A DNA stretch of 64,000 nt, taken from contig DASRGI010000263.1 of NCBI GenBank assembly GCA_035651095.1, positions 1,080 through 65,079 on the forward strand, written 5' to 3'. Each line of letters begins with the position of its first letter. The stretch's first letter is position 1. The position numbers and the translations under genes are program-made. This document shows positions 1-64,000 of the stretch, one piece after another. The notes beneath the pieces are model-generated. The model was not told where the DNA came from. It made no database searches and saw only the letters and a list, made by a program, of their open reading frames with translations. This DNA comes from Acidimicrobiales bacterium. GTDB lineage: Bacteria > Actinomycetota > Acidimicrobiia > Acidimicrobiales > JAUTXP01.

Positions 1-130
1 CGGGGTTGTCCTCGTGGAAGAGGACGACGAAGCCCAGTACGTCGTGGTACCAGTTGATGCTGCGGTCGAGGTCCGAGACGCTGAGGGCGGCGTGGTGCAC
101 GCCGAGGATGTCGGTCACGGGACACAGCAT
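1..130 (-). CDS. VOC (glyoxalase/bleomycin resistance/dioxygenase) family protein, N-terminal part; gene continues beyond window start
   Basis: Minus-strand translation from ATG 130 (or GTG 118) reads MLCPVTDILGVHHAALSVSDLDRSINWYHDVLGFVVLFHEDNP, a typical VOC N-terminal module. It is truncated by the window edge and so absent from the ORF track. Confidence 0.6.
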   Translation of the reverse strand, partial: MLCPVTDILGVHHAALSVSDLDRSINWYHDVLGFVVLFHEDNP

Positions 131-166
131 GATGGACGGGCCGGCCCCTCGGGTAGAAGGTGGGAC

Positions 167-703
167 GTGAAGGCTCGAAGGCAACGCCGCTCCCTGTCGC
201 CCCTCGGTGCCGTGGTGCGCGGCGCCTTCGCCGGTGCCGTGGGCACGGCCGCCATGGACCTGGTGTGGTACGTCCGGTACACGCGCGACGGCGGCGAGCA
301 GAGCTTCCTGGCGTGGGAGTTCGGCGAGAGCATCACCAAGTGGGACGACGTGTCCGCGCCCGGGCAGGTGGGCCGGCGGGTGCTGGAAGGCTTCCTCCAG
401 CAGGAGCTGCCCGACCGCTGGGCCCGCGCCACCAACAACGTGGTGCACTGGCTGTACGGCTCCATGTGGGGCGCCCAGTACGGGGTGGTGGCGGGGTCGG
501 TGGACCGCGAGGCCAAGCCCTCGTGGGGTCTGGCCCTGGCACCGGTGGTGTGGCTGAGTGGGTACGTCGTACTGCCCCTGGCCAAGCTCTACAAGCCCCT
601 GTGGGAGTACGACGCAGAGACGCTGATGAAGGACTTCACCGCCCACCTCGCCTACGGTGCCGCCACCGGCGCGGCCTTCGCCCGGCTCACTGAACCTGAC
701 TGA
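167..703 (+). CDS. hypothetical membrane protein
   Basis: Frame of track ORF 14..703. The first ~50 codons overlap the divergent VOC gene, so I placed the start at in-frame GTG 167 (alternative GTG 212). Hydrophobic segments are present (AVGTAAMDLVWYV, LALAPVVWLSGYVVLPL). No family recognised. Confidence 0.45.
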   Translation: MKARRQRRSLSPLGAVVRGAFAGAVGTAAMDLVWYVRYTRDGGEQSFLAWEFGESITKWDDVSAPGQVGRRVLEGFLQQELPDRWARATNNVVHWLYGSMWGAQYGVVAGSVDREAKPSWGLALAPVVWLSGYVVLPLAKLYKPLWEYDAETLMKDFTAHLAYGAATGAAFARLTEPD

Positions 704-731
704 ACCTGACTGATCCGGGAGTAACGAAGCG

Positions 732-1247
732 ATGGAAACCTGGGATGCAATTCGTTCGCGGCGCAACGTTCGCCAGTACGAGGATCGGCCCATCGAGCGG
801 CCGGACCTCGAGCGCATCCTGGAAGCCGGCCGGCGCACGTCGTCGGCGAGCAACTGGCAGCCGTGGGACTTCGTGGTCGTCACCGATCGCCAGCAGTTGG
901 GCGAGCTGTCCAAGGTGTGGCAGGGTGCCGGTCACGTGGCCACCTCGGCGGCGACGATCGCGCTGATCGCGCCCCTGCCCTTCGACGAGCGGTCCCGCAA
1001 CTGGACGGGCTACGACTTCGGCCAGGCCACCATGAACATGATGCTGGCCGCCACCGACCTGGGCATCGGCACCGGGCACGCGGCCGTGTCCGACCAGGAC
1101 CAGGCCCGGGCCGTCCTGGGCTTCCCCGAGGACCGGTACTGCGCCTACCTGCTGGCCCTCGGCTACCCGGCCGACCGGCCCCTGGCCGTCATCGAGCGCC
1201 CGGACCGGCGCCCGTTCGAAGAGGTCGTGCACTGGGGCAACTGGTAG
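732..1247 (+). CDS. nitroreductase family protein
   Basis: 171 aa. N-terminus WDAIRSRRNVRQYEDRPIERPDLERILEAGRRTSSASNWQPW is the canonical nitroreductase fold signature. Confidence 0.85.
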   Translation: METWDAIRSRRNVRQYEDRPIERPDLERILEAGRRTSSASNWQPWDFVVVTDRQQLGELSKVWQGAGHVATSAATIALIAPLPFDERSRNWTGYDFGQATMNMMLAATDLGIGTGHAAVSDQDQARAVLGFPEDRYCAYLLALGYPADRPLAVIERPDRRPFEEVVHWGNW

Positions 1248-1271
1248 GCCGCGGCGCGGCACACTGGTGCC

Positions 1272-1676
1272 ATGGAACGATCGGTCAGCAGGACGGACGA
1301 GGAATGGCGCGCCCTTCTCCCACCCGAGCGCTACGAGGTACTGCGCCGGGCCGCCACCGAGCGGCCCTTCACGGGCACGTACTGGGACAACCATGACGAC
1401 GGTACCTACCGGTGCGGGGCGTGCGGGGCCGAGCTCTTCTCCTCGGACACCAAGTTCGACTCGGGCTCCGGCTGGCCCAGCTTCACCGAACCGGCGGTGG
1501 CCGAGGCCGTCGAGCTGGTGACCGACGACAGCCACGGCATGATCCGCACCGAGGTGCGGTGCCGGGCGTGTGGATCCCACCTGGGCCACGTGTTCGACGA
1601 CGGCCCCTCGCCCACGGGCATGCGGTACTGCATCAACTCCTGCGCCATCGATCTCGAACCCAAGCCCGCCGAGTAG
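1272..1676 (+). CDS. msrB: peptide-methionine (R)-S-oxide reductase
   Basis: 134 aa with CGAC...CRAC zinc motifs, GSGWPSF and the catalytic GMRYCINS motif. Confidence 0.95.
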
Positions 1677-1679
1677 GGC

Positions 1680-2492
1680 ATGGGCTTGGCGGCGGGCCGC
1701 AACGCCCGAGCGGAAGCGGCGGCGAGGGTGGACTACCGGTGGGACGTGCGCGTGCTCGAGCCCTCGCCGCCCACCGTCACCGAGCCGCCCTTCTTCGCCG
1801 ACGACCCCACGGCCGGCGGCGAGGTCGGGCCCGTCGAGCGGCCGGGCTCGCGCACCTGGGCCGAGGTGTGCGACACCGAGAACGACCCCGACCTGCGGGC
1901 CTGGTGCGAAGACCGCTGGTTGGTTCGCCGCCCTCTCCAACCGCTGCCCGACGCGTCGGTCGCGGCCCGCAAGGTCCTGCACGGCGTGGCTGAGCACACG
2001 CTGGCCTCTGCCCGCCAGGCAGCCAACGGCAAGATCGGCTTGCGCTTCACCTACCACGGGTTCGGCACGCCGTTCTTCGGGGACGACCGGCAGCTACGGG
2101 TGGAGGACGGTGTCCTCGTCGACGGCGACCAGCGCCAACCCCTCGACGTCGACCCGGCCGCGGCCCGGGCCCTGGGCGACTGGTTCGGGTTCTGCGCATC
2201 GCTGCTCGAACAGGTGAGGGGCGATGGGCCCAGCCGCGTCCAGCTCTGGCCCGAGCACTTCGACATGGCGGTGGACCTCGGGCCGGACGGCCAGCGGGCC
2301 AACTTCGGTGGCTCGCCCGGCGACGACGACCACCCCGAGCCCTACCTGTACGTCGGGCCCTTTTCCGAGCACGACGACGACCCGTTCTGGAACGAGCCCT
2401 TCGGCGCCTCGCTGACCTACCAGGAGCTGCTCGACGGCGCCGACCCGCTGGCCTTCTTCCGCACGGGCCGGGAGCTGCTCGGCTTCTCGTAA
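1680..2492 (+). CDS. hypothetical protein (acidic, cytoplasmic)
   Basis: 270-aa ORF with protein-like composition, starting 4 nt after the msrB stop. No family recognised. Its last codons and stop (TTC TCG TAA) lie in a repeat arm. Confidence 0.6.
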   Translation: MGLAAGRNARAEAAARVDYRWDVRVLEPSPPTVTEPPFFADDPTAGGEVGPVERPGSRTWAEVCDTENDPDLRAWCEDRWLVRRPLQPLPDASVAARKVLHGVAEHTLASARQAANGKIGLRFTYHGFGTPFFGDDRQLRVEDGVLVDGDQRQPLDVDPAAARALGDWFGFCASLLEQVRGDGPSRVQLWPEHFDMAVDLGPDGQRANFGGSPGDDDHPEPYLYVGPFSEHDDDPFWNEPFGASLTYQELLDGADPLAFFRTGRELLGFS

Positions 2493-2557
2493 CGCTGGCG
2501 AGCACCATTCCGTCCTGGGCGTGCGAGAACGGCGTGCGGGAACGGCGTGCGAGAACG
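2484..2557. repeat. degenerate copy of the palindromic intergenic repeat; right arm triplicated (3 x 13 nt)
   Basis: Left arm ttctcgtaacgctgg at 2484-2498. Right side is gcgtgcgagaacg / gcgtgcgggaacg / gcgtgcgagaacg at 2519-2557. Confidence 0.7.
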
Positions 2558-2566
2558 GCGGGGGCG

Positions 2567-3367
2567 CTACTCGTCGATGGGGACGGCGCTGACGGTGAAG
2601 GGCCCGAACTGGAAGGCGGGCAGGTACGGCTCGGGGTCGACCGTCCACTCGTAGGCCCGGATCTGGTCGAAGCTGCGGCGGCCGCTCATGGCCCGGAACA
2701 GCTCGAAGGCGGACAGGCGGACGGCGCCCGCCGGCTCGATGCCGTCGGTGCGAAGAGGGTCGCCGCCGAGGATCACGTTGGCGGCCAGGTCGTCACCGGC
2801 CGCTCGCAGGGCGGTCTCGTCGCTCCCCGCCGGTGCCGCGGCGGCGGCGTCACCCGTGCCCGCCACCCACGACCGCAGCTCGGTGCGCACCTCGATGGGC
2901 GCCAGGCCCCGCACGGTGACCGACGGGCCCAGGCCCACGGCCATGAGGAACTCGTCGGACGCGGCGATGGCGGCCGAGTCCCGGGCGCCGGGCCGGGCCA
3001 GGGCGGTACGGATGTCGTGCTCGTGGGTGGTGAGGTCGAACACCAGCTGGGTCCCGCTGCGGCCAGGGAAGAGGTCGGCCATGGCCTCGATCTGCGGCCC
3101 CGTCTCCGCCCACTCCTCGACCAGCTCGCCCACGGGCACGCCCTTGCGGGCCTGGACCTGGGCGTCGGTCCACGGGTCGGTGCCGACTCCGCCAATGTTG
3201 CCGGCCAGGATGTCGGCGCACACGCCGGCCACGTGGGCCACCACGTCGTGCACCGACCACGCCGGGCAGGTCGGCACGGTGGTGGCCGCCTGGTCCTCGT
3301 TCAGATCGCGCACCAACTCGGTGATGCGCCGCCGGCCATCCGCGTACAGCCCCCCGATGTTCCCCAT
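2567..3367 (-). CDS. maleylpyruvate isomerase family mycothiol-dependent enzyme (DinB-like)
   Basis: 266 aa. N-terminus ...VPTCPAWSVHDVVAHV... is the DinB/MDMPI metal-binding helix. The C-terminal half matches the TIGR03083-type pattern from memory. Confidence 0.75.
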   Translation of the reverse strand: MGNIGGLYADGRRRITELVRDLNEDQAATTVPTCPAWSVHDVVAHVAGVCADILAGNIGGVGTDPWTDAQVQARKGVPVGELVEEWAETGPQIEAMADLFPGRSGTQLVFDLTTHEHDIRTALARPGARDSAAIAASDEFLMAVGLGPSVTVRGLAPIEVRTELRSWVAGTGDAAAAAPAGSDETALRAAGDDLAANVILGGDPLRTDGIEPAGAVRLSAFELFRAMSGRRSFDQIRAYEWTVDPEPYLPAFQFGPFTVSAVPIDE

Positions 3368-3385
3368 GGCCCGGCAGCGTACCGC

Positions 3386-4231
3386 TCAGACCCGCACGTC
3401 GGCCTGCCCGGTGTGGTCGATGCGGCCTCGGGCCATGGCGGGAGTGGTGAAGGGCATGGCCAGCGCGCCGGACGGGTCGAGGGCGATGCAGCCGCCCGTT
3501 CCGCCCCGGGCCGTGACCCGAGCCAGGGCCAGGTCGGTGGCGGTGGCCAGGTCGTGCCCGGCCAACCGCAGCAGGGCGTCGACTTCATGGGCGAAGGCGG
3601 CGAGGATGAAGGCCTCGCCGTGCCCGGTGGCGGAGATGGCGCACGTGTCGTCGTCGGCCCACGTGCCCGCCCCCACGACGGGACTGTCGCCGATGCGGCC
3701 GGGGAGCTGGCCATGCATGCCGCCGGTGGACGTGGCCGCAGCCAGGTGACCGTGCTCGTCGAGGGCGACGGCACCGACCGTGCCCGGCGTGGTCGCGCTG
3801 CCGTCCACCAAGAACCACGACGGGTCCTCGGTCTGCAGACCGTGCCGGCGGCCGAACGCCACTGCCGCGGGACCGGCCAGCAGCACGTGGCGGCCGTCGT
3901 CCAGCACGGCCCGCGCCGCGTCGATCGGGTGGCGGATCTCGGTGGCGACGGCCACCGCACCCGCCCGCCGGCTGGTGCCGTCGGCCACGGCGGCGTCGAG
4001 CTCGACGTGGCCGGCGCTGGTGCGCGCTGCACCCCGGCCGGCGTTGAAGTGCTCGTCGTCCTCCAGCACCCGCACGGCCGCCACGACCGCGTCGAGGGCC
4101 GGCCCGCCCGTTCGCAGCACCGCCGCCCCCGCTTCGAGGGCCCGGGTGAGCCCCGCCTCCATGGCCGTGGCCTTGGCCTTGCCTGCCGGGATGGGCCCGG
4201 CACCACCGTGGACCGCCAGCACGTGTGTCAT
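3386..4231 (-). CDS. isoaspartyl peptidase / L-asparaginase (Ntn-hydrolase)
   Basis: C-terminal 281 aa of track ORF 3386..5134, from ATG 4231. Motifs: MTHVLAVHGGAG, HFNAGRGA, autoprocessing GTVGAVALD and GAGTWADD. Confidence 0.9.
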   Translation of the reverse strand: MTHVLAVHGGAGPIPAGKAKATAMEAGLTRALEAGAAVLRTGGPALDAVVAAVRVLEDDEHFNAGRGAARTSAGHVELDAAVADGTSRRAGAVAVATEIRHPIDAARAVLDDGRHVLLAGPAAVAFGRRHGLQTEDPSWFLVDGSATTPGTVGAVALDEHGHLAAATSTGGMHGQLPGRIGDSPVVGAGTWADDDTCAISATGHGEAFILAAFAHEVDALLRLAGHDLATATDLALARVTARGGTGGCIALDPSGALAMPFTTPAMARGRIDHTGQADVRV

Positions 4232-4255
4232 GCGCTCCAGGTCTACCCTCCCGCC

Positions 4256-5107
4256 ATGGCCGGACCGTTGATCGACGCTGCCACGCTGGCCCAGTGGATG
4301 GTCCAGCGGCTGGACGAGGGTGACGGCCCGTTGGTGGTGGCCGACGTGCGCTGGTACCTCGACGGGCGCTCGGGCCGGGAGGCCTACGCGGGTGGGCACA
4401 TTCCCGGCGCCGTGTTCGTGGACCTCGATACCGCGCTGACCGCGGGCGCCGGCCACGGCCCCGGGCGCCACCCGCTCCCTGCGCCTGGCGCCTTCGCCCG
4501 GGCCATGGAGGCGCTCGGCATCGGCGACGGTGTGACCGTGGTGGCCTACGACGACGCCGGTGGTTCCATCGCCGCCCGCCTGTGGTGGATGCTCGACGTC
4601 CAGGACCACGCCGCTCTGGTGCTCGACGGCGGGCTGGCCGCGTGGCCGGGCCCGCTGGTGAAGGAGCCGTCGCCCGGCGAGTCCCCGCTCCCGGCCCCGC
4701 CTGCGCACTTCACCGCTCGGCCCTGGCCGGCCGGCACTCTGGCCGACGCCGACGCGGTGGCGGCCGCCACCGGCGCCGTGCTCGACGCTCGCGCCCCCGA
4801 GCGCTACCGGGGCGACGTGGAGCCCGTCGACCCCCGGGCCGGGCACGTCCCCGGGGCTCGCAACGCCCCCTGGGCCGCCAACCTCGACCCCGCCACCGGC
4901 CGCTTCCTTCCCGCCGCCGCCCTCCGAGCGCGCTACGACGAGTTCGGGCCCGTGGAGATCGCCTACTGCGGCTCGGGCGTGACCGCGTGCCACGACCTGC
5001 TCGCCCTGCGCCTGGCCGGCCTCCCACCCGCCCGGTTGTACGAGGGCTCGTGGTCCGACTGGTCGGCCGACCCCGTTCGGCCCCTCGCCACCGGCCCCAA
5101 TCCCTGA
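4256..5107 (+). CDS. thiosulfate/3-mercaptopyruvate sulfurtransferase (tandem rhodanese domains)
   Basis: Last 283 aa of track ORF 2534..5107, from ATG 4256. Motifs: EAYAGGHIPGAVFVDL, ERYRGDVEP..GHVPGARN, active-site loop YCGSGVTACH. Confidence 0.9.
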   Translation: MAGPLIDAATLAQWMVQRLDEGDGPLVVADVRWYLDGRSGREAYAGGHIPGAVFVDLDTALTAGAGHGPGRHPLPAPGAFARAMEALGIGDGVTVVAYDDAGGSIAARLWWMLDVQDHAALVLDGGLAAWPGPLVKEPSPGESPLPAPPAHFTARPWPAGTLADADAVAAATGAVLDARAPERYRGDVEPVDPRAGHVPGARNAPWAANLDPATGRFLPAAALRARYDEFGPVEIAYCGSGVTACHDLLALRLAGLPPARLYEGSWSDWSADPVRPLATGPNP

Positions 5108-5110
5108 GCA

Positions 5111-5157
5111 TTCTCGTAACGCTGGCGCCGACATAGACGGCCCCAGCGTTACGAGAA
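5111..5157. repeat. palindromic intergenic repeat, canonical copy (15-bp perfect arms, 17-nt loop)
   Basis: ttctcgtaacgctgg (5111-5125) and ccagcgttacgagaa (5143-5157), between convergent genes. Confidence 0.85.
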
Positions 5158-5167
5158 CGGTTTGGCG

Positions 5168-5887
5168 CTAGCCCGGGGCGAGGCCCAGGACGCGCCAGCC
5201 CTGGTCGGGGAAGCCGGCCGCGTCGGCCACCCGGGCCGACGCCACGTTGGCGAAGTCGTGCAGGTACGTGGGCACCCCGCCGGCGGCCAGCACCACCCGG
5301 GCTGCCTCGGCCACCAACCGCCGGCCCAGCCCCTTCCCCCGGGCGGCCTCGTCTGTACCGACGGCCAACTCATGCCCGTACCGGTCGTGGCGCTTGACCC
5401 CGACGCCGGCCAGGTAGCGATCACCCTCGAATGCCACCAACACCCCGCCGTTGAACGGGCGCAGCCAGTCCGGCACACGGGCGTCGCCGGTGTCGACCCA
5501 CTCGCCCAGGGGTTCGAGTGGCGCCGGCGACGAGGACCAGCGGAACATGGCCTGCACCACCCGGGCGCCTCTCCGCCCCACGGCCGCCGCCACCGCCGCC
5601 CCGGCCGTCTCCACGCTCTCGTACGACCCGCCGGCCCGCTCGCCCACGTCCACCGGGACCGACAGCACGCCGCCCGCGTCCCGCCCGGCGGACACGCCGA
5701 TGATGGGATGCCGGGCGCCGTCCCACCCGGGCGCCGAGCGGGCCTCGCTGCCGATCACCAGGACCCGCCCGGGCTCGGGCGGCGGCCACGTCCCCAGCCA
5801 CACGCGCAAGTGTTCGGCCAGCCGCGCCTCGACCTTGCCGGCGACGCCGCCAGCCACTCCGCCGCCCTCGACCCCGCCCTCCTTCAC
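5168..5887 (-). CDS. GNAT family N-acetyltransferase
   Basis: C-terminal 239 aa of track ORF 5168..7408. Acetyl-CoA motif RGKGLGRRLVAEAARVV. GTG 5887 overlaps the upstream TGA (GTGA). Confidence 0.7.
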   Translation of the reverse strand: MKEGGVEGGGVAGGVAGKVEARLAEHLRVWLGTWPPPEPGRVLVIGSEARSAPGWDGARHPIIGVSAGRDAGGVLSVPVDVGERAGGSYESVETAGAAVAAAVGRRGARVVQAMFRWSSSPAPLEPLGEWVDTGDARVPDWLRPFNGGVLVAFEGDRYLAGVGVKRHDRYGHELAVGTDEAARGKGLGRRLVAEAARVVLAAGGVPTYLHDFANVASARVADAAGFPDQGWRVLGLAPG

Positions 5888-8800
5888 GACCTGGCGGTCA
5901 CTTCGAACCACACCGCCTTGCCCGAGCCGTGGGTCTCCACGCCCCACCGGTCGGACAGGGCCTCGACCAGCTCGAGCCCTCGCCCGGTGCTGGCATCCAT
6001 GTCGTGCGATCGCCGGGTGGGCAGCACGGTGCTGCGGTCGTGCACCTCCACCCGCAGGGCGCCGGCGCCCAACCGCAGCACGACGTCCACCTCGGAGCGT
6101 GTGTGCATCACCGCGTTGGTGACCAGCTCCGAAAGCGGTAGCTCGGTCCGCTCGGCCACCTCCTCGGCGCACGACCATTCCTCCAGCGTGCGGTGGGCGA
6201 AGCGGCGGGCGTGGCTGGCCGCGGCCAGGTCGGCGGCGAGGGTGGTGCGGGCCACCCGGGGCCCCACCAGGGCGCGCGGCCGCTCCTCGGGCACGGCACC
6301 GGCGCCGGTGCGGCCCTCGTCCGAGGCGGTGGGAACGGACGGGTCGAAGGGCGCCACCTCGGCGTCGTCGCCCAGTTCCAGCTTGGTGGCGATGGTGCCC
6401 ACCAGCCAGCGCTGGTATTGGCGCACCTCCTCGGCCGGCGGGAGGGTGAGCATGTGACCGGCCTCGGCGAAGGCCTCCACCTCGTCGATGAGGGTGAGGA
6501 ACTGGCGCATGGCGGGGACGGCCAGCACGGGCAGGTCGACGGTGAGGGTGAAGGTGGCATGGCCCCGGGTCAGGGCGGCCTCGGCCTGGTCCCGGAGGGA
6601 CAGCCGGACGCTGGCGAAGCGGGCGAGGATCTCGTCCATGATGGCGAGCAGGCGCTGGGGGTAGTCGGAGCGCAGCACGCCCTGGCGACCGCCCAGCCGC
6701 ACCAGCTCGAACTCCCGCAGCAGCTCGTCGATGTACTCCTCCGACCGCAGGGTGAGGATGGCCGGTGCACCGGCGAGGACCACCGACCGGAGGTCGGGCG
6801 CAGTGTGGGGCACGCCCAGCACGACGATGGCCATGTCGTCCCGGGCCCGGCCTTCCTCCAGCGCCCCCACGGCCGCGGTCACGGCCGAAAGCGTCGCTTG
6901 CGCGCTCGTCCCGCTCGACGCCCGCATGGTGCGATGGAGCAGGTGGGGAGCGAAGTCGCCGGCCGGCGTGCGGGCCTCGATGAGCCCGTCGGTGAACAGC
7001 ACCATGGTGTCGCCCGGGTAGAGCGTGATCTCGGTGTCGTGCACCTCGATGGTGGGGAACAGGCCGATGGCCGTACCCGGCTGGCCCACGGGCCTGATCT
7101 CGCCCGCGGCCGTGCGCAACACGGGGAGGGGATGGCCACCCGACGCCACCCGCACCGCCGTGCCGCCTCCATGGGCGCCGTGGGCGCCGTCGACCCCCAT
7201 GTCGACCGGCGGTTCGATGACGGCGAACACCATGGTGCAGAAGGCCTCGCCCTCCTCGGCGTCGGCCACGGCCTGGTTGCACATGCGCAGCACGGCGCAG
7301 GGGTCGGGATCCATCATGCAAGCGGCCCGCACGGTGTAGCGGGTCAGGGCGGTGAGCGACGCCGCCTCCACGCCTTTGCCCGACACGTCGCCCAGCACCA
7401 CGCCCCACCGCGGCGCGCCCAGCACGGATGGCGCCACGGGGAACACGTCGAAGAAGTCGCCCCCCACGATGGTGCCGTCGCCCGCGGCCCGGTAGTGGGT
7501 GGCCAGGTCGAGTCCGGGGACCGTGGGCGTCCGCGGGGGAAGGAGCGACTGCTGGAGTACCCGGGCCTGCTCCAGCCGGGCCCGATGGGCCAGCGAGTTC
7601 TCGATGGCCACGGCCGCACGCCCGGCCAGGTCCTCCACCTGCACGAGGTCGGCGGTGCCGAACTGCCGGCCCGGCGTGGTCATGGCCAGCATCAGCGTGC
7701 CGAGGGGCCGGGCCCGGGCCCGCAGGGGGACGATCAGCGCCGACCGGGTGCCCAGCGCCTCCAGCAGTCGCCGGTGCTCCTCGTCCTCGGCCAGATCGGC
7801 CCAGAGTTCCTGGGGCACCTCGACGCTCATCACCGGCTCGGCCGTGATCGCCACCCTCCGCAGGGTGGGGTCGGTGGCCACGTCGCCGTCCCGGGCCGAG
7901 AGCTGGCGCATGACGGCCTCGCCCTCCGGGTCCCGGTGGGCCAGCGCGACCAGCCGCAGGTCATCGCCATCCCACAGGTGGACGGCAGCGCCGTCGGCCA
8001 GGGCGGGGACGGACAGCCGGGTGATGCGGGCCAAGGTGTCCTCGTACTCCAGCGAGCTGGCCAGCAGCCGGCTGGCGTCGGCCAGGAACGCTTGGCGCCG
8101 GCCCGAGTCCCGCTCCTGCTCGTACAGCCGGGCCCGCTCCAGGGCCTGCGCGCACTGGGCACCCATGGCCTCGAGGAACTGCACGTCCTCCGGCGGGAAG
8201 GCCCGGGGCGTCTCGAAGCTCAGGCTGATGGCGCCCATGGCCCGGCCCTCGAAGAGGAGGGGGACGACGGCCAGCGCGTGGTCGTAGAGGGGCGGGGAGT
8301 CGGCGATGGCCGGGTACCGCTGGTTGCGCTCCTCCAGCGACGTGATGAGCACGATCCGGCCGTTGCGCACGGCGTCGCCCGCCGGATGCTCGCCTGCCAC
8401 CGGGTAGGTGGACCACTTGCCGGCGATGTCGGGATCGATGTTGTAGGCGCCGACCATGCGCATCTCGCTGCCCGCCTCGGTGACGAGCGACAGCGACCCC
8501 CGCTCGCTGCCCAGTTCCTTGCACGCCTGGTCAACCACCACGCGGGTGACGTGGTCGATGTCGACGGCCTGCGACAGGGCCGACGTCACCGCTTGCAACC
8601 GGGTCAGGCGCTCGGCCGCCCGCTCGGCCGCGTCCCTGGCCGCCTCCAGCCGGTCGAGGACGCCCGACGCCACCAGCGCGGTGAGGGCGAACACGCCCAC
8701 GGCGAACACCTCGCCGGGGGTGTCGGCGCTCACCACGCCCACCGGGCGCATGTAGAAGGTGAGGAGCCCGACGGTCGACAGGCCCGCGGCCAGGAGACCG

Positions 8801-9027
8801 GGCCCGATGCGCCCCACGGCCACGGCGGCCACCACGGTGAGCAGGTAGCAGAGGGCGGGGACCAGGGCCGTGCCCCGCTCGCCGTGGGGGACGACGGCGG
8901 TGACCATGGCCGGTCCGCCCACGGCCAGCAGGTAGCCGGCGACCGAAATGTCGCGCCAGCGCTGGCGGTCGGCACGGGTGCGCACGGCCATAGGTTGGCG
9001 CACGCGCTGGCCAGATGTGAGCCACAC
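5884..9027 (-). CDS. multidomain sensor: DUF4118-like 4-TM, GAF, GAF, PP2C/SpoIIE phosphatase, unassigned helical domain, RsbW-like HATPase
   Basis: 1047-aa uninterrupted ORF (alternative start ATG 8991). PP2C motifs GGDFFDV, VLGDVSGKG, LFTDGLIE, DDMAIVVL. C-terminus ELVTNAVMH...GRGLELVEALSDRWG is the anti-sigma-kinase ATPase fold. Confidence 0.85.
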   Translation of the reverse strand: MWLTSGQRVRQPMAVRTRADRQRWRDISVAGYLLAVGGPAMVTAVVPHGERGTALVPALCYLLTVVAAVAVGRIGPGLLAAGLSTVGLLTFYMRPVGVVSADTPGEVFAVGVFALTALVASGVLDRLEAARDAAERAAERLTRLQAVTSALSQAVDIDHVTRVVVDQACKELGSERGSLSLVTEAGSEMRMVGAYNIDPDIAGKWSTYPVAGEHPAGDAVRNGRIVLITSLEERNQRYPAIADSPPLYDHALAVVPLLFEGRAMGAISLSFETPRAFPPEDVQFLEAMGAQCAQALERARLYEQERDSGRRQAFLADASRLLASSLEYEDTLARITRLSVPALADGAAVHLWDGDDLRLVALAHRDPEGEAVMRQLSARDGDVATDPTLRRVAITAEPVMSVEVPQELWADLAEDEEHRRLLEALGTRSALIVPLRARARPLGTLMLAMTTPGRQFGTADLVQVEDLAGRAAVAIENSLAHRARLEQARVLQQSLLPPRTPTVPGLDLATHYRAAGDGTIVGGDFFDVFPVAPSVLGAPRWGVVLGDVSGKGVEAASLTALTRYTVRAACMMDPDPCAVLRMCNQAVADAEEGEAFCTMVFAVIEPPVDMGVDGAHGAHGGGTAVRVASGGHPLPVLRTAAGEIRPVGQPGTAIGLFPTIEVHDTEITLYPGDTMVLFTDGLIEARTPAGDFAPHLLHRTMRASSGTSAQATLSAVTAAVGALEEGRARDDMAIVVLGVPHTAPDLRSVVLAGAPAILTLRSEEYIDELLREFELVRLGGRQGVLRSDYPQRLLAIMDEILARFASVRLSLRDQAEAALTRGHATFTLTVDLPVLAVPAMRQFLTLIDEVEAFAEAGHMLTLPPAEEVRQYQRWLVGTIATKLELGDDAEVAPFDPSVPTASDEGRTGAGAVPEERPRALVGPRVARTTLAADLAAASHARRFAHRTLEEWSCAEEVAERTELPLSELVTNAVMHTRSEVDVVLRLGAGALRVEVHDRSTVLPTRRSHDMDASTGRGLELVEALSDRWGVETHGSGKAVWFEVTARS

Positions 9028-9068
9028 CCAGGAACGGAGCGCCAGCCGGACTCCGTCCGGCTGATGGT

Positions 9069-9530
9069 TCAGGTGATGGCGAGCAGCTTGGCCATGGGCG
9101 AGTCGGGCGGGTAGACGAGTTCCTTCTCCAGGTGCACGATCGTGCCGTCCTCGGGCTTGGACTCGAACTTCACCCGGTCGACCAGGGCCCGCATGAGTTC
9201 GATGCCCCGCCCGCTCTCGGCCGACGGATTGGCGTGGGCGTCCCCCCTTCCGAGCGCGTCGAACCCGCTGCCGGTGTCCACCACCCGGATGACGCAGATG
9301 CGGTCCTCGACGGACAGCCGGATCTCGTAGCTCTCGTCCCCGCCCGAGTGCTTGAGCACGTTGGCGCTCGCCTCGGTGAGCGCCACTTCGATGCCCAGCT
9401 TGCAGTCGTCTTCGACGCCCAGATCCTCCAACGCATGCCGGCAGATGTGCCGGGCGACGGGGATCGTCAGCTCGTCACGGGGCAAGCAGAGCGTGAGGTT
9501 GATCTGCACGGGGTTCGGTGTACCCACCAC
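9069..9530 (-). CDS. anti-sigma regulatory factor (RsbW/SpoIIAB-like Ser/Thr kinase)
   Basis: Last 153 aa of track ORF 9069..10538, from GTG 9530, 5 nt after the valS stop. Motifs EASANVLKH, VVDTGSGF, GRGIELMRALVD. Confidence 0.8.
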   Translation of the reverse strand: MVGTPNPVQINLTLCLPRDELTIPVARHICRHALEDLGVEDDCKLGIEVALTEASANVLKHSGGDESYEIRLSVEDRICVIRVVDTGSGFDALGRGDAHANPSAESGRGIELMRALVDRVKFESKPEDGTIVHLEKELVYPPDSPMAKLLAIT

Positions 9531-9535
9531 CCCGG

Positions 9536-12058
9536 TCAGGCAAGCGCGACGTTGACCTCCGGCTCGCCCTCTTCGAAGACCAGCTCGCTCACCGAACCCG
9601 CCTCCCGGAGGTCCGCCGCCGCCGCCCGCACCCGAGTCACTGCCTCCGGCGTGTCCCGCACGAGCAGGCGGGACACGGGCGCCCGCATGGACACCTGGGC
9701 CTCGGTCTTGGCCTTGCGGACCTGGCCGAGGACGGCGGCCACGGCCTCGAGAACGGCGGGGTCGCCGCCTTCGGCCTCGGCCGGTGGGGTGGGCCAGGGC
9801 GCCCGGTGCACCGATCCCTCCTGCCACCACGACCACACCTCTTCGGTGACGAAGGGCAGGAAGGGGGCGAACAGCCGTAGCAGGGTCGACAGGGCGATGC
9901 GCAGGGCAGCGACGGCCGACTGGCTGGCCGGCCCCCCGGCGTAGGCCCGGTTCTTGACCAGCTCCAGGTAGTCGTCGCAGAACGACCAGAAGAAGGCCTC
10001 GGCGCGCTCCAGCGCCCGGGTGTAGTCGTAGCCCTCGAAGGCGGTGGTGGCCTCGGTGACCACCTCGCCCAGCCGGGCCAGCATGGAGCGGTCGAGCGCC
10101 TCCGTCACCTGGCCGGCCTCGGTGGCGCCCAGCCCCAAGGCGAACTTGGAGGCGTTGAGGATCTTGATGGCCAGCCGCCGGCCGACCTTCATCTGCCCTT
10201 CGTCGAACGCGGTGTCCGTGCCGGCCCGGCCGTTGGCCGCCCAGTACCGCACCGAATCCGACCCGTACTGCTCCAGCAGGCCCAGGGGCGTGACCACGTT
10301 GCCCTTGGACTTCGACATCTTCTTGCGGTCGGGGTCGAGGATCCACCCGGACAGCGCGGCGTTGTACCAGGGCACGGACCGGAATTCGAAGTGCGATCGC
10401 ACCACGGTCGAGAACAGCCAGGTGCGAATGATGTCGTGGCCCTGGGGGCGCAGGTCCATGGGGAAGAGGCGCCCGAACAGGTCGGGGTCGTCCTCCCACT
10501 TGGCCGCGATCTGGGGGGACAGCGACGACGTCGCCCACGTGTCCATCACGTCGGGGTCGCCCGTGAACCCTCCCGGCTTGTCCCGCTGCGACTCGTCGTA
10601 GCCCTCGGGGGCGTCGCTCGACGGGTCGACGGGCAGGCGGGACTCGGGGGGGACGATGGGGTCGTCCCAGCCCACGGTGCCGTCGTCGGCGATCGGGTAC
10701 CAGAGAGGGAAGGGCACGCCGAAGAAGCGCTGGCGGGAGATGAGCCAGTCACCGTTCAGGCCCTCGACCCAGTTCTCGTACCGGCCCCGCATGTAGGGCG
10801 GGTGCCAGGCGATCTCCCGGCCCCGCTCGATGAGGGCCTGGCGCAGCTCGGGATCGCGGCCCCCGTTGCGGATGTACCACTGGCGGCTGGTGACGATCTC
10901 GAGGGGCCGGTCGCCCTTCTCGTAGAACTTGACCGGATGGGTGATGGGCTTGGGCTCGCCCACCAGATCGCCGCTCTCGGCCAGCAGCTCGACGATGCGC
11001 TTCTGGGCCTGCTTGACGGTCCTGCCCGCCAGCTCGGCCCACGCCTCGTTCTCGGGGACGCCGGCCGGCGGCGCCGGGATGATGCGGCCGTCGCGGCCGA
11101 CCACGCTGCGAACGGGCAGGTTCAGCTCCCGCCACCACGTGACGTCGGTGAGGTCGCCGAAGGTGCAGATCATGGCGATGCCCGACCCCTTCTCGGGATC
11201 GGCCAACTCGTGGGCCAGGATGGGGACCTCGACACCGAACAGCGGTGTGTGGACGGTGCTGCCGAACCGGGCCTTGAAGCGCTCGTCGTCGGGATGGGCG
11301 ACCAGGGCGACGCATGCGGGGATCAGCTCGGGCCGGGTGGTCTCGATCTCGATGGCCGTTGTACCTGGCGGCGAGCCTTCGGCCGCCGGGAAGCGGAGGC
11401 GGTGGTAGGCGCCGGCCAGCTCCCGGTCCTCCAGCTCGGCCTGGGCCACGGCCGTGCGGTAGTCGACGTCCCACAGGGTGGGCGCCTCGGCCGAGTACGC
11501 CTCGCCCCGGGCCAGGTTGCGCAGGAAGGCCCGCTGGGCCGCCCGCCGGGACGCGTCGTTGATGGTCGTGTAGGTCTGCGTCCAGTCCACCGACAGGCCC
11601 AGCCGCTTGAACAGGTCCTCGAAGGCCTGCTCGTCCTCGGCCGTGAGCCGCAGGCACAGCTCGACGAAGTTCCGCCTGCTGACGGGGATCTGCTCCTTGC
11701 CCGGCTTGTCCGGGGGCTGGAAGTTCGGGTCGTAGGGCAGCGAGGGGTCGCAGCGGACGCCGAAGTAGTTCTGCACCCGGCGCTCAGTGGGCAGCCCGTT
11801 GTCGTCCCACCCCATGGGGTAGAAGACCTCGCGTCCCGACATGCGCTGGTACCGGGCCACGATGTCGGTGTGGGTGTACGAGAACACGTGGCCCACGTGA
11901 AGCGACCCGCTGACCGTGGGGGGCGGCGTGTCGATGGCGTAGATCCGGTCTCGCGGCGTGGCCCGGTCGAACCGGAAGGTCCCGGCCGACTCCCATCGCT
12001 CGATCCAGGTGGGTTCGAGTCCGTCCAGCGACGGCTTGTCGGGGACCTGCGCAGTCAT
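9536..12058 (-). CDS. valS: valine--tRNA ligase
   Basis: Track ORF 9536..12103; start placed at ATG 12058 ([10 protein letters not shown]). Motifs [12 protein letters not shown] (HIGH) and KMSKSKGNV (KMSKS). Confidence 0.95.
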
Positions 12059-12078
12059 GGTCGGATTACCGTACCTGC

Positions 12079-13401
12079 GTGCTGCACCTCCACGACACTG
12101 CAATGGGCCGCCAGGTCGAGCTCACGCCCCGGGACCCCGGGCGGTTGTCGCTGTACGTGTGCGGCCCCACCGTCTACGACGTGCCCCACATCGGCCACGG
12201 CCGCAGCTACCTCGTGTACGACGTGCTCGTCCGCTACCTGGAGTGGACGGGGATCGAGGTCGACCACGTCCGCAACATCACCGACATCGACGACAAGATC
12301 ATTCAGCGGGCGGCCGAGACAGGCCGGTCGGCCGACGACGTGGCCCGGGAGTTCGAGCAGTCGTTCTACGACGCGTGCGACGCCTTGGGCATCAAGCGGC
12401 CCACCCACGATCCCCACGCCACCGCCTACGTCGACCGGATGCTCGACCTCATCGCCGAGCTGGCCGCCAAGGACCTGGCCTACGAGGCGCCCGACGGCGT
12501 GTACCTCGACACCGAGCGGGTGCCCGGGTACGGCCTCCTGGCCCAGCAACCGCTGGAGGACCTGCGGGCCGGGGCCCGCGTCGAGGCGGTCGAGGACAAG
12601 CGCTCGCCGCTCGACTTCGTGTTGTGGAAGCGGGCCAAGCCGGGCGAGCCGGCATGGGCTTCGCCGTGGGGTGAGGGCCGCCCGGGCTGGCACACCGAGT
12701 GCGTGGTCATGTCGCTCGACCTCTTGGGCGACGGCTTCGACCTGCACGCCGGCGGGCTGGACCTGAAGTTCCCCCACCACGAGAACGAGCGGGCCCAGGC
12801 CGTCGCTCTGGGGCATTCGTTCGCCCGGCACTGGATGCACCACGCCTTCGTGGAGGTGGGGGGCGTCAAGATGTCCAAGTCACTGCGGAACTTCACCTCG
12901 CTGGTGGACCTGCTCGCCCGACACGACGCCCGCGCCTACCGGCTACTGGTCCTGCGCTCCCACTACCGGTCGCCCATGGAGGTCACCCCCGGCACCATCG
13001 AGGACGCCGAGAAGGGGTTGGAGCGCCTCGACGAGTTCGCCCGCCGCTTCGGCCCCGATGGCCAACCGGACAGCGCCGCCGTGGCCCGCTTCCGGGAGCT
13101 GATGGACGACGATCTGAACACGCCCGGCGTGGTGGCCATGCTGTTCGATCTCGTGCGCCGGGCCAACGCCGACGACGACCAGGCTGCGGCTGCGTCCGTG
13201 TACGAGATCGCTGGCGCCCTGGGCCTGGCCCTGGGCGGTGCCGACGACGCCGTGGACGAGGAGACGGCCGCCCTGGTGGCCGCCCGCGACCGGGCGCGGG
13301 CGGAGCGGAACTTCGCCCAGGCGGACGCCATCAGGGACCAGCTCGTGGCCCTCGGTTGGGTGGTGAAGGACACCCCCGACGGGACGCAGGTGCACCGCTG
13401 A
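12079..13401 (+). CDS. cysS: cysteine--tRNA ligase
   Basis: 440 aa from GTG 12079. The N-terminus aligns residue for residue in length with E. coli CysRS up to [15 protein letters not shown]. Also has KMSKS and WHTEC. The C-terminal anticodon-binding region favours CysRS over MshC. Confidence 0.88.
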
Positions 13402-13528
13402 ACCAATCATTTCCGTCGGCGAAAAAGCCTGTTACCGTTCCCCGCTGAGGGAAAGGCTGTTCGCACGACGTAGTCGCAAAGAAGGCACCCCCTCGTCACT
13501 GAAGCTTGCACGAAGGGGGGTTGCCACA

Positions 13529-13729
13529 GTGGCGACCGGAACGGTCAAGTGGTTCAACGCCGAGAAGGGCTACGGGTTCATCTCGCAGTCGGACGGCGCG
13601 GATGTCTTCGTCCACTTCAGCGCCATCCAGATGAACGGTTACAAGGTTCTGGAGGAGGGCCAGCAGGTGGAGTTCGAGGTGCAGGAGGGCCCCAAGGGCC
13701 TCCAGGCGGCCAGCGTTCGACCCGTCTAA
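13529..13729 (+). CDS. cspA: cold-shock protein (CspA family)
   Basis: 66 aa: [15 protein letters not shown] (RNP1) and DVFVHFS (RNP2). The SD aagggggg lies 8 nt upstream of the GTG. Confidence 0.95.
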
Positions 13730-13746
13730 AAGGTCACAGAAACAAA

Positions 13747-13772
13747 AGCGCCCGGCCTGATGGCCGGGCGCT
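13747..13772. terminator. bidirectional intrinsic terminator between convergent csp and sigma genes
   Basis: agcgcccggcc-tgat-ggccgggcgct is an 11-bp perfect stem. The minus sense is followed by TTTTGTTTCTG, the plus sense by TTTCG. Confidence 0.7.
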
Positions 13773-13832
13773 TTCGCGTCTGCCGGGCTCGGTGGGCACC
13801 CCCCAGCGCCGCCGAGCCGCACGACAGAACGG

Positions 13833-15251
13833 TTACGACGGGGGCAGCCCCACCTGTTGCTCGGGGACCTGCGTGCCGCCGGTGCTGATCTCGACGGTGT
13901 GCCCGCCACTCGGCGGGGCTGGCGCGCACCCGGCCGACTGGCCACCCACCGAGCCGCCCGTGCAGGAGCCCGTGCCCTGGCCGGCGGCCAGCGAACCGGT
14001 GAGGGCGGCGGTGCTGATGCTGGCGTGGATCTGGGCCGCGGGCCTGGGTCGGGGTTGCGGGTCGGCGGGCGTGGTCGTCGAGGTGGTCGAGGGCGGGGTG
14101 ACGGTGATGTCCACCGACCCGTCGTCGATGGGCACCAGCACGGGGCCGTCGATCGGAGCCACCGCCACCGTGGTGCCGGGGCTGCCTGCGAACGCGGGGC
14201 TGGCGGCGGGTTCGGCGGTGACACTGGCGGTGACCACGAAGGGCACGCTCGGGGTGTCGCCCGCGAACGAGGCCCCCGTGCGGGCGGGCGCAGCCGCCGG
14301 TGCCGGTCGCGGTGCCGGCGCGGCGACGAGGTCCGGACGCCCGACCCGGTGGCGGTCCACCGTGCCCAGGCTGGCCACGCCCAGGGTGAACAGAGCGGCC
14401 GTGGCCATGGCCAGGGGCCGCTCGGCTTGGGCCAGCCAGGCCGCCGCCTTGCGGGCCCGGCCCAGCTTCCACCGGTGCTTGGCCAGCGCGGCCACGGTCA
14501 GAGGCAGGGGAACGGCCGCGTGGCGCAGCCGCCCGCCCACGTCCTCGAGTTCGGCCTGGCGTTCCCGGCACTCGGCGCAGGCCGCCAGGTGCTGGTCTGC
14601 CTTGGCCAGATCCCGGGGCGACAGGGCCCCGGCCACGTACGCCCCCAGCCGGGCCACCGTGTCCCGGCACTCGGGTTGCACCTCGGTCCGGCGCACCTGG
14701 GCCTGGAGGTAGCGCTCCCGCAGGCCGTTGCGGGCCCGCACGGCCAGCTGGGACACGCCGTTGGGCGAGAGGCCCAGCAGGGGAGCGGCCTCCCGGGCCG
14801 GGAGCTGCTCCACTTCGGTCAGCCAGAGGACCGACCGCCAGCGCTCGGGCAGGCCCCGGAAGGCGGCGGCCACCAGGGCCCGGTCGGCGGCATCGACCAC
14901 CCGCTCGCTGGCCGACACGCCGAGCGATGGTCGCTCGGACACGTGGGACACGTCGGCCGGTCGCTGCCGTCCCGCCTTGCGAGCGGTGTCGATGGCCGCG
15001 TGGCGGGTGGTGGTCAGGAGGTAGGAGCGGAAGCTGCCGGCGTCCTGGAGCCGGCCGGCGGGGAGGGCCTGGAGGACGCGGGTGAAGGCGTCGGCCACGG
15101 CGTCGGCCGCATCCTCGGCGTTGCCGGTGACGGCATGGGCCAGCCGCCAGGCCGCCGGCGCGTGGCGCCGGTACAGCTCCCCGAAGGCATGGCCGTCACC
15201 GCCCGCCGCCCGCTGTGCCAGCTCGGCGTCGGTCGCCTCGCTCGTTTGCAT
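13833..15251 (-). CDS. ECF sigma factor fused to zf-HC2 anti-sigma domain, TM helix and Pro/Thr-rich extracytoplasmic region (copy 1)
   Basis: 472 aa from ATG 15251 in track ORF 13833..15356. Sigma-2 (FGELYRRHAPAAWRLAHAVTGN), sigma-4 (LPERWRSVLWLTEVEQLPAREAA), ZAS motif HLAACAEC, TM segment LAMATAALFTLGVASLG. Confidence 0.8.
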   Translation of the reverse strand: MQTSEATDAELAQRAAGGDGHAFGELYRRHAPAAWRLAHAVTGNAEDAADAVADAFTRVLQALPAGRLQDAGSFRSYLLTTTRHAAIDTARKAGRQRPADVSHVSERPSLGVSASERVVDAADRALVAAAFRGLPERWRSVLWLTEVEQLPAREAAPLLGLSPNGVSQLAVRARNGLRERYLQAQVRRTEVQPECRDTVARLGAYVAGALSPRDLAKADQHLAACAECRERQAELEDVGGRLRHAAVPLPLTVAALAKHRWKLGRARKAAAWLAQAERPLAMATAALFTLGVASLGTVDRHRVGRPDLVAAPAPRPAPAAAPARTGASFAGDTPSVPFVVTASVTAEPAASPAFAGSPGTTVAVAPIDGPVLVPIDDGSVDITVTPPSTTSTTTPADPQPRPRPAAQIHASISTAALTGSLAAGQGTGSCTGGSVGGQSAGCAPAPPSGGHTVEISTGGTQVPEQQVGLPPS

Positions 15252-15292
15252 GGTGTGGTGAGGTTCGCCGGGAGACCGGCCCAGACCTGCTG

Positions 15293-16804
15293 TTAGGCGA
15301 CGCGGGCGGCGCTGAGCACGAACAGCAGCTGGCAGGAGGGCGAGTCGGCCGTGCACGAGCTGCCGTTGAGGGTGGTGGCGTCGAGGGCGGCCATGAGTGC
15401 ACCGAGACCGGAGGAGAGCTGCAGCTCGCTGGGAAGTCCGGGCAGGCCGGGGAGGCCGGGCACGGTGGGGATGGTGACCCCCGGCGGGATGGTGACCCCC
15501 GGCGGGATGGTGACCGGAGGAACGGTCACGGGGGGCACGGTGACCGGCGGCACCGTGACGGGCACCGTGGTCGTGGTGGTCGGTGCCGGGGTGGTGGTCG
15601 TGGTGGTGTGGCTGGCCAGGGGAGCGGTGGTGGTCGTGGTGGTCGTGGCCGGCGGCTGGGACGCGCTGGGCTGCGAACCGGTGATCACGGTGCCGCTGGG
15701 CGGCGTCACCTTCCGGCCCGGTGTGGGGTCGGCCGCCGGCGCGGGAGCCCCGGTGCGGCTGGTGGTGGCGCCGTCGACCTGGGCGCCCGCCGGCGTGGCG
15801 GTGGCCGCCGCGGCCGTGGGAACCGCGGCGGGGCGGGCCGGGCGCTGGACGGCGGAGCGGGGGCTGGCGGGGGCGTGCTGCTGGGGCGCCATCAGGGCCG
15901 CCCCGGTCACACCCACCACCAGCACGCCGGCGGCGGCCGCGCCCACGGGGGCGGCCAGGCGGTCGGCCCCGTTGTGCAGGAGCGAGGACACGCGCACGGC
16001 CAGCTTCCCCACCAGGCCGGTGATGCCGGCGCCCGCGCCCACGGGCAGGAGGGCATGGCGCAAGGTGGTGCCCAGGTCCCGCAGCTCGGCTTCCCGGGTG
16101 CGGCAGCCGGCGCAGCCGGCCAGGTGCTGGTCGACTCGAGCCACGTCCCGGGGCGAGAGGGCGGCGCCCACGTAGGCGGCCAGGCGGTCGGCGGTGGCCC
16201 GGCAGTCGTCGGGCACCTGGCCGATGTGGGCCTGGAGGAAGCGCTCCCGCAGGCCGGCTCGGGCTCGCACGGCCAGCTGGGCGGCACCGTTGGGCGACAA
16301 GCCCAGAAGCCGGGCCGCTTCCCGGGCCGGGATCTGCTCGACCTCGGTGAGCCAGAGGACCGAGCGCCAGCGCTCGGGCAGGGCCCGGAAGGCCGCCGCC
16401 ACCAGCATGGAGTCGACCCCCTCGATCAGATGCTCGGAGGGGCCCAGGGCCGTCTGGGCAGGCTCGGGCCCGGCGCTCGAGGGCAGGGTGCGGCCGGACC
16501 GGCGGACCAGGTCGACGGCCGCGTTGCGGGTGGCGGTCAGGAGGTAGGGCCGGATGCGGGTGTGCTCGTCCAGCTTCCCGGCCGGGAGGGCCTGGAAGAC
16601 ACGGGTGAAGGCTTCGCTGACCGCATCGGACGCGTCGTGGGCGTTGCCCGTGACCCGCTGGGCGACCCGGAAGGCGGCCTGGGCGTGGCGCCGGTACAGC
16701 TCTTCGAAGGCCTCCACGTCGCCACTGGCGGCGCGCCGAGCCAGCTCACCGTCGCTCTGGTGCTCGGGCAGGTCGTTCGAAATGTCCGTATGGGTGCGTG
16801 CCAT
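15293..16804 (-). CDS. ECF sigma factor fused to zf-HC2 anti-sigma domain, TM helix and Pro/Thr-rich region (copy 2, paralog)
   Basis: 503 aa from ATG 16804 in track ORF 15293..17911. Same domain order as copy 1 (FEELYRRHAQAAFRVAQRVTGN; LPERWRSVLWLTEVEQIPAREAA; HLAGCAGC; TM AAAAGVLVVGVTGAALMA). Confidence 0.8.
   Translation of the reverse strand: MARTHTDISNDLPEHQSDGELARRAASGDVEAFEELYRRHAQAAFRVAQRVTGNAHDASDAVSEAFTRVFQALPAGKLDEHTRIRPYLLTATRNAAVDLVRRSGRTLPSSAGPEPAQTALGPSEHLIEGVDSMLVAAAFRALPERWRSVLWLTEVEQIPAREAARLLGLSPNGAAQLAVRARAGLRERFLQAHIGQVPDDCRATADRLAAYVGAALSPRDVARVDQHLAGCAGCRTREAELRDLGTTLRHALLPVGAGAGITGLVGKLAVRVSSLLHNGADRLAAPVGAAAAGVLVVGVTGAALMAPQQHAPASPRSAVQRPARPAAVPTAAAATATPAGAQVDGATTSRTGAPAPAADPTPGRKVTPPSGTVITGSQPSASQPPATTTTTTTAPLASHTTTTTTPAPTTTTTVPVTVPPVTVPPVTVPPVTIPPGVTIPPGVTIPTVPGLPGLPGLPSELQLSSGLGALMAALDATTLNGSSCTADSPSCQLLFVLSAARVA
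15437..15570. repeat. in-frame tandem repeats (18- and 15-nt units) encoding GLP/GVTIPP/VTVPP repeats
   Basis: gatggtgacccccggcgg is repeated, followed by acggtcac/acggtgac units. Protein reads VTVPPVTVPPVTVPPVTIPPGVTIPPGVTIPTVPGLPGLPGLP. Confidence 0.8.
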
Positions 16805-16940
16805 GTGACTGTCCTGGGTGCCCTTCCCGCCGATGCAGTTCGGCCACGTTCCTACCAAGTGTGCCTCTTGTGCCCACCGCGATACCAACACACTCAGTGG
16901 TTGATTTGACGCGAGGCGGCCAACGTCCTCTGCTGAACCG

Positions 16941-18113
16941 GTGCGTCGCCAACGATCTTCGTCGCTCCCCGCCGGGTTTGGGGCGATTTGGTCGTGTGTG
17001 GCCCTCGACCTGGTGGGGTTCGGCATCGTCCTCCCCATCCTCCCGCTGTACGCCAAGCGTTTCGGCGCCTCGCCCTTCACCGCCACCGCGCTGGTGGCCG
17101 TGTTCTCGGCCGCCCAGCTGCTGTTCTCGCCCATCTGGGGGCGGGTGTCCGACCGGGTGGGACGCAAGCCCGTGCTCATCCTTTCCCTGGCGGGGACGGC
17201 GGTCGGCAGCCTGATCACCGGGCTGGCCGGGTCGCTGTGGATCCTGTTCCTGGGTCGCATCATCGATGGCATCTCGGGGGCGAGCGTCTCCGTGGCCCAG
17301 GCCTCGGTGGCCGACGTCGCCCCGCCCGACCAGCGGGCCCGCCTGCTCGGGCTCCTGGGCGCCGCCTTCGGCCTGGGTTTCGTGGCCGGTCCCGCGCTGG
17401 GGGCGCTCGCCGCCCTGGGTGGTCCCCGGCTGCCGTTCGTCCTGGCCGCGGTGATCGCGGGGGTCAACGCCGTGGCCGCCCTCCGGCGCCTGCCCGAGAC
17501 CCACCCGTCGCCCGGCCCGTCCCGGCCCGCTCTCGACCCCGTGCCCTGGCGCCGGGCCGGCGTGAGCACGCTCTTGGCCGTGGCCTTCGTCCAGCTGTCG
17601 GCCTTCAGCGCCTTCGAGGGGACGTTCGCGCTGTTCGGGGAGCGCCGGCTGGGGCTGCGGCTGGCGTCCACCGGCGGGGTGTTCGCGGCCATCGGCATCG
17701 CCCTGGTGGTCGTGCAGGTGCGGGTGCTGCCCGCCGTGATCAAGCGGTTGGGCGAGGCGGGGACGCTGCGGCTGGGCCTGCTCCTGAACGCGGGTGGGCT
17801 GTTCGTGCTGGCCACGGTCCACTCGTTCTGGATGCTGGTGCCCGCGCTGCTGGCGCTCGTGCTGGGGCAGGGGCTGGTGTCGCCCACGCTGTCGTCCATC
17901 CTGGCCGGCAAGGTGGCGGCCCACCGGCGGGGCGGCGTGCTCGGGGTGCAGCAGGCGGTGGGCGGCCTGGCCCGGGTGGTCGGACCGCTGGCCGGCGGGT
18001 TCGCGTTCCAGCAGTTGGGCGTACCCGTGCCCTACGTGGCGGGCGCCGCCCTGATGGTCCTGGCAACCTTGCTGGCCATGCAGCCGTCCATCGCGTCACC
18101 CGCGGTCGCGTGA
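16941..18113 (+). CDS. MFS transporter
   Basis: 390 aa with about 12 hydrophobic segments. MFS motif A GRVSDRVGRKPVL. Confidence 0.85.
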   Translation: MRRQRSSSLPAGFGAIWSCVALDLVGFGIVLPILPLYAKRFGASPFTATALVAVFSAAQLLFSPIWGRVSDRVGRKPVLILSLAGTAVGSLITGLAGSLWILFLGRIIDGISGASVSVAQASVADVAPPDQRARLLGLLGAAFGLGFVAGPALGALAALGGPRLPFVLAAVIAGVNAVAALRRLPETHPSPGPSRPALDPVPWRRAGVSTLLAVAFVQLSAFSAFEGTFALFGERRLGLRLASTGGVFAAIGIALVVVQVRVLPAVIKRLGEAGTLRLGLLLNAGGLFVLATVHSFWMLVPALLALVLGQGLVSPTLSSILAGKVAAHRRGGVLGVQQAVGGLARVVGPLAGGFAFQQLGVPVPYVAGAALMVLATLLAMQPSIASPAVA

Positions 18114-18586
18114 GCGGCGCCCCGTTGGACTGGGCGTGGGCGGCCGCCCGCCTGCGGGACGCCCGGGCGCACTGGGTCGCCACCACCGGACCCGACGGCC
18201 GCCCCCACGCCATGCCCGTGTGGGCGCTCCTGATCGACGACACCGTGCTGTTCAGCACGTCGCCCTCGTCGGTCAAGGGGCGGGGGCTGTCGGCCGTGCC
18301 GTATGCCGTGGTGCACGTGGGCGACGGCGACGTGGCGGCCGTGGTGGTGGAGGGGCCGGTCGAGCGGTTGGAGCCGGCGGGGGAGCTGTGGGACCGGTTC
18401 GTCGATGCCTACCAGGAGAAGTACGCCTTCGACCTCCGGGGCGCGGACCCCTCGACGTTCGCGTTCTACCGGGTGCGACCGGCGAAGGCCTTCGCCTTCC
18501 GGGAGGCCGACTTCTCCGAGTCCCGGGCCCGCTTCGAGTTCGATGCGGACGGGCGGCCCGTGCCCGTCAGCTGGATCGGGGACTGA
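18110..18586 (+). CDS. pyridoxamine 5'-phosphate oxidase family (FMN-binding split barrel) protein
   Basis: Last 158 aa of track ORF 16988..18586. GTG 18110 overlaps the MFS TGA (GTGA). Sequence HWVATTGPDGRPHAMPVWALLIDDTVLFST. Confidence 0.7.
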   Translation: MSGAPLDWAWAAARLRDARAHWVATTGPDGRPHAMPVWALLIDDTVLFSTSPSSVKGRGLSAVPYAVVHVGDGDVAAVVVEGPVERLEPAGELWDRFVDAYQEKYAFDLRGADPSTFAFYRVRPAKAFAFREADFSESRARFEFDADGRPVPVSWIGD

Positions 18587-19574
18587 GCAGCACCTTCACC
18601 GGCCCGCCCGGCCGGACCAGGTCTTGGAACGATGCCTCGGCGGCGTCGAGGGGGCGGATGTCGGACACCACCGTCTCGGTCGGCACCGCCCCGCCGGCCA
18701 CGTGGTCGACCGCCTCCCTGAACTCGTCGTCGGTGTAGGCGATGGAGGGGAGGACATCGACCTCCTTGATGACCCACAGCATCCCGGGCATGGCGTACAT
18801 CTCGCCGATGTCGACGACGCCGACCAGGACGAGCTGCCCGCCGGGCGTTGTTGCTTCGAGGGCGATGGGCAGGGTGGTGGTGACGCCGGCGGCGTCGAAG
18901 ATGACGTCGAAGGGATCGCCGGCGGTGCGCAGCAGGCGGCTGGCGTCGTCGGTCACCTGGACGTTGGGCCCCAGCGCGGCCGCCGCCGCCGCCCGGGTCT
19001 CGCTGCGCTCGGCCACCGTGATGCGCTCGACGCCGTGGTGGCGCAGGGCGGCGATGGTGAGCAGGCCCACCGGCCCGGCACCGATCACGCCGACGTTGGC
19101 ATTCGGGGCGGCGGCCCGGCTGCGGCGCACGGCATGGAGGGCCACGGCATAGGGCTCGACCAGGGCGCCCTGCTCGAAGCTCATGCCGTCGGGGACGGGG
19201 ATACAGCTGCGGGCCGGGGCCCTGACCAGTTCGGCGTAGGCGCCGTCGTTGAGGCCCAGGCCGATGGCGGTCATGGCCTGGGCCGGGCACAGATGGCTCT
19301 TGCCCGCCCGGCACTGCTCGCACGTCCCGTCCCGCCCGCTGGGGAGGACGGCCACCCGGGTGCCTGCCGGCAGGTCGCCAGCGATCACCGTTCCAGCGAA
19401 CTCGTGCCCCATCACCGCTCCGGGCGGGATGAAGCCGGAGTTCCGCAGGTGCAGGTCGCTGCCGCAGATGCCGCACCGCTCGACCTGGACGAGCACCTCG
19501 CCCGGGCCGGGCGTGGGCTCCGGCTTGTCCACCACGGCCAGCGCGCCGTCGGCCTGCACCGCCACCGCTCGCAT
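18567..19574 (-). CDS. zinc-dependent (MDR family) alcohol/threonine-type dehydrogenase
   Basis: Start at ATG 19574 (MRAVAVQ). Motifs CGICGSDLH, GHEFAG, structural-Zn CEQCRAGKSHLC, NAD loop GAGPVG. Confidence 0.85.
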   Translation of the reverse strand: MRAVAVQADGALAVVDKPEPTPGPGEVLVQVERCGICGSDLHLRNSGFIPPGAVMGHEFAGTVIAGDLPAGTRVAVLPSGRDGTCEQCRAGKSHLCPAQAMTAIGLGLNDGAYAELVRAPARSCIPVPDGMSFEQGALVEPYAVALHAVRRSRAAAPNANVGVIGAGPVGLLTIAALRHHGVERITVAERSETRAAAAAALGPNVQVTDDASRLLRTAGDPFDVIFDAAGVTTTLPIALEATTPGGQLVLVGVVDIGEMYAMPGMLWVIKEVDVLPSIAYTDDEFREAVDHVAGGAVPTETVVSDIRPLDAAEASFQDLVRPGGPVKVLLSPRSS

Positions 19575-19724
19575 GGCCCGGACTGTACGACCAACGTTGC
19601 CCGCCCGGCCCCGCCACCAAACGGCCGACGGGCCACAGAGGCTTACGGCCGTCGAGCGAAACACCCCGGGGACTCACCGAGCGATCCCGAGGTGTTTGCG
19701 AACACGGCCGTCAGGAGGGCGATG

Positions 19725-20180
19725 TCAGAAGGACAGATGGACGCTCATGAGGTTGTTTACTTCCACGACCATCCACTTCGCGGTGGCCGGTACCTTGAAC
19801 GTCCAGGGAACCGCCTGATTGGGCGAAGGCGTGCTGGTTCCCGCGCCCACTGGCACGCAATTGCCATCGTAGAACTGCCCTGACAAACCACCAGCCCCCA
19901 GAGCGTCTGCGAGTTGGGTGTGGGCCGCCGACCAGTGAACGCTGACCTGCTGGTTGGCGCGCGAACTGATGTCGATGACACGCGAGTCGATCCCATTCAC
20001 CGGGCTGTTGACGTACTCGGGATGACACCCCGACAGCTGCCAGGCGCTTCCCAGGGAGATGAAGACAGTCGCCTTGTTCGGCCCGACGATGTCGTATTCG
20101 TCGGCGCTGGTTCCCCCGACCATGCCGAGGAGGGCGGTTGCCGCCAGGACCGCTCCCAGTAATGCCCTCTTCTTCTGCAT
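19725..20180 (-). CDS. secreted hypothetical protein
   Basis: Start at ATG 20180 gives signal peptide MQKKRALLGAVLAATALLGMVGG. 151 aa in the lower-GC region. No family recognised. Confidence 0.55.
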   Translation of the reverse strand: MQKKRALLGAVLAATALLGMVGGTSADEYDIVGPNKATVFISLGSAWQLSGCHPEYVNSPVNGIDSRVIDISSRANQQVSVHWSAAHTQLADALGAGGLSGQFYDGNCVPVGAGTSTPSPNQAVPWTFKVPATAKWMVVEVNNLMSVHLSF

Positions 20181-20585
20181 TGCTGTGTCCTTTCGTGATT
20201 CGACGACGCTGCGGGGCACCGACCACATGGGCGGTTCAGGAACTATTACGTCCGAAACATGCCTTGGTGTCGAAAAAGAACGGATTTGTCGCTCGTACCC
20301 CTTCGCCACCTTCCCCGGCTCGCTTCACCGACGCCGGTCGCGACTCCCCCGCTGTCTTGCCACGATGCGCCGTGTCCGTCAGCGAGGGCGAGGCCCCCGT
20401 CGGGATCTGAGCAGCCACCCTCCTGCTCCTACCGTGCTGCGGCCGTGGGCCGGTGCTCACCGGACAGCATGCACAGGTGCGCCAATCAAGCGGTCCGAGA
20501 AATTTCGACACGCTTGGCCCGGAGCGTCGTAATGAAGGGGTGGAGGGTGCAGAGGCGCTCTCCATCCACTATCGGGAGGAAATAC

Positions 20586-21110
20586 ATGAGGAAGATCCTC
20601 GCTCGGCTGGGCGTCTTCGCAGCCGTGCTGTCTACGGTGGCGATGCTGGTCCCCAGCTCCGCCTATGGCGCCAGCCAGGTGGCGGCAGGTGGGGTCGGGC
20701 ACGGCACCATCTCGCCCGGTTTGACCACGACCCCGACGGCCCAAAGCGTGTCGTTCCAGTCGGACGTCTTCATCGGCGGCGGCGTGAGCACGGACCCCAA
20801 CGCTGCTACAGGAACGGTGAACTGCACCTTCAACGGCAGCAGCACGTTGCCCGGTGGCGAGACCGTCGCCCAGGGCGGCGGCAGCGTCACCGGTAGCTGC
20901 ACCGTGGCCGCGGGTGTCGGTGTTGGCCAATCCGTCAACTGCACCGTCAGCTACTCGCGTGTTGGCAATGTTGTCGTCATCACCGTCAACTGCACGTTCG
21001 GTACGCACCACTCCACCGGTGGCGGCGTCTTCCTCTTCGTGCCGACGAGCGTCAACCCGACCACGTCGTACGAGTTGGTTGGCACAGCGGCTGCGGTAGG
21101 AACCGACTAA
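20586..21110 (+). CDS. secreted hypothetical protein with internal (V)NCT(F/V) repeats
   Basis: ATG 20586 is preceded by gggagga. Signal peptide MRKILARLGVFAAVLSTVAMLVPSSAYG. Contains three VNCT motifs plus one related GSCTV motif. Confidence 0.65.
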   Translation: MRKILARLGVFAAVLSTVAMLVPSSAYGASQVAAGGVGHGTISPGLTTTPTAQSVSFQSDVFIGGGVSTDPNAATGTVNCTFNGSSTLPGGETVAQGGGSVTGSCTVAAGVGVGQSVNCTVSYSRVGNVVVITVNCTFGTHHSTGGGVFLFVPTSVNPTTSYELVGTAAAVGTD

Positions 21111-21141
21111 CAACCTCTCCGTATGCAAGACCCGTAGCACA

Positions 21142-21170
21142 AGGGCCGGGGTGCAACGCACCCCGGCCCT
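21142..21170 (+). terminator. stem-loop downstream of the secreted-protein gene
   Basis: agggccggggtgc-aac-gcaccccggccct is a 13-bp perfect stem. The T tail is weak (tcaactt). Confidence 0.5.
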
Positions 21171-21675
21171 TCAACTTGCCGGCCAGCTACATCGGTGAGG
21201 GTGTGGGAGCCGTCCTCCCCGGCGGTGCTGGCCAGGTTCGAGGGAACCAGCAGCGTCCCTCTTGTGGCTCCAGGTCGGTTCGACCGGCCGTATGCCTGCG
21301 GCAGGTGCTGTCAGACCTAACCAACTGCGGTGCGGACCGTGAATGACGACTTGTGGGGAACGGTCTCACGGGCTGGCGTGCCCTGTCGGAAAAACCTCGA
21401 CACGCTGACCGATCGGCGACGTAGTAACAGGATGCAAGCGTTGCGCGCGTCCCTGCCTGGTGACGCCCGGAAGGACAGCATGACGAAGACCGCAGCTGCC
21501 GAGATCGACTGCACCCGAGGGTGCGATCGATGCTCGCTCCAAGATCACTCCAAGAACGCTCATGGTCGAACGCCATGCACCCGATGCACTCGGGAGCCGC
21601 GTTCCCTCCAGTTCACCAGTAGCCAGTCCCGTTGGTAACGCAGTTCTCAGCCACACTCAAACAATTCGAACTGAC

Positions 21676-24384
21676 ATGAAACTCATACGCGCAACCCATC
21701 CGCGGTCCCAACGTCTGGCCAGAATTGTCCGGATTATCACGTGCGGAATGCTCGTCGCTTCTGTCGCGGCGGGGATGGTAGCCCCGCGTGCGCGGGCTGC
21801 TGACGATGTCACCACCGTGGTTGGGACGTGGCACCCGACGAACCTACCTCCAGGCGTGGCGCCAGATCAGTTCTATCAAGAGGCGCAGTTGTATCCCGAC
21901 GTGGGCGGGCGGCGGCTCTACGTGTACGGAGCGGCGACCCACTGGTTTGCGGCCTATGACCTCGATTCGCTCCAACCCATCGGCGCGGGCCTCAAGCTCC
22001 CGGACACGGCGACTGCTTTCTACGTGGACCCTGTCGGGGGGCGAATATTCGTCGGGTTTCAGAACGACCTTACCCAGCAGGTCCATCTTGACGAGTTCGT
22101 GACGCGATCATCTGGCGTCGTCCGGGTGGCCACGATCGATCTCACGGCCCAGCTGTTGGCGCGCGCCATTGTCGGCATGTACCACGAATTGGGTACGGAT
22201 CTGATGTGGGTCTTGGCGAACCGGTCAGCCACGGGTAGCGGGGCTCCGGCCGTAGCGATCGGGGAGTTGGGGCTGCACGACTTCGAGACGGGTGGGAGCC
22301 ATGCTTGGCACTGGCAGACCCCGAAGGAACTGCCAGAATGTCAGTTCACGCTGCACAACAACCTGAATGTGGCTGCCGGCCTCGGCTACGAGCCCACGCA
22401 TCATTCGCTGTACTTCGGTTGTGGTAACCCGCCCCTGCAAGCTCCCGAGAAGGTGGCGCGAGGCGTCGGGCGCCTCGAGTTGAATATCGCTCCCGATGGT
22501 CAATCGACGACCCCCGGCAACATGGCCATGTTCTCTCACAGCGGCGATTTCGCCCAAGCCGACTCCCTCTTCGACCCCGTCTCTCGTCGATTGACGCTCT
22601 CGGCCTATGCGTCCGTGACGCAGGGTTCCACCGTCTTTGTCTTCGACACGGTCGGGGAAAAGTATGTGGGAGGCATCACGGCGGGAAGTCTGGCCATTGC
22701 GCAAGTCGGCCTCGATGCCGTTCACGGGCGGTTCTACGGAATGAGTCAGTGGCCGTACACCGGGCTCATTCTTGCCGATGTTCGAGCCACGCCCTCCACG
22801 CAGGGTGCATCTGTCCCAGCATTGGCAAAACACAACGGACACCAGCCAGCTGGGACCCATCTCGCATCTGACCCTCAGACTGGGCGCCTCTTCCTCAAGT
22901 ATTCCGCTGACACCGACTTTGTCATTGTTCGCGATAACCTGCCCCAGTTTGTGCAAGTTCCGCCGCTTGATGTCGATGCCAATACGGTTAATGTGCCTGA
23001 AGAGGCAGGCAAGACGCTGGCGACGTACTCCGGGGCATCCCAAGCATTCGGATCCCGTGTGCGACAGATCGGTGGTGCCGACGCCATCTTCGTCAATACT
23101 TCGGGAGTTACTGCACCGCTGCCCGTGGGCCCAGGCACCCGACAGTATGTCGGGGCCTACTTGAACCGCCTCCAGCTCGGCAACAACGAGTCCACTGCCT
23201 CGGCCATTGGTGCGGATACGGACACGGAGAACACGAAGGGCGATCTCAACAAGGCTGCAGCGCCACCGCCCCCTTCACCCCCCGACGGGACGCCGCCGCC
23301 ACCCCAGCCACCCGCAGGGACGCCACCTCCGCCCGTTGCTACGCCCAATCCATTTGAACCTGCAGCCGGCTGGCCGTACCTCGAAGCCTTGTGTTCCGAT
23401 TTCGGGGACACGCCTGGTGTCGATTCGCATCCTGGAGCGTCAGTGTCCTGCCACGCCTCTGAACACGTTGCCCAGGCCAGCGCCGCGGCGGGGTCTACTG
23501 ACGTTGGAAGCGCCGGTGTGGTGACGGTCGGGGTCAATGCCAGTTCGTTCACCTCCCATCTCACCCTCGATCCGGACCACGGTGTTGTCACCGAGGTGAG
23601 CGCGTCAAGTCGAGGAATCAGCTTGTTGAACGGCCGCCTTCACATCGGTGAAGTGGCGTCAGTGGCCCGAGCGCAAGCGCGTGGGCGACCGGGGACCACC
23701 GCGTCGTCGTGGTCGCGCACGGTCAAGAACGTGACTTTGGATGGCAATACGCTCTGCGGCGACCCGTGTGATATCCAAGCTCTCGCCGCGCAACTCAACG
23801 GCAGCTTGGTTGGCCTGGCGAAGGTTGACTTTCCTACGCCTCAGCCGAACACTGCCTCGAAAGGTGGGTACGAGGCGACCGTCCGAATCGACCCTTTGGA
23901 GCATGTCGAGGATGTCCTCGTGAACGAACAGCCTGATGACCGCATCGAGGTTCCCGGCATGGTCGTGACCATTTTCCAGGATGGGTTCAAGCCATCGCGG
24001 ACGATCGTTGACTTTGCGGGGGTCGAGGCCGAGGCTCGATATGGCATCTCACTCGTTGAGCAGCCTGGAGGCTCCCTGTCAGGTGGACCCCTGCCTGTTG
24101 CGGATTTGTTGGCCGGCAACGTTCCAGGAGTTGGTCAGGGTCCGATCTTCGGGATCGAGCCGGGCGCGGCGGGCGATCTGGGGCCGGCCGCGCCTCTGGG
24201 CCGGCCCCGCCAACTTGCGTTGGGAAGCCCTCTCAATGGCCCAGGGCGCATTCTCATGAACGGTCTCCGACGTGTGGCGGCGCTGCTGCCTATCTGGGCG
24301 TTGCTCCTGATCCCGATCTACCTCTCCGCCCGACGGTGGCTCTTACTGCAACGCGGTGGCCTTATTCTTGGAGGGAAGCCTTGA
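21676..24384 (+). CDS. large exported/anchored hypothetical protein (902 aa) with proline-rich linker and C-terminal TM helix
   Basis: ATG 21676 in track ORF 21562..24384. N-terminal signal/anchor IITCGMLVASVAAGMVAP, PPPPSPPDGTPPPPQPPAGTPPPP linker, C-terminal LLPIWALLLIPIYL. No family recognised. Confidence 0.7.
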   Translation: MKLIRATHPRSQRLARIVRIITCGMLVASVAAGMVAPRARAADDVTTVVGTWHPTNLPPGVAPDQFYQEAQLYPDVGGRRLYVYGAATHWFAAYDLDSLQPIGAGLKLPDTATAFYVDPVGGRIFVGFQNDLTQQVHLDEFVTRSSGVVRVATIDLTAQLLARAIVGMYHELGTDLMWVLANRSATGSGAPAVAIGELGLHDFETGGSHAWHWQTPKELPECQFTLHNNLNVAAGLGYEPTHHSLYFGCGNPPLQAPEKVARGVGRLELNIAPDGQSTTPGNMAMFSHSGDFAQADSLFDPVSRRLTLSAYASVTQGSTVFVFDTVGEKYVGGITAGSLAIAQVGLDAVHGRFYGMSQWPYTGLILADVRATPSTQGASVPALAKHNGHQPAGTHLASDPQTGRLFLKYSADTDFVIVRDNLPQFVQVPPLDVDANTVNVPEEAGKTLATYSGASQAFGSRVRQIGGADAIFVNTSGVTAPLPVGPGTRQYVGAYLNRLQLGNNESTASAIGADTDTENTKGDLNKAAAPPPPSPPDGTPPPPQPPAGTPPPPVATPNPFEPAAGWPYLEALCSDFGDTPGVDSHPGASVSCHASEHVAQASAAAGSTDVGSAGVVTVGVNASSFTSHLTLDPDHGVVTEVSASSRGISLLNGRLHIGEVASVARAQARGRPGTTASSWSRTVKNVTLDGNTLCGDPCDIQALAAQLNGSLVGLAKVDFPTPQPNTASKGGYEATVRIDPLEHVEDVLVNEQPDDRIEVPGMVVTIFQDGFKPSRTIVDFAGVEAEARYGISLVEQPGGSLSGGPLPVADLLAGNVPGVGQGPIFGIEPGAAGDLGPAAPLGRPRQLALGSPLNGPGRILMNGLRRVAALLPIWALLLIPIYLSARRWLLLQRGGLILGGKP

Positions 24385-25907
24385 AACGCAGTGACCCTGC
24401 AGTGGGGAGCGCCCTGTTGACGCTCGGGGTGATAGTCGCAGCTGGTGTGCTTCTGTCGCTGGTGACCATCGTTCCTTCAGGAAGTGGCTCCGGTCAGGGC
24501 GGCGCCCAGATTGCAGCAGCAGGCGACGCGGGTGGGCCGGGTGCGCAGGACGCGGGCACCGGTCCGGCAACGAATGGTGCGACGTCTCAGGCAGCTGGAT
24601 CTGGCGCCACCCAGGCGGCAGCCGGCGCAGCCGCCGGTGGACAAGCGTCGGGCATCGCCAAGTCGACCCCTGTCAGCCTTTCCTGCGCAGCAGGCTCCAA
24701 TGGAGGCAACACTGATGTCGGCGTGTCGGCATCGTCCATCAAACTTGCCGCTACGGTCGTGGCCGATGGCCCGGGCTCGAGCTTCCTGGGACCGGTTCGG
24801 ACCGGAATCACCACCGTGCTCGACAAGATAAACAATAGCGGTGGAGTCTGCGGACGGCGGCTCGACCTCACGCTCCGGAACGACTCGTGGGACGCGGCCC
24901 GGGGTAAGCAATACATTCAGAATTTCGTGGAGGGCGACAAGGTATTTGCTCTCGCCGTGGTGCCCTCGTCGGAGGGTCTTCGAGAAGCTGACGCCTACAT
25001 CCAGCAACAGAAGGTTCCGGTTGTCGGGACCGACGGCATGCTGATCCATCAGTATAAGAATCCCTGGATCTGGCCTGTTGCCACGTCGACCATCTCAACC
25101 ATGCACGCCATGGCGAAGAATGCTGCCGATCGGGGAAGCAAGCGTTTCGGAATCGTCTTTGACGCCCAGTACCACTTTGGAGTGGAAGGCGCCTTCGCAT
25201 TCAACCAGGCTGTCAAGCGCCTTACGGGCGACAACATTCCAGGCTTCGACTCTCAGTTGAAGAGCTGCACTGGGCGCTTCTGCGGGATCCAGCCGGGCAA
25301 ACCGAGTTACAGCGGTGATGCGAAGCAGTTCAATGACGCGTGCTTCTCCGGCGCGGGCACCTGCGACTTTATCGCCTACCTGCTCGAGCCCGATACGGCA
25401 CTCAGTTTTCTTCGAGAGGGCCGGCCCGCTAACCCCCAGATCGGATTTGCCGGCGCACAACCTCTCTTTACCCGTCCGTTCGCGGAAAATTGCCAGCGGC
25501 CATGTGACGGCATGTGGGTGTGGACCGGTTACAACCCGCCCCTTGAATCTCTGGCGAGTGATCCCGACGTCGCACGTTACGTCAACGAAGTGCATCAGGA
25601 GTCTGCCTCGGCGGACACGACCAACCAATTCCTTGAGGGCGGCTACATCGGCATGTCGCTCATGGTCCAAGCACTCCAGAAGGTCGGTCCAGCGCTCACG
25701 CGTCAAAACCTCAAGAATGTCTTGGACTCGATGACCTTCTCGAGCGGCTTGACCAGTCCGCTCGCGTGGAGGCCCGGGAACCACTTCGCGAATGTATCTG
25801 CCCAAGCGTTCGAGATTCAGTACAAACAGTCGTTCAACGGTTGGCGGAAGGCGACGTCCTTCATTGCCGACCCCTGGGTTGGCGAAGATATCCCGAGTGG
25901 AGAGTAG
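24381..25907 (+). CDS. ABC transporter substrate-binding protein (LivJ / branched-chain amino-acid type) with N-terminal TM anchor and Ala/Gly/Gln-rich linker
   Basis: TTG 24381 overlaps the upstream TGA. GGAGGG sits 5 nt upstream. An alternative ATG 24336 is in frame. The body resembles type I periplasmic binding proteins. Confidence 0.75.
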   Translation: MKRSDPAVGSALLTLGVIVAAGVLLSLVTIVPSGSGSGQGGAQIAAAGDAGGPGAQDAGTGPATNGATSQAAGSGATQAAAGAAAGGQASGIAKSTPVSLSCAAGSNGGNTDVGVSASSIKLAATVVADGPGSSFLGPVRTGITTVLDKINNSGGVCGRRLDLTLRNDSWDAARGKQYIQNFVEGDKVFALAVVPSSEGLREADAYIQQQKVPVVGTDGMLIHQYKNPWIWPVATSTISTMHAMAKNAADRGSKRFGIVFDAQYHFGVEGAFAFNQAVKRLTGDNIPGFDSQLKSCTGRFCGIQPGKPSYSGDAKQFNDACFSGAGTCDFIAYLLEPDTALSFLREGRPANPQIGFAGAQPLFTRPFAENCQRPCDGMWVWTGYNPPLESLASDPDVARYVNEVHQESASADTTNQFLEGGYIGMSLMVQALQKVGPALTRQNLKNVLDSMTFSSGLTSPLAWRPGNHFANVSAQAFEIQYKQSFNGWRKATSFIADPWVGEDIPSGE

Positions 25908-25913
25908 AGAGCG

Positions 25914-28900
25914 GTGCTCGTAAAATTTGGTCTCTATCTGTTGCTCTCGCTCCCGCTCATCGGCGCCTATGCGATGCTCGCCATCGGAATCGTCGTTGTC
26001 TTCCGAGCGTCGAAGGTTCTGAACCTCGCCCATGGTGCCATGGCAATGCTGCCGGCCTATATCACGTATGAGGCTTCAAAGCGGGGCATTTCCATGTTCT
26101 TCGCCGTACCCTTGGGTGTCGGCGCCGGGGCTCTCTTGGGGATGGCGACGGAACGGCTGTTCGTCCGGCCTCTTGCACGGCAGGGGGCCACCGCTCAGAC
26201 GGTTGGCACCGTTGCCGTGTACGGACTCGTTGTGGCCGGGGCGGCCCAGATTTGGGGCTCGGGCTCAAAAACTGCTCCGCTCGTATTCCCGGCCGGGGGT
26301 GTGCACGTGGCAGGCGCACTGCTTCGATGGGGCCAGCTCGGACTGTTCACGGTCGCGCTCGCGAGCGCGGCCGGATTCTATGCCTTGTTCCGCTTTACTG
26401 GCATCGGCCTCGCCATGCGTGGTGCCGCCGAGAACCCGAGGGCCGCCGGCCTGATGGGAATCAACCCGGAGCGAATGGCCCGATTCGCGTGGATGCTCGG
26501 AGGATCGCTGGCGGCCCTTGCCGGCATTCTGTTGGCGTCCGTCACCAACCTGCAGCCGTACTCACTGTCGCTGCAAATGTTGCCCGCGTTCGTGGCGGCA
26601 CTCGTGGGCGGCTTTGGCAGCCTTCTCGGGGCCCTCGCGGGCGCATTCGCGGTCGGTGTGGCTGAGGGCATGGTTCCGGCGTTCAGCCTCGTCCCGGGAA
26701 TTCGTCGTATCGCAACCCAAGTCGGCATGCCACAACTCGTGCTTACGGTGCTCGCTCTCGGAGTCATGTACTACCGAGGTAGCAAGTTCTCGGTCGGGGA
26801 CAGCAGGGCTGCGTTGGCAGGAGACGCCGATGCGACGCCGATTCATACGGCCTTCGACACCTCAAGGCTCCCTCGAAGGGGCGGAAGCAAGCGTCTATTG
26901 AGGTATGCCATACTGCTCTCATTGCTCGCGTGGCCCTTCTTTGGCGTCCCGAGTTTTCTACATCCCCTGGATACGTACTCGCTCCTGGGCGACGCGATAC
27001 TCGCCGGTGGCTACTTCATCGCCGCGTCGTCGATCGTCATGTTGACCGGCTGGGTGGGCCAGATCTCGTTGTCTCAAGCGGCATTCGTCGGTATCAGTGC
27101 ATTCAGTTCTGCCTTGCTCTCACGACATTACGGGATCGGCTTCCCATTGAGCTTGATCGTCGGGGCCTGCATGTCGGCTTGTGCGTCGGCAGTCCTCGGA
27201 GTCGTGGCGCTTCGTGTCCGAGGCCTGTACTTGGCGGTGGCAACGCTGATCTTTGCCTGGATGGCCGACGAGTACCTATTCATAGTGCCCTGGTTTGCCG
27301 GCAAGGGCGGGAGTGCAGCGATCAAGAACCATCCCGTCGGAGTGCACGGCGCGTTTCCGTATTTCGACTTTAGCGATCGGCGAACGTTCTATTTTGTAAT
27401 GATCGCGGCCGCGTCGTCGGTTTTATTTGGATTGCTCAATCTACGCGACTCAAAGACCGGGCGAGCGTTCTTCGCGATCCGAGGTTCGGAGTCCGCCGCA
27501 GCCTCACTCGGTATTGATGTCATCCGATATAAGCTCGTCGCGTTCGCAACGGCGGGCTTTGTGGCTGGCATTGCTGGGAACCTCATTCTGACTCACCAGG
27601 ATACGGTTGTTCCCGACCAGTTTTCCCTGAAGGTCTCCCTCCTCTTTCTAGCGATTGCTGTGGTTGGTGGCCTACGAAGCCTCCACGGCACCGTGGCGGC
27701 GTCGGTTGTCTTTGCTGCTCTGTCCGAGCTGTTCTTTCGTGTCCCAGCTCTCGGAGAGTACCTTCAACTTGTCTCGGCGCTGCTCCTTGCTGTGATCTTG
27801 TTGGTGTATCCCGGGGGCCTCGCGGCTGTGCCGCGGGATTTGCGGCGTGTGTGGCGTCGGATCGACGTGCTGCTGCAGCATAAGAAGACCGTCCCCATAC
27901 GAGATAGGGCCATAGCGTTCTGTCGACAGATGGCGAAGGGAGCCGAGGCGACGGAGGCGCTGATTGCCGAGCGGGTAGTCGCCGTACGCCAGGCGATTGG
28001 CCGGCAGATCGCCCGGGTGCCCGTGTTCCAGCGGGTGCCAGCCCTGGCGACGGTGGGAGCAGGCCCAACGGAGCGCAGGCTCACCGGCTTGGTGGTGCCC
28101 ATCGAGGATGCGCTTGCCGGACCCCTGGGACCCGGCGCGGACGCTGTCGAAGGTGAGAAGGACGTCGACGCGGACGCGCTTGACGTGGGTGGCGCGAATG
28201 GCGAATTGGAAGGTGGCCGGAAGTTGCACAGCATGCATGACCTGGGTCTTGACCTGAAGACGTCATACCAGGCTCGCGGTACGGTCATTCGGGCACAAAA
28301 CATCACGGTGCGCTTCGGCGGACTTACCGCTGTCAACGATGTGTCGCTGGAGGTCCGAGCCGGGCAGATTGTTGGCCTCATCGGGCCGAACGGCGCAGGG
28401 AAGACCACCCTGTTCAACGCCATCTCGGGGCTGAACAGTCCGACGTCGGGAAGCGTCAGCCTCTTCGGCGAAGATGTCACTGTCCTACCCGTCCACGAAC
28501 GTGCCGCGCGGGGCTTGGGCCGCACCTTCCAGGTGATTCAGCTCTTCCCCGAACTTACCGTCTTCGAGAACCTCCTCGTGGCAACCCACTTGCACAACCC
28601 CTCCACTTTGCTGTCGAACGTGGTGGTGACGGCGAAATCTGTACGGGCTGAGCTGGCCGCCGAGGAGACGTGTCGGCGCGTGGTGCGCTTTCTCGGTCTC
28701 GAGGAGATTGCTGACCGCCCGGTCGCCGGACTGCCGTTTGGCACGCTGCGCATGATCGAGATCGGCAGGGCGTTGGTTACTGGGGCGCCTGCACTCATGC
28801 TCGACGAACCCGCGTCTGGGCTCGACAATAGAGAGACCGACAAGCTGACTGAACTCCTTCTGTTCGTGCGCAACGAGCTGAACCTCTCGATTCTGCTCAT

Positions 28901-29090
28901 CGAGCACGACGTCCGCATGGTCACCGGCGTAAGCGACTACATGTACGTGCTGAACCGAGGGGTCATGCTAGCGGAGGGCAAGCCGGCCGATATCCAACGA
29001 GACCCTGCTGTTGTCGCGGCCTACTTGGGTGAGCCGATCTCGGATCGAGGCAGCGAGACCGATGTTGCCGAGGCGGAGGTAATGGCCTGA
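25914..29090 (+). CDS. fused ABC importer: LivH-like permease + LivM-like permease + LivG-like ATPase in one 1058-aa ORF
   Basis: No stop across the whole ORF. N-terminal permease LPLIGAYAMLAIG...NLAHGA. Second permease GWVGQISLSQAAFVGI. Walker A GPNGAGKTT, signature PASGLDNRE (degenerate LSGGQ position), Walker B LMLDEPASGLD. Confidence 0.85.
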   Translation: MLVKFGLYLLLSLPLIGAYAMLAIGIVVVFRASKVLNLAHGAMAMLPAYITYEASKRGISMFFAVPLGVGAGALLGMATERLFVRPLARQGATAQTVGTVAVYGLVVAGAAQIWGSGSKTAPLVFPAGGVHVAGALLRWGQLGLFTVALASAAGFYALFRFTGIGLAMRGAAENPRAAGLMGINPERMARFAWMLGGSLAALAGILLASVTNLQPYSLSLQMLPAFVAALVGGFGSLLGALAGAFAVGVAEGMVPAFSLVPGIRRIATQVGMPQLVLTVLALGVMYYRGSKFSVGDSRAALAGDADATPIHTAFDTSRLPRRGGSKRLLRYAILLSLLAWPFFGVPSFLHPLDTYSLLGDAILAGGYFIAASSIVMLTGWVGQISLSQAAFVGISAFSSALLSRHYGIGFPLSLIVGACMSACASAVLGVVALRVRGLYLAVATLIFAWMADEYLFIVPWFAGKGGSAAIKNHPVGVHGAFPYFDFSDRRTFYFVMIAAASSVLFGLLNLRDSKTGRAFFAIRGSESAAASLGIDVIRYKLVAFATAGFVAGIAGNLILTHQDTVVPDQFSLKVSLLFLAIAVVGGLRSLHGTVAASVVFAALSELFFRVPALGEYLQLVSALLLAVILLVYPGGLAAVPRDLRRVWRRIDVLLQHKKTVPIRDRAIAFCRQMAKGAEATEALIAERVVAVRQAIGRQIARVPVFQRVPALATVGAGPTERRLTGLVVPIEDALAGPLGPGADAVEGEKDVDADALDVGGANGELEGGRKLHSMHDLGLDLKTSYQARGTVIRAQNITVRFGGLTAVNDVSLEVRAGQIVGLIGPNGAGKTTLFNAISGLNSPTSGSVSLFGEDVTVLPVHERAARGLGRTFQVIQLFPELTVFENLLVATHLHNPSTLLSNVVVTAKSVRAELAAEETCRRVVRFLGLEEIADRPVAGLPFGTLRMIEIGRALVTGAPALMLDEPASGLDNRETDKLTELLLFVRNELNLSILLIEHDVRMVTGVSDYMYVLNRGVMLAEGKPADIQRDPAVVAAYLGEPISDRGSETDVAEAEVMA

Positions 29091-29827
29091 TGGCTCTCCT
29101 GGAGGCAGAGAACCTCGCCGTCTTCTACGGGCCTGTCCAGGCACTCCGGGGTGTAACTCTGCACGTCAACGAAGGCGAAATGGTGGCGCTTGTCGGCGCC
29201 AACGGGGCAGGAAAGACCACCACGCTCCGGACGCTTTCCGGGATGCTGGCGCCGAGGATGGGGACGATCACGTTCGATGGGGCACGAATCGACGGGGTGC
29301 CTCCGTTCGGTGTCGTCGAACGGGGCTTGGCCCATGTGCCCGAGGGCCGCGAACTGTTCTCGGCGATGACCGTAGAGGAGAACCTTCGCCTGGGGTTCTA
29401 TTCGAAGCGGAAGGCCAAGGACTTTGAGGCGCGCGCAGAGGAGGTCATGGGCCACTTCCCCATCCTTCAGGAGCGGGCGTCGCAGGCCGCAGGCACGCTG
29501 TCGGGTGGGGAGCAGCAAATGCTTGTGGTGGCTCGAGCATTGATGTCCGCGCCGCGGCTCTTGCTGGTCGACGAGCTCTCCCTCGGCTTGGCCCCGAAGA
29601 TCGTGACTCAGTTGTTCGACATCTTGCGCGCCGTCAACGAGCGAGGAACGGCCGTGGTGCTGGTAGAGCAGTTCGTGCACATGGCCCTGGGGAACACCGA
29701 CCGCGCGTATGTGCTCCAGAAGGGCGAGGTCGTGGTTGAGGGCCGCAGCCAGGACCTGCTTCACGACGAGTCCCTTGTGGCCTCGTACCTCGGCGAAGCA
29801 GAGATGGCGTCACACAACAGCAGGTGA
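29090..29827 (+). CDS. ABC transporter ATP-binding protein (LivF-like)
   Basis: 245 aa. Motifs GANGAGKTT, LSGGEQQML, LLLVDELSLGL. The ATG overlaps the upstream TGA by 1 nt. Confidence 0.9.
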   Translation: MALLEAENLAVFYGPVQALRGVTLHVNEGEMVALVGANGAGKTTTLRTLSGMLAPRMGTITFDGARIDGVPPFGVVERGLAHVPEGRELFSAMTVEENLRLGFYSKRKAKDFEARAEEVMGHFPILQERASQAAGTLSGGEQQMLVVARALMSAPRLLLVDELSLGLAPKIVTQLFDILRAVNERGTAVVLVEQFVHMALGNTDRAYVLQKGEVVVEGRSQDLLHDESLVASYLGEAEMASHNSR

Positions 29828-30233
29828 CTCTGACAGTTCGCCGCCGTGGACGGCGCGAACCAGAGGTCAGGGGTCGCAGGGGCGGCAACTCGGCCGCAAT
29901 CGATGCTGTCCAGACGTTCGAACGCGCCGCTTGAGGCCTCTTCGCGTCGCAGTCGGGGAGCGGTAGGTGGGGACAGGGATCCACCGCGCCGAGCACGGGC
30001 GCGCCGTCCTCACGGCGCTGGACGGTGGAGAGAGCCCTGCGAGCACTTCGACGCCCTGGTGGTGTCGAAGTGCTGTGTCGGCGCCTGCCGCCAGGTCAGC
30101 GAACCGGCCTGCCGTGTCGAACGTGGCCGAGGAGCTCGGGTGTGCTCATGGACTCATGGACGATGAAAGACGATGTGATCGAACGTGTCCGTGATGGCAC
30201 ACCACATCCGTCCGGGATGGTCTGAGACCACAG

Positions 30234-30462
30234 TGGTACGCCCGACGGGATTCGAACCCGCACCTTGCGGAGTACAAGTCCGCTGCTCTTAAGGCGGCAG
30301 TACGTAGCGCTCGGCAAGAGTAACGGCATGGCTAAATCCGTGCCATTGTGGCGTTCCTACACCGGGTGTTCCGTAGCACCGAGTGCAGGACCGTCCTCCC
30401 GATCCTGACTTGCCTTCACAACTACGCCTACGCCGCCCGTTGACCGATTGAGCTACAGGCGC
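30234..30462 (-). tRNA. tRNA-Thr(UGU)-like gene interrupted by a 152-nt insertion in the D loop (possibly a pseudogene)
   Basis: Minus sense reads GCGCCTG-TA-GCTC-AATCGGTCA-[152 nt]-GAGC-A-GCGGA-CTTGTAC-TCCGC-AAGGT-GCGGG-TTCGAAT-CCCGT-CGGGCGT-A-CCA. All four stems pair; the acceptor has 5 Watson-Crick and 2 G-U pairs. Confidence 0.6.
30289..30440 (-). other. 152-nt structured insertion inside the tRNA D loop (MITE-like element, small intron or RNA domain; nature unknown)
   Basis: The ends form an imperfect helix of about 14 bp (GGCGGC-GTA-GG-CGTAG with CTACG-TAC-T-GCCGCC). Internal hairpins: GGCAAG/CTTGCC, CAGGA/TCCTG, ATGGC/GCCAT. Flanked by TCAA and TTAA. Confidence 0.5.
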
Positions 30463-30931
30463 ATGTCTTACTGCAATTGGTGGGCCGCTCCGGTCGGCCC
30501 CGCTGGTGGATAGGTCCTCGATGCTCCTCACCGGAAGTATCGCTGTGTCTGCTCTGTACTACGTCGCCGCCGTGCTGTCGTGTCACGAATTGTTGTGGCG
30601 GCTCGGAGTTGAGCGGGTGCTTGGCATCGCTGGCCGATAGGCGACCGCAACTTGCCCCGGTCGGACATGACCATGCTGTTGACGCGATCCGCTCCGGCGG
30701 CCACATCGATGCGATCCGCAAGGCGTCGAGCACGTGCTCCGGGCGATCATCGACACAAAGGCGACCGAGCCCATGGAGCCGTGGACGATCGCACGCGCAC
30801 GGCCTGGTCAATGGCACCCGACGACCGGCTGCTGAGGACAAAGGCCGGATGACCCCTCGGAGGATCGCAGCCGACGGCACTTCTTCGCCACGACGCTGGG
30901 CGTCATCCTCGCACTCCGGCAGGACACGCCC

Positions 30932-32206
30932 TCACCCCCGAACGACAGGGTGCTCCATTGGGGGCGCGAATGTCTTCGCCCGGTGGAGACCCACGAAGCG
31001 GCCATAGGCATCGAGGTCGAGGTGGCCTGCGCCGGTGACCAGGGCCACGATCGACCGACGTGCCCCGCCCGCCTCCTCCGCCTTCCGGATGGCGGCCAGG
31101 AGCGTGTAGGTGGACTCTGGCGAAATCACGAGGCCTTGGAGACGTGCCAGGCGCAGGCCCGCCTGCATTGCCTCGCCCTCGTCATAGGCCTCGGCCTGCA
31201 CGCGACCGACGTGGACCTGGGCCGAAACCAGCGGGGAAGCAGCGTGGTAGCGCAGGCCGGAGGCGTGCATCGACGGGGGCCGAAAGTCGTAACCCAGTGA
31301 GTACATCTTGATCGGCGCCGCATCGCCCTCTCCGTCGGGATAATCGAAGTCGTACTTCCCGGCGGTGAGGGTGGGTATCGAGGTGGACTCCACAGCCACG
31401 ATCTCCGAACTCGGGTAGGCGTCGAGCAACGGAAACGCGAACCCGCCGAACGAGCTCCCGCCACCCACACAGCCGATGGCAACGTCGGGTTCAACACCGG
31501 CAGCCCGAAGCTGTGCAACCGTCTCCAGCCCGATCAAGCTGGCGTAGAGGAGGGTGAAGTCGAGCAGGCTGCCGGCGATGTTCATGCCTCCTGGGCGCGA
31601 CCGCAGCACATCGAACACCTCAGAGGTAGCAATGGCGATGGAGCCACTGTGCTCGCCTCGCTCGAGGAATCGGCGGCCTGCGGCGGTGGTGTCCGAAGGA
31701 GACGGGTGCACGACTGCGCCGTAGGCCTCCATCAACCGGCGCCGGAGCGGCTTGTCGTCGTGGCTGCTGCGGACCATGAAGATCTCGCACTCCAGCCCAG
31801 CGATGCAGCTGGCCAATGCCGCCGCCACACCGGTCTGGCCGGCGCCCGTCTCGGTGACGACGCTGTTCCGCCCTTCCTGGGCTCCGTAGTACGCCTGGGG
31901 AAGCGCGGAGGTGATCTTGAAGCTTCCGTTGGGGAGCAGGTCCTCGCGCTTCAGCCAGATCTCGCAGTTGGTACCGAGGTCACGCTCCAGGGCGGTAGCC
32001 CGCACGAGGGGGGTTGGCCGACCGACCTCGGCATAGCGTTGCCGGAGTCCGTCCGGGATGGCGATGGTGCGGTCGGTGGATTGTCCATGGGCGATGACCT
32101 GCTCGGGGTAGAGCCAACCGGCGTCGTCCGGGCGTTCATACTGATAGATCTCAGCTAACTGTTCGCGGGCGAAAAGCGACCGGGGGTTGAACCAGCGGTC
32201 GCTCAC
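30932..32206 (-). CDS. TrpB-like pyridoxal-phosphate-dependent enzyme (tryptophan synthase beta-like, type 2 family)
   Basis: Track ORF 30932..32251. GTG 32206 overlaps the upstream TGA (GTGA). PLP lysine context KREDLLPNGSFKITSAL. Phosphate loop GCVGGGSSFGG. Confidence 0.8.
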   Translation of the reverse strand: MSDRWFNPRSLFAREQLAEIYQYERPDDAGWLYPEQVIAHGQSTDRTIAIPDGLRQRYAEVGRPTPLVRATALERDLGTNCEIWLKREDLLPNGSFKITSALPQAYYGAQEGRNSVVTETGAGQTGVAAALASCIAGLECEIFMVRSSHDDKPLRRRLMEAYGAVVHPSPSDTTAAGRRFLERGEHSGSIAIATSEVFDVLRSRPGGMNIAGSLLDFTLLYASLIGLETVAQLRAAGVEPDVAIGCVGGGSSFGGFAFPLLDAYPSSEIVAVESTSIPTLTAGKYDFDYPDGEGDAAPIKMYSLGYDFRPPSMHASGLRYHAASPLVSAQVHVGRVQAEAYDEGEAMQAGLRLARLQGLVISPESTYTLLAAIRKAEEAGGARRSIVALVTGAGHLDLDAYGRFVGLHRAKTFAPPMEHPVVRG

Positions 32207-34893
32207 GTCGGCTCCTCGGGGCTGCAGGCGTCGCGGCATTGTTCGATGCAAAAGGCGTGCAACTCGTCGGTGGCCGCCCCGACAGTTCGGAACCTCCAGT
32301 TGTAGATCGTCTCGACCACATCTGTGGCGGCCGTCACTCGATCGAGGATCGGCTCACCCTCAACCGTGGTGACCAGGGCGCCGGCTTCCTCGGCGATGGT
32401 GGCGGCGGCCAGCACGTCGACTGTCTTGGCCGTATTGCTGAGGTCAACGAAAAGGCCAATGTTCCCGGTCGCCAAACAGCAGAGATCGAGAGCCGCACAG
32501 CCCATGGCCCGGAAGCTCGAGACCGCCCCAGCGACGGCCGACAGGGCGCCCAGTTCGGGCGTGGTACGCGAGAGGCCAACGAAGATGACATCCATCGCGC
32601 TGAGCTGCTTGGGTGCTCCCGCCGTTATCCGGCGACCGTTGCGGAACGCCCCTCTGCCGCGGATAGCCGAGTACTGCGTGCCGGTCGCCAGGTTGAGGAC
32701 GAGGCCTCCCAATACCGAGCCGTTGTCGGCAAGGATGGCCAGGGACAGGGCGTAATAAGACAGGCCCATCTTGTAGTTCTTGGTCCCATCGATCGGGTCG
32801 AGGACGACCGTGCATCCCTCGACGCCAAGGGGGATCACTCCCGACTCTTCGCTCAGCACCTGACGCACGCCGCCATGCCGGGCGAGGATGGCGACCACCT
32901 CGCCTTCGAGGACGCTGTCAATCTCGAAGCAGCGTTCGCCGAAGGCGTTATGGATGGCGCTCGGAATGCCCAGTCGAGGGGGCTCCGCCGCGAGACGAAC
33001 GAGCCGGTCGCCCTCCTTGGACACGGCGGTGATGAGGCTGGCGGTGGCGGCGCTCGCCTGGCGGCCGGGCGGCTCGCCCTGGGAGCGGAGGGAGGCGACG
33101 GGTTTGGCTGGCTCCAATCCCACGAGCCTCCGGGACGCCGACTCGGTGTCGGTTGTGACCCCTAAGGTGCTGCCGCCTCCGCTGAGGAAGCCAATGGCAT
33201 GGGCGAGGTCGATGTTCAGCAGGTGAAGGGCGCGGTGCATAACGATCCGAGTGGCCCGTCGAGTGTCGGGATCGAGGCCGCCGAGGCGGTCGCACCGGGT
33301 GACGTTGGCCGAGAGGTCCTCCAGGTGCCGCAGGAGCGCCGCCGGATTGCGCTCGTTAGCGCTTCGGCACACGACGTCGGGGAAGGCGTTCAGTGCGAAG
33401 ATCACGTCACTGGCTGCCTCGAAGGCTTCCGGATCGTCGGGACCGATGCCACCGACCTCACTCTCGAGGTCGACCACGGTCTTTACGAGCTGACAGAACG
33501 GTCGGCGCTGCTGCTCCCACAGGGCGCTCTCGTCGTACTCGACGGCGCGCTTACGAGGTTTGGCCAGAAGGGCATACTTCAGAAATGCCACGCCGAGTTG
33601 TTCGCACGTCTCCGAGAGACTGGTGTTGACCGGTCGGCCCTCAGCGCGAAGCAGTTCGATGAAGCAGTGGTAGAAGTGGTTCAGGGCATCGTCGGCTCGG
33701 ATGCCACTGCCCTGTCGTGACGACATGGCACCTGAGGGCGTGACCACCATGCCATGGCAAATGTTCTCCTGGGGCCAATCCAGCCCCACCGCCTTGAGCA
33801 GCTCGCCGTACATGATGGCCCCGGACTCCCACTGATCGCCGAAGAGCACGATATCGGTGTCGTAATGTGCCTGCGCGTGGCGGTCGTAGTCGACACCCAG
33901 CCATTGGGTGTAGACGACAGGCGTACCGTCCGAGCGCACAACGGTGAGTTCTCCATTCTCGATGTCGGGGATGTTCATGTACACCGAGCCATCCTCCCGT
34001 CGATGAAGCTGGCGCTTCTCCACCGCCTTGGCGATGATGTCCAGCCCGGTGGCGAGCGAAGCCGACTCGAGCAGGGCGAGATCGAGATGGGTTCCGATGC
34101 GCTCGTACGTAGCCTTTATGCCTTCCTCGCACCATTCGGTGATTCGGAAGATGAGCTGACGCGTCCCCTCGTTGCCCATATGTGCCCGGCGAAGGAGGGT
34201 GACGGCTTCCTCGTCCATCTTGGCCCGCTTCTCAGCCTGGTGGAATCCGACGTAGAAGTCGGCCACGAAGTGGTCGCCCTTCATCCCGACCGACGACGGA
34301 CTTCCCCCGTCACCGGCGTGCAGGTAGCCAACCGCGGCCTGGCAAATATGAATGCCCCAGTCGCTGAGGACTGAGATGCGCGTTACGTCAGACCCTTGTG
34401 ACTCCAAAAGCCGACTGATTGCCATGCCTAGGAAGTTGGTACGCAGGTGGCCAACGTGGAGAGCCTTGTTGGCGTTCGGATTTGAGAATTTCAGGGCGAT
34501 AGTCTGCGTGACAGGGGGTGTTGCTTGTCCGTACGAGCTGCCTGCGGCAATCACGCGGGGCACAACATGGGTGCGGAGCCAGTGGTAGTCAGGACGCACG
34601 TAGATCGACGGCGGGACCGGCACCGCAGCGGCGATTCCCGGCAACGAGTTCATCTGATCAGCCAGCTCGCGGAGCCAATTACGGTCGCGAGCCCGCTCGG
34701 GCACAAGGTCGCGCATGTCGAGTTTGAACGGGCCGGGCCGACCGGGACTCGACGGAACCTGTGTCACCGTCACCGGGACGCCTGCACGACCAGTGAGGTC
34801 GGCCACGGCGGAACCGAGCACGGCATTGGCCGGTCCCGGAACGGAACGGGCGCTCCCCGGCCCGGTCGATACAGCATTACTCATCGGGTCCAA
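32203..34893 (-). CDS. arginyl-tRNA synthetase-like protein fused to a C-terminal inositol monophosphatase-family domain (896 aa)
   Basis: ArgRS signatures FSNPNANKALHVGHLRTNFLG (HIGH) and GAMSSRQGSGI (KMSKS position), plus a DALR-like region. C-terminal IMPase motifs LSEESGV, VVLDPIDGTKNY, VDVLAAATIAEEAGA. The track start 34893 is TTG; ATG 34884 is an alternative. Confidence 0.8.
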   Translation of the reverse strand: MDPMSNAVSTGPGSARSVPGPANAVLGSAVADLTGRAGVPVTVTQVPSSPGRPGPFKLDMRDLVPERARDRNWLRELADQMNSLPGIAAAVPVPPSIYVRPDYHWLRTHVVPRVIAAGSSYGQATPPVTQTIALKFSNPNANKALHVGHLRTNFLGMAISRLLESQGSDVTRISVLSDWGIHICQAAVGYLHAGDGGSPSSVGMKGDHFVADFYVGFHQAEKRAKMDEEAVTLLRRAHMGNEGTRQLIFRITEWCEEGIKATYERIGTHLDLALLESASLATGLDIIAKAVEKRQLHRREDGSVYMNIPDIENGELTVVRSDGTPVVYTQWLGVDYDRHAQAHYDTDIVLFGDQWESGAIMYGELLKAVGLDWPQENICHGMVVTPSGAMSSRQGSGIRADDALNHFYHCFIELLRAEGRPVNTSLSETCEQLGVAFLKYALLAKPRKRAVEYDESALWEQQRRPFCQLVKTVVDLESEVGGIGPDDPEAFEAASDVIFALNAFPDVVCRSANERNPAALLRHLEDLSANVTRCDRLGGLDPDTRRATRIVMHRALHLLNIDLAHAIGFLSGGGSTLGVTTDTESASRRLVGLEPAKPVASLRSQGEPPGRQASAATASLITAVSKEGDRLVRLAAEPPRLGIPSAIHNAFGERCFEIDSVLEGEVVAILARHGGVRQVLSEESGVIPLGVEGCTVVLDPIDGTKNYKMGLSYYALSLAILADNGSVLGGLVLNLATGTQYSAIRGRGAFRNGRRITAGAPKQLSAMDVIFVGLSRTTPELGALSAVAGAVSSFRAMGCAALDLCCLATGNIGLFVDLSNTAKTVDVLAAATIAEEAGALVTTVEGEPILDRVTAATDVVETIYNWRFRTVGAATDELHAFCIEQCRDACSPEEPT

Positions 34894-35345
34894 CCCCCCA
34901 TGGCGGACATGCCCCGGCTACAGGCGCTCTGCGTCGAAAGTGTACAGAGGGATTCGACGCCTGGCCATTTGGCTATACGCGATCCATTCTGGCGTGGTTG
35001 TGTATGAGATTCTCCTCCAGATCTCGGGGTCGACGCTCCTTTTACTGCGCGGATCTGACCGGGGTGTGAGGCTTCGCTCCGCCAACTTGACGGGTGTCCA
35101 GGCCGGGTAAGTTCGGAGGATGAACCCGACACGCGCCGCGCTGGCCGGATTCGCGGCATGGCGGGCTGGGTGTGGAAGACCTTGGCAGCGAGCCGACACC
35201 TTGGCGGCATGCTGCGTGGACCAGATCGTGGCCTAGCACCGGCTCGCGTCACCACCAGCCGACCGAAGCGATGAACACCTCATCAAGCGGCCCAACTAGG
35301 ACCTATTCGCCGGTGTCATACGCGGCCGAAATTCGATGCGCCCGT

Positions 35346-36386
35346 TTATCGCGAGCTACGAGGGTCGGTGAGCCACGCCCGCAGCCCGGCGTGATACCGC
35401 TCGACGTCCACCTCCATTGCGATTGCCCATCTATTGGGGGAGATGCCATCTGTTGCCTTCGGATAGTCCGTCGGGCCCGGGCGACTGTCCCAGATCGTTT
35501 TGCGGGGAAGGCTGCGGTCGGCCACCGTGGCGCCCCACGCGATGTCGCCGCCCAGATCCACGGCCAGAGGCATGACTTCCCAGTCGCAGATGGAGGGGTC
35601 GTGTACGCACCACATGGCGAGCACATCATGGGCCGGCCATACGCCTGGCCGGCCAGTTTCGAGCAGGCCGGTAGGCCAGACTGCAGAGAAGATGCGGTGC
35701 ACGAGCGCGGCGCCCGCCAGTGAGGACCTTCCCAGCGCCGCAAGCTCGACCTGTGTCAGGGCACTGGGCCGGGTAACGTCGAGTGGGACGAGACGGGGAG
35801 GTTGGCCACCGCCGAGGACGCCCGGTACCCCGAACGCCTCTACCACTTGGGCTGCTGCGGCCGGGTCGTGAGCAACGTTCGACTCGGCCGCGGGCGTGAC
35901 GTTTCCTCCGACGGCAATAGCGCCGCCCATGACCACGAGGCCAGCCAGGTTTCCCGGGAGCGCAGGATCGAGCGCCAAGGCGGCGGCGACGGTGGTGAGA
36001 GGAGCGAGCGCGACGAGGGTGAGTTCGCCCGGCGCTTCGGCGGCCCGGCGCACGATGGCCTCCGCTGCTGGCTCAGGGTCGATTGGAGAGGACGGATCCT
36101 CCAGCCCTTCGATGTTGCCAAGGCCATCACGACCCATGACCTCGTCCGCGGGGAACTCGAACGGGGCAGGTGCTGACGGTCCCTCTGCGCCGAGGTATAC
36201 AGGAACGCGTGCGCCGGCGGCGTCGAGCACGACACGCGTGTTGCGGGCGACCTGCTCGCGCCGGCAGTTCCCCCATGTGGCCACGACGCCCTCGAGTACC
36301 AAAGCCGGGTGATTGGCGGCAAGGAACAGGGCACCGGCGTCGTCCGTTCCCGTGTCGACGTCGAGCAGGACGCGTCGTGGACTCAC
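35346..36386 (-). CDS. nucleoside hydrolase (IUNH family)
   Basis: Last 346 aa of track ORF 35346..36590, from GTG 36386. N-terminal DVDTGTDDAGAL is the DxDxxxDD motif. Confidence 0.8.
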   Translation of the reverse strand: MSPRRVLLDVDTGTDDAGALFLAANHPALVLEGVVATWGNCRREQVARNTRVVLDAAGARVPVYLGAEGPSAPAPFEFPADEVMGRDGLGNIEGLEDPSSPIDPEPAAEAIVRRAAEAPGELTLVALAPLTTVAAALALDPALPGNLAGLVVMGGAIAVGGNVTPAAESNVAHDPAAAAQVVEAFGVPGVLGGGQPPRLVPLDVTRPSALTQVELAALGRSSLAGAALVHRIFSAVWPTGLLETGRPGVWPAHDVLAMWCVHDPSICDWEVMPLAVDLGGDIAWGATVADRSLPRKTIWDSRPGPTDYPKATDGISPNRWAIAMEVDVERYHAGLRAWLTDPRSSR

Positions 36387-36756
36387 GATGCCGGGATTCG
36401 TCTCGCGCTCACCGATCGAGGTCCCGCCACGCCGTCTCGGGAGACGGCAGCGATGGCCCTTGCCAGCGCCCGGACTGCATGACGCACCGTTCGCATGGAT
36501 CCGGACACTACGCCCAGGCAGTCGGCTTCCACTTTTCGCGTGGGCCGTGAGCAAGCGTCGGGATACGGGAAGTCCGGCGATGCCGGGCATGACTCACTGC
36601 CCCCCGCCACTCTGACGGCCTGGGGCGGCGCCACGACATGGTGGGTTCCGCGATGTCGGATGGGGACTGCGATCGAGTTCGTAAGGTGCATCCCGCCCTC
36701 ACTGTCTTAGCCGCACGTCGTATCGCACGTTCCCCTGGACCATGGCGAGCCGCTAT

Positions 36757-36772
36757 GTTACCGTCCAGTAAC
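36757..36772. promoter_or_regulatory. GTTAC-N6-GTAAC palindrome upstream of the acyl-CoA dehydrogenase gene (candidate operator)
   Basis: tGTTACcgtccaGTAACa, 34 nt upstream of ATG 36806. The same architecture occurs at 43304-43319, beside the TetR gene start. Confidence 0.5.
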
Positions 36773-36805
36773 AATCGTTCGTCTGCCCGTCCAGAGGTGC
36801 GCGCC

Positions 36806-38026
36806 ATGGCTGATTTCTCCCTTGAGCTCAACGAGGACCAGATCCAGATCCAGAAGTGGGTCCACGACTTCGCCGAGAACGTCGTGCGGCCGGTGGCCCA
36901 CGAGTGGGACGAGCGGGAGGAAACGCCCTGGCCCGTCATCGAGCAGGCGGCCGAGATCGGGCTGTACTCGTTCGACTTCGTGGCCAACGCCTTCGGCGAT
37001 CCCACCGGCCTCCTCCTGCCGCTGGTCATGGAGGAGATGGCGTGGGGCGACGCCGGGATCGGCCTGGCCATCTTCGGCACCACGTTGGGCGTTGCCGGCA
37101 TCTTCGCCAACGGCACGCCCGAGCAGGTGATGGAGTGGGTGCCCCAGTGCTTCCGGGGTGACAACGACAAGCTCCAGCTCGCCGCCTTCGCCGTGTCCGA
37201 GCCCGACGCCGGCTCGGATGTGTCATCGCTGCGGACCCGGGCTGTGTACGACGAGGCCAAGGACGAGTGGGTGCTCAACGGCACCAAGACCTGGATCACC
37301 AACGGCGGCATCGCCGACATCCATGTTGTGGTGGCGTCTGTCGATCCCGAGTTGGGCGCCCGTGGTCAAGCCTCGTTCGTCGTCCCGCCCAACACGCCGG
37401 GCCTCACCCAGGGCCAGAAGTTCAAGAAGATGGGCATCCGGGCCTCGCACACGGCCGAGGTCGTGCTGGACGACGTGCGAGTGCCGGGCCGGTGCCTTCT
37501 GGGCGGCAAGGACAAGCTCGACGAGCGCCTGGCCCGCCTGCGGGAGGGCAAGACCGGCGTGCGTTCGCAGGCGGCCATGGCCACGTTCGAGGCCTCCCGC
37601 CCCGCCGTCGGCGCCCAGGCCCTGGGCATCGCCCGAGCCGCCTACGAGTACGCCCTCGAGTACGCCAAGGAGCGCAAGCAGTTCGGCAAGGCCATCATCG
37701 AGAACCAGTCGATCGCCTTCATGCTCGCCGACATGAAGACCGAGATCGACGCAGCCAGACTGTTGGTCTGGCGAGCAGCATGGATGGGCCGCAACGGCAA
37801 GACCTTCGAGAGCGGCGAGGGCTCCATGTCGAAGCTCAAGGCGGGCCGCGTCGCCGTCTGGGTCACCGAGCGAGCCATCCAGATCCTCGGCGGCTACGGC
37901 TACGTCCGGGAGTACCCCGTCGAGCGCTGGCACCGGGATTCGAAGATCTACGACATCTTCGAGGGCACCGAGCAGATCCAGCAATTGGTCATTAGCCGAG
38001 CTATCTCCGGTGTTCACATCAAGTAG
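36806..38026 (+). CDS. acyl-CoA dehydrogenase
   Basis: 406 aa from ATG 36806. Motifs AFAVSEPDAGSD, WITNGG, YEGTEQIQ-like FEGTEQIQQLVISRAI. Confidence 0.9.
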   Translation: MADFSLELNEDQIQIQKWVHDFAENVVRPVAHEWDEREETPWPVIEQAAEIGLYSFDFVANAFGDPTGLLLPLVMEEMAWGDAGIGLAIFGTTLGVAGIFANGTPEQVMEWVPQCFRGDNDKLQLAAFAVSEPDAGSDVSSLRTRAVYDEAKDEWVLNGTKTWITNGGIADIHVVVASVDPELGARGQASFVVPPNTPGLTQGQKFKKMGIRASHTAEVVLDDVRVPGRCLLGGKDKLDERLARLREGKTGVRSQAAMATFEASRPAVGAQALGIARAAYEYALEYAKERKQFGKAIIENQSIAFMLADMKTEIDAARLLVWRAAWMGRNGKTFESGEGSMSKLKAGRVAVWVTERAIQILGGYGYVREYPVERWHRDSKIYDIFEGTEQIQQLVISRAISGVHIK

Positions 38027-38038
38027 TGCGGAGGTGGC

Positions 38039-38737
38039 ATGGTCACCAGTGCGACCGACGCCACGGGCGAGCTGCCCGCTCAAACAGCGTTAACCTTGGC
38101 CACGATGGCCGCTGCCACGCGGCGAGTAAGAGACACGACGAAGACCGCGGAGGGGCGCGCCCACACTCGCCGCCGCATCACCGTCGCCGTCGCCGCCGTG
38201 GCGCTGGTTGCGGCCGCCGTCACGGCCGGGCTGGTCCTCAACCGGGGCGACCAACTGCGCGCCCCCACGATCGAGCGGTACCAGAAGGCCATGCTGCCCT
38301 TGGTGACAGAATGGGGGAAGATCGAGATCCAGGGCATGCGCCCGGCCATCAGCGATCTCTCCTCGGGCGAGGGTGTGCCCGCCAGCCTCATCGGCGGCGA
38401 GGCCCGGGCCTGGCAGAGCGGACTGAAGGACCTCCGCACCAAGATCCGGAAGGTGGCCGCGCCCAAGCAGCTGGCCCAGGCCTCCGCTCTCTTCGACCAG
38501 GCCATCGTCAAGTACCTCGACGCGGCCGTGATCTTCGAGCATGCCGCCGACGGCCCCGAGGGTGACGCCCGCAGCAAGGCCATCGACGACGGCATCAAGC
38601 AAGCCTCCGACGGAGCGGCCATCTACAACCGGGCCAGCCTGGTGATCCAGTCCGCCCGCCGCCATGCGGGTCTCGGCCCCACGCCCGATTTCCCGGACCA
38701 CCCAGCCGGTCCCAGCGAAACGGTCATCGGCGGGTAA
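38039..38737 (+). CDS. hypothetical membrane-anchored protein
   Basis: 232 aa with a single TM (ITVAVAAVALVAAAVTAGLVL) followed by a helical soluble domain. No family recognised; start uncertain. Confidence 0.5.
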   Translation: MVTSATDATGELPAQTALTLATMAAATRRVRDTTKTAEGRAHTRRRITVAVAAVALVAAAVTAGLVLNRGDQLRAPTIERYQKAMLPLVTEWGKIEIQGMRPAISDLSSGEGVPASLIGGEARAWQSGLKDLRTKIRKVAAPKQLAQASALFDQAIVKYLDAAVIFEHAADGPEGDARSKAIDDGIKQASDGAAIYNRASLVIQSARRHAGLGPTPDFPDHPAGPSETVIGG

Positions 38738-38876
38738 CCACGCGAACACCGGGGGGTCAACCCGAACCCGGAAGGGTATGCTCGCTTCAACGGTTGAGCA
38801 GCAGCCGTAAGGACCGCTGGGGTCCCACTCGTCACCGCCTAGACCATGCAGTACGAGAAGGGCTTGCTCTCATGGC

Positions 38877-39686
38877 TTGTTTTCTCCGCTGCAGTTTCTT
38901 GTGCCCGGTATGACCGCCACCGCAAGCTTCACGAGGGTGGCGCATGACGACATCGGTGCGTTGCATCGGTGCTACCGCGCCACCAACGACCAGCATGCCC
39001 GGTCGCAACTGGTGGAAGCCTACGAACCCCTGGCCCGGGCCATGGCGTCTCGCGTGTCCCGCCGCCACGACGATCGTGACGAACTCGTCCAGATCGCCAT
39101 GATCGGCCTCCTGAAGGCGGTCGACCGCTTCGACCCCGACCGGGGCGTGGCCTTCTCCACATTCGCCTGGGCGACCATCAGTGGCGAGATCCGGCGCTAC
39201 CGGCGAGACCACACCTGGTCGGTTCACGTGCCCCGCATGTTGAAGGAGCGCTACCTCCTGACGGCTGGCGCCCTGGACGAGCTCAGCAATTCCCTGGGCC
39301 GTTCACCCACCATCGACGAGGTGGCCGAACACACTGGCCTCACCGACGAGGACGTGGTCGAGGCCATCGAGGTGCGCCGCGCCTTCGCCGTCGATTCCCT
39401 GGACGTCAGCAACGACGACCACCGTCCCGTGCAGCTCGCCTCGGGCGGGTCCAGCTTGGATCAGGTCGAGAACGCGGCCGTGCTCTCACCGCTGGTGGCT
39501 CGTCTCCCCGAGCGGGAGCAGCGCATCTTGCAGCTGCGCTTCTACGACGACCTCAGCCAGTCCGAGATCGCCAAGCGCCTCGGGCTCTCACAGATGCACA
39601 TCTCTCGGTTGCTGGCCCGGAGCCTGGCCCAGCTCCGCGCCTGGGCGCTCGAAAGTGAGATCGCCGTGGCCAGCGCGCCGCCGTAA
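38877..39686 (+). CDS. SigB/SigF-type (group 3) RNA polymerase sigma factor
   Basis: Motifs LVQIAMIGLLKAVDRFDPDRGVAFSTFAWATISGEIRRY (region 2) and LSQSEIAKRLGLSQMHISRLL (region 4.2). ATG 38910 is an alternative start. Confidence 0.85.
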   Translation: MFSPLQFLVPGMTATASFTRVAHDDIGALHRCYRATNDQHARSQLVEAYEPLARAMASRVSRRHDDRDELVQIAMIGLLKAVDRFDPDRGVAFSTFAWATISGEIRRYRRDHTWSVHVPRMLKERYLLTAGALDELSNSLGRSPTIDEVAEHTGLTDEDVVEAIEVRRAFAVDSLDVSNDDHRPVQLASGGSSLDQVENAAVLSPLVARLPEREQRILQLRFYDDLSQSEIAKRLGLSQMHISRLLARSLAQLRAWALESEIAVASAPP

Positions 39687-39728
39687 ACGCTTCGGCCGTA
39701 AACGCCGGCCGAAGCGCCGTCCTCGACC

Positions 39729-41582
39729 TCAGGGCGCTTGACCCGCGCCGTCGGCCTCGATCAACAACAGCGCGCCGTTGATCTCCTCGTCCTGGCCGAT
39801 GAGCGGCGTACACGTCACCCGGCACTCGATGGCCTGGCCGCGGCGGTTGATCGCCGGCACGGTGAGCTGCTCGTTGGCGGACTCGCCACTCAGGCACAGC
39901 CGCACGGGCGCGCGCAGGCGCTCGACGGGCAGGCCGATCTCGAGGTTGAGGAAGTGCTTGCCCTCGACCTCGTCGGGCCGCAGCCCCCACATGTCCTCGG
40001 CCTCCACGTTCCAGATGCGCACGGCGAAATCGCGGTCGACCACGACCACGGCGGCCTGGAGGCTGGTCAGGATGGACCGTAGGAAGCCGTTGAGGCTGTC
40101 CAGTTCGCCCGTTCGCAGCCGCAGCTCGTCGTTGGTGGTCTCCAACTCCTCGACGGTGGACTGGAGCTCCTCGTTCATCGTCTCCAGTTCCTCGTTCATG
40201 GAGTGGAGCTCTTCGTTGGTCGTCTCCAGCTCTTCGTTGGTCGACTGGAGCTCTTCGTTGGTGGTCTCCAACTCCTCGACGGTGGACTGGAGCTCCTCGT
40301 AGGCCGTCTCCAGGTCGCGCTTCGAGCGCTCCACCTCCTCGCGCAGCCCGTGATACATCCCCACGTCGGTGAAGGTGATCAGCGTGCCGGCGTCGCCGGC
40401 GAGGGGCGTGATCTGGATGTCGAAATAGGTGACGCCCGTGCCCATCCGGGCCTCCACGTCCCTGAGGAGGATGGGGTGGTGGTCGGTGAAGGCCTGATCG
40501 ATGCGGGACCGCAGCTCCACCGGCCGGTACGACAGGTCGAGGTCGCGGAACGGGCGGTCCACATCGATGGGGCGCAGGCCGAACAGCGATCGTGCCTTGT
40601 TGTTGGCGGCGGTGAGGACACCCGCCCGGCTGATGGCCAGCAGGGCCAGGGGAGCGGCTTCGAACGCCTGGTCCCGGAGATCCACGACGAGGGGTTCGGG
40701 CGGTCCCGGCTTCTCCGGGGTCGGTGGCGAAGGACGCCCCATGCGTTCAATCCTGCTCGACGATCGGGCCTTGGTGAAGATACGCCGCTTCAGGTCCACG
40801 GGAACGAAGAGGTTGGTGCGGGTGACCAGCACCTCCGACTTGCCGAGGAACAGGGCCCCGCCTTCGTTCAGGGCGAAGTGGAAGTTGGCGAGGATGCGCC
40901 GCTGCGTCTCGGCCGTGAAGTACATCAGCGTGTTCCGGCACACGATGAGATCGATGTGGCTGATGGGTGCGTCCTGCACTAGGTCGTGCCGGCCGAAGAT
41001 GATCGACCGCCGGAGCTCCTTGCGGAACACGTACTGGTCGTCCGACGGCGCGAAGTGCCGCTCGATCTCCTCGGGCGTGAACACACCTTCGAGGGCCTTG
41101 AGGGGGTACCGGGCGTGGCGGGCGGCAGTCAGGGCTTCCTCGTCCACGTCGGTGGCGTAGATCTTCACCCGGCTCCGGAACGCCTCTTCCCCCAGCGCCT
41201 CGTTGAGCAGTAGGGCGAGGCTGTAGGCCTCCTCGCCCGACGCGCATCCTGCCGACCACACTCGCACCGGTTCCGTGGCGTCCTTGCGCTCGAGGATGCC
41301 CGGCAGCACGTCGGTGGCGAGGTACTCCCACGCCGCCGGGTCCCGCAGGAAACCGGTGACGTTGATGAGCACGGTGTTGAACAGGGCGGCGAAATCGTCC
41401 TCGTGGGTGGCGAGGTAGTGCTGGTAGTCCTCGAAGGAGCTGACGTCGACCGCGTACATGCGCTTCTCGATGCGCCGCCTGAGGCTCGAGCGCTTGTAGC
41501 CGGTGAAGTCGAATGCCCGCGTCGTTCGGATGAAATCCAGCAAGGCTTCGAAGTCCTCGTCCGCCGGAGCCGGATCGGTCAC
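39729..41582 (-). CDS. CheR-type methyltransferase fused to PAS, coiled-coil and PAS domains
   Basis: 617 aa. CheR motifs VWSAGCASGEEAYSLALLL and IVCRNTLMYF. EELxxTNEEL heptad coiled coil. GTG 41582 overlaps the cheB TGA (GTGA). Confidence 0.85.
   Translation of the reverse strand: MTDPAPADEDFEALLDFIRTTRAFDFTGYKRSSLRRRIEKRMYAVDVSSFEDYQHYLATHEDDFAALFNTVLINVTGFLRDPAAWEYLATDVLPGILERKDATEPVRVWSAGCASGEEAYSLALLLNEALGEEAFRSRVKIYATDVDEEALTAARHARYPLKALEGVFTPEEIERHFAPSDDQYVFRKELRRSIIFGRHDLVQDAPISHIDLIVCRNTLMYFTAETQRRILANFHFALNEGGALFLGKSEVLVTRTNLFVPVDLKRRIFTKARSSSRIERMGRPSPPTPEKPGPPEPLVVDLRDQAFEAAPLALLAISRAGVLTAANNKARSLFGLRPIDVDRPFRDLDLSYRPVELRSRIDQAFTDHHPILLRDVEARMGTGVTYFDIQITPLAGDAGTLITFTDVGMYHGLREEVERSKRDLETAYEELQSTVEELETTNEELQSTNEELETTNEELHSMNEELETMNEELQSTVEELETTNDELRLRTGELDSLNGFLRSILTSLQAAVVVVDRDFAVRIWNVEAEDMWGLRPDEVEGKHFLNLEIGLPVERLRAPVRLCLSGESANEQLTVPAINRRGQAIECRVTCTPLIGQDEEINGALLLIEADGAGQAP
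40131..40300. repeat. coding repeat: 44-bp perfect direct repeat (40131-40174 and 40257-40300) flanking 21-nt periodic units
   Basis: gttggtggtctccaactcctcgacggtggactggagctcctcgt occurs twice. It encodes the coiled-coil EELQSTVEELETTN. Confidence 0.85.
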
Positions 41583-42180
41583 CGGTGCGGTGCCGTGGAC
41601 AGGAGGTCCACGAGCAGCGCGGGGAGGTCCGGCACAGCCACGACGTGATCGGGATGGACGTCGGCGATGGCGTGGAGAGGCATGCTCGGGTATGCCGCGT
41701 CCGTGGGGTCCTGGACGACCGTCGTCCCGCCCTCACGCTTGATGCGTCGAAGGCCGGCCGTGCCGTCTTCCAGCGCGCCCGTGAGCACCACGCCGATGGT
41801 GTGAGAACCGAAGGCCAGAGCAGCCGAGGCGAAGGTCACCTCCACGGACGGGCGGTTGTCGTGCTCGGGTGGGTCGACGGAGAGGCGGACGCATCCGTGC
41901 TCGACCAGGCAGTGGTGGTCGGGTGGCGCGACAGAGACGTGGCCCGGTTCCAGGACCATGCCGTCGGCCGCCTGCGTGACCGGCAGCTGGGCGTGCCGGG
42001 CGAGGATGCCGGGGAGGGCGCTCGGCCCCCCGGGGACAGGTGGAGCACGATCAAAACAGCCGCAGGAAAGCGGCTGGGCAGACCCTGGACCACGGAGCGC
42101 AGGGCGCCCACACCGCCGGCGGACGCCCCGATCACAACGAGCTCCGTCGCCGACGGGGTCGGGCCAGTCGCTTCGGTCAT
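41579..42180 (-). pseudogene. cheB: CheB-type methylesterase, reading frame broken at a C6/G6 homopolymer (frameshift or sequencing error)
   Basis: The N-terminal part (ORF 41836..42180: LVVIGASAGGVGAL...LIVLHLSPGG) continues by homology in ORF 41579..41959 (PSALPGILARHAQLPV...). One extra G at 42025-42030 would restore the frame. Confidence 0.75.
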
Positions 42181-42225
42181 ACCGCCGACATTAGTGGTGG
42201 GTAACCCCCAGAAACCGGCGGTGAA

Positions 42226-42669
42226 TTATGGATGGGAGCTGTTGGTTTGGGTCCGCCTGACAAGTTCGACGGCCAGGTCTCGGACCTTCCGGTTGGTTCG
42301 CTGGGAGGCCCGTCGCAACATGTCGAACGCCTCGTTCGGGGTGCAGCGTGACTGGGCCATGATCACGCCCTTGGCCTGCTCGATGACCGCCCGGCTCGAC
42401 AGGGCCTCCTCCAGCTGCGCCACCAAGTGGCGCAACTCCATGACCACGTTGCCGTACTGCGTGCGTTCGGCCCGGATGGCGGCGGCTTCGGCCCGCAACC
42501 GGTCGGAGATCTCTCGGGTCGCCCGCGTCGTGGCCGGGAGATCGCGGCTGTCCAACTCCTGCTGCAAGAGGCGGCCCTGGGCCACGACGGCAGCGGCCCG
42601 CCGTCGCACCTCGTCGAAATCCGGCGCGGTGGGCGTGGGTGCATCGCGACGCTCCACGGGGCCAAGCAT
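42226..42669 (-). CDS. ANTAR domain-containing RNA-binding regulator
   Basis: 147 aa. The C-terminus RAVIEQAKGVIMAQSRCTPNEAFDMLRRASQRTNRKVRDLA is the ANTAR consensus. Confidence 0.8.
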   Translation of the reverse strand: MLGPVERRDAPTPTAPDFDEVRRRAAAVVAQGRLLQQELDSRDLPATTRATREISDRLRAEAAAIRAERTQYGNVVMELRHLVAQLEEALSSRAVIEQAKGVIMAQSRCTPNEAFDMLRRASQRTNRKVRDLAVELVRRTQTNSSHP

Positions 42670-42708
42670 GCACCAATCCGGGTGGTCAATGCTCCCGCGT
42701 TCGCGTGG

Positions 42709-43302
42709 TCAGGTGGCGCCGTCGCGGCTCACGCCCCGCAACCCGGCCCATGCCATCTCCGCCGTGCGGCGAGCGAGCACGGCTGGATCCGGCGCCATGC
42801 CGTCGGCCAGCCAGATGCGCGAGGTGCCCTCGGCCAGAGCCACCAGCCCGTACGCGAGGAGGCGGCGGTGCTCGGGGTCGACGTCCGCCTCGATGAAGGT
42901 GGCCACCGCGTCGGCGATGGAGTCCTCCACGCGGCGGACGGCCTTGTCGAACTGGTCGTCCCGGCGCCCGCCGCCGCCGAACAGCAGGCGGAAGGCGTCC
43001 TCCTCGTCGGCCACGAAGTTGAAGTAGGCGGCGAAGCCGGCCTCGACCTGGTGCCGGGGTCCGTCGGCAGTGGCCACCGCCTTGGCGACCGCATCCATCA
43101 GGCGGTTGCCCACGTCGTCGAGGAGCTCGAGATACAGGTCTCGCTTGGACCGGAAGTGCTGGTAGAGCACGGGCTTGGTGACGCCCGCGGCCTCGGCCAC
43201 CTCTTCCATGGAGGTGCGGTGGAAGCCTCGCTCGGCAAACGCCCGCAAGGCAACGTCCAGGAGTTGGCGGCGCCGGCGGGGACCGGGAAGGCGGGCGGAC
43301 AT
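42709..43302 (-). CDS. TetR family transcriptional regulator
   Basis: 197 aa from ATG 43302. HTH segment ERGFHRTSMEEVAEAAGVTKPVLYQHFRSKRDLY. Confidence 0.85.
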   Translation of the reverse strand: MSARLPGPRRRRQLLDVALRAFAERGFHRTSMEEVAEAAGVTKPVLYQHFRSKRDLYLELLDDVGNRLMDAVAKAVATADGPRHQVEAGFAAYFNFVADEEDAFRLLFGGGGRRDDQFDKAVRRVEDSIADAVATFIEADVDPEHRRLLAYGLVALAEGTSRIWLADGMAPDPAVLARRTAEMAWAGLRGVSRDGAT

Positions 43303-43303
43303 G

Positions 43304-43319
43304 GTTACCTCACGGTAAC
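43304..43319. promoter_or_regulatory. GTTAC-N6-GTAAC palindrome abutting the TetR start codon (candidate autoregulatory operator)
   Basis: gGTTACctcacgGTAACa begins 2 nt upstream of the TetR ATG (minus strand). Confidence 0.55.
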
Positions 43320-43605
43320 AAACCCCCGGCCGGGACCGGCCATCGGACGCGGTGTGAACCCACGATCGAATGTCCCTTTTGTCTGGCCCGGCAGGAGACG
43401 GGCCTCCCCTAGGGGAACACCACTCACCGTGAGGGCACCCAGACAGCAGCCGCCGCCTGACAGCCGCCGGCCCCCTGAGCCGCTGCGGCCCCTCCCGGCG
43501 CGCCGGGCGGGCATCACCCTGCTGTCGGTGAAGGCCCGCCGGCAGCGCCACCGCCGGCTGAGCGGCGGCGGCCCCACCTACGGCGTCTGAGCCGGGTCAG
43601 GCGGC

Positions 43606-44712
43606 TCAGTACTCGATGACCGAGCGGGCGACCTCGCCCGTCTTCATGGCATCGAAGGCCTCGTTGACCTCGTCGATGGAGATCGTGCGCGACACCAGTT
43701 CGTCCAGCTTGAGCTGACCCGACCGGTACAGCTCGATGAGCTTGGGCACGTCCCGCTGCACGTTGGACGAGCCGTACCAGCAGCCCTTGATGGTCTTCTC
43801 GGCCAGTACCACACCGAAGAAGGCGGGTACCGACACCATGGCGTCCATCTTGGGGACGCCCACGAGGATGGCCTGGCCGCCGCGGCGGACCATGGTGATG
43901 GTCTGGTCGATCGTCTGCTGGAGGCCGATGACCTCGAAGGCCACGTCGGCACCTCGCTGGCCGGTCATGTCCATCACCTGCGACACGGGGTCGCCCTGGC
44001 TGGCGTTGACCGTGGCCGTGGCCCCGAACTCCTTGGCCATCTGGAGCTTGGTCTCGTTCATGTCCACGGCGATGATCTCGCCGGCGCCCTTGATGCGGGC
44101 GCCCTGGATGACGTTCAGGCCCACGCCGCCGCAACCGACGACGGCCACGGTGTCGCCCTTGTTGATGTGGGCCGTGTTCATGGCCGCGCCCGTGCCCGTG
44201 AGCACGCCGCAGCCGATGAGGGCGGCCAGCTTGAGGTCGAAGTCCTTGGGGATCTTCACCGCCCCGATGGCCGGGATGATGGTGACCTCGGAGAACGTGC
44301 CTGACGCCGCCATCTGGAACAGCGGGGCGCCATGCGAGGTCATGCGGGTGGTGCCGTCGAGCAGGCCGCCGGTGGCCAGGGCAGCGTTGGCCTGCTCGCA
44401 CAGGTAGCCCTGGTCGTGCTGGCAGAAGAAACACTCACCGCACTGGGGCACCCAGGAGATGACCACGTGGTCACCGGGCGCCACGCTGGTGACGCCCTCG
44501 CCGACCTCTTCCACCACACCGGCGCCTTCGTGGCCCAAGACGATGGGCGTGGCCGCCATCATCGTGCCGTTCTGCATGGACAGGTCGGAGTGACACACGC
44601 CCGACGCGCCCATGCGCACCTTGATCTCACCCGCTCGCGGTGCTTCGACTTCGATGTCGTCCCGGATCTCGAGCGGTTGGTCGATACCCGTCATGACGGC
44701 GGCCTTGGCCAT
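43606..44712 (-). CDS. zinc-dependent alcohol dehydrogenase (class III-like)
   Basis: 368 aa. Motifs GVCHSDL, GHEGAGVV, CGECFFCQ...C, GCGGVGL. Confidence 0.9.
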   Translation of the reverse strand: MAKAAVMTGIDQPLEIRDDIEVEAPRAGEIKVRMGASGVCHSDLSMQNGTMMAATPIVLGHEGAGVVEEVGEGVTSVAPGDHVVISWVPQCGECFFCQHDQGYLCEQANAALATGGLLDGTTRMTSHGAPLFQMAASGTFSEVTIIPAIGAVKIPKDFDLKLAALIGCGVLTGTGAAMNTAHINKGDTVAVVGCGGVGLNVIQGARIKGAGEIIAVDMNETKLQMAKEFGATATVNASQGDPVSQVMDMTGQRGADVAFEVIGLQQTIDQTITMVRRGGQAILVGVPKMDAMVSVPAFFGVVLAEKTIKGCWYGSSNVQRDVPKLIELYRSGQLKLDELVSRTISIDEVNEAFDAMKTGEVARSVIEY

Positions 44713-44782
44713 GGGTGTTCACTCCCCCTTTTGCCGGCCTCCAGCGGCCGGCCCTCTCTTTGCAGACCTCGTGCGATGAAAC

Positions 44783-45043
44783 TTAGCGCTGTTCGCCGCG
44801 ATCCTCCCGTTCGGCGGCGCGCACGCCGTAGGCGAACACGATGGCCGGAGCGAGGATCACGGTGCAGAGGGCCATCGCCGCCGCGAATACGGCCGTGACC
44901 GCGGTGGAGAAGCCGGCCACGGCGCCCCACACGAAGGTGGCGACGGCCAGGAGCAGAAGGCCGTACCCGACCTGTTTGCCCGTGGCCGCGAGCCGGGCCA
45001 CGCGGGCCCGACGGGCGAGGATGGGATCGGTCACGAGCCCCAT
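44783..45043 (-). CDS. small hypothetical membrane protein (2 TM)
   Basis: 86 aa from ATG 45043. It overlaps the upstream gene end by 13 nt. Hydrophobic segments GYGLLLLAVATFVWGAV and AMALCTVILAPAIVFAY. Confidence 0.45.
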   Translation of the reverse strand: MGLVTDPILARRARVARLAATGKQVGYGLLLLAVATFVWGAVAGFSTAVTAVFAAAMALCTVILAPAIVFAYGVRAAEREDRGEQR

Positions 45044-45996
45044 CGTTGCAGCAGCCGGGCCAGCCGGTCGGGCAGGTCGGTCAGTGAGAAGTGGCGGCGG
45101 GCGATGGCGGCGTTGTGGTCGAGCAGCTCCTGGTCGGGCGCAGCGACGAAGGCGGCGAGGGGTCCCGGGTCCGAGGGCGAGAACCAGCGGAACCCGAAGG
45201 CGGCCAGCTCCCGGGCCACCGGGTAGTCGCCGATGGCGAGGGGCCGGCGGAACACGGCCGACTCGATCACGGGGTTGCCGAACCCCTCCCACGAGGACGG
45301 GAACGCCACGACGTCGGCCGCCGCGTAGGCGACCGCCACGTCGTCGACGGGCTGGTGCACGACCGGCACACGGGCGCGGCCCAGGACCTCGGCCAGCTCG
45401 GGCCCGTATCCCTCTTCAGCGGGGCCGAGGAGCCAGTACGTGGCGTCCAGGGATTCGGCCAGCGCCAGCCCGGCGGGCACGTTCTTGCGGGCAATCGCCC
45501 TGGTGGGTTGGAGGACGACCGGCCGGGAAGGATCGAGATCAACCGGCAGGAATCGCCCGTCAGGAAGGGGTCGATCAGTGGCGAATGCGTTGTAAATGGT
45601 GGTGGCTTCAATACCCCGATGACGCAGTTCGATTTCGCTGAGTCGGTTGATGGTGACGTGGGCCCAGTTCGGGTCATCAGGCGGGGGAGGACTGGTGGTA
45701 AATCGAGTCCGTTGCCAAGGCAAGTCGTGGTGGTGGAGGATCGCTGGGCGTCCCATCAAGACGCGCGTGACCACGTCGGCCGCGGCCCGGTTGAACGGGA
45801 GCGAGAGGAGGTTCTCGACGACTACCAGATCGGCGTCAGCCAAGGCGGCCTCGACCTGGGCCGTTTCCAGCCCGATCGGCGCATCCATGGACAAACCGGG
45901 CAAGAGGTGCTCAGCTATTCCTGCTCCGGCGACCGTCCGGACCTTGAGGCCAAGGTGGCGAAAGGCCATGACCCATTTGTCCGATTCTACCGACAC
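45031..45996 (-). CDS. glycosyltransferase (GT4-like); N-terminus apparently incomplete
   Basis: C-terminal EGFGNPVIESA motif. The in-frame upstream sequence encodes IRTVAILSFRLGGTDGVS but has no canonical start; ATG 46054 is 1 nt out of frame. Confidence 0.7.
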   Translation of the reverse strand: MSVESDKWVMAFRHLGLKVRTVAGAGIAEHLLPGLSMDAPIGLETAQVEAALADADLVVVENLLSLPFNRAAADVVTRVLMGRPAILHHHDLPWQRTRFTTSPPPPDDPNWAHVTINRLSEIELRHRGIEATTIYNAFATDRPLPDGRFLPVDLDPSRPVVLQPTRAIARKNVPAGLALAESLDATYWLLGPAEEGYGPELAEVLGRARVPVVHQPVDDVAVAYAAADVVAFPSSWEGFGNPVIESAVFRRPLAIGDYPVARELAAFGFRWFSPSDPGPLAAFVAAPDQELLDHNAAIARRHFSLTDLPDRLARLLQRWGS

Positions 45997-46183
45997 GCCG
46001 TCGGTTCCGCCCAGGCGAAAGGAGAGGATGGCAACGGTGCGAATCCGAGGACATTATCGGTTGGCCTGGCCTTCGAGCGGCCACTGTGCGTATTCTTATG
46101 GGAACACGGATCGGGATTGCGGGCAGGCGTCACCGCTCTCCGTGACGAACCAGTCATCGTCACAGTGAAGCTCGGGATAGGTC

Positions 46184-47038
46184 ATGAAGAGCCAGGTGAG
46201 TGCGGCCGGGCGGCGGATGCGTCGGCACCGGGCCGTTGAGGTGGGGAGCGAGGGTGGCATGGGCGTCGCCCTGTCCGACGCGCTGACGAGTCTCACCCAG
46301 CAACTGGCTTCCGTGGACTCGGGCATCGAGTTCGTCTACGCCATGCTCGACCGCCTGGTCGACGTGGGCGGTTGGCAGGACGCCGCCGTGGTGATCGACG
46401 AGCCCACCATGGACAGGCAGGTCTTCCGCGCCAGCCGGCGCCCCCCGTGGGACTGGCCCTTTGCCCACCTGGACAAGGCCGGCCCCGGCTTCTACACCGT
46501 GCCCGACCACGGCGACGACGAACTCGACGTGGTGGTGGGCAGCCTGGCCACGGTGGCCCTCCAGCTCGACCTGTTGCGCCACGACGCCACCCACGACGGG
46601 CTCACCGGCCTGCTCAACCGCCGATCGTTCGATGAGCTCCTGGCCCAGGCGTCCTCCCGCAGCCACCGCTACGGCTGGCCCTTCGCCCTGGCCCTCATCG
46701 ACCTCGACAACTTCAAGGGTGTGAACGATCGCCTGGGCCACGATGGCGGCGACCGCGTGCTGCGAGCCGTCGGCACCGAGCTGCGGCGGTCGCTGCGCGC
46801 CGGCGACGTGGCCGCCCGCGTGGGTGGCGACGAGTTCGCCCTCATCCTGGCCAACGGCGAGTCCGAAGGCGTCGACGCCATCGTCGAGCGCCTCACCCGC
46901 GTGCTCGCCGGGCTGCTCGACAGCGAGCGGGCCTTCTCCGTCGGTGTGGCCGTCGCCCCCGACGAGGCCGACGAAGTGGTGGAGCTGTACCGGCTGGCCG
47001 ACCGCCGCCTGTACGAAGGCAAGCGGAGGATGCAGTGA
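46184..47038 (+). CDS. diguanylate cyclase (GGDEF domain)
   Basis: Motifs HDGLTGLLNRRSF, DLDNFKGVNDRLGHDGGD, RVGGDEFALIL. The N-terminal ~130 aa are unassigned; start uncertain. Confidence 0.85.
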   Translation: MKSQVSAAGRRMRRHRAVEVGSEGGMGVALSDALTSLTQQLASVDSGIEFVYAMLDRLVDVGGWQDAAVVIDEPTMDRQVFRASRRPPWDWPFAHLDKAGPGFYTVPDHGDDELDVVVGSLATVALQLDLLRHDATHDGLTGLLNRRSFDELLAQASSRSHRYGWPFALALIDLDNFKGVNDRLGHDGGDRVLRAVGTELRRSLRAGDVAARVGGDEFALILANGESEGVDAIVERLTRVLAGLLDSERAFSVGVAVAPDEADEVVELYRLADRRLYEGKRRMQ

Positions 47039-47670
47039 CCGCCAGTGTCCGTCCCGCATCCGCGTCCGCCGACGGGCACGCCGTCGACCAGTTGGAGCTG
47101 GAGCTGCGGCGCCTCCCGGGCGTGTCCGGCGTGGGCTTCACCGACGAGGACGACATCCTCGTCATCCACGTCTACGCCGACGTGGGCCGGGCCGGGGGCC
47201 AGGCCGAGCTGCGGCACCAGGTCGTGCAGCAGGCCCGAGCCCTGGTCGACCGCACGCTGGCCGTGGACGTGCGGGATGCGGGCGAGCCGCCCCCCGCCGA
47301 TCGGGGCCGGGTGCAGCTCGTGTCCGTGCGGGTCGAACACTTCTCGCAGGAGATGGAGGTCCACCTGTCCCACCGCGGGGTGCACACCGTGGGCCGGGCC
47401 CCGGCCGGGTCACCCGAAGGGGCGGTGGATGCCACTCTGAAGGCGCTGACCGACCTCGGAGCCGCCCTGCCGTTCCGGGTGGAGGCGGCTGCCGCTCCCG
47501 TCGCCGGTGCCGCCCACGCGGTCATCGTGATCCTGGAGCCCGAAGACGAGATCGGGACGCGCTACGGCGTGGCCCGGGGCACGACAATCGAGGAAGCTGC
47601 GGCCCGAGCCACGCTCCACGCCCTCAATCGCTACCTGTCGCGGTTGCCGGCCCTCTCTCCCGCTAGTTGA
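47035..47670 (+). CDS. hypothetical protein start-stop-overlapped with the GGDEF gene
   Basis: 211-aa ORF whose GTG overlaps the upstream TGA (GTGA). Protein-like composition; no family recognised. Confidence 0.5.
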   Translation: MTASVRPASASADGHAVDQLELELRRLPGVSGVGFTDEDDILVIHVYADVGRAGGQAELRHQVVQQARALVDRTLAVDVRDAGEPPPADRGRVQLVSVRVEHFSQEMEVHLSHRGVHTVGRAPAGSPEGAVDATLKALTDLGAALPFRVEAAAAPVAGAAHAVIVILEPEDEIGTRYGVARGTTIEEAAARATLHALNRYLSRLPALSPAS

Positions 47671-48191
47671 GCGGGGTCCTCGGCCGCATGCCTGCCGTCG
47701 GGCGGGTTGCGGGCCAGCCAGGCCAGTGCCGCCGCCAGTCCCACGGCCATCACCAGATCGCCGAAGGACAGCACCTCTCGTAAGGCGGGGACGGGGACGA
47801 TGTCGCCCAGGAAGGGGAGGCGGTCGCCGGGTTGTTCGAGGTGGCGCTTGCCGCTGTAGACGACGGCCTCGCCCGGGCGGGCCAACCGGGCGGCGTCGAG
47901 GGCGGCCCGGCGTACGGGCATGCCCCCGTTGATCGATACCACCAGCGCGTTCAGGCCCAGGCCCACGGTGAGCACGCCCATTCCCACCACGGTGATGTTG
48001 GCCAGGGCGAAGGCGAGGAGGCAGAGGTAGGAGAGCAGGAGGGCGGCGCCGGCGGGGACGAACTGGAGGGCGGCGCCGGCGGCGAGGAGGGGCCAGGCGC
48101 GGAAGCGTCGCCGACCCAGGTTGCCGAGCTTCCCGCCGGTGAGCAGCCCGATCGCCACGCCCGTGAACAGGGCCACCGTCGTGAAGCGCAT
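47631..48191 (-). CDS. DUF5317-like integral membrane protein
   Basis: 186 aa. Pattern LNALVVSINGGMPV...LPFLGDIVPVP...SFGDLVMAVG matches my memory of DUF5317. Confidence 0.6.
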   Translation of the reverse strand: MRFTTVALFTGVAIGLLTGGKLGNLGRRRFRAWPLLAAGAALQFVPAGAALLLSYLCLLAFALANITVVGMGVLTVGLGLNALVVSINGGMPVRRAALDAARLARPGEAVVYSGKRHLEQPGDRLPFLGDIVPVPALREVLSFGDLVMAVGLAAALAWLARNPPDGRHAAEDPAQLAGERAGNRDR

Positions 48192-48218
48192 CGCGTATTG
48201 AGGCTACCGTCCGGGCCT

Positions 48219-48998
48219 ATGTCTTCCGAGGTTCTCTGGGAGGTCGGTGGCGGCATCGGCCGCATCACCATCAACCGTCCGGAGAAGCGCAACTCACTGT
48301 CGTGGGACGTGCTGACCCGGTTGCGGGAGATCTTCGCCGCCGCCAAAGACGATCCCGACGTGCGCGTGATCGTCACCACGGGCGCGGGCGACAAGGCCTT
48401 CTCGGCCGGCGCCGACCTCACCGGCATGGCCGAGGGGGCGGGGTTCCTGGAGCTCCACGAGGGGCGGGGCGAGCTGGCCCGGCTGTTCCTCGACATGTGG
48501 GCACTGGGCAAGCCCACCATCGCCAAGGTCCGGGGGTACGCGCTGGCCGGTGGCTTCGGCCTGGCTCTGGCCCACGACCTCGTGATCGCCTCGGACGACT
48601 CGCAGTTCGGGGTGCCCGAGATCAACGTGGGCCTGTGGCCGTACATGATCACCGTGCCCATGGTGCGGTCGATGCCGCCCAAGAAGGCGCTCGAGCTGAT
48701 GATGACCGGCCGGCGGGTCGACGCCGCCGAGGCCGAGCGCATCGGCTTCGTCAACCAGGTGGTCCCCGCTACCGAGCTGGACGTCACCGTCGACACGGTC
48801 GCGGCGGGGTTGGCGGCCAAGTCGCCCGCCATCATGCGGTTGGGCCGGGACTCGTTCTACGCGGTGCTGGACGAGCCGGCCCGAGACGCCCTGCCGCTCC
48901 TGCACTCGCTGCTCACCATCACCGCCCAGACCGACGACGCCCGCGAGGGCATCGCCGCCTTCGCCGAGAAGCGCGAGCCGAAGTGGAGGGGACGCTGA
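48219..48998 (+). CDS. enoyl-CoA hydratase/isomerase family protein
   Basis: ATG 48219 in track ORF 47832..48998. Motifs ITINRPEKRNSL, GAGDKAFSAGADL, GYALAGGFGLALAHD. Confidence 0.9.
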   Translation: MSSEVLWEVGGGIGRITINRPEKRNSLSWDVLTRLREIFAAAKDDPDVRVIVTTGAGDKAFSAGADLTGMAEGAGFLELHEGRGELARLFLDMWALGKPTIAKVRGYALAGGFGLALAHDLVIASDDSQFGVPEINVGLWPYMITVPMVRSMPPKKALELMMTGRRVDAAEAERIGFVNQVVPATELDVTVDTVAAGLAAKSPAIMRLGRDSFYAVLDEPARDALPLLHSLLTITAQTDDAREGIAAFAEKREPKWRGR

Positions 48999-50578
48999 TG
49001 GCCGACGATCCCGAGCTGCACAACTGGAAGCCCCTCGTCGAGGACCTGCGGGGGAGGCGGGATCGGGCCTACGCCATGGGCGGGCCGGAGTTGGTGGCGC
49101 GCCAGCGATCCTTGGGCAAGTGGCCGGTGCGGGAGCGCATCGACGAGCTGGTCGACGAGGGCACGTTCGTCGAGTACGGCCTGCTGGCCGACTCCATGGA
49201 CCCGCAGTTGCGGGAGTCCAAGGGGTACCTGGCGGCGGACGGGATGGTGGCGGGTATCGGCGAGATCGACGGCCGGCGCGTCGCCGTCATGGCCTACGAC
49301 TTCACGGTCCTGGCCGGATCCATGGGCGCCGTCGGCGAGCACAAGACCGCTCGTCTGCGGGAGCTGGCCGAGCGCCAGCGCATCCCCATCGTGTGGCTGC
49401 TCGACTCGGCCGGCGCCCGTATCCACCAGTCCACGGGCTCCACGTTCGCAGCGGCCGGCGCGCTGTTCCGCGAGCAGGTCACGCTGTCGGGCGTGGTGCC
49501 GCAGGTGGCGGCCATGCTCGGCCACTGTGCGGCGGGCACCGCCTACATCCCTGCCCTGGCCGACTTCATCCCCATGGTGAAGGGCGTGTCGTCCATGGCC
49601 CTGGGCGGCCGGCACCTGGTGAAGGCGGCCACGGGCGAGGACGTGACCGAGGAGGAGATGGGCGGGTCGGCCGTCCACACAAAGGTGAGCGGCGTCGCCG
49701 ACCTCGAGGTGGAGGACGACGCGTCGTGCCTCGCCGTCGTGCGCAAGTACCTCTCGTTCTTCCCGTCCAACAACGCCGAGCGCCCGCCCGTCGTGACGTC
49801 CGCCGACCCGGTGGACCGCCGGTGTGAAGAGCTGTACGACATCGTGCCCACCGCGCCCCGCCGGGCCTACGACATGTACAAGGTCATCGAGGCTGTGGTG
49901 GACGACGGCGACTACCTCGCCATGAAGCCGGAATGGGCCAAGAACGTCATCACCGCCTTCGCCCGCGTGGGCGGACAGCCCGTGGGCATCGTGGCTTCGC
50001 AGCCCAAGGTCCTGGGCGGCACCCTCGACGTGAACTCGGCCGACAAGGCGGCCCGATTCGTGTGGTTGTGCGACGCCTTCAACATCCCGCTGGTGTTCCT
50101 GCAGGACGTGCCCGGATTCATTGTGGGATCGGCCGTGGAGAAGCAGGGAATCATCCGCCACGGAGCCAAGATGCTCTTCGCCGTGTCCGAGGCCACCGTG
50201 CCCAAGGTGACGGTGGTGCTGCGCAAGGCGTACGGCGCCGGGTACTTCGTGATGAACGGCACCGCCTACGAAGCCGACTACATCGTGGCCTGGCCCACCG
50301 CCGAGATCGCGGTCATGGGCCCGGACGGCATGGTCAACATCATCATGCGCAAGCAGTTGGATGCCATCCCCGAGGGCAGGGAGCGGGACCAGGCCCGAAT
50401 CGAGATGGCCGATCAGTTGCGCAAGAACATCGACCCCTACATCGCTGCCGGCCATGCCCAGGTGGACGATGTGATCGATCCGGCCGAAACCCGGCTGGCC
50501 ATCTGGCGGGGTTTGCAGGCATCCAAGACCAAGCAGGTGCAGCGCCCGTGGCGCAAGCACGGCGTGCTTCCTGTCTGA
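48998..50578 (+). CDS. acyl-CoA carboxylase carboxyltransferase (beta) subunit
   Basis: 526 aa from ATG 48998, overlapping the upstream TGA by 1 nt. Motifs AYDFTVLAGSMG, VWLLDSAGARI, VLRKAYGAGY. Confidence 0.9.
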   Translation: MADDPELHNWKPLVEDLRGRRDRAYAMGGPELVARQRSLGKWPVRERIDELVDEGTFVEYGLLADSMDPQLRESKGYLAADGMVAGIGEIDGRRVAVMAYDFTVLAGSMGAVGEHKTARLRELAERQRIPIVWLLDSAGARIHQSTGSTFAAAGALFREQVTLSGVVPQVAAMLGHCAAGTAYIPALADFIPMVKGVSSMALGGRHLVKAATGEDVTEEEMGGSAVHTKVSGVADLEVEDDASCLAVVRKYLSFFPSNNAERPPVVTSADPVDRRCEELYDIVPTAPRRAYDMYKVIEAVVDDGDYLAMKPEWAKNVITAFARVGGQPVGIVASQPKVLGGTLDVNSADKAARFVWLCDAFNIPLVFLQDVPGFIVGSAVEKQGIIRHGAKMLFAVSEATVPKVTVVLRKAYGAGYFVMNGTAYEADYIVAWPTAEIAVMGPDGMVNIIMRKQLDAIPEGRERDQARIEMADQLRKNIDPYIAAGHAQVDDVIDPAETRLAIWRGLQASKTKQVQRPWRKHGVLPV

Positions 50579-50633
50579 TCTTCGGGCGAACACTACGCAT
50601 CGTCTATGTATCAAATGCCGTTCGTCCTATTGG

Positions 50634-50882
50634 ATGCCTTCTGGGATGTCGCGGACCCGGGGAGCATTCGCCGTGGAGTTTGGCGCCCGGGCCCGTGGCA
50701 TACGGGAGGCCCGGCTGCTCACTCAGGAACGCCTGGGTGAGCATGCCGGCCTGCACGCCACCCAGGTGGGCCACATCGAGCGGGGCGAGCGGGACGTCCG
50801 GCTGAGCACCATCCTCAAGCTGGCCCGGGCCCTGGAGGTCGACGTGGCCGAGCTGGTCAGCGGGCTACCCGTTCCCGACTGA
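50634..50882 (+). CDS. XRE family helix-turn-helix regulator
   Basis: 82 aa: LTQERLGEHAGLHATQVGHIERGERDVRLSTILKLARAL. Confidence 0.8.
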   Translation: MPSGMSRTRGAFAVEFGARARGIREARLLTQERLGEHAGLHATQVGHIERGERDVRLSTILKLARALEVDVAELVSGLPVPD

Positions 50883-50896
50883 CCGGGCCGGCCGGG

Positions 50897-51386
<490 letters not shown>

Positions 51387-51417
51387 TTAGCAGACACGGG
51401 CTGGGTGGGCCAGGTAG

Positions 51418-52395
<978 letters not shown>

Positions 52396-52408
52396 CGAGC
52401 GGTCCCGG

Positions 52409-52657
52409 TCATCGGCGGACGGCGGGGCGGTTGCGCTGGATCAGCCATACCAGCAGGCCGGCGCCGATGACAGAGAAGATGATGCCCCCCGGGCGGCCGA
52501 GCAGGAAGTAGGCCACCAGGCCCCCGATGAACGAACCCCCGATACCGACGAGGATCGTCATGCCGATGCTCATGGGATTGGGGCCGGGGATCATCAGGCG
52601 GCCGAGGGCGCCGATGACCAGCCCGCCGATCACGAGGGAGATGAGGAAGAGGATCAC
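52409..52657 (-). CDS. GlsB/YeaQ/YmgE family (transglycosylase-associated) membrane protein
   Basis: 82 aa from GTG 52657. Glycine-zipper TMs: IGGLVIGALGRLMIPG, ILVGIGGSFIGG. Confidence 0.7.
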   Translation of the reverse strand: MILFLISLVIGGLVIGALGRLMIPGPNPMSIGMTILVGIGGSFIGGLVAYFLLGRPGGIIFSVIGAGLLVWLIQRNRPAVRR

Positions 52658-52676
52658 GCCGGTATCCTGCCCCGCC

Positions 52677-52889
52677 GTGACAGAGATCCGCGCAGAGATC
52701 ACCGCCAACGTGTGGCAGGTCCCGGCCGAGCCCGGCCAGCAGGTGGCGGAAGGCGACACCATTGCCATCCTCGAGTCCATGAAGATGGAGATCCCTGTGG
52801 AGTCGCCCGTGGCCGGCACGGTCACGGAGGTCAGGGTCAAGCCCGACGACCAGGTGCAGGAGGGCGACGTCATCGCCGTGGTCGAGTGA
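52677..52889 (+). CDS. biotin/lipoyl attachment domain (biotin carboxyl carrier-like) protein
   Basis: 70 aa from GTG 52677. Biotinylation motif ESMKMEIPV. Confidence 0.8.
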   Translation: MTEIRAEITANVWQVPAEPGQQVAEGDTIAILESMKMEIPVESPVAGTVTEVRVKPDDQVQEGDVIAVVE

Positions 52890-53617
52890 TCGGTCGCGAG
52901 TTCCGGGCCGGCGGGCGCGTCGGGCTGCTCACCATCGACCGCCAAGACCGGCGCAATGCGGTGGACGCCGAGTCGTGCGCGGCGCTGGAGGACGGGCTCC
53001 GGTCGTTCGTCGCCGGCGGGGCGAGGGCGGTCGTGCTCACGGGCGCGGGCGGGCACTTCTGCGCCGGGGCCGACCTGAAGGGCGTGGAGGACGACGGGTT
53101 CCGGCGGTCGTTGCGCTCGCTGCTCGACGCGCTGGTGGCCGTGCCCGTGCCCGTCATCGCCGCCGTGGCGGGCGCGGCCCTGGGCGCGGGCACGCAGCTG
53201 GCCGTGGCGTGCGACCTGCGGGTCGCCACGGCCGACGCCCGGTTCGGCATCCCCGCGGCCAAGCTGGGCCTCATGGTCGACCACTGGACGGTGCAGCGGC
53301 TGGCCCGCCTGGCCGGCTTCGGGCCCGCCCAGGCCATGTTGCTGGCGGCCGAGGAGGTCGACGGGGCCGGTGCGCTGCGGCTCGGCCTGGTGCAGCGGGA
53401 GGGCGGGCTCGACGAGGCGCTGGCGTGGGCCGAGCGGGTGGCGTCGCTGGCCCCGCTGACCATCGGTGGGCACAAGCTGGCCCTGAACCGGCTGGACGCC
53501 CCGGCCGACGACCCCGACGTGGGTGCCGCCGTGGCCCGGGCGTGGTCGAGCGACGACCTCGCCGAGGGCATGGCGTCGTTCCGGGAACGCCGCCCGCCGG
53601 AGTTCCGGGGCGCCTGA
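52886..53617 (+). CDS. enoyl-CoA hydratase/isomerase family protein
   Basis: GTG 52886 overlaps the upstream TGA (GTGA). Motifs LTIDRQDRRNAV, GAGGHFCAGADL, GAALGAGTQLAVACD. Confidence 0.85.
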   Translation: MIGREFRAGGRVGLLTIDRQDRRNAVDAESCAALEDGLRSFVAGGARAVVLTGAGGHFCAGADLKGVEDDGFRRSLRSLLDALVAVPVPVIAAVAGAALGAGTQLAVACDLRVATADARFGIPAAKLGLMVDHWTVQRLARLAGFGPAQAMLLAAEEVDGAGALRLGLVQREGGLDEALAWAERVASLAPLTIGGHKLALNRLDAPADDPDVGAAVARAWSSDDLAEGMASFRERRPPEFRGA

Positions 53618-53630
53618 TGCCCGCCCTCTC

Positions 53631-53683
53631 GCGTTCTCGTAACGCCGGCGCCCACTATGGCGGCCTGAGCGTTACGAGAACGG
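53631..53683. repeat. palindromic intergenic repeat copy (14-bp arms)
   Basis: gcgttctcgtaacgc (53631-53645) and gcgttacgagaacgg (53669-53683). Confidence 0.85.
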
Positions 53684-53702
53684 TTGGGGGGGTGGTGCGG
53701 GC

Positions 53703-54464
53703 GTGATGGTGCTGGCGGTGTCGACGGGGCCGGCCGGGTGGGTCGTCGCCTTCGGGGCGGGGATGCTCTCGTTCCTCTCCCCGTGCGTGCTGCCGTTGGT
53801 GCCCGGCTACCTGTCGCTCATGTCGGGCGTGAGCTCCAGCCAACTGGCCGTCGCCACCAAGGCCGACACCCGCCAGATCGTGCGCAGCACGTTGTTGTTC
53901 GTCGTCGGGTTCACGTTGGTGTTCGTCGCCCTGGGCGCCGCCGCCAGCGCCGTGGGTCAGGCCCTGGCCGACCACCAGATCGGACTCAGCCGGCTGGCCG
54001 GGGTCGTCATCGTCGTCATGGGCCTGTTCCTGGCCGGCTTCATCTCGCCCCGGGTGCTGCAGACCGAGCGGCGCATCCACGTGTCGCCGTCGGGCCTGGG
54101 CTCGTGGGCGCCGCCGGTGATGGGCATGGCGTTCGCCTTCGGGTGGTCGCCGTGCATCGGGTCGGTGCTCGGGCCCATCCTCGCCTTCGCCGCCGCCAAG
54201 GGCACCCTTACCCAAGGCGTGCTGCTGCTGCTGTTCTACTCACTGGGCCTGGGCGTGCCCTTCGTGCTCACGGGCGTGGCCTTCGGACGGCTGGCCACTG
54301 CGTTCGCGTGGGTCAAGCGCCACTACCGGATCATCAACCTGGTGTCCGGCCTGCTGCTGATCGGCTTCGGCCTGCTGCTGCTGACCAACAACGTGACTCG
54401 CATCTCCACGGCCATGCTCCACTGGATGGAGCGCATCGGCCTGGACCGGCTGGCCCGCATCTGA
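53703..54464 (+). CDS. ccdA: cytochrome c biogenesis thiol-reductant transporter CcdA
   Basis: 253 aa. Motifs LSFLSPCVLPLVPGYL and FGWSPCIGSVLG (the two conserved Cys). Confidence 0.9.
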   Translation: MMVLAVSTGPAGWVVAFGAGMLSFLSPCVLPLVPGYLSLMSGVSSSQLAVATKADTRQIVRSTLLFVVGFTLVFVALGAAASAVGQALADHQIGLSRLAGVVIVVMGLFLAGFISPRVLQTERRIHVSPSGLGSWAPPVMGMAFAFGWSPCIGSVLGPILAFAAAKGTLTQGVLLLLFYSLGLGVPFVLTGVAFGRLATAFAWVKRHYRIINLVSGLLLIGFGLLLLTNNVTRISTAMLHWMERIGLDRLARI

Positions 54465-54480
54465 CCGCCGCCTCTGAGGG

Positions 54481-55440
54481 CTAGAAGTCGGCGGGGAGCA
54501 GGCGGCCCACGTTCTCGTAGAACACGAACAGGACGACGAAGAAGAACGGGGCGGCCACCACGTAGGCCGGCCACTTGCGCCAGCGCTTGGACAGGACCCA
54601 CGCGGCCAGCCAGATGGCGCCGGCGAGGAGCCCCCACCACAGGGTGGGCCAGGCGGCCGAGCGCTTGCCGGAAAGGTTGGCGCCCGCGTCCTCGTCGATG
54701 GTGACGCTCCCGCCCCGGTCGGGCGTGCCCGAGCTGGCGCCCGGGGCCGGGGTGGGCTCGGCGGACGAGGGCGGGGCGGGGGCGGCCGGACCGACCAGGT
54801 CGGACACCACCACCAACCGCTCCGACGCGCTGAACCGGGGGTTGCAGGTGGTGAGGGTGAGCCGGTTGTCGGTCGTCGGGTCGAGCACCGACACCTCGCT
54901 GGGCCGCACCACCTTGGTCTCCCGCACCCGGTACTCGAAGGCGCCCTGGGCCGTCGTCACGAAGATGTGGTCGCCGGGGTTGAGCTCGTTGATGTTGAAG
55001 AAGGGCGCTCCGTACGTCGTGCGGTGGCCGGCGATGGCGGCGTTGCCGGGCTGGCCGGGCATGGGCGTGTTGGGGTAGTGGCCGGGACCCTTCTTGAGGT
55101 CGGGGAGGGCCACGCCCTGGACCACGGCCTTGTCCACGCTGATCTTGGGGATGCGGATGATGGCCACCGCCTCGCCCGTGGGCGCTGGGGCGGGGGCGTC
55201 GGGGAACGTGGTCGTGGTGGTGGCGCCGGGCGCTGTGGTGGTGGTGCTGGCGCCCGCCTTGGCCGTGGTGGTCGTCGGGGTCAGACGCTCGAGGTGTTTG
55301 AACGAGTTGCGCAACGCCGCCTGGCTGCGGGCCTCGGCTATGCCCGTGCCCCACAGCTGATAGGCGACAAACAGGAGGATGAGGACGCCGACGGCGATGA
55401 GGGTGCGACCCAGCCCACTCACTGCCCGGCGCCAATCCAC
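54481..55440 (-). CDS. class E sortase
   Basis: 319 aa. N-terminal TM, motifs AIAGHRTTYGAPF and LTLTTCNP, plus a C-terminal TM pair. Confidence 0.85.
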   Translation of the reverse strand: MDWRRAVSGLGRTLIAVGVLILLFVAYQLWGTGIAEARSQAALRNSFKHLERLTPTTTTAKAGASTTTTAPGATTTTTFPDAPAPAPTGEAVAIIRIPKISVDKAVVQGVALPDLKKGPGHYPNTPMPGQPGNAAIAGHRTTYGAPFFNINELNPGDHIFVTTAQGAFEYRVRETKVVRPSEVSVLDPTTDNRLTLTTCNPRFSASERLVVVSDLVGPAAPAPPSSAEPTPAPGASSGTPDRGGSVTIDEDAGANLSGKRSAAWPTLWWGLLAGAIWLAAWVLSKRWRKWPAYVVAAPFFFVVLFVFYENVGRLLPADF

Positions 55441-55510
55441 CGGTCAACGGTAGCGGTGAGTGGCTGCGTGGACCGTGCACGGGACCCCCCGTACCATTGG
55501 CTCCTCGCTC

Positions 55511-56200
55511 ATGAACCCGAATTCCCCGGACGCCGCCGTCCACCTTCGCGCCGCCGTGGCCCTCCTCGGCCGCTTTCCCGCCCTCGCCGGCGTCGACCTC
55601 GACGTGGCGCCGGGGGAGATCGTGCTGCTCCAGGGGGCCAATGGCGCGGGCAAGACCAGCCTGCTGCGAGTGTGCGCCGGGCTGCTGCCCGTCACGTCGG
55701 GTGAGGCGGTGGTCCTGGGCCACGACCTGCGGCGCAACCGCCGGGGCCTGCGCCGGCGAGTCGGCCTCCTGGGCCACGCCACCTTCTTGTACGACGACCT
55801 GACCGTCGAGGACAGCGTCACCTTCGCGGTGCGGGCCGCGGGCCGGCCGGTGTCGACGGTGGCGCCTGCCTTGGCCAAGCTGGGGTTGGACGGCCGCCTC
55901 CGCACCGTCCACGTGGGGCGACTGTCGACGGGCCAGCGCCGGCGGGTGGCCGTCGCCGTGGTCCTCGCCCGCCAGCCCGACCTGTGGCTCTTGGACGAGC
56001 CCCACGCCGGCTTGGACGCCAACGCCCGCGACCTGGTGGACGACTTGGTTCGGGAGGCGGCCGGGCGGGGCGCCGCCGTGCTGCTGGCCTCGCACGAGAT
56101 CGAGCGGGCCACCGGCCTGGCCGACCGCATCTTGGTGATGGCCGGCGGGCAGGTGCACGCGCCGCAACCCGAGGCACGGGAACCCGTCAGTGCTTCGTGA
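55511..56200 (+). CDS. ccmA: heme exporter ATP-binding protein CcmA
   Basis: ATG 55511 in track ORF 55460..56200. Motifs GANGAGKTS, LSTGQRRRV, LWLLDEP. Confidence 0.85.
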   Translation: MNPNSPDAAVHLRAAVALLGRFPALAGVDLDVAPGEIVLLQGANGAGKTSLLRVCAGLLPVTSGEAVVLGHDLRRNRRGLRRRVGLLGHATFLYDDLTVEDSVTFAVRAAGRPVSTVAPALAKLGLDGRLRTVHVGRLSTGQRRRVAVAVVLARQPDLWLLDEPHAGLDANARDLVDDLVREAAGRGAAVLLASHEIERATGLADRILVMAGGQVHAPQPEAREPVSAS

Positions 56201-56858
56201 CGCGGCGTTGGTGGCGGGCAAGGACCTGCGCATCGAGGCCCGGTCCCGGGTGGCCTCCAACCAGGTGGCGCCCTTTGCCGTGCTGGTCCTGCTGCTGTTC
56301 GCCTTCGCCCTCGACCCCGACCGGGGCGTGCTCGCGCGCACCGCGCCCGGGCTGTTCTGGGTGGCCGTCCTCTTCTCCGGCCTGCTGGCCGTGCAGCGCA
56401 GCTTCTCCCTGGAGTCGGCCGACAACGCCAGGGACGGCTTGCGCCTGTCGGGGCTGGACCCCGCCGGCATCTTCCTGGGAAAGGCAGGCGCCATCGTCGT
56501 GCAGATGCTCGCCCTCGAGGTCATCCTGGCCGGCTTCGTGACCCTCATGTACGGGCGCCACCTGCACGGGCCGGCCATCCTCATCATCACGTGCGTGGCC
56601 GCGACCGCGGGGATGGCCGCATCGGGCACCCTGTACGGCGTGCTGGCTGCCGGGTTGCGGGTGCGAGAGACGCTGCTGCCGCTGCTCCTCTTGCCGGTGG
56701 TGGCCCCGGTGCTCCTGGCCGCCACCCGGGCCAGCGAGTCCGCCCTCGACGGGGCGGGCAGCGAGGCGTGGCCGTGGGTGCGCCTGCTCGGCGTGTTCGC
56801 AGTTATCTACGTGACCTTTGGCATCCTGGCCTTCGGTCCGCTGCTGGAAGAGGCATAG
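56190..56858 (+). CDS. ccmB: heme exporter permease CcmB
   Basis: 222 aa with 6 TM. Assigned by position between ccmA and ccmC and by sequence (FAFALDP...LFSGLLAVQRSF). Confidence 0.85.
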   Translation: MLRDAALVAGKDLRIEARSRVASNQVAPFAVLVLLLFAFALDPDRGVLARTAPGLFWVAVLFSGLLAVQRSFSLESADNARDGLRLSGLDPAGIFLGKAGAIVVQMLALEVILAGFVTLMYGRHLHGPAILIITCVAATAGMAASGTLYGVLAAGLRVRETLLPLLLLPVVAPVLLAATRASESALDGAGSEAWPWVRLLGVFAVIYVTFGILAFGPLLEEA

Positions 56859-56860
56859 CC

Positions 56861-57583
56861 ATGAACGCCACATCGCGCCTGCTGGGCGGCGCCGCCTTGA
56901 TCTCGTTGGTCACGACGGTCGTGCTCGGCCTGGGCCTGCCGCCCACCGTCGAGCAGGGCCAGTACGTGAAGTTCATCGCCATCCACCCGCCCCTGGCGTG
57001 GGCCGCCTACCTGTCCTTCGGCGTCACCGCCGTGGCCAGCATCCTCTACCTCGTCCCCCGGACCCGGCACCGCCGATGGGACCACATCGCCGGCGCGTCG
57101 GCCGAGGTGGGCGTGGTGTTCACCGCCCTCACTCTGGTCACCGGGTCCATCTGGGGCCGGCCCACGTGGGGCGTGTGGTGGGTCTGGGACGCGCGCCTCA
57201 CCCTCACCGCCTTGATGCTCTTCCTCTTTCTCGGGTACCTCGCCCTGCGGCGGGTGGCGGGCGACCCCGACACCCGGGCCCGGCGCTCGGCCGTGGCCGC
57301 CATCCTCGCCGTGCTGGTGGTGCCCATCGACCACTTCGCCGTCCAGTGGTGGCGCACGCTGCACCAGGGCCAGTCGCTCACCATGACGCCGCAGAAGAAC
57401 CTCGACGGCAACTACATCGCCGTGATGCTGCTCGGCTTCCTGGCCATGACGCTGGTGTACGCCTGGCTCACCCTGCAGCGGTACTGGGTCGAGGAACTGG
57501 AGGACGAGGTGGGCGATCAGGGCCTGCAGAACGCCCTGGCCGAACGCCGAGCGGAAGCCGGAGCGGGAGCGGGAGTCCGATGA
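56861..57583 (+). CDS. ccmC: heme exporter/heme lyase component CcmC
   Basis: ATG 56861. Tryptophan-rich motif WGRPTWGVWWVWDARL. Confidence 0.9.
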   Translation: MNATSRLLGGAALISLVTTVVLGLGLPPTVEQGQYVKFIAIHPPLAWAAYLSFGVTAVASILYLVPRTRHRRWDHIAGASAEVGVVFTALTLVTGSIWGRPTWGVWWVWDARLTLTALMLFLFLGYLALRRVAGDPDTRARRSAVAAILAVLVVPIDHFAVQWWRTLHQGQSLTMTPQKNLDGNYIAVMLLGFLAMTLVYAWLTLQRYWVEELEDEVGDQGLQNALAERRAEAGAGAGVR

Positions 57584-57684
57584 GGTACGTCGGCGCGGGA
57601 TACGGGATCAGCCTGGTGGTGATCGCCGGGTACGCGGTGCGGGTCGTGACGCGGGCTCGCTCGTTGCGACGGGGTTCGAGATGA
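57580..57684 (+). CDS. ccmD: CcmD-like small membrane protein
   Basis: 34 aa, MRYVGAGYGISLVVIAGYAVRVV..., single TM. ATGA overlaps on both sides; assigned mainly by position between ccmC and ccmE. Confidence 0.6.
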   Translation: MRYVGAGYGISLVVIAGYAVRVVTRARSLRRGSR

Positions 57685-58130
57685 CGGCTGTCCCCCCGGC
57701 GCCCTCCGCTCATCCCGGCACCAGCCGCAAGCGTTTGTACATCGCCGGCGCCGTCATCGTCGTCGCCCTGGGGTTCCTGGTCTTCAAGGGACTGGGCAAC
57801 GCCACCGTGTTCTTCCGCACGGCCGACGAGGCCGTGGCCGAGAAGGCCAAGCTGGGCACCCACCGGTTCCGCATCGAAGGCGTGGTCGTGCCCGGCACCG
57901 TGCAGCAGGCGGGCAACGACGTGAACTTCGCCATCGAGAACAACGGCGTGCGCGTGCCCGTCGTCCACGTCGGTGATCCGCCTGAACTGTTCAAGCCCAA
58001 CATCCCCGTGGTGCTCGAAGGAAAGTGGGACGGCGACCACTACGCCAGCGACCGCATCATGGTGAAGCACAGCGAGTCGTACCGGGTGAAGAACCCGCAG
58101 CGCGTCAAGGACTACCCGGTCGGCTCCTGA
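57681..58130 (+). CDS. ccmE: cytochrome c-type biogenesis heme chaperone CcmE
   Basis: 149 aa. TM anchor, FRIEGVVVPGTV, heme-binding His context IMVKHSE. Confidence 0.9.
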   Translation: MTAVPPAPSAHPGTSRKRLYIAGAVIVVALGFLVFKGLGNATVFFRTADEAVAEKAKLGTHRFRIEGVVVPGTVQQAGNDVNFAIENNGVRVPVVHVGDPPELFKPNIPVVLEGKWDGDHYASDRIMVKHSESYRVKNPQRVKDYPVGS

Positions 58131-60100
58131 TGAACGCGCTGATCGGCCAGAGCGCCGTACTCCTCGGGTTCCTCGCCGCCCTCACGGGCGTCGGTACCCT
58201 GGGCGTGGGACTGGTGCGCAACCGCCCGACCCTCCTGCGCAACGGCCGCATCCACGTGTGGCTGGTGCTGGGCGCGGCCGTCGTCGCCGCCTTCGCCATG
58301 GAGCGGGCGCTCATCACGCACGACTTCACCTTGAAGTACGTGGCCGCCAACAACAGCCGGGGCACGCCGCTCCTGTTCTGCATCACGGGCATGTGGTCGG
58401 CGCTGGAGGGCTCGATCCTGTTGTGGGCGCTGGTGCTGGCCGGCTACCTGGCCGCCGTGGCCCACCGCTTCCGCCACCGGGAGACCGACCCACTGGTGGG
58501 ATGGGCCCTGCTCACCATGTTCGTCGTGGTCGTGTTCTTCTTCGGCCTCATGCTCGGCCCCGCCAACCCCTTCCGCGAGGTGGCCGGCATCGTCCCCCGC
58601 GACGGCCCCGGCCCCAACCCCCTGCTCCAGAACCACCCGCTGGTGGCCTTCCATCCGCCCATGCTGTACCTCGGCTACGTCGGCTTCACCGTGCCCTTCG
58701 CCTTCGCCGTGGCCGCGCTCGTCACCGGTCGCGTGGGCGAGGGCTGGCTGGTCGAGACCCGGCGCTGGACACTGTTCGCGTGGGGCTTCCTCACCGTTGG
58801 CATCGTGCTCGGTGCGTGGTGGTCCTACGAGGTGCTCGGCTGGGGCGGCTACTGGGCGTGGGACCCGGTGGAGAACGCCTCGTTCCTCCCGTGGTTGACG
58901 GGCACCGCCTTCCTGCACTCGGTCATGGTCCAGGAGCGCCGGGGGATGCTCCGCGTCTGGAACCTGTCGCTCCTGCTGTCGACGTTCAGCCTGACCATCC
59001 TGGGCACGTTCCTCACCCGCTCGGGCGTGCTCGATTCCGTGCATGCGTTCACCGAGTCGCCCATCGGCCCGGCCATCCTCGCCTTCTTCGCGGTCATCGT
59101 GGCCGTTGGCGTCGTGCTCATCGGGTGGCGGGGCGACCAGCTGCGATCGCCGGGAAGCATCGATTCGCCCGTGTCGCGCGAGGGCGCCTTCCTCGCCAAC
59201 AACGTGCTGTTCGGCGCCTTCGCCTTCATCGTCCTCCTGGGCACGGTGTTCCCCCTCATCGCCGAGGCGGTGAGCGGTGACCGCCTGTCGGTGGGCGCGC
59301 CTTACTTCAACAAGATGACGATGCCGGTGGGCTTCGTGTTGCTGTTCCTGATGGCCATCGCCCCCGTGCTTCCCTGGCGCAAGGCGTCGGGCGAGCTGCT
59401 GCGCACGCGGCTGCAGTGGCCGGCGTGGGCCGCCGCCCTCACCCTCGTGCTGTGCGTCGCCTTCGGCCTGCGCGGGTTGGCGCCGCTCCTGGCCTTCGGG
59501 CTGGGCGCCTTCGCGGCCGGGGCGGCCGTGCGCCAGCTGGTGCTGGCCACCCGGCGCCAGGGCGTACACGGCCTGCTGGGCCGAGCCAACGGCGGCATGC
59601 TCGTGCACCTGGGCGTGGTCGTCATCGCCGTGGCCTTCGCCGCCAGCCACTCGTACGGGCACCGCCAGGAGTTCCGCCTGAAACCCGGTGAGTCGGCCCA
59701 CCTGGCCGGGCACCGCATCACCTACCTCGGCTCGCACGACTTCAAGGACTCCAACAAGTCGGGCATCGCCGCCGACGTGCGGGTGGACGGCGGCCGCATC
59801 TTCCGACCTGCCCTCAACCAGTTCCCCTTCGCCACCCAGGCCATCGGCACGCCGTCGGTGCGCACGGGCCCGATCGACGACGTCTACCTCACGCTGGTGG
59901 CCGCGCCCCAGAACCCGGGGGACAGCGCGGTGATCGGCGTGGTCGTGCAGCCCCTCATCGGTTGGCTGTGGGTGGGCGGCGGCATCATGGCCCTGGGCAC
60001 GCTGCTGGCGGCCGTGCCCGGCCGGCGGCGCCGGCCCACCGAGCCGGTGTCCGCCCCCGAACCGGAGGCCGAGCACACCCTGGAGCCCGCGTCGGCATGA
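58130..60100 (+). CDS. ccmF: cytochrome c heme lyase subunit CcmF
   Basis: ATG 58130 in track ORF 58025..60100. WWSYEVLGWGGYWAWDPVENASFLPWL is the WWD motif. Confidence 0.95.
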   Translation: MNALIGQSAVLLGFLAALTGVGTLGVGLVRNRPTLLRNGRIHVWLVLGAAVVAAFAMERALITHDFTLKYVAANNSRGTPLLFCITGMWSALEGSILLWALVLAGYLAAVAHRFRHRETDPLVGWALLTMFVVVVFFFGLMLGPANPFREVAGIVPRDGPGPNPLLQNHPLVAFHPPMLYLGYVGFTVPFAFAVAALVTGRVGEGWLVETRRWTLFAWGFLTVGIVLGAWWSYEVLGWGGYWAWDPVENASFLPWLTGTAFLHSVMVQERRGMLRVWNLSLLLSTFSLTILGTFLTRSGVLDSVHAFTESPIGPAILAFFAVIVAVGVVLIGWRGDQLRSPGSIDSPVSREGAFLANNVLFGAFAFIVLLGTVFPLIAEAVSGDRLSVGAPYFNKMTMPVGFVLLFLMAIAPVLPWRKASGELLRTRLQWPAWAAALTLVLCVAFGLRGLAPLLAFGLGAFAAGAAVRQLVLATRRQGVHGLLGRANGGMLVHLGVVVIAVAFAASHSYGHRQEFRLKPGESAHLAGHRITYLGSHDFKDSNKSGIAADVRVDGGRIFRPALNQFPFATQAIGTPSVRTGPIDDVYLTLVAAPQNPGDSAVIGVVVQPLIGWLWVGGGIMALGTLLAAVPGRRRRPTEPVSAPEPEAEHTLEPASA

Positions 60101-60678
60101 CGGCTGTCGAAGAAGCGGCGCCGGCGCCGGCGCGCGGTCGCGGGCGCACGGCCCTCATCGCCGCTGGGATCGTCGGGCTGGTGGTCGCTCTGTTCGTGGG
60201 CGTCCTGGCCACCCGTAAGCCTGCCGACCAGCGCATCGCCCCGTCCACGCTGCAGGGTCGCCCCGCGCCGGACACGGCCGGCCCCGACCTCAACGGCACC
60301 CAGGTGCAGCTGTCGCAGTTCAAGGGCCAGTACGTGCTCGTCAACTTCTTCGCCACCTGGTGCATCCCGTGCGTGGACGAGCAGCCCGAGCTGGTCCGCT
60401 TCCAGCAGCGCCATGGCGCCGCCGGCGACGCCACCATCGTGTCGATCATCTACCAGGACCGGCTGTCCGACGTGCGCCAATTCTTCAAGGAGCGGGGCGG
60501 GGGCTGGCCGGTGATCCAGAACGAGGGGTCGAAGGTGGACTGGGGCGTGCGAGGCGTGCCCGAGTCGTTCCTGGTCGATCCCGACGGCGTGGTGCTCACC
60601 CGCATCGTGGGCGGGGTGCGGGACGCGTCGCTGGAGCAACTGCTGGCCCAGGCCAAGCAGTTCCGCCAAGGATCGTGA
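60097..60678 (+). CDS. ccmG: thiol:disulfide oxidoreductase CcmG/TlpA family
   Basis: ATG 60097 (ATGA overlap). TM anchor, thioredoxin motif FFATWCIPC, GVPESFLVDPDG. Confidence 0.85.
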   Translation: MTAVEEAAPAPARGRGRTALIAAGIVGLVVALFVGVLATRKPADQRIAPSTLQGRPAPDTAGPDLNGTQVQLSQFKGQYVLVNFFATWCIPCVDEQPELVRFQQRHGAAGDATIVSIIYQDRLSDVRQFFKERGGGWPVIQNEGSKVDWGVRGVPESFLVDPDGVVLTRIVGGVRDASLEQLLAQAKQFRQGS

Positions 60679-60682
60679 CGAC

Positions 60683-61867
60683 GTGAGACGCGCCCTTCCG
60701 GCGCTGGCGCTGGCCGCCGTGCTCGTGTTGGCCCTGGCCGTCGGCTCGACGCACAGCGGCAAGCCGCCCACGGTGACGCAGCGCGTGCACCACATCGCCA
60801 AGGAGGTGCGCTGCCCAACGTGCCAGGGCCTGTCGGCCGACGAGTCCGACGCACCGGCGTCGGAGGCCATCCGCAACGTCATCCGGGACAAGGTGCAGGC
60901 GGGCCAGACGGACGGCCAGATCCGCGCCTTCCTCGTGGACCGCTACGGGCGCGACATCCTGCTCAAGCCCGAGGCCAAGGGCGTGGGTCTCATTGCCTGG
61001 GGCCTGCCCGTGGTCGGCGGCGTGGGCGCCCTGGCCGGGTTGGTGTTCGCCTTCCGGAGGTGGCGCAAGCGGCCCACCCGCCGGGTGACCGACGAGGAGC
61101 GGGCCCTGGTGGCCGCAGCCGAGCCATCGACCGAGGAGCTGGCGTTCCTCAAGGCCTCGCTCACCGACCTGGACCGGGAGCGGGCCGCGGGCGACATCGA
61201 CGAGCACGACTACGCCGAGCTGCAGGACGACTACACGGCCCGGGCCGTGGCCCTGCTGCAACCGCCTGCTCCGGCCCCGGGGCCCATCCGAACCACCCGG
61301 CGAGCCCCCCAACGGCCCCAGCGGCGGTGGCTGAAGCCGGCGGCGTGGACGGTGCTGGTCGCCGGCCTGGCCACGGTGGCCGGGTTGCTGGTCGCCCACA
61401 CGGCGGGGGAGCGGGTGCCGGGCCAGGCCGCGGCCGGCAGCATCACCTCCACCGGCCCCTCCGACCAGCTGGCCCAGGCACGGGTCCTGGTGGGCCAGCG
61501 CAAGGTGCTGGACGCCATCAAGCTGTACGACAAGGTCATCGCCGAGGACCCCAAGAACGCCGAGGCCCTGGCCTACCGGGGCTGGCTGGTGCGGCTCACG
61601 GGCAAGGCCAGCAACGACACGACGCTGATCGATCGGGGCCTCGAGTACGTGAACCGGGCAGTTGCCGCGGATCCGTCCTATCCGGACGCTCACTTCTTCA
61701 AGGGCGAGATCCTGCTGCGGGACAAGCAGGACGCGCTCGGTGCCATCCCCGAGTTCCGCGCCTTTTTGGCCAGCAATGCTCCCCAGGACATGGCAACGCT
61801 GGTGCAGGGCGAGCTCCAGGCCGCGCTCCAAGCTGCCGGCCAGGCCCCGCCGACCACCCAACCCTGA
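60683..61867 (+). CDS. ccmH: CcmH with C-terminal TPR (CcmI-like) domain
   Basis: 394 aa. Motifs VRCPTCQGLS and DSDAP-like ESDAPASEAIR, a TM, and TPR-like NAEALAYRGWL. Confidence 0.85.
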   Translation: MRRALPALALAAVLVLALAVGSTHSGKPPTVTQRVHHIAKEVRCPTCQGLSADESDAPASEAIRNVIRDKVQAGQTDGQIRAFLVDRYGRDILLKPEAKGVGLIAWGLPVVGGVGALAGLVFAFRRWRKRPTRRVTDEERALVAAAEPSTEELAFLKASLTDLDRERAAGDIDEHDYAELQDDYTARAVALLQPPAPAPGPIRTTRRAPQRPQRRWLKPAAWTVLVAGLATVAGLLVAHTAGERVPGQAAAGSITSTGPSDQLAQARVLVGQRKVLDAIKLYDKVIAEDPKNAEALAYRGWLVRLTGKASNDTTLIDRGLEYVNRAVAADPSYPDAHFFKGEILLRDKQDALGAIPEFRAFLASNAPQDMATLVQGELQAALQAAGQAPPTTQP

Positions 61868-61878
61868 CCCACTTTGCC

Positions 61879-61927
61879 GTTCTCGTTGCGTTTTCGTCCG
61901 GTGTTCGAGCGCTGACGCAACGAGAAC
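61879..61927. repeat. variant palindromic repeat with compensatory arm substitutions (13-bp perfect arms)
   Basis: gttctcgttgcgt (61879-61891) and acgcaacgagaac (61915-61927). The canonical arms are gttctcgtaacgc and gcgttacgagaac. Confidence 0.8.
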
Positions 61928-62051
61928 CGTCGGGGGAGGGCGGCGCCAAAGGTTTCTCAAAGGCGGATCGGGCAACCTTTTGAAAAGCGAGGGCCCTGGG
62001 TCCGTTTCTCAAAAGGTTTTCAAAAGGTCGGGGTGCGATGGTGTCCAGGCA

Positions 62052-62504
62052 ATGCCGTGGACGTGCCCCCGCTTGGTCCGCGTGGTGCCGGTCGCGGTCG
62101 CCCTCGTGGCGATCGGTGGCTGTCGCTCCGCCTCTCCCGCCACCGGTACGAGCGCGACGCCCGTGATCCCGGTCATCCTGCACGACTTCACGGTCGACAT
62201 CGGGCAGCCGTCCACCACCAGCCGTGACGTCGTCATCCGGCTCACCAACCACGGGCCCACCACGCACGAGCTGAACGTCGTGCGCACCGACCACCCGGCC
62301 AATGCCTTGCCCCTGCGAGCCGACGGCCTGACGGTGGACGACGCGTCGCCCGCCATCCACCACGTGGCCGAGGCCGAGGGCCTCGACATCGGCGACCACC
62401 GGACCCTGCGGCTCCACCTGACGCCGGGCCGCTACGTCTTCTACTGCAACATGGAGGGCCACTACCCGGGCCGCATGTTCACGTCGTTCGAGGTGCAGGC
62501 GTGA
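62052..62504 (+). CDS. cupredoxin-like (type 1 copper) lipoprotein
   Basis: ATG 62052 in track ORF 61662..62504. Lipobox VAIGGC. Copper ligand pattern HE...YVFYCNMEGHYPGRM. Confidence 0.8.
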   Translation: MPWTCPRLVRVVPVAVALVAIGGCRSASPATGTSATPVIPVILHDFTVDIGQPSTTSRDVVIRLTNHGPTTHELNVVRTDHPANALPLRADGLTVDDASPAIHHVAEAEGLDIGDHRTLRLHLTPGRYVFYCNMEGHYPGRMFTSFEVQA

Positions 62505-64000
62505 CCCGGGCCCGGCGCCGCGCCAACCAGGTGCTGCAGCCCCGGAGGGCGCAGCTGTCGGCGGCCGTGTTCCTCGTGATCCTGGCCGGCGTGCTGTCGT
62601 ACAACGTGTTCGCCACCCAGCGGGAGCGGGCCAACACCGTGGCCGTCAACGTGGCCGCTCGCCAGCAGGTGCGGGTCGAGGAGTACGCCAACGCCGTGGT
62701 GCTGCGCCTGGACGGGCTCCCCGCCGATCCCGCCCTCTCGGCCCAGCGCCTGACCAACACGGCCAACGCCCTGCTCGACGGGGGCGACGTCCTCGCCGTC
62801 CAGGGCAACGACAAGCTCATCTCCATCCACCCCCGCCTGTCGTGGCGGGCCCGGCGCAAGCTCGAGCAGGTGCGCAACCTCACCCGCCAGCTCGTGGCGA
62901 CCGGCGACGGCGTGCTGGCCAGCGGCGCGCGCAACGCCGTCGACCACCCGGCCGAGCTGCGCGAGCTGCAGATCCTCGTGGCCCAGCTGAGCAGCGTCAC
63001 TCGCGACGCGGTGGGCGAGATGACCAAGGATGCCGAGGATTCGCTCCTCCATCTGGCCAAGCTCGAAGCCCTGCTCGGCCTCCTCGCCCTGGGTGCCGCC
63101 GTGGCCCTGGGCATGCAGGTTCGCAAGGGGGAACGGGACCGCTCGGCCGCCCGCTTCCGTTCCCTCGTCCACCACTCGTCCGACCTCATCACCGTGACCA
63201 CGGGGGATGACGTGGTGCTGTACCAGAGCCCGTCGGTGGAACGAATGTTGGGGCATCGACCCAGCGACGTCGTGGCCCGGCCGGTGAGCACGTTGGTGCA
63301 CCCGCAGGACATCGCCTTGGTGCGGAAGGCGTTGCATGCCCTGCGGGACCGGCCGGGTCAGGCGGTTACCTTCGAATGCCGCCTGGCCCACGTCGACGGC
63401 TCGTGGGTGCAGATGGAGACCACGGTGAGCAACCTCATCGACGACCCCTTCATCGAGGGCTTCGTCTGGAACACCCGGGACATCACCGAGCGCAAGGCCC
63501 TGGAGGTCGAGCTCATCGACCAGGCCTTCCACGACTCGCTCACCGGCTTGGCCAACCGGGCCCTGTTCCAGGACCGCCTGGAGCACGCGGTGAGCCGGGC
63601 CCGCCGTGACGGCCGCCCGCTGGCGGTGCTGTTCCTCGACCTCGACGGCTTCAAGACGGTGAACGACAGCCTGGGCCACGTGGCCGGCGACATGCTGCTG
63701 TGCGAGGCGGCCGACCGCTTGCGGAGCTGCGTGCGACCGGGCGACACCGTGGCCCGCTTCGGCGGCGACGAGTTCGCCGTCCTCCTGGACGAGTGGGGCG
63801 ACGATGCCCTCGCCATCGAAGTGGCCGAGCGGGCGTTGGAGCAGATCCGGGAGCCGTTCCGGGTGCTGGGCCAGGACGTGTTCGTGGACAGCAGCATCGG
63901 CATCGCCTTCACCTCGCTCTATGCCGACGGCGCCGACGAGCTGCTGCGCAACGCCGACCTGGCCATGTACGCGGCCAAGGGCGCGGGCAAGGGCCGGTTC
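62501..64000 (+). CDS. membrane sensor with PAS and GGDEF domains, 3' end beyond the window
   Basis: Hand translation from GTG 62501 (GTGA overlap) stays open to 64000; it is absent from the track because no stop is reached. TM AAVFLVILAGVLSY, PAS FRSLVHHSSDLITV, GGDEF HDSLTGLANR...RFGGDEFAVLL. Confidence 0.85.
   Translation, partial: MTRARRRANQVLQPRRAQLSAAVFLVILAGVLSYNVFATQRERANTVAVNVAARQQVRVEEYANAVVLRLDGLPADPALSAQRLTNTANALLDGGDVLAVQGNDKLISIHPRLSWRARRKLEQVRNLTRQLVATGDGVLASGARNAVDHPAELRELQILVAQLSSVTRDAVGEMTKDAEDSLLHLAKLEALLGLLALGAAVALGMQVRKGERDRSAARFRSLVHHSSDLITVTTGDDVVLYQSPSVERMLGHRPSDVVARPVSTLVHPQDIALVRKALHALRDRPGQAVTFECRLAHVDGSWVQMETTVSNLIDDPFIEGFVWNTRDITERKALEVELIDQAFHDSLTGLANRALFQDRLEHAVSRARRDGRPLAVLFLDLDGFKTVNDSLGHVAGDMLLCEAADRLRSCVRPGDTVARFGGDEFAVLLDEWGDDALAIEVAERALEQIREPFRVLGQDVFVDSSIGIAFTSLYADGADELLRNADLAMYAAKGAGKGRF

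Follow-up and report, generated by a model that had tools for sequence, protein, structure and literature searches.

Transfer RNA architecture is among the most conserved in biology, and its known departures comprise shortened mitochondrial tRNAs, tRNA-Sec, tRNA-Pyl, allo-tRNAs and tRNAs with long variable arms. A complete tRNA(UGU) cloverleaf is encoded on the minus strand, at 30462..30234, of the window analysed here (a 64-kb stretch of DNA from an Acidimicrobiales bacterium), with a 152-nt structured segment between D-loop positions 20 and 21. The locus raises the question whether this is a disrupted tRNA gene, a tRNA gene with a removable segment or a functional RNA with an additional arm and, if the last, which enzyme would act on it. 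The elements of the gene are as follows.

30234..30462, minus strand: whole tRNA-like gene, 229 nt including the encoded CCA; nucleotide i lies at coordinate 30463-i
30456..30462, minus strand: acceptor stem 5' strand, GCGCCUG (nt 1-7); its partner is 30238-30244
30439..30453, minus strand: D stem 5' strand, GCUC (nt 10-13), followed by the 5' part of the D loop, AAUCGGUCAAC
30292..30438, minus strand: extra arm (nt 25-171, about 147 nt), closed by G25-U171, between positions 20 and 21
30409..30437, minus strand: 5' strands of the arm trunk, P1 (nt 26-32), P2 (nt 36-45) and P3 (nt 49-54)
30293..30318, minus strand: 3' strands of the arm trunk, P3 (nt 145-150), P2 (nt 153-161) and P1 (nt 164-170)
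30285..30291, minus strand: 3' junction, U172-A173-A21, followed by the D stem 3' strand, GAGC (nt 175-178)
30267..30283, minus strand: anticodon arm, GCGGA-CUUGUAC-UCCGC, with the anticodon UGU at 30276..30274
30245..30261, minus strand: T arm, GCGGG-UUCGAAU-CCCGU
30234..30244, minus strand: acceptor stem 3' strand, CGGGCGU, with discriminator A73 and the encoded CCA

All cloverleaf elements named in an earlier, sequence-only reading of this DNA were found in place on the minus strand with 152 nt (30440..30289) interposed, and its description of an intact tRNA(UGU) cloverleaf with a structured D-loop insertion of no known class holds. The insert was delimited there as 30289-30440; the arm proper spans 30292..30438. 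The acceptor stem (GCGCCUG/CGGGCGU) contains five Watson-Crick and two G-U pairs, the D stem is GCUC/GAGC and the variable loop AAGGU. Stems of 7, 4, 5 and 5 bp and 7-nt anticodon and T loops are those of a canonical cloverleaf, whereas the D loop, arm included, measures 161 nt and departs from the roughly 7-11 nt of a canonical elongator tRNA. Its 5' stretch AAUCGGUCAAC includes A14, A15, G18 and G19, and the nucleotides of the tertiary contacts are invariant in the family described below. The complete 229 nt folded into a cloverleaf that encloses a long branched arm (-97.9 kcal/mol, z = -2.3 relative to shuffles). Judged from its nucleotides, the tRNA body (anticodon UGU, G1-U72, A73, CCA) appears normal and competent to form the L shape.

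Standard tRNA finders did not recover the gene as a whole. ARAGORN called neither a tRNA nor a tmRNA on the native window; after removal of 30289-30440, a check suggested with the sequence-only reading, a 77-nt tRNA-Thr(tgt) was called. The Rfam tRNA model reached its gathering score only on the 3' two-thirds (30297..30237, 61 nt, 30 bits), taking the 3' strand of the arm as a false acceptor strand. Apart from this partial match, the Rfam search suggested for the insert gave no family in the arm at E<=10, introns and ribozymes included, and the arms of three related loci (L001-L003) matched no Rfam family at E<=1. This type of tRNA is a blind spot of standard finders, which miss or miscall it. 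A tmRNA or viral tRNA-like structure, which has a tRNA-like acceptor/T domain without a true anticodon arm and is accompanied by a tag ORF or located in a viral 3' UTR, was rejected on the missing ARAGORN tmRNA call, the complete anticodon arm and the chromosomal context.

Twelve further related loci were collected from Acidimicrobiales, Frankiaceae, other Actinomycetota MAGs and metagenomes. A metagenome pattern scan yielded three loci, of which one (L009) was an unrelated AT-rich tRNA fragment, and a scan of a genome collection yielded two family members only; two scans of viral contigs gave no family member, with a single candidate (L020) at only 12 bits. The covariance model of the family matched the 64 kb once, at 30237-30462, with 188 bits. 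Because of this single match and the recurrence in 12 other loci, the tRNA-like architecture at 30234..30462 is far beyond chance.

Among the ten distinct sequences aligned, 99.6% of base-pair cells were paired, five pairs were changed on both sides and, bar one cell, no stem pair was broken in any member. The acceptor pairs were kept in 10/10 sequences, with pair 6-67 changed on both sides, and three of the five anticodon-stem pairs showed both-sided changes. The covariation score was 0.352, compared with 0.167 in shuffles (0/500 reached the observed value), and slid-alignment controls were 31-49% paired. Invariant in 11 members were U8, A14, A15-U48, G18, G19, A21, G46, G53, U54, U55, C56, A58, C61 and A73. 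CCA is encoded in the window and in L013, L007, L010 and L019. The two acceptor G-U pairs had been considered a possible sign of decay; this did not hold up, since G1-U72 is common to ten other members and A1-U72 occurs in the closest relative, L013. The anticodons found in the family (UGU, UAU and UAA) each read a rare A-ending codon, and close relatives differ between UGU and UAU.

The arm varied in size among the loci: it was absent in one (L019, an armless form of this tRNA lineage with anticodon UAA), a GNRA hairpin of 14-17 nt in five and 150-190 nt long in seven. An empty site in close relatives would be expected of a MITE or insertion-sequence disruption; in the closest relative, L013, this site is occupied by an arm that has diverged. 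Of the trunk pairs in the window's minimum free energy structure, all 22 were kept in L013 (17 identical, 4 with one-sided changes, 1 compensatory, 0 broken) at 26% sequence divergence of the arm (74% identity), while the tRNA bodies are 97% identical. Elsewhere, arm pair G26-C170 is replaced by A-U in the Frankiaceae member, and the UAU subtype showed both-sided changes at 15 predicted arm pairs. The junction AACGGG...CCUUAAGAGC is common to long-arm and hairpin forms, its 3' part CCUUAAGAGC being invariant in 11 aligned members. Since the junction is shared, compensatory changes occur and trunk pairs are kept despite divergence, the arm appears to be under selection. Its distal part contains indels even between the window and L013. 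A pairing of G18-G19 with the 3' strand of the arm, proposed by RNAalifold for the UAU subtype, was discarded, as a change in L014 is uncompensated and the hairpin-arm relatives set the register otherwise. A literature search returned no description of this RNA or its gene cluster; a bacterial tRNA lineage with a covarying, branched D-loop arm of up to about 190 nt is therefore one for which we found no published description.

The sequence-only reading had captured the RNA but not the genes directly upstream, which provide the decisive context and encode a TrpB-like enzyme, an ArgRS-derived ligase and a nucleoside hydrolase.

30932..32251, minus strand: TrpB-like PLP-dependent enzyme (Pfam PALP; NCBIfam NF009057, 427 bits at a cutoff of 366)
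32203..34893, minus strand: ArgRS-derived ligase fused to an IMPase-family phosphatase domain (ORF as listed; P0001, 867 aa)
35346..36590, minus strand: inosine-uridine-type nucleoside hydrolase, first gene of the conserved triad, with its true start probably near 36383

The TrpB-like gene directly precedes that of the RNA and shares its strand, a position it also occupies in L001, L002, L012, L013 and L014, and the ligase gene is two genes upstream; the hydrolase gene is conserved in L001, L002 and L014. The RNA adjoins an ArgRS-derived gene in every locus with enough flanking sequence; exceptions to the co-location are L003 and L018, which have an ArgRS-like gene (in L003 a fusion 77% identical to the window's) and no family RNA within the locus sequence examined. 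Co-location was found in the window, L001, L002, L012 and L014, where the IMPase-fusion ligases are 63-78% identical and belong to the same cluster, and in L004/L005, L006 and L019, where the linked ArgRS-like gene is 36%, 33% and 33% identical, respectively. The RNA of L006 lies 38 nt upstream of this gene and that of L019 62 nt from it. The accompanying enzymes differ among the window-type, L004/L005, L006 and L019 clusters. This linkage in several actinobacterial genomes suggests a private enzyme-tRNA pair of a kind that we did not find described.

No enzyme that would consume an aminoacyl-RNA was evident in the three-gene cluster, and a simple scan for sigma-70 promoters and terminators found none. 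About 100 nt upstream, the window and L013 have a block in common (TGACAC..CGTAGTAC), which was unconvincing as a promoter. Two upstream window proteins of 283 and 940 aa are unrelated to the unannotated proteins of L014 and were excluded from the system.

The ligase retains the HIGH (HVGH) and MSSRQG motifs. Its AlphaFold model (pLDDT >90 over residues 40-540) matched whole ArgRS chains, best 1f7u with a TM score of 0.72 over 582/606 residues; MshC was among the distant fold matches. The residue before the xSxPN motif is acidic (E or D) in eight true ArgRS and K, S, V or Q in 15/15 paralogs that cover the position. In the alignment with yeast ArgRS, E148, D351 and Q375, which Cavarelli and colleagues reportedly found in 1998 to bind the arginine side chain, are replaced by K, W and W. 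Catalytic motifs and tRNA-binding architecture are thus kept and the amino-acid pocket is changed. According to the model, the protein has the full ArgRS fold and appears to have lost the arginine-binding acidic residues; its catalytic competence is plausible, but it is not an ArgRS. In tiarin clusters, a resistant ArgRS copy protects the producer of an ArgRS inhibitor (bioRxiv 10.64898/2025.12.02.691738). Such a role was rejected for the ligase: other residues stand in place of the arginine-binding ones, the gene is linked to a tRNA other than tRNA-Arg and tfx-like genes are absent.

The reading that we favour and hold to be reasonably probable is that the RNA is a functional, structurally expanded tRNA serving as the private partner of the ArgRS-derived ligase; among the three alternatives of the sequence-only reading, the tRNA-scaffolded RNA domain came closest to the evidence. 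Several other explanations were weighed against the favoured one. Inactivation of a tRNA-Thr gene by a MITE-like insertion, raised in the sequence-only reading, is highly improbable. The insert termini do pair with each other, and the flanking T(C/T)AA motifs noted there are real (TCAA and TTAA), but the two are non-identical and turned out to be conserved D-loop residues of the family (GGUCAA and CCUUAA), not a target-site duplication. The insert is single copy in the 64-kb window and about 240 kb of related loci, the sole significant match being the syntenic L013 arm at 74% identity; the tRNA body stayed 97% identical between these loci while the arm diverged, and the same position in distant genomes holds arms of other lengths and sequences with compensatory changes. 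Removal of the arm after transcription, by a new kind of intron or RNase III-type cleavage, would leave a 77-nt or two-piece tRNA. ARAGORN's acceptance of the sequence without 30289-30440 agrees with this, as do the armless form in L019, which shows that such a form of the lineage is viable, and the trunk helix of about 22 bp, a kind of substrate that RNase III prefers. We nevertheless regard it as unlikely, since group I and II introns and self-cleaving ribozymes gave no match at E<=10, the site lies outside the anticodon loop and five relatives carry a GNRA hairpin of 14-17 nt at the same conserved junction. A hairpin of this size is too small for an intron, which places the junction nucleotides in the mature RNA; the small novel intron suggested earlier therefore found no support. 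Group I introns of bacterial tRNAs occupy the anticodon loop, have a P3-P9 core, a U at the 5' splice site and a terminal G, and usually exceed 200 nt. The segment lies in the D loop, has no Intron_gpI match (E<=10), lacks both a U at the 5' junction and the terminal G (junctions A/C and A/G) and measures 152 nt, and this class was rejected. The archaeal bulge-helix-bulge intron (two 3-nt bulges flanking a 4-bp helix, cut by the archaeal splicing endonuclease) was also rejected: the motif is absent, 11 nt on the 5' side and 3 nt on the 3' side are unpaired between D stem and arm base, and the host is bacterial.

The RNA could also be a cluster-borne helper tRNA similar to bldA of Streptomyces, a normal class II tRNA-Leu(UAA) charged by LeuRS. 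Housekeeping ThrRS would then attach threonine, rare ACA codons of horizontally acquired cluster genes would be decoded and the arm would be tolerated baggage. The gene cluster occupies a lower-GC block, and 10 of the 11 ACA codons in eight window genes fall in its three genes (10 in 1752 codons vs. 1 in 3233). The ThrRS identity set comprises G1-C72, C2-G71, G35 and U36; the RNA has C2-G71, G35 and U36, but G1-U72 in place of G1-C72, with A-U at this pair in L013 and A35 in close relatives. The cluster genes of L002, whose RNA has the anticodon UAU, show an equal enrichment of ACA, and ATA is nearly absent from the UAU-RNA clusters (1 in about 1700 codons in L001, 0 in L002). Together with the covarying arm and the linkage to ArgRS-like genes across very different clusters, which a helper tRNA would leave unexplained, this makes the explanation improbable. 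As with bldA, an actinobacterial tRNA would read a very rare A-ending codon, and the anticodon of L019 is also UAA; the L019 RNA differs in having a variable loop of 5 nt and the acceptor stem of its own family. A tRNA mimic that is never acylated, whether it served only as allosteric cofactor, only as a recruiting scaffold for ligase, TrpB-like enzyme and hydrolase or as a regulatory RNA that senses the pathway, would account for the co-occurrence of subtype-specific arm motifs with particular enzyme sets (window-type long arms occur only with the TrpB-like/IMPase-fusion cluster) and would exploit the role of tRNA as activator of ArgRS-type enzymes. Conservation of the acceptor stem, A73 and the L-shape nucleotides, and a CCA encoded in the five loci given above, speak against a mimic and are expected if the 3' end of the molecule enters an active site; we assign this explanation a low probability.

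The case for a private tRNA of the ligase draws on the biochemistry of ArgRS. [quoted passage not shown] The pairing of ligase and RNA is favoured because ArgRS needs tRNA for activation and reads position 20, the site from which the arm emerges. The ligase would bind the RNA in the manner of ArgRS, with its N-terminal domain at the D-loop corner and its C-terminal domain at the anticodon, and would, like true ArgRS, require the RNA for amino-acid activation. It would esterify an amino acid other than arginine to A76, probably a product of the TrpB-like enzyme, the IMPase domain and the nucleoside hydrolase encoded nearby. The arm may be an identity element specific to the lineage and may keep housekeeping enzymes away; since it is absent in L019 and a mere hairpin in five loci, it cannot be the sole recognition element. 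The change between UGU and UAU among close relatives fits poorly with simple anticodon-based recognition.

A further step would take the charged tRNA to the ribosome. The three enzymes would make a non-canonical amino acid, e.g. a beta-heteroaryl-alanine that the TrpB-like enzyme would build from a nucleobase released by phosphatase and hydrolase, the ligase would charge it onto the arm-bearing tRNA, and the ribosome would use it at rare A-ending codons (ACA here; AUA and UUA in relatives). We consider this sequence of steps doubtful. A hint of ribosomal use of the hairpin-arm tRNAs is that these relatives have an ORF of 30-32 codons just upstream of the tRNA, always ending with two CGA-ACA codon pairs, in the arrangement CGA-ACA-UCG-CGA-ACA.

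Compared with tRNA-Arg and its synthetase, the proposed pair shares a partner enzyme with the complete ArgRS fold (in the predicted model), a distinctive feature at the D-loop variable pocket that ArgRS reads and the need of ArgRS-type enzymes for tRNA in activation. It differs in that the RNA has no arginine anticodon and a whole arm replaces A20, and in that the enzyme carries a fused phosphatase domain and has apparently lost the acidic residues that bind arginine. The pylTSBCD genes form a compact cluster of an unusual tRNA, a dedicated synthetase and enzymes for a special amino acid. The window cluster resembles it in combining an unusual tRNA, a putatively dedicated synthetase and plausible amino-acid-making enzymes; in contrast, its anticodon reads a sense codon and not a stop codon, its synthetase is class I and ArgRS-derived, the oddity of its tRNA is an added arm and not a compacted core, and it is known here from sequence alone.

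SerRS and LeuRS recognize long variable arms. [quoted passage not shown] An enlarged arm that marks a tRNA for its own enzymes, as proposed here, would thus be shared with tRNA-Sec and the class II tRNAs (Ser, Leu, Tyr). Their enlargement consists of a D stem of 6 bp or a variable arm that reaches about 20 nt, whereas the D loop of the present family gives rise to a separate branched helix of up to about 190 nt; nothing comparable is listed in PMC7609411, a review of non-canonical tRNAs. Non-canonical introns of archaea include D-loop introns, e.g. in tRNA-Thr of Aeropyrum pernix (PMC3241643), so that the D-arm region is interrupted there too, even in a tRNA-Thr. These introns have the bulge-helix-bulge motif and a splicing endonuclease, whereas the window is bacterial and without the motif, and the junction of its family persists as part of a hairpin in short-arm relatives.

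Actinobacterial aminoacyl-tRNA synthetase paralogs are also employed in metabolite pathways, as in MshC and the VlmL/VlmA-type tRNA-dependent steps. As in these systems, a class I synthetase paralog lies within a metabolic cluster, and the IMPase connection is reminiscent of the inositol-phosphate step in the making of mycothiol. Housekeeping tRNAs serve in those systems, if a tRNA takes part at all, and we know of no such system with its own structurally novel tRNA gene.

The linkage of this RNA to ArgRS paralogs with a rebuilt pocket points to private synthetase-tRNA pairs within small metabolic clusters. A pair that charges a new amino acid would make the RNA either a tRNA carrier in small-molecule biosynthesis or part of a natural recoding system; ribosomal use, if true, would mean that a natural orthogonal pair exists in Actinomycetota and expands the genetic code there at sense codons. 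Under either outcome, if true, genetic-code engineering would gain a class I pair that is orthogonal by nature. The system would also make testable the growth of an identity element at a site that the ancestral synthetase already reads.

For the RNA gene on the minus strand at 30462..30234, every tRNA element assigned in the sequence-only reading was found in place. ARAGORN called zero tRNAs in the native 64-kb window; with the 152-nt D-loop segment (30289-30440, hereafter the arm) deleted, a 77-nt tRNA-Thr(tgt) with a normal cloverleaf was called. The Rfam tRNA model barely reached its gathering score (30 bits, 30297..30237 only) and took the 3' strand of the arm as a false acceptor strand. 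The 229-nt sequence was folded into an outer cloverleaf with a long branched helix rising from the D loop (-97.9 kcal/mol, z = -2.3). Searches of the arm against Rfam (E<=10) gave no family, intron or ribozyme match, and no second copy was found within the 64-kb window. A covariance model of the RNA family, built from eleven members, gave a single match in the window (188 bits).

The source is an Acidimicrobiales MAG, a neighbouring protein being 100% identical to an NCBI entry so named. The RNA lies within a lower-GC block (~58-67% versus 70-75% in the flanks), and three genes stand directly upstream on the same strand:
35346-36590, minus strand, inosine-uridine-type nucleoside hydrolase
32203-34893, minus strand, 896-aa fusion of an ArgRS catalytic region and an inositol-monophosphatase (IMPase)-family domain
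30932-32251, minus strand, TrpB-like PLP enzyme (NCBIfam NF009057, above cutoff)
A Liv-type ABC transporter is encoded on the other side of the RNA. The lower-GC block (20000-36000) contains this cluster, the transporter and two large ORFs (20259-21110 and 21562-24384) that match nothing in Pfam or NCBIfam, and may be an island gained by horizontal transfer.

Further features of the window were recorded separately. A ~60-nt intergenic palindromic repeat (GCGTTCTCGTAACGC...GCGTTACGAGAACGG), which may be an operator or REP-like element, was present in four copies, and three other segments were noted:
5108-5167, 50896-50955, 53631-53690 and 61877-61936, palindromic repeat copies (repeat families D5, I1, I3)
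13423-13776, plus strand, match to the Rfam cspA thermoregulator (85.9 bits, above gathering score), here in an Acidimicrobiales genome
14535-15234 and 16070-16757, ~700-nt duplication at 1.53-kb offset with 72-81% identity (D2, D4, D7), probably tandem paralogous genes
40088-40316, tandem repeats of 21/42-nt period within a long ORF region (repeat family D1)

Related loci, mostly from Actinomycetota MAGs and metagenomes, were collected through the proteins and through the RNA. The gene order hydrolase, fusion, TrpB-like was repeated on the contigs of the closest fusion and TrpB-like homologues, and a tRNA-like homologue with a large D-loop insert directly followed the TrpB-like gene in L001, L002, L012, L013 and L014/L015. 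The closest relative, L013, has anticodon UGU and a 159-nt arm (74% arm identity), and its terminal pair is A1-U72 versus G1-U72 in the window; L001, L002, L012 and L014/L015 carry anticodon UAU and arms of ~190 nt. The L012 fusion and TrpB-like proteins are 78% and 84% identical to those of the window, and its RNA, of the UAU long-arm subtype, has an anticodon stem and T stem unlike the window's; judged from these sequences, RNA and protein relationships disagree. At L001, preQ0 synthesis genes (QueE-like radical SAM, QueC, QueD/PTPS; 14417-16069) follow the RNA at a distance of 2.1 kb, encoded on the other strand, and in this locus only.

An ArgRS paralog of lower identity (36%) was found at L004/L005 in a different cluster, with an SbnA-family PLP enzyme, an ATP-grasp ligase, an argininosuccinate-lyase-like enzyme, a GHMP kinase, homologues of a DTD2-type aminoacyl-tRNA deacylase and of a formyltransferase, and a polyprenyl synthase. 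The RNA there is 90 nt long, its "insertion" merely a GNRA hairpin (ACGGGC-GAAA-GCCUUAA); ARAGORN miscalls it as tRNA-Leu(taa), the actual anticodon being UGU. Pattern scans over metagenome and genome collections, unbiased as to proteins, gave four further hairpin-arm members (L007, L008, L010, L011), each followed by the same SbnA-like gene. With the covariance model, a new long-arm member was found at L006 (64.6 bits), 38 nt upstream of an ArgRS paralog gene from Frankiaceae, and an armless 75-nt member at L019 (82 bits), beside another ArgRS paralog:
L006, 7700-7963, arm of ~190 nt with variant junction GAACGAG...CUCAAAGAGC
L019, 9864-9938, minus strand, armless RNA with an acceptor stem identical to that in the window, anticodon UAA, 5-nt variable loop and encoded CCA
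ARAGORN calls the L019 RNA tRNA-Leu. An AurF-type N-oxygenase is encoded near the L006 RNA and a PLP enzyme is absent; the L019 RNA, divergent from the ArgRS paralog, adjoins an aminotransferase and a tryptophan-dioxygenase-like gene, with a baeRF-family gene 3 kb away.

No family RNA was found in the available locus DNA of L003, though its fusion shares 77% identity with that of the window, nor in that of L018, L016 and L017. L018 (6411-9464 and 17684-19464) encodes an ArgRS paralog fused to a lysine/ornithine N-oxygenase and, 8 kb off, a MetRS-like gene adjoining a cupin gene, a pairing reminiscent of hydrazine-forming enzymes. L016 (Paenibacillus polymyxa) and L017 have a TrpB-like/IMPase pair and no ArgRS-like gene. 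The L016 operon (6215-12171) combines a TrpB-like homologue (56% identity) and a separate IMPase gene with PNP_UDP_1 nucleosidase, PRTase-like, dNK-like, AICARFT-like and aminotransferase genes; since neither an ArgRS-like gene nor a tRNA is present in it, the TrpB-like/IMPase pair is an older module.

Pairing statistics were calculated for the cloverleaf and four arm-base pairs in ten distinct sequences. These positions were 99.6% paired, with both-sided changes in five pairs, and the covariation score (0.352 versus 0.167 in shuffles) was reached by 0/500 shuffles; with slid partners, pairing fell to 31-49%. Every nucleotide that builds the L-shape is invariant in the family. As read from the sequence, the arm exits after G18-G19-U20-C-A-A and before A21, at the variable pocket, a position that leaves the elbow contacts free to form. 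Long-arm and hairpin forms share an identical junction, AACGGG...CCUUAAGAGC, and in L006 the pair G26-C170 is replaced by A-U. Within the arm, L013 keeps 22/22 of the pairs that the fold of the window sequence by itself places in three trunk helices (17 identical, 4 with one-side changes, 1 compensatory), the distal hairpins differing by indels; the UAU subtype has both-sided changes at 15 predicted pairs. Neither a decaying pseudogene nor a recent mobile insertion would show such a pattern. That the RNA is a conserved functional gene is well supported.

For the partner enzyme, the fusion retains the HIGH motif (HVGH) and the MSSRQG loop. Its AlphaFold model (pLDDT >90 for residues 40-540, IMPase part modelled poorly) superposes on complete ArgRS chains; the yeast ArgRS-tRNA-Arg complex 1f7u fits best (TM 0.72, 582/606 residues), over a span that takes in the N-terminal and anticodon-binding domains. 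The residue two positions before SxPN is Glu/Asp in 8/8 genuine ArgRS, and each of the 15 ArgRS paralogs covering that position has Lys, Ser, Val or Gln instead. In the 1998 yeast ArgRS structure, the arginine side chain is reportedly held by Glu148, Asp351, Gln375 and Asn153. Alignment gives Lys, Trp and Trp for the first three, Asn153 being retained. The predicted amino-acid pocket of the fusion is thus rebuilt, and because these residues are replaced, arginine is very unlikely to be its substrate.

The anticodon varies among close relatives (UGU, UAU, UAA), always reading A-ending codons that are rare in the host genomes (per 1000 codons in related loci, ATA 0-0.4 and ACA 1.3-2.7). This fits either a molecule kept clear of translation or deliberate rare-codon use. 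Of the 11 ACA codons counted in eight genes of the window, 10 belong to the three cluster genes (30932-36590), i.e. 10 in 1752 codons versus 1 in 3233 across five neighbouring genes. The L002 cluster has a similar bias, though its UAU RNA reads AUA, and the bias therefore probably reflects foreign composition of the cluster. Each of the five hairpin-arm loci has an ORF of 30-32 codons that lies upstream of the RNA by 52-66 nt:
L004, 941-1039, upstream ORF
L008, 1551-1643, upstream ORF
L011, 6581-6673, upstream ORF
L007 and L010, minus strand, upstream ORF at 52-55 nt from the RNA
These ORFs always end in ...CGA-ACA-(UCG or UUC-xxx-UCG)-CGA-ACA-stop (nucleotide motif CGAACAT..CGAACATA[AG]; peptide R-[R/E]-R-T-(S or F-x-S)-R-T-stop). 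The two terminal Thr residues are encoded by ACA, each after an Arg CGA codon, and the remaining Thr codons are ACG, ACT or ACC, never ACA. This codon pattern hints that hairpin-arm RNAs meet the ribosome, as sensor or decoder. The ORF may encode a leader peptide or a precursor linked to the UGU tRNA. The CGA-ACA ORF-end motif is absent from the window.

The biochemical role of the RNA is hypothetical. [quoted passage not shown] An ArgRS paralog recruited to a new substrate would therefore still need a tRNA. A private tRNA marked where the ancestral ArgRS reads would be a natural outcome of recruitment. The RNA would serve the fusion ligase as obligatory cofactor and acceptor, and the arm, which would have grown in this lineage out of an ancestral D-loop hairpin, may add recognition surface and fend off housekeeping enzymes; since L019 is armless, it is not essential for recognition everywhere. 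Speculatively, the amino acid could derive from a heterocycle freed by the phosphatase domain and the nucleoside hydrolase, and coupled to serine or phosphoserine by the TrpB-like enzyme. In Paenibacillus the TrpB-like/IMPase pair occurs with nucleoside-processing genes and without an ArgRS-like gene.

Group I introns of bacterial tRNAs interrupt the anticodon loop and can be identified by their core, unlike the D-loop arm. Archaeal D-loop introns are set apart by their requirement for a bulge-helix-bulge and the archaeal endonuclease (PMC3241643). Enlarged arms are known as identity marks in tRNA-Sec and class II tRNAs (PMC7609411), which lack the separate D-loop branch that is the window RNA's own. 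The pyl cassette has only its arrangement of tRNA, synthetase and biosynthesis genes in common with this locus. A full-text literature search found no description of the RNA or the cluster. We rate the RNA as a structurally new tRNA variant whose dedicated partner is likewise of a new kind.

Follow-up and report, generated by a model that had tools for sequence, protein, structure and literature searches.

The locus examined here lies within a window of 64,000 nucleotides (the whole stretch of DNA that was analysed, from an Acidimicrobiales bacterium) and comprises a four-part minus-strand cassette. Its successive genes encode an IU-type nucleoside hydrolase, a fusion of an ArgRS-like protein with an inositol-monophosphatase (IMPase) family domain, a TrpB-like PLP enzyme, and a 226-nt tRNA-like RNA (Table 1). 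The locus had been described in the initial annotation as a two-gene operon; both minus-strand reading frames exist, but the conserved unit also includes the upstream nucleoside hydrolase and the downstream tRNA-like gene. Three further complete metagenomic loci (L001, L002, and L016) carry all four parts in identical order and strand, and both flanks of the cassette are unrelated among the four loci. No integrase gene was called within 10 kb of the cassette in L001, L002, and L016. The GC content of the cassette is 65%, compared with 70–76% in its flanks, which agrees with its earlier placement in a low-GC block. The stretch that separates the TrpB-like gene from the RNA contains a possible 48-residue ORF. 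Of its six Thr codons, five are ACA, which is cognate to the anticodon of the RNA and whose background frequency in the window is about 3 per 1000 codons; in L001, L002, and L016 this ORF is not conserved.

Table 1. Positions of the cassette features within the window.
Feature	Position	Strand	Remarks
tRNA-like RNA gene	30237..30462	-	226 nt; encoded CCA 30234-30236; anticodon UGU 30274-30276
Structured D-loop insertion	30290..30442	-	153 nt, between U20 and A21
Possible 48-aa ORF	30528..30674	-	Between TrpB-like gene and RNA; may be non-coding; weak evidence
TrpB-like PLP beta-replacement enzyme	30932..32206	-	424 aa, GTG start; Schiff-base Lys97 31916-31918
ArgRS-like/IMPase fusion ORF	32203-34884	-	893 aa
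IMPase-family phosphatase domain	32203..32916	-	Pfam envelope aa 657-858; stop codon 32203-32205
IMPase catalytic motifs	EESG 32839-32850; DPIDGT 32782-32799; VDVLAA 32404-32421	-	Phosphatase domain
Interdomain linker, low-complexity	32917..33180	-	aa 569-656, synthetase to phosphatase
ArgRS-derived synthetase domain	33181..34851	-	aa 12-568: Add1-like N-domain, Rossmann core, helical anticodon-binding domain
Synthetase motifs	HVGH 34447-34458; MSSRQG 33709-33726	-	Rossmann core
Pocket substitutions	K132 34489-34491; W328 33901-33903	-	Synthetase domain
IU-type nucleoside hydrolase	35346..36590	-	Pfam PF01156, E = 2.9e-65; first gene of conserved block

The likeliest start of the fusion protein is the ATG at 34884, which is preceded by GGGGGG and gives 893 residues, whereas the 896 residues given initially would require the TTG at 34893. 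Pfam identifies tRNA-synt_1d at residues 112–448 (85.5 bits) and Inositol_P (105 bits), and all of the motifs quoted earlier for the protein were found (FSNPNANKALHVGHL, MSSRQG, EESG, DPIDGT, and VDVLAA). The linker has no Pfam match, and its pLDDT falls below 50 at residues 570–612 and 634–656; the synthetase domain is modeled with pLDDT mostly above 90, and the model of the IMPase domain is of low confidence. The same architecture recurs in independent assemblies (P0002, P0003, P0004, the 912-residue L016 protein, and the JGI copy P0368), which excludes an assembly artefact as the source of the fusion; the integrity of the domain junction, for which a check had been proposed, is borne out by its presence in five independent assemblies. 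The ArgRS–IMPase fusion amounts to about 5 copies among 5.8 billion protein clusters and is publicly annotated as 'arginine--tRNA ligase' (HZQ29229.1).

Structural comparison with Foldseek aligns the synthetase with 594 of the 606 residues of yeast ArgRS (1F7U_A), with a target-normalised TM-score of 0.73. The Add-1-like and DALR-like regions named in the initial annotation are undetected by Pfam but are found by this structural alignment. The HIGH and MSxR motifs are retained, and the A20-pocket motif of Add1 is not conserved. Judged by the class I motifs and by a predicted fold that retains that of the ArgRS–tRNA complex, the fusion is still a synthetase. The arginine pocket is altered: in E. 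coli ArgRS, D118 and D317 are each essential for arginine binding, and their counterparts here are K132 and W328, i.e., both guanidinium-binding acids are replaced. Hence, the class I signatures claimed for the protein are present, but the active site is non-canonical, and a check for retained Arg-binding residues found them lost. Canonical ArgRS proteins from the same searches keep Glu or Asp at both positions, and about 60 representative clusters of relatives display varied non-acidic residues there. The fusion scores 159 bits against TIGR00456 (ArgRS), below the cut-off of 261.65. In its sequence, the synthetase is thus not arginine-specific, and its earlier description as an accessory paralogue rather than the housekeeping argS is upheld by this score, the lost guanidinium-binding acids, and the scarcity of the fusion.

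In the tRNA-like RNA, the acceptor stem has 7 bp (GCGCCUG/CGGGCGU) and the D-stem reads GCUC/GAGC; an anticodon arm, a T-arm, and the discriminator A73 are also present. The Rfam tRNA model matches only its 3' part (30 bits), and ARAGORN misses the intact 226-nt RNA; when the insertion is removed in silico, ARAGORN reports a canonical 76-nt tRNA-Thr(UGU). In 7/7 distinct RNA copies, 21/21 cloverleaf pairs can form, versus 30–42% in slid controls, and 100% of the 146 cloverleaf pair cells are paired, with four compensatory pairs. The insertion folds in each copy into a base helix with a branched rod; RNAalifold predicts 65 pairs in the cloverleaf plus insertion, 23 of them with compensatory changes, which lie mostly in the insertion, and Rfam assigns the latter to no group I or other family. 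TTGAC-N17-TAnAnT promoter-like sequences and downstream hairpins surround the RNA copies of L001, L002, and L012. On the grounds of comparative sequence analysis, the tRNA-like RNA is real. Across the family, the D-loop domain spans 100–250 nt, and the sense anticodons are UGU, UAU, UUU, UAA, and UGG; one copy combines U73, a short variable loop, and a Leu anticodon.

Homologous RNA copies adjoin every other complete cassette. In addition, five of the seven inspected clusters with a stand-alone ArgRS-like gene (P0008, P0006, P0011, P0010, and P0012) possess an RNA copy of their own, with anticodons for rare codons, and a single contig contains two ArgRS-like paralogues together with two RNAs. 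The MAG that encodes P0013 likewise has an RNA copy, on a different contig. The copies are located upstream, downstream, or divergently relative to different ArgRS-like subclades, in one case with a gap of 32 nt. Thus, as far as gene neighborhoods reveal, the enzyme–RNA linkage extends beyond the fusions to stand-alone clusters. The linkage has exceptions: no RNA was found in the 7 kb downstream of the fusion locus L015 or near L003 and L004, and no ArgRS-like gene lies within the 8–9 kb examined around three RNA copies (L012 and L013/L014). The exact 5' motif of the RNA was matched in 2 of 185,579 species genomes. Further members of the ArgRS-like clade are fused to Lys/Orn N-hydroxylase, haem-oxygenase-like oxidase, or Trp-dioxygenase-like domains, several are encoded within hydrazine-synthetase operons, and in the P0006 operon the ArgRS-like gene is surrounded by PALP, ATP-grasp, kinase, and tRNA-deacylase genes; tRNA deacylases mark gene clusters for non-canonical amino acids (PMC13149037). 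As for codon usage, ACA accounts for 9/93 Thr codons in the cassette genes of the window versus 8/463 in their neighbors, and in cassette and neighboring genes elsewhere the cognate ATA makes up 0–1 of about 115 Ile codons and TTA 0 of about 670 Leu codons. Separately, it was observed that 24 of the 25 Pro codons of an ORF adjoining one relative are the cognate CCA.

The TGA of the fusion overlaps the GTG start of the TrpB-like gene by 4 nt (GTGA), as claimed initially, which indicates translational coupling; the overlap is retained in L001, L002, and L016, and the pairing of the two genes is therefore conserved. The TrpB-like protein passes NCBIfam NF009057 (427 bits, cut-off 366) and, similar to TrpB2 and TrpB-like enzymes, retains the catalytic Lys and the Glu109-equivalent. 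Its subclade bears a signature of its own, GSFK / TETGAGQTG / GGGSSFGG / MHASGLRYHA, where ordinary TrpB2 has GSHK, GAGQWG, and GGGSNF, and always adjoins genes for an IMPase and for an N-glycosidic-bond-cleaving enzyme; this signature and these constant neighbors suggest a nucleophile other than indole. In the cassette, the latter enzyme is the nucleoside hydrolase, orthologues of which immediately precede the fusion in L001, L002, and L016 (57–67% identity in L001 and L002). Its DVDTGTDD metal/ribose motif begins at residue 77, and its true start may be downstream of 36590, since homologues comprise 353–371 residues.

The closest relative of the IMPase domain is a stand-alone IMPase of a Paenibacillus operon (45% identity, 214 bits), which in Paenibacillus polymyxa adjoins an orthologous TrpB-like gene (56% identity). 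This operon also encodes a PNP-type nucleosidase, a phosphoribosyltransferase, a kinase, and a PurH-like protein, and it contains neither the synthetase nor the tRNA-like RNA; the amino acid can therefore have other fates. Since the kin of the IMPase domain lies beside TrpB-like and purine-nucleotide enzymes, the phosphatase is placed in precursor supply, and action after ligation is not supported. The gene context in Paenibacillus suggests a pathway in which a nucleotide is converted to its nucleoside, the base is then released, and a beta-(heteroaryl)alanine is formed from it.

We propose, with a probability of roughly 55%, that the cassette unites a dedicated synthetase/tRNA pair with the biosynthesis of its amino acid. 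Its enzymes probably make an unusual amino acid, as their families and neighbors imply: a nucleotide would be dephosphorylated by the IMPase domain, the heterocyclic base would be freed by the nucleoside hydrolase, and the TrpB-like enzyme would couple this base to the aminoacrylate derived from serine or O-phosphoserine, yielding a beta-(heteroaryl)alanine. The synthetase, whose pocket is rebuilt with Lys132 and Trp328, would then activate the new amino acid and attach it as an ester to the 3' terminus of the RNA encoded beside it. In normal tRNA-Arg, D-loop position 20 is read by the Add1 domain of ArgRS; the 153-nt domain at this position would act as a private identity element. The general idea advanced in the initial annotation, in which the ligase activates a non-proteinogenic amino acid supplied by a PLP beta-substitution enzyme, holds, and its suggestion that the acceptor might be an RNA looks correct.

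The same genes could instead encode a small-molecule ligase resembling MshC, the CysRS paralogue acting as mycothiol ligase, in which an amino acid is joined to a sugar, inositol, or nucleoside, the phosphatase trims the conjugate, and the RNA serves, at most, as an activating cofactor. Such a cofactor role is conceivable since canonical ArgRS, according to PMC2034488, requires tRNA even for amino-acid activation. Paralogues of aminoacyl-tRNA synthetases with small-molecule acceptors exist: MshC, a class I paralogue in non-translational ligation whose pathway likewise involves phosphatases, is among the structural matches, and hydrazine synthetases rely on a MetRS-like domain. Moreover, phosphatases recur beside clade members (as the IMPase part of the present fusion and as His_Phos_1 genes at L003 and L004), and the relative at L011 is located among sugar-phosphate enzymes. 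However, MshC has no anticodon-binding domain and no RNA, whereas the fusion keeps the ArgRS tRNA-binding architecture in full, is gene-linked to a tRNA-like RNA, and matches MshC only weakly (E of about 1e-10 versus 1e-29 for ArgRS); the RNA retains a perfect acceptor stem, the discriminator, and, in the window copy, a genomically encoded CCA, for which a cofactor has no obvious need, and the IMPase domain is orthologous to an enzyme of a ligase-free operon. The analogy to inositol conjugation drawn initially is thus not sustained, and we consider this reading unlikely. Retention of a housekeeping or duplicate arginine–tRNA ligase with an appended phosphatase, as publicly annotated, agrees with the ArgRS fold and class I motifs but conflicts with the score below the equivalog cut-off, the Lys and Trp in the pocket, and a rarity unlike that of a housekeeping gene, which renders it extremely improbable.

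It is also quite improbable that the RNA is an ordinary intron-containing tRNA, charged by ThrRS, that lies beside the cassette through insertion at a tRNA site or compensation of codon usage. Removal of the insertion leaves a textbook tRNA-Thr(UGU), whose body (G1, C2-G71, G35, U36, A73) could presumably also be read by ThrRS; the cassette occupies a low-GC block, its genes in the window use more ACA, and some RNA copies are remote from any ArgRS-like gene. Nevertheless, one RNA body with varied anticodons (UGU, UAU, UUU, UAA) is seen beside different ArgRS-like subclades, the two families occur together despite their extreme rarity, no integrase gene was called at the other complete cassettes, the cognate codons are almost absent elsewhere, and, by the LeuRS identity rules, the copy with U73 and a Leu anticodon is not a LeuRS-type tRNA. 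Equally improbable, in our estimate, is a role in self-protection, in which the product of the TrpB-like pathway is toxic and the synthetase and RNA form a sink, decoy, or editing-type device that spares normal tRNAs. Genes for tRNA-directed protection are common in clusters for non-canonical amino acids (PMC13149037), and the P0006 operon contains a tRNA-deacylase homologue; however, known deacylases and resistant copies keep cognate specificity, whereas the cognate pocket is destroyed here, a sink would spend ATP for no obvious benefit, and the Paenibacillus operon manages without synthetase and RNA.

For the dedicated pair, no earlier description of the system was found, and known systems resemble it in part. 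Canonical ArgRS (TIGR00456; PDB 1F7U, 4OBY) shares the whole-chain fold, with the Add1 N-domain, the anticodon-binding domain, HIGH, and MSxR, but differs in its guanidinium Asp/Glu pair, its A20-pocket motif, the lack of a fused phosphatase, its above-cut-off score, and its non-accessory distribution. The hydrazine synthetases (cupin + MetRS-like; Spb40, Tri28, PyrN), which neighbor relatives but are absent from the window, likewise employ class I aaRS-derived adenylation for non-canonical amino acids; however, their aaRS lineage is a different one, they work without a tRNA partner, and their acyl acceptor is a hydroxylamine. The RNA resembles tRNA-Sec, allo-tRNA, and tRNA-Pyl in combining a non-standard cloverleaf body with a special charging pathway, and intron-containing tRNAs in that excision in silico restores a canonical tRNA, although an enlarged D-loop is found in none of the catalogued natural non-canonical tRNA types. 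Known bacterial tRNA introns belong to group I and are located in the anticodon loop.

The pyrrolysine cassette (pylT-pylS-pylBCD) similarly gathers amino-acid synthesis genes, a dedicated synthetase, and an unusual tRNA in one transferable block. PylRS, however, is a class II enzyme unrelated in sequence to the ArgRS-derived synthetase, and tRNA-Pyl is a small RNA whose D-loop is shrunken and whose anticodon (CUA) reads a stop codon, whereas the RNA family here carries its large D-loop domain and sense anticodons. Unlike the pyrrolysine system, the present family has diversified into many pockets and partner pathways, and its gene content suggests a self-contained system for charging a private tRNA with a non-standard amino acid.

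The cassette lies on the minus strand of the window and comprises, in order, genes for an IU-type nucleoside hydrolase, an ArgRS-like/IMPase fusion protein, and a TrpB-like PLP enzyme, followed by a tRNA-like RNA. Both open reading frames described in the initial annotation are found on this strand, and the pairing of the fusion with the TrpB-like gene, its principal observation, is confirmed. The reading frame of 896 aa given for the fusion is real, although the likeliest start is an ATG behind a G-rich ribosome-binding site, which yields a protein of 893 aa. As described, the fusion stop and the GTG of the TrpB-like gene share the tetranucleotide GTGA, and the same 4-nt overlap recurs in L001, L002, and L016, the other complete metagenomic fusion loci. 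Pfam places the ArgRS catalytic domain at aa 112–448 and Inositol_P at aa 657–858. The same architecture is present in P0002 (67% identity), P0003, P0004, the 912-aa protein of L016, and a JGI copy, which excludes an artefact of assembly as its source. The fusion occurs only about 5 times among 5.8 billion protein clusters. The window proteins are held in public records of an Acidimicrobiales MAG as HZQ29229.1 ("arginine--tRNA ligase") and HZQ29228.1.

Coordinates of the features discussed, in the window and in the compared loci
Feature	Sequence	Positions	Strand	Remarks
Nucleoside hydrolase gene	window	35346-36590	minus	IU type
Non-coding spacer	window	34885-35345		460 nt
Fusion gene	window	32203-34884	minus	ATG at 34884; TGA at 32203-32205
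TrpB-like gene	window	end 30932	minus	424 aa
Possible 48-aa ORF	window	30528-30674		weak candidate; 5/6 Thr codons ACA
tRNA-like RNA	window	30237-30462	minus	226 nt, then encoded CCA
Insertion within the RNA	window	30290-30442	minus	153 nt
Low-GC block	window	19700-41000		~21 kb; GC 62-67% and lower GC3; flanks 70-76% GC
Convergent block	window	21562-29827	plus	convergent with ArgRS-like operon
Counterpart of convergent block	L005 (P0006 locus)	13790-21866	minus	
Toxin gene and upstream partner	L006 (P0008 locus)	10590-11261		convergent with and abutting P0008
tRNA-like RNA	L018 (P0010 locus)	730-918		
Repetitive ORF	L018	962-1279	plus	105 aa
Tandem array	L018	1334-1413		9-13-nt unit
Operon with ArgRS-like gene	L018	1510-9503		hydrazine-synthetase type; ArgRS-like gene at 1510
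Operon with ArgRS-like gene	L009	3894-10609		hydrazine-synthetase type
Operon with ArgRS-like gene	L003	17684-19464		hydrazine-synthetase type
Seven-gene operon	L019 (P. polymyxa JAGGNR010000012)	4215-10171		uncharacterized; cultured organism
Direct repeats	L013	2365-2437		two copies

The low-GC setting noticed at the outset is also borne out, since the cassette has 65% GC compared with 70–76% in the flanking DNA. Besides the cassette, the low-GC block carries a transporter, an acyl-CoA dehydrogenase, a sigma factor, and a CheR-PAS protein, and no integrase was identified within it. In the block convergent with the operon are genes for two ATPases, one of them fused to a Liv-type permease, for a Peripla_BP_6 binding protein, and for a ~940-aa protein in which Pfam finds no domain; its counterpart in the unrelated P0006 locus shows protein identities of 24–58%, and the two could reflect a transporter partner common to both loci or a common hot-spot for insertion. 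The spacer between the hydrolase and fusion genes is peculiar to the window, the corresponding gap being 13–86 nt in L001, L002, and L016, and it contains no Rfam match and no convincing ORF.

Against TIGR00456, the argS equivalog model, the fusion scores 159.4 bits, which is below the cut-off of 261.65. The class I signatures attributed to it are located at aa 143–146 (HVGH) and aa 387–392 (MSSRQG), and both are kept across the clade. The Add1 and anticodon-binding regions assigned to the protein are recovered in the structure alignment, although the respective Pfam families, PF03485 and PF05746, are undetected. The AF2 model is confident over aa 12–568 (pLDDT above 90), and among known structures it is matched best by the yeast ArgRS–tRNA-Arg complex 1F7U_A, with 594 of 606 residues aligned and a target-normalized TM-score of 0.73. 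MshC (E ~1e-10, target-normalized TM-score ~0.6) and CysRS are far weaker matches than ArgRS.

Three residues of E. coli ArgRS, D118, Y313, and D317, bind the guanidinium group of arginine, and arginine binding is lost in the D118A and D317A variants alike (PMC3956977). This trio corresponds to E148, Y347, and D351 in the yeast enzyme and is aligned in the fusion to K132, V324 (with a Tyr one residue later, at 325), and W328; accordingly, of the Arg-binding residues that the initial annotation proposed to check, neither the acidic pair nor the Tyr is kept at the aligned positions. Because the fold and motifs are kept while the acidic pocket is replaced, the domain is, as judged from sequence and model, a synthetase-type enzyme that has stopped selecting arginine. 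Lys and Trp in place of the acidic residues would suit a planar, hydrogen-bond-accepting side chain. An exhaustive profile search, followed by sorting of the top 150 representatives, yielded among these ~60 clusters with varied non-acidic residues at both pocket positions, where canonical ArgRSs keep Glu/Asp; the clade relatives probably select differing substrates. Cluster look-ups place the clade representatives among metagenomic singletons, and a profile search by way of a word index contributed no further named organism. The predicted pocket contradicts the public name of HZQ29229.1, and it is likewise at odds with the names that P0003, P0004, P0011, P0014, P0225, and P0233 carry in JGI and NCBI.

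The RNA was first traced in the cassette scan as one weak Rfam tRNA match on the coding strand just downstream of the TrpB-like gene, with sub-threshold matches at the equivalent spot in L001 and L002. A tRNA 3′ fragment, of the kind left as an att-site remnant, was considered and dropped, since ~170 nt upstream of each match lie a matching 5′ acceptor strand, U8–A9, and the 5′ half of the D-stem. Rfam covers only the 3′ part of the RNA copies, with 26–30 bits, and ARAGORN called none of the RNAs in the window and seven loci, the tool making a single call, a tRNA-Pro that corresponds to the 3′ part of the RNA in L011. In the cassette and the insertion, no riboswitch, T-box, group I intron, or ribozyme was detected with Rfam at E up to 1, and the insertion matches no Rfam family.

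The census of the RNA includes 11 distinct copies of 180–329 nt, compared with ~70–95 nt for a canonical tRNA, the D-loop of which has 4–11 nt. Folding and covariation were analyzed on seven distinct copies, each of which folds alone into a cloverleaf with the D-stem closing a large extra domain. With the insertion removed, 21/21 cloverleaf pairs are formed in every copy (146/146 cells), compared with 30–42% in slid-partner controls; compensatory changes occur in four cloverleaf pairs, and the observed covariation score is reached by 0 of 500 shuffles. G18G19 and a TΨC-type T-loop (GGUUCGAAUCC) are present, and C32, U33, U34, and A37 are invariant in the anticodon loop, where variation is confined to positions 35 and 36. 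The insertion, of 100–246 nt across the copies, is always located between U20 and A21. Its elements are a helix at the base, an internal loop of a conserved AGUAG type, and a long helix, together with a three-way junction. For the whole RNA, RNAalifold predicts 65 pairs, 23 of which show compensatory changes, and in silico deletion of the insertion converts every copy to a 75–76-nt tRNA with a textbook D-arm that is accepted by ARAGORN. No type with an enlarged D-loop is among the natural non-canonical tRNAs described in a 2020 review. The tRNA with a large structured domain in this loop represents a new RNA class, which current tRNA finders miss.

ArgRS is presented in PMC2034488 as one of the few synthetases that require tRNA even for amino-acid activation, and its Add1 domain reads the D-loop nucleotide A20 (PMC3956977), i.e., the place where the RNA of the cassette bears its extra domain. 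The fusion segment aligned to the A20 pocket reads PPSIYVRPD compared with GPGFINIFLD in E. coli, and the Tyr/Phe-Asn/Gln motif appears not to be conserved in what is a weakly aligned region.

The RNAs of L001, L002, and L012 are preceded immediately by a promoter-like TTGAC-N17-TAnAnT sequence and followed by hairpins. A consensus promoter/terminator scan of the surroundings of the window RNA was empty; thus, this copy may be co-transcribed with the operon. Two direct repeats, GAAATAGCCCGATCGGCTGA, are situated directly upstream of the stand-alone L013 RNA in a Solirubrobacteraceae MAG.

The RNA is located 86–469 nt past the TrpB-like gene in all four complete fusion loci, which also share the gene order of the cassette. 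Linkage extends to stand-alone relatives of the synthetase (~35% identity): one copy ends 32 nt before P0008 and another heads the operon ending in P0006, so that a single contig holds two paralogues and two RNAs, while further copies are divergent from the operon containing P0011, upstream of P0010, and at the end of the P0012 cluster. The MAG encoding P0013 has a copy on a separate contig. No copy was found near P0014, where the contig stops at the gene, or in the 7 kb that follow the truncated fusion locus L015, and no ArgRS-like gene is present within the stored 8–9 kb around the RNAs of L012 and L013/L014. Adjacency by chance and a remnant of a tRNA integration site are unlikely explanations, because the linkage recurs, enzyme and RNA family alike are very rare (in 2 of 185,579 species genomes, a collection without the source genome of the window, the exact 5′ RNA motif occurs), and no integrase gene was called within 10 kb in L001, L002, and L016. 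Next to two of the relatives, a PemK-family toxin gene with a small upstream partner adjoins P0008, and a tandem array with the unit CGTGCCCTG, which may be regulatory, lies just upstream of P0010.

The remaining enzymes of the cassette suggest what the amino acid may be. The IMPase domain scores 105 bits against PF00459 (cut-off 27) and falls below the cut-off of every equivalog model; its EESG, DPIDGT, and VDVLAA...EEAG motifs align to those of solved IMPase/FBPase structures. The AF2 model of this domain, of low confidence owing to a shallow alignment, was left out of use. Gene context suggests a nucleotide rather than inositol-1-phosphate as its substrate. The TrpB-like assignment stands, with 427 bits against the NF009057 cut-off of 366 and with the GSFK Lys97 and TETGAGQ (Glu109-equivalent) motifs present; the protein lies below the cut-offs for trpB proper (122 vs. 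392) and TIGR01415 (393 vs. 519). It belongs to a subclade with its own active-site signature, in which Paenibacillus and related members show 54–61% identity, compared with at most 46% for ordinary TrpB2. The nucleoside hydrolase matches PF01156 with 221 bits and carries DVDTGTDD, a DxDxxxDD-type motif, at aa 77; an IU-type hydrolase also directly precedes the fusion in L001, L002, and L016, and the genes beyond this conserved unit differ by locus.

The operon of the cultured Paenibacillus polymyxa encodes PurH-like, IMPase, kinase, phosphoribosyltransferase, PNP-type nucleosidase, TrpB-like, and aminotransferase proteins, and probably makes a related heteroaryl-alanine without a synthetase or RNA. 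Its IMPase shares 45% identity with the fusion domain (214 bits), compared with ~70 bits for any solved IMPase. Since the Paenibacillus operon and the cassette share them, an IMPase, an enzyme cleaving an N-glycosidic bond, and a TrpB-like enzyme form a recurring module, the simplest chemistry of which would lead from a nucleotide via a nucleoside to a free heterocyclic base and then to a β-(heteroaryl)alanine.

Elsewhere in the clade, the synthetase is fused to a Lys/Orn N-hydroxylase (P0013), a haem-oxygenase-like oxidase (P0236), or Trp-dioxygenase-like domains (P0262, P0265, P0267, and P0268). In L009, L018, and L003, ArgRS-like genes are translationally coupled into hydrazine-synthetase-type operons holding a Lys/Orn N-hydroxylase, a cupin/MetRS-like hydrazine synthetase, and a DAO-type oxidase, a set that makes hydrazino acids (architecture from a preprint); some members of the clade may accordingly act on hydrazino amino acids. 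The operon of another member includes PALP, ATP-grasp/lyase, GHMP kinase, and a homologue of tRNA deacylases, which mark clusters for non-canonical amino acids (PMC13149037). All of the partners named are amino-acid modifying or building enzymes, and the general idea of the initial annotation, that a synthetase paralogue activates the product of the TrpB-like enzyme, is supported.

The leading idea of that annotation, a ligation resembling that of MshC in an inositol-type pathway, is not supported. MshC-type ligases are truncated synthetases without an anticodon-binding domain, which use a small-molecule acceptor and no RNA, whereas the fusion has a full-length ArgRS architecture, only a weak match to MshC, and an RNA gene linked to its cassette. 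The cassette does share the arrangement of the Pyl-type cassette, where genes for biosynthesis stand in one block with a synthetase and a tRNA of their own, and its gene order is conserved in 4 loci. We propose that the ArgRS-derived enzymes and the D-loop-expanded tRNAs could be natural orthogonal pairs that bring non-canonical amino acids into ribosomal translation at barely used sense codons, a possibility to which we assign a probability of about one in five. The codons would be ACA in the window and AUA, UUA, AAA, and CCA in relatives, corresponding to the anticodons UGU (window, L012, and L006b), UAU (L001, L002, and L016), UAA (L006a and L009), UUU (L013), and UGG (L018 and L011, a second subfamily with a different acceptor stem), and the insertion would be excised or tolerated.

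Hints of ribosomal use come from the conservation pattern of the anticodon loop, the local scarcity of cognate codons, an ORF in L018, and the cassette families, which by our assessment include no known aminoacyl-tRNA consumer. ATA accounts for 0–1 of ~115 Ile codons in L001, L002, and L016, and TTA for 0 of ~670 Leu codons in L009; these counts also rule out a codon-compensating tRNA for the UAU and UAA loci. The L018 ORF (MATAQEEVVPNVSDPLETFSAPLEPLD...), which has a strong AGGAGG site and lies between the RNA and the ArgRS-like gene, is acidic, Pro-rich, and repetitive. It uses CCA, cognate to the UGG anticodon of the adjacent RNA, for 24 of 25 Pro codons, compared with 10 of 197 in five neighbor genes; the bias extends across several different internal repeat units, and GC3 is 0.47 vs. 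0.79–0.88. In the search for cognate-codon-rich ORFs, only that of L018 was convincing; none was found in L001, L002, L016, L006, L009, or L011, and none like it lies beside the window cassette. Within the cassette genes of the window, ACA makes up 9 of 93 Thr codons compared with 8 of 463 in the neighbors, which fits either reading, and in the fusion these codons fall mostly at variable sites. Against ribosomal use, neither ACA nor CCA is truly a free codon. It is also difficult to see how the ribosome could accommodate a tRNA with an elbow domain of 100–250 nt that has not been removed, and hairpin-fused tRNAs usually lose translational activity (PMC7590224).

No description of the ArgRS-derived biosynthetic enzymes, the RNA, or the cassette was found in the literature. 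What appears to be new is a family of ArgRS-derived enzymes predicted to lack arginine recognition, each paired with a private D-loop-expanded tRNA and with enzymes that build amino acids. To our knowledge, selenocysteine and pyrrolysine are the only natural additions to the 20-amino-acid code, and just one of the two is supplied in transferable form, packaged with its biosynthesis, synthetase, and tRNA. The locus suggests that such packages form a diversified family, with ~60 sequence clusters, many pockets, and many partner pathways on an ArgRS scaffold, the proteins of which are at present misannotated as arginine–tRNA ligase; whichever way the charged RNA is used, new pairs of enzyme and RNA would become available for engineering. 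If it serves the ribosome, the cassettes would be natural expansions of the genetic code, an entire family of them, each with its own amino-acid biosynthesis; if it feeds a non-ribosomal process, it would be the first known dedicated tRNA-like carrier for specialized metabolism.
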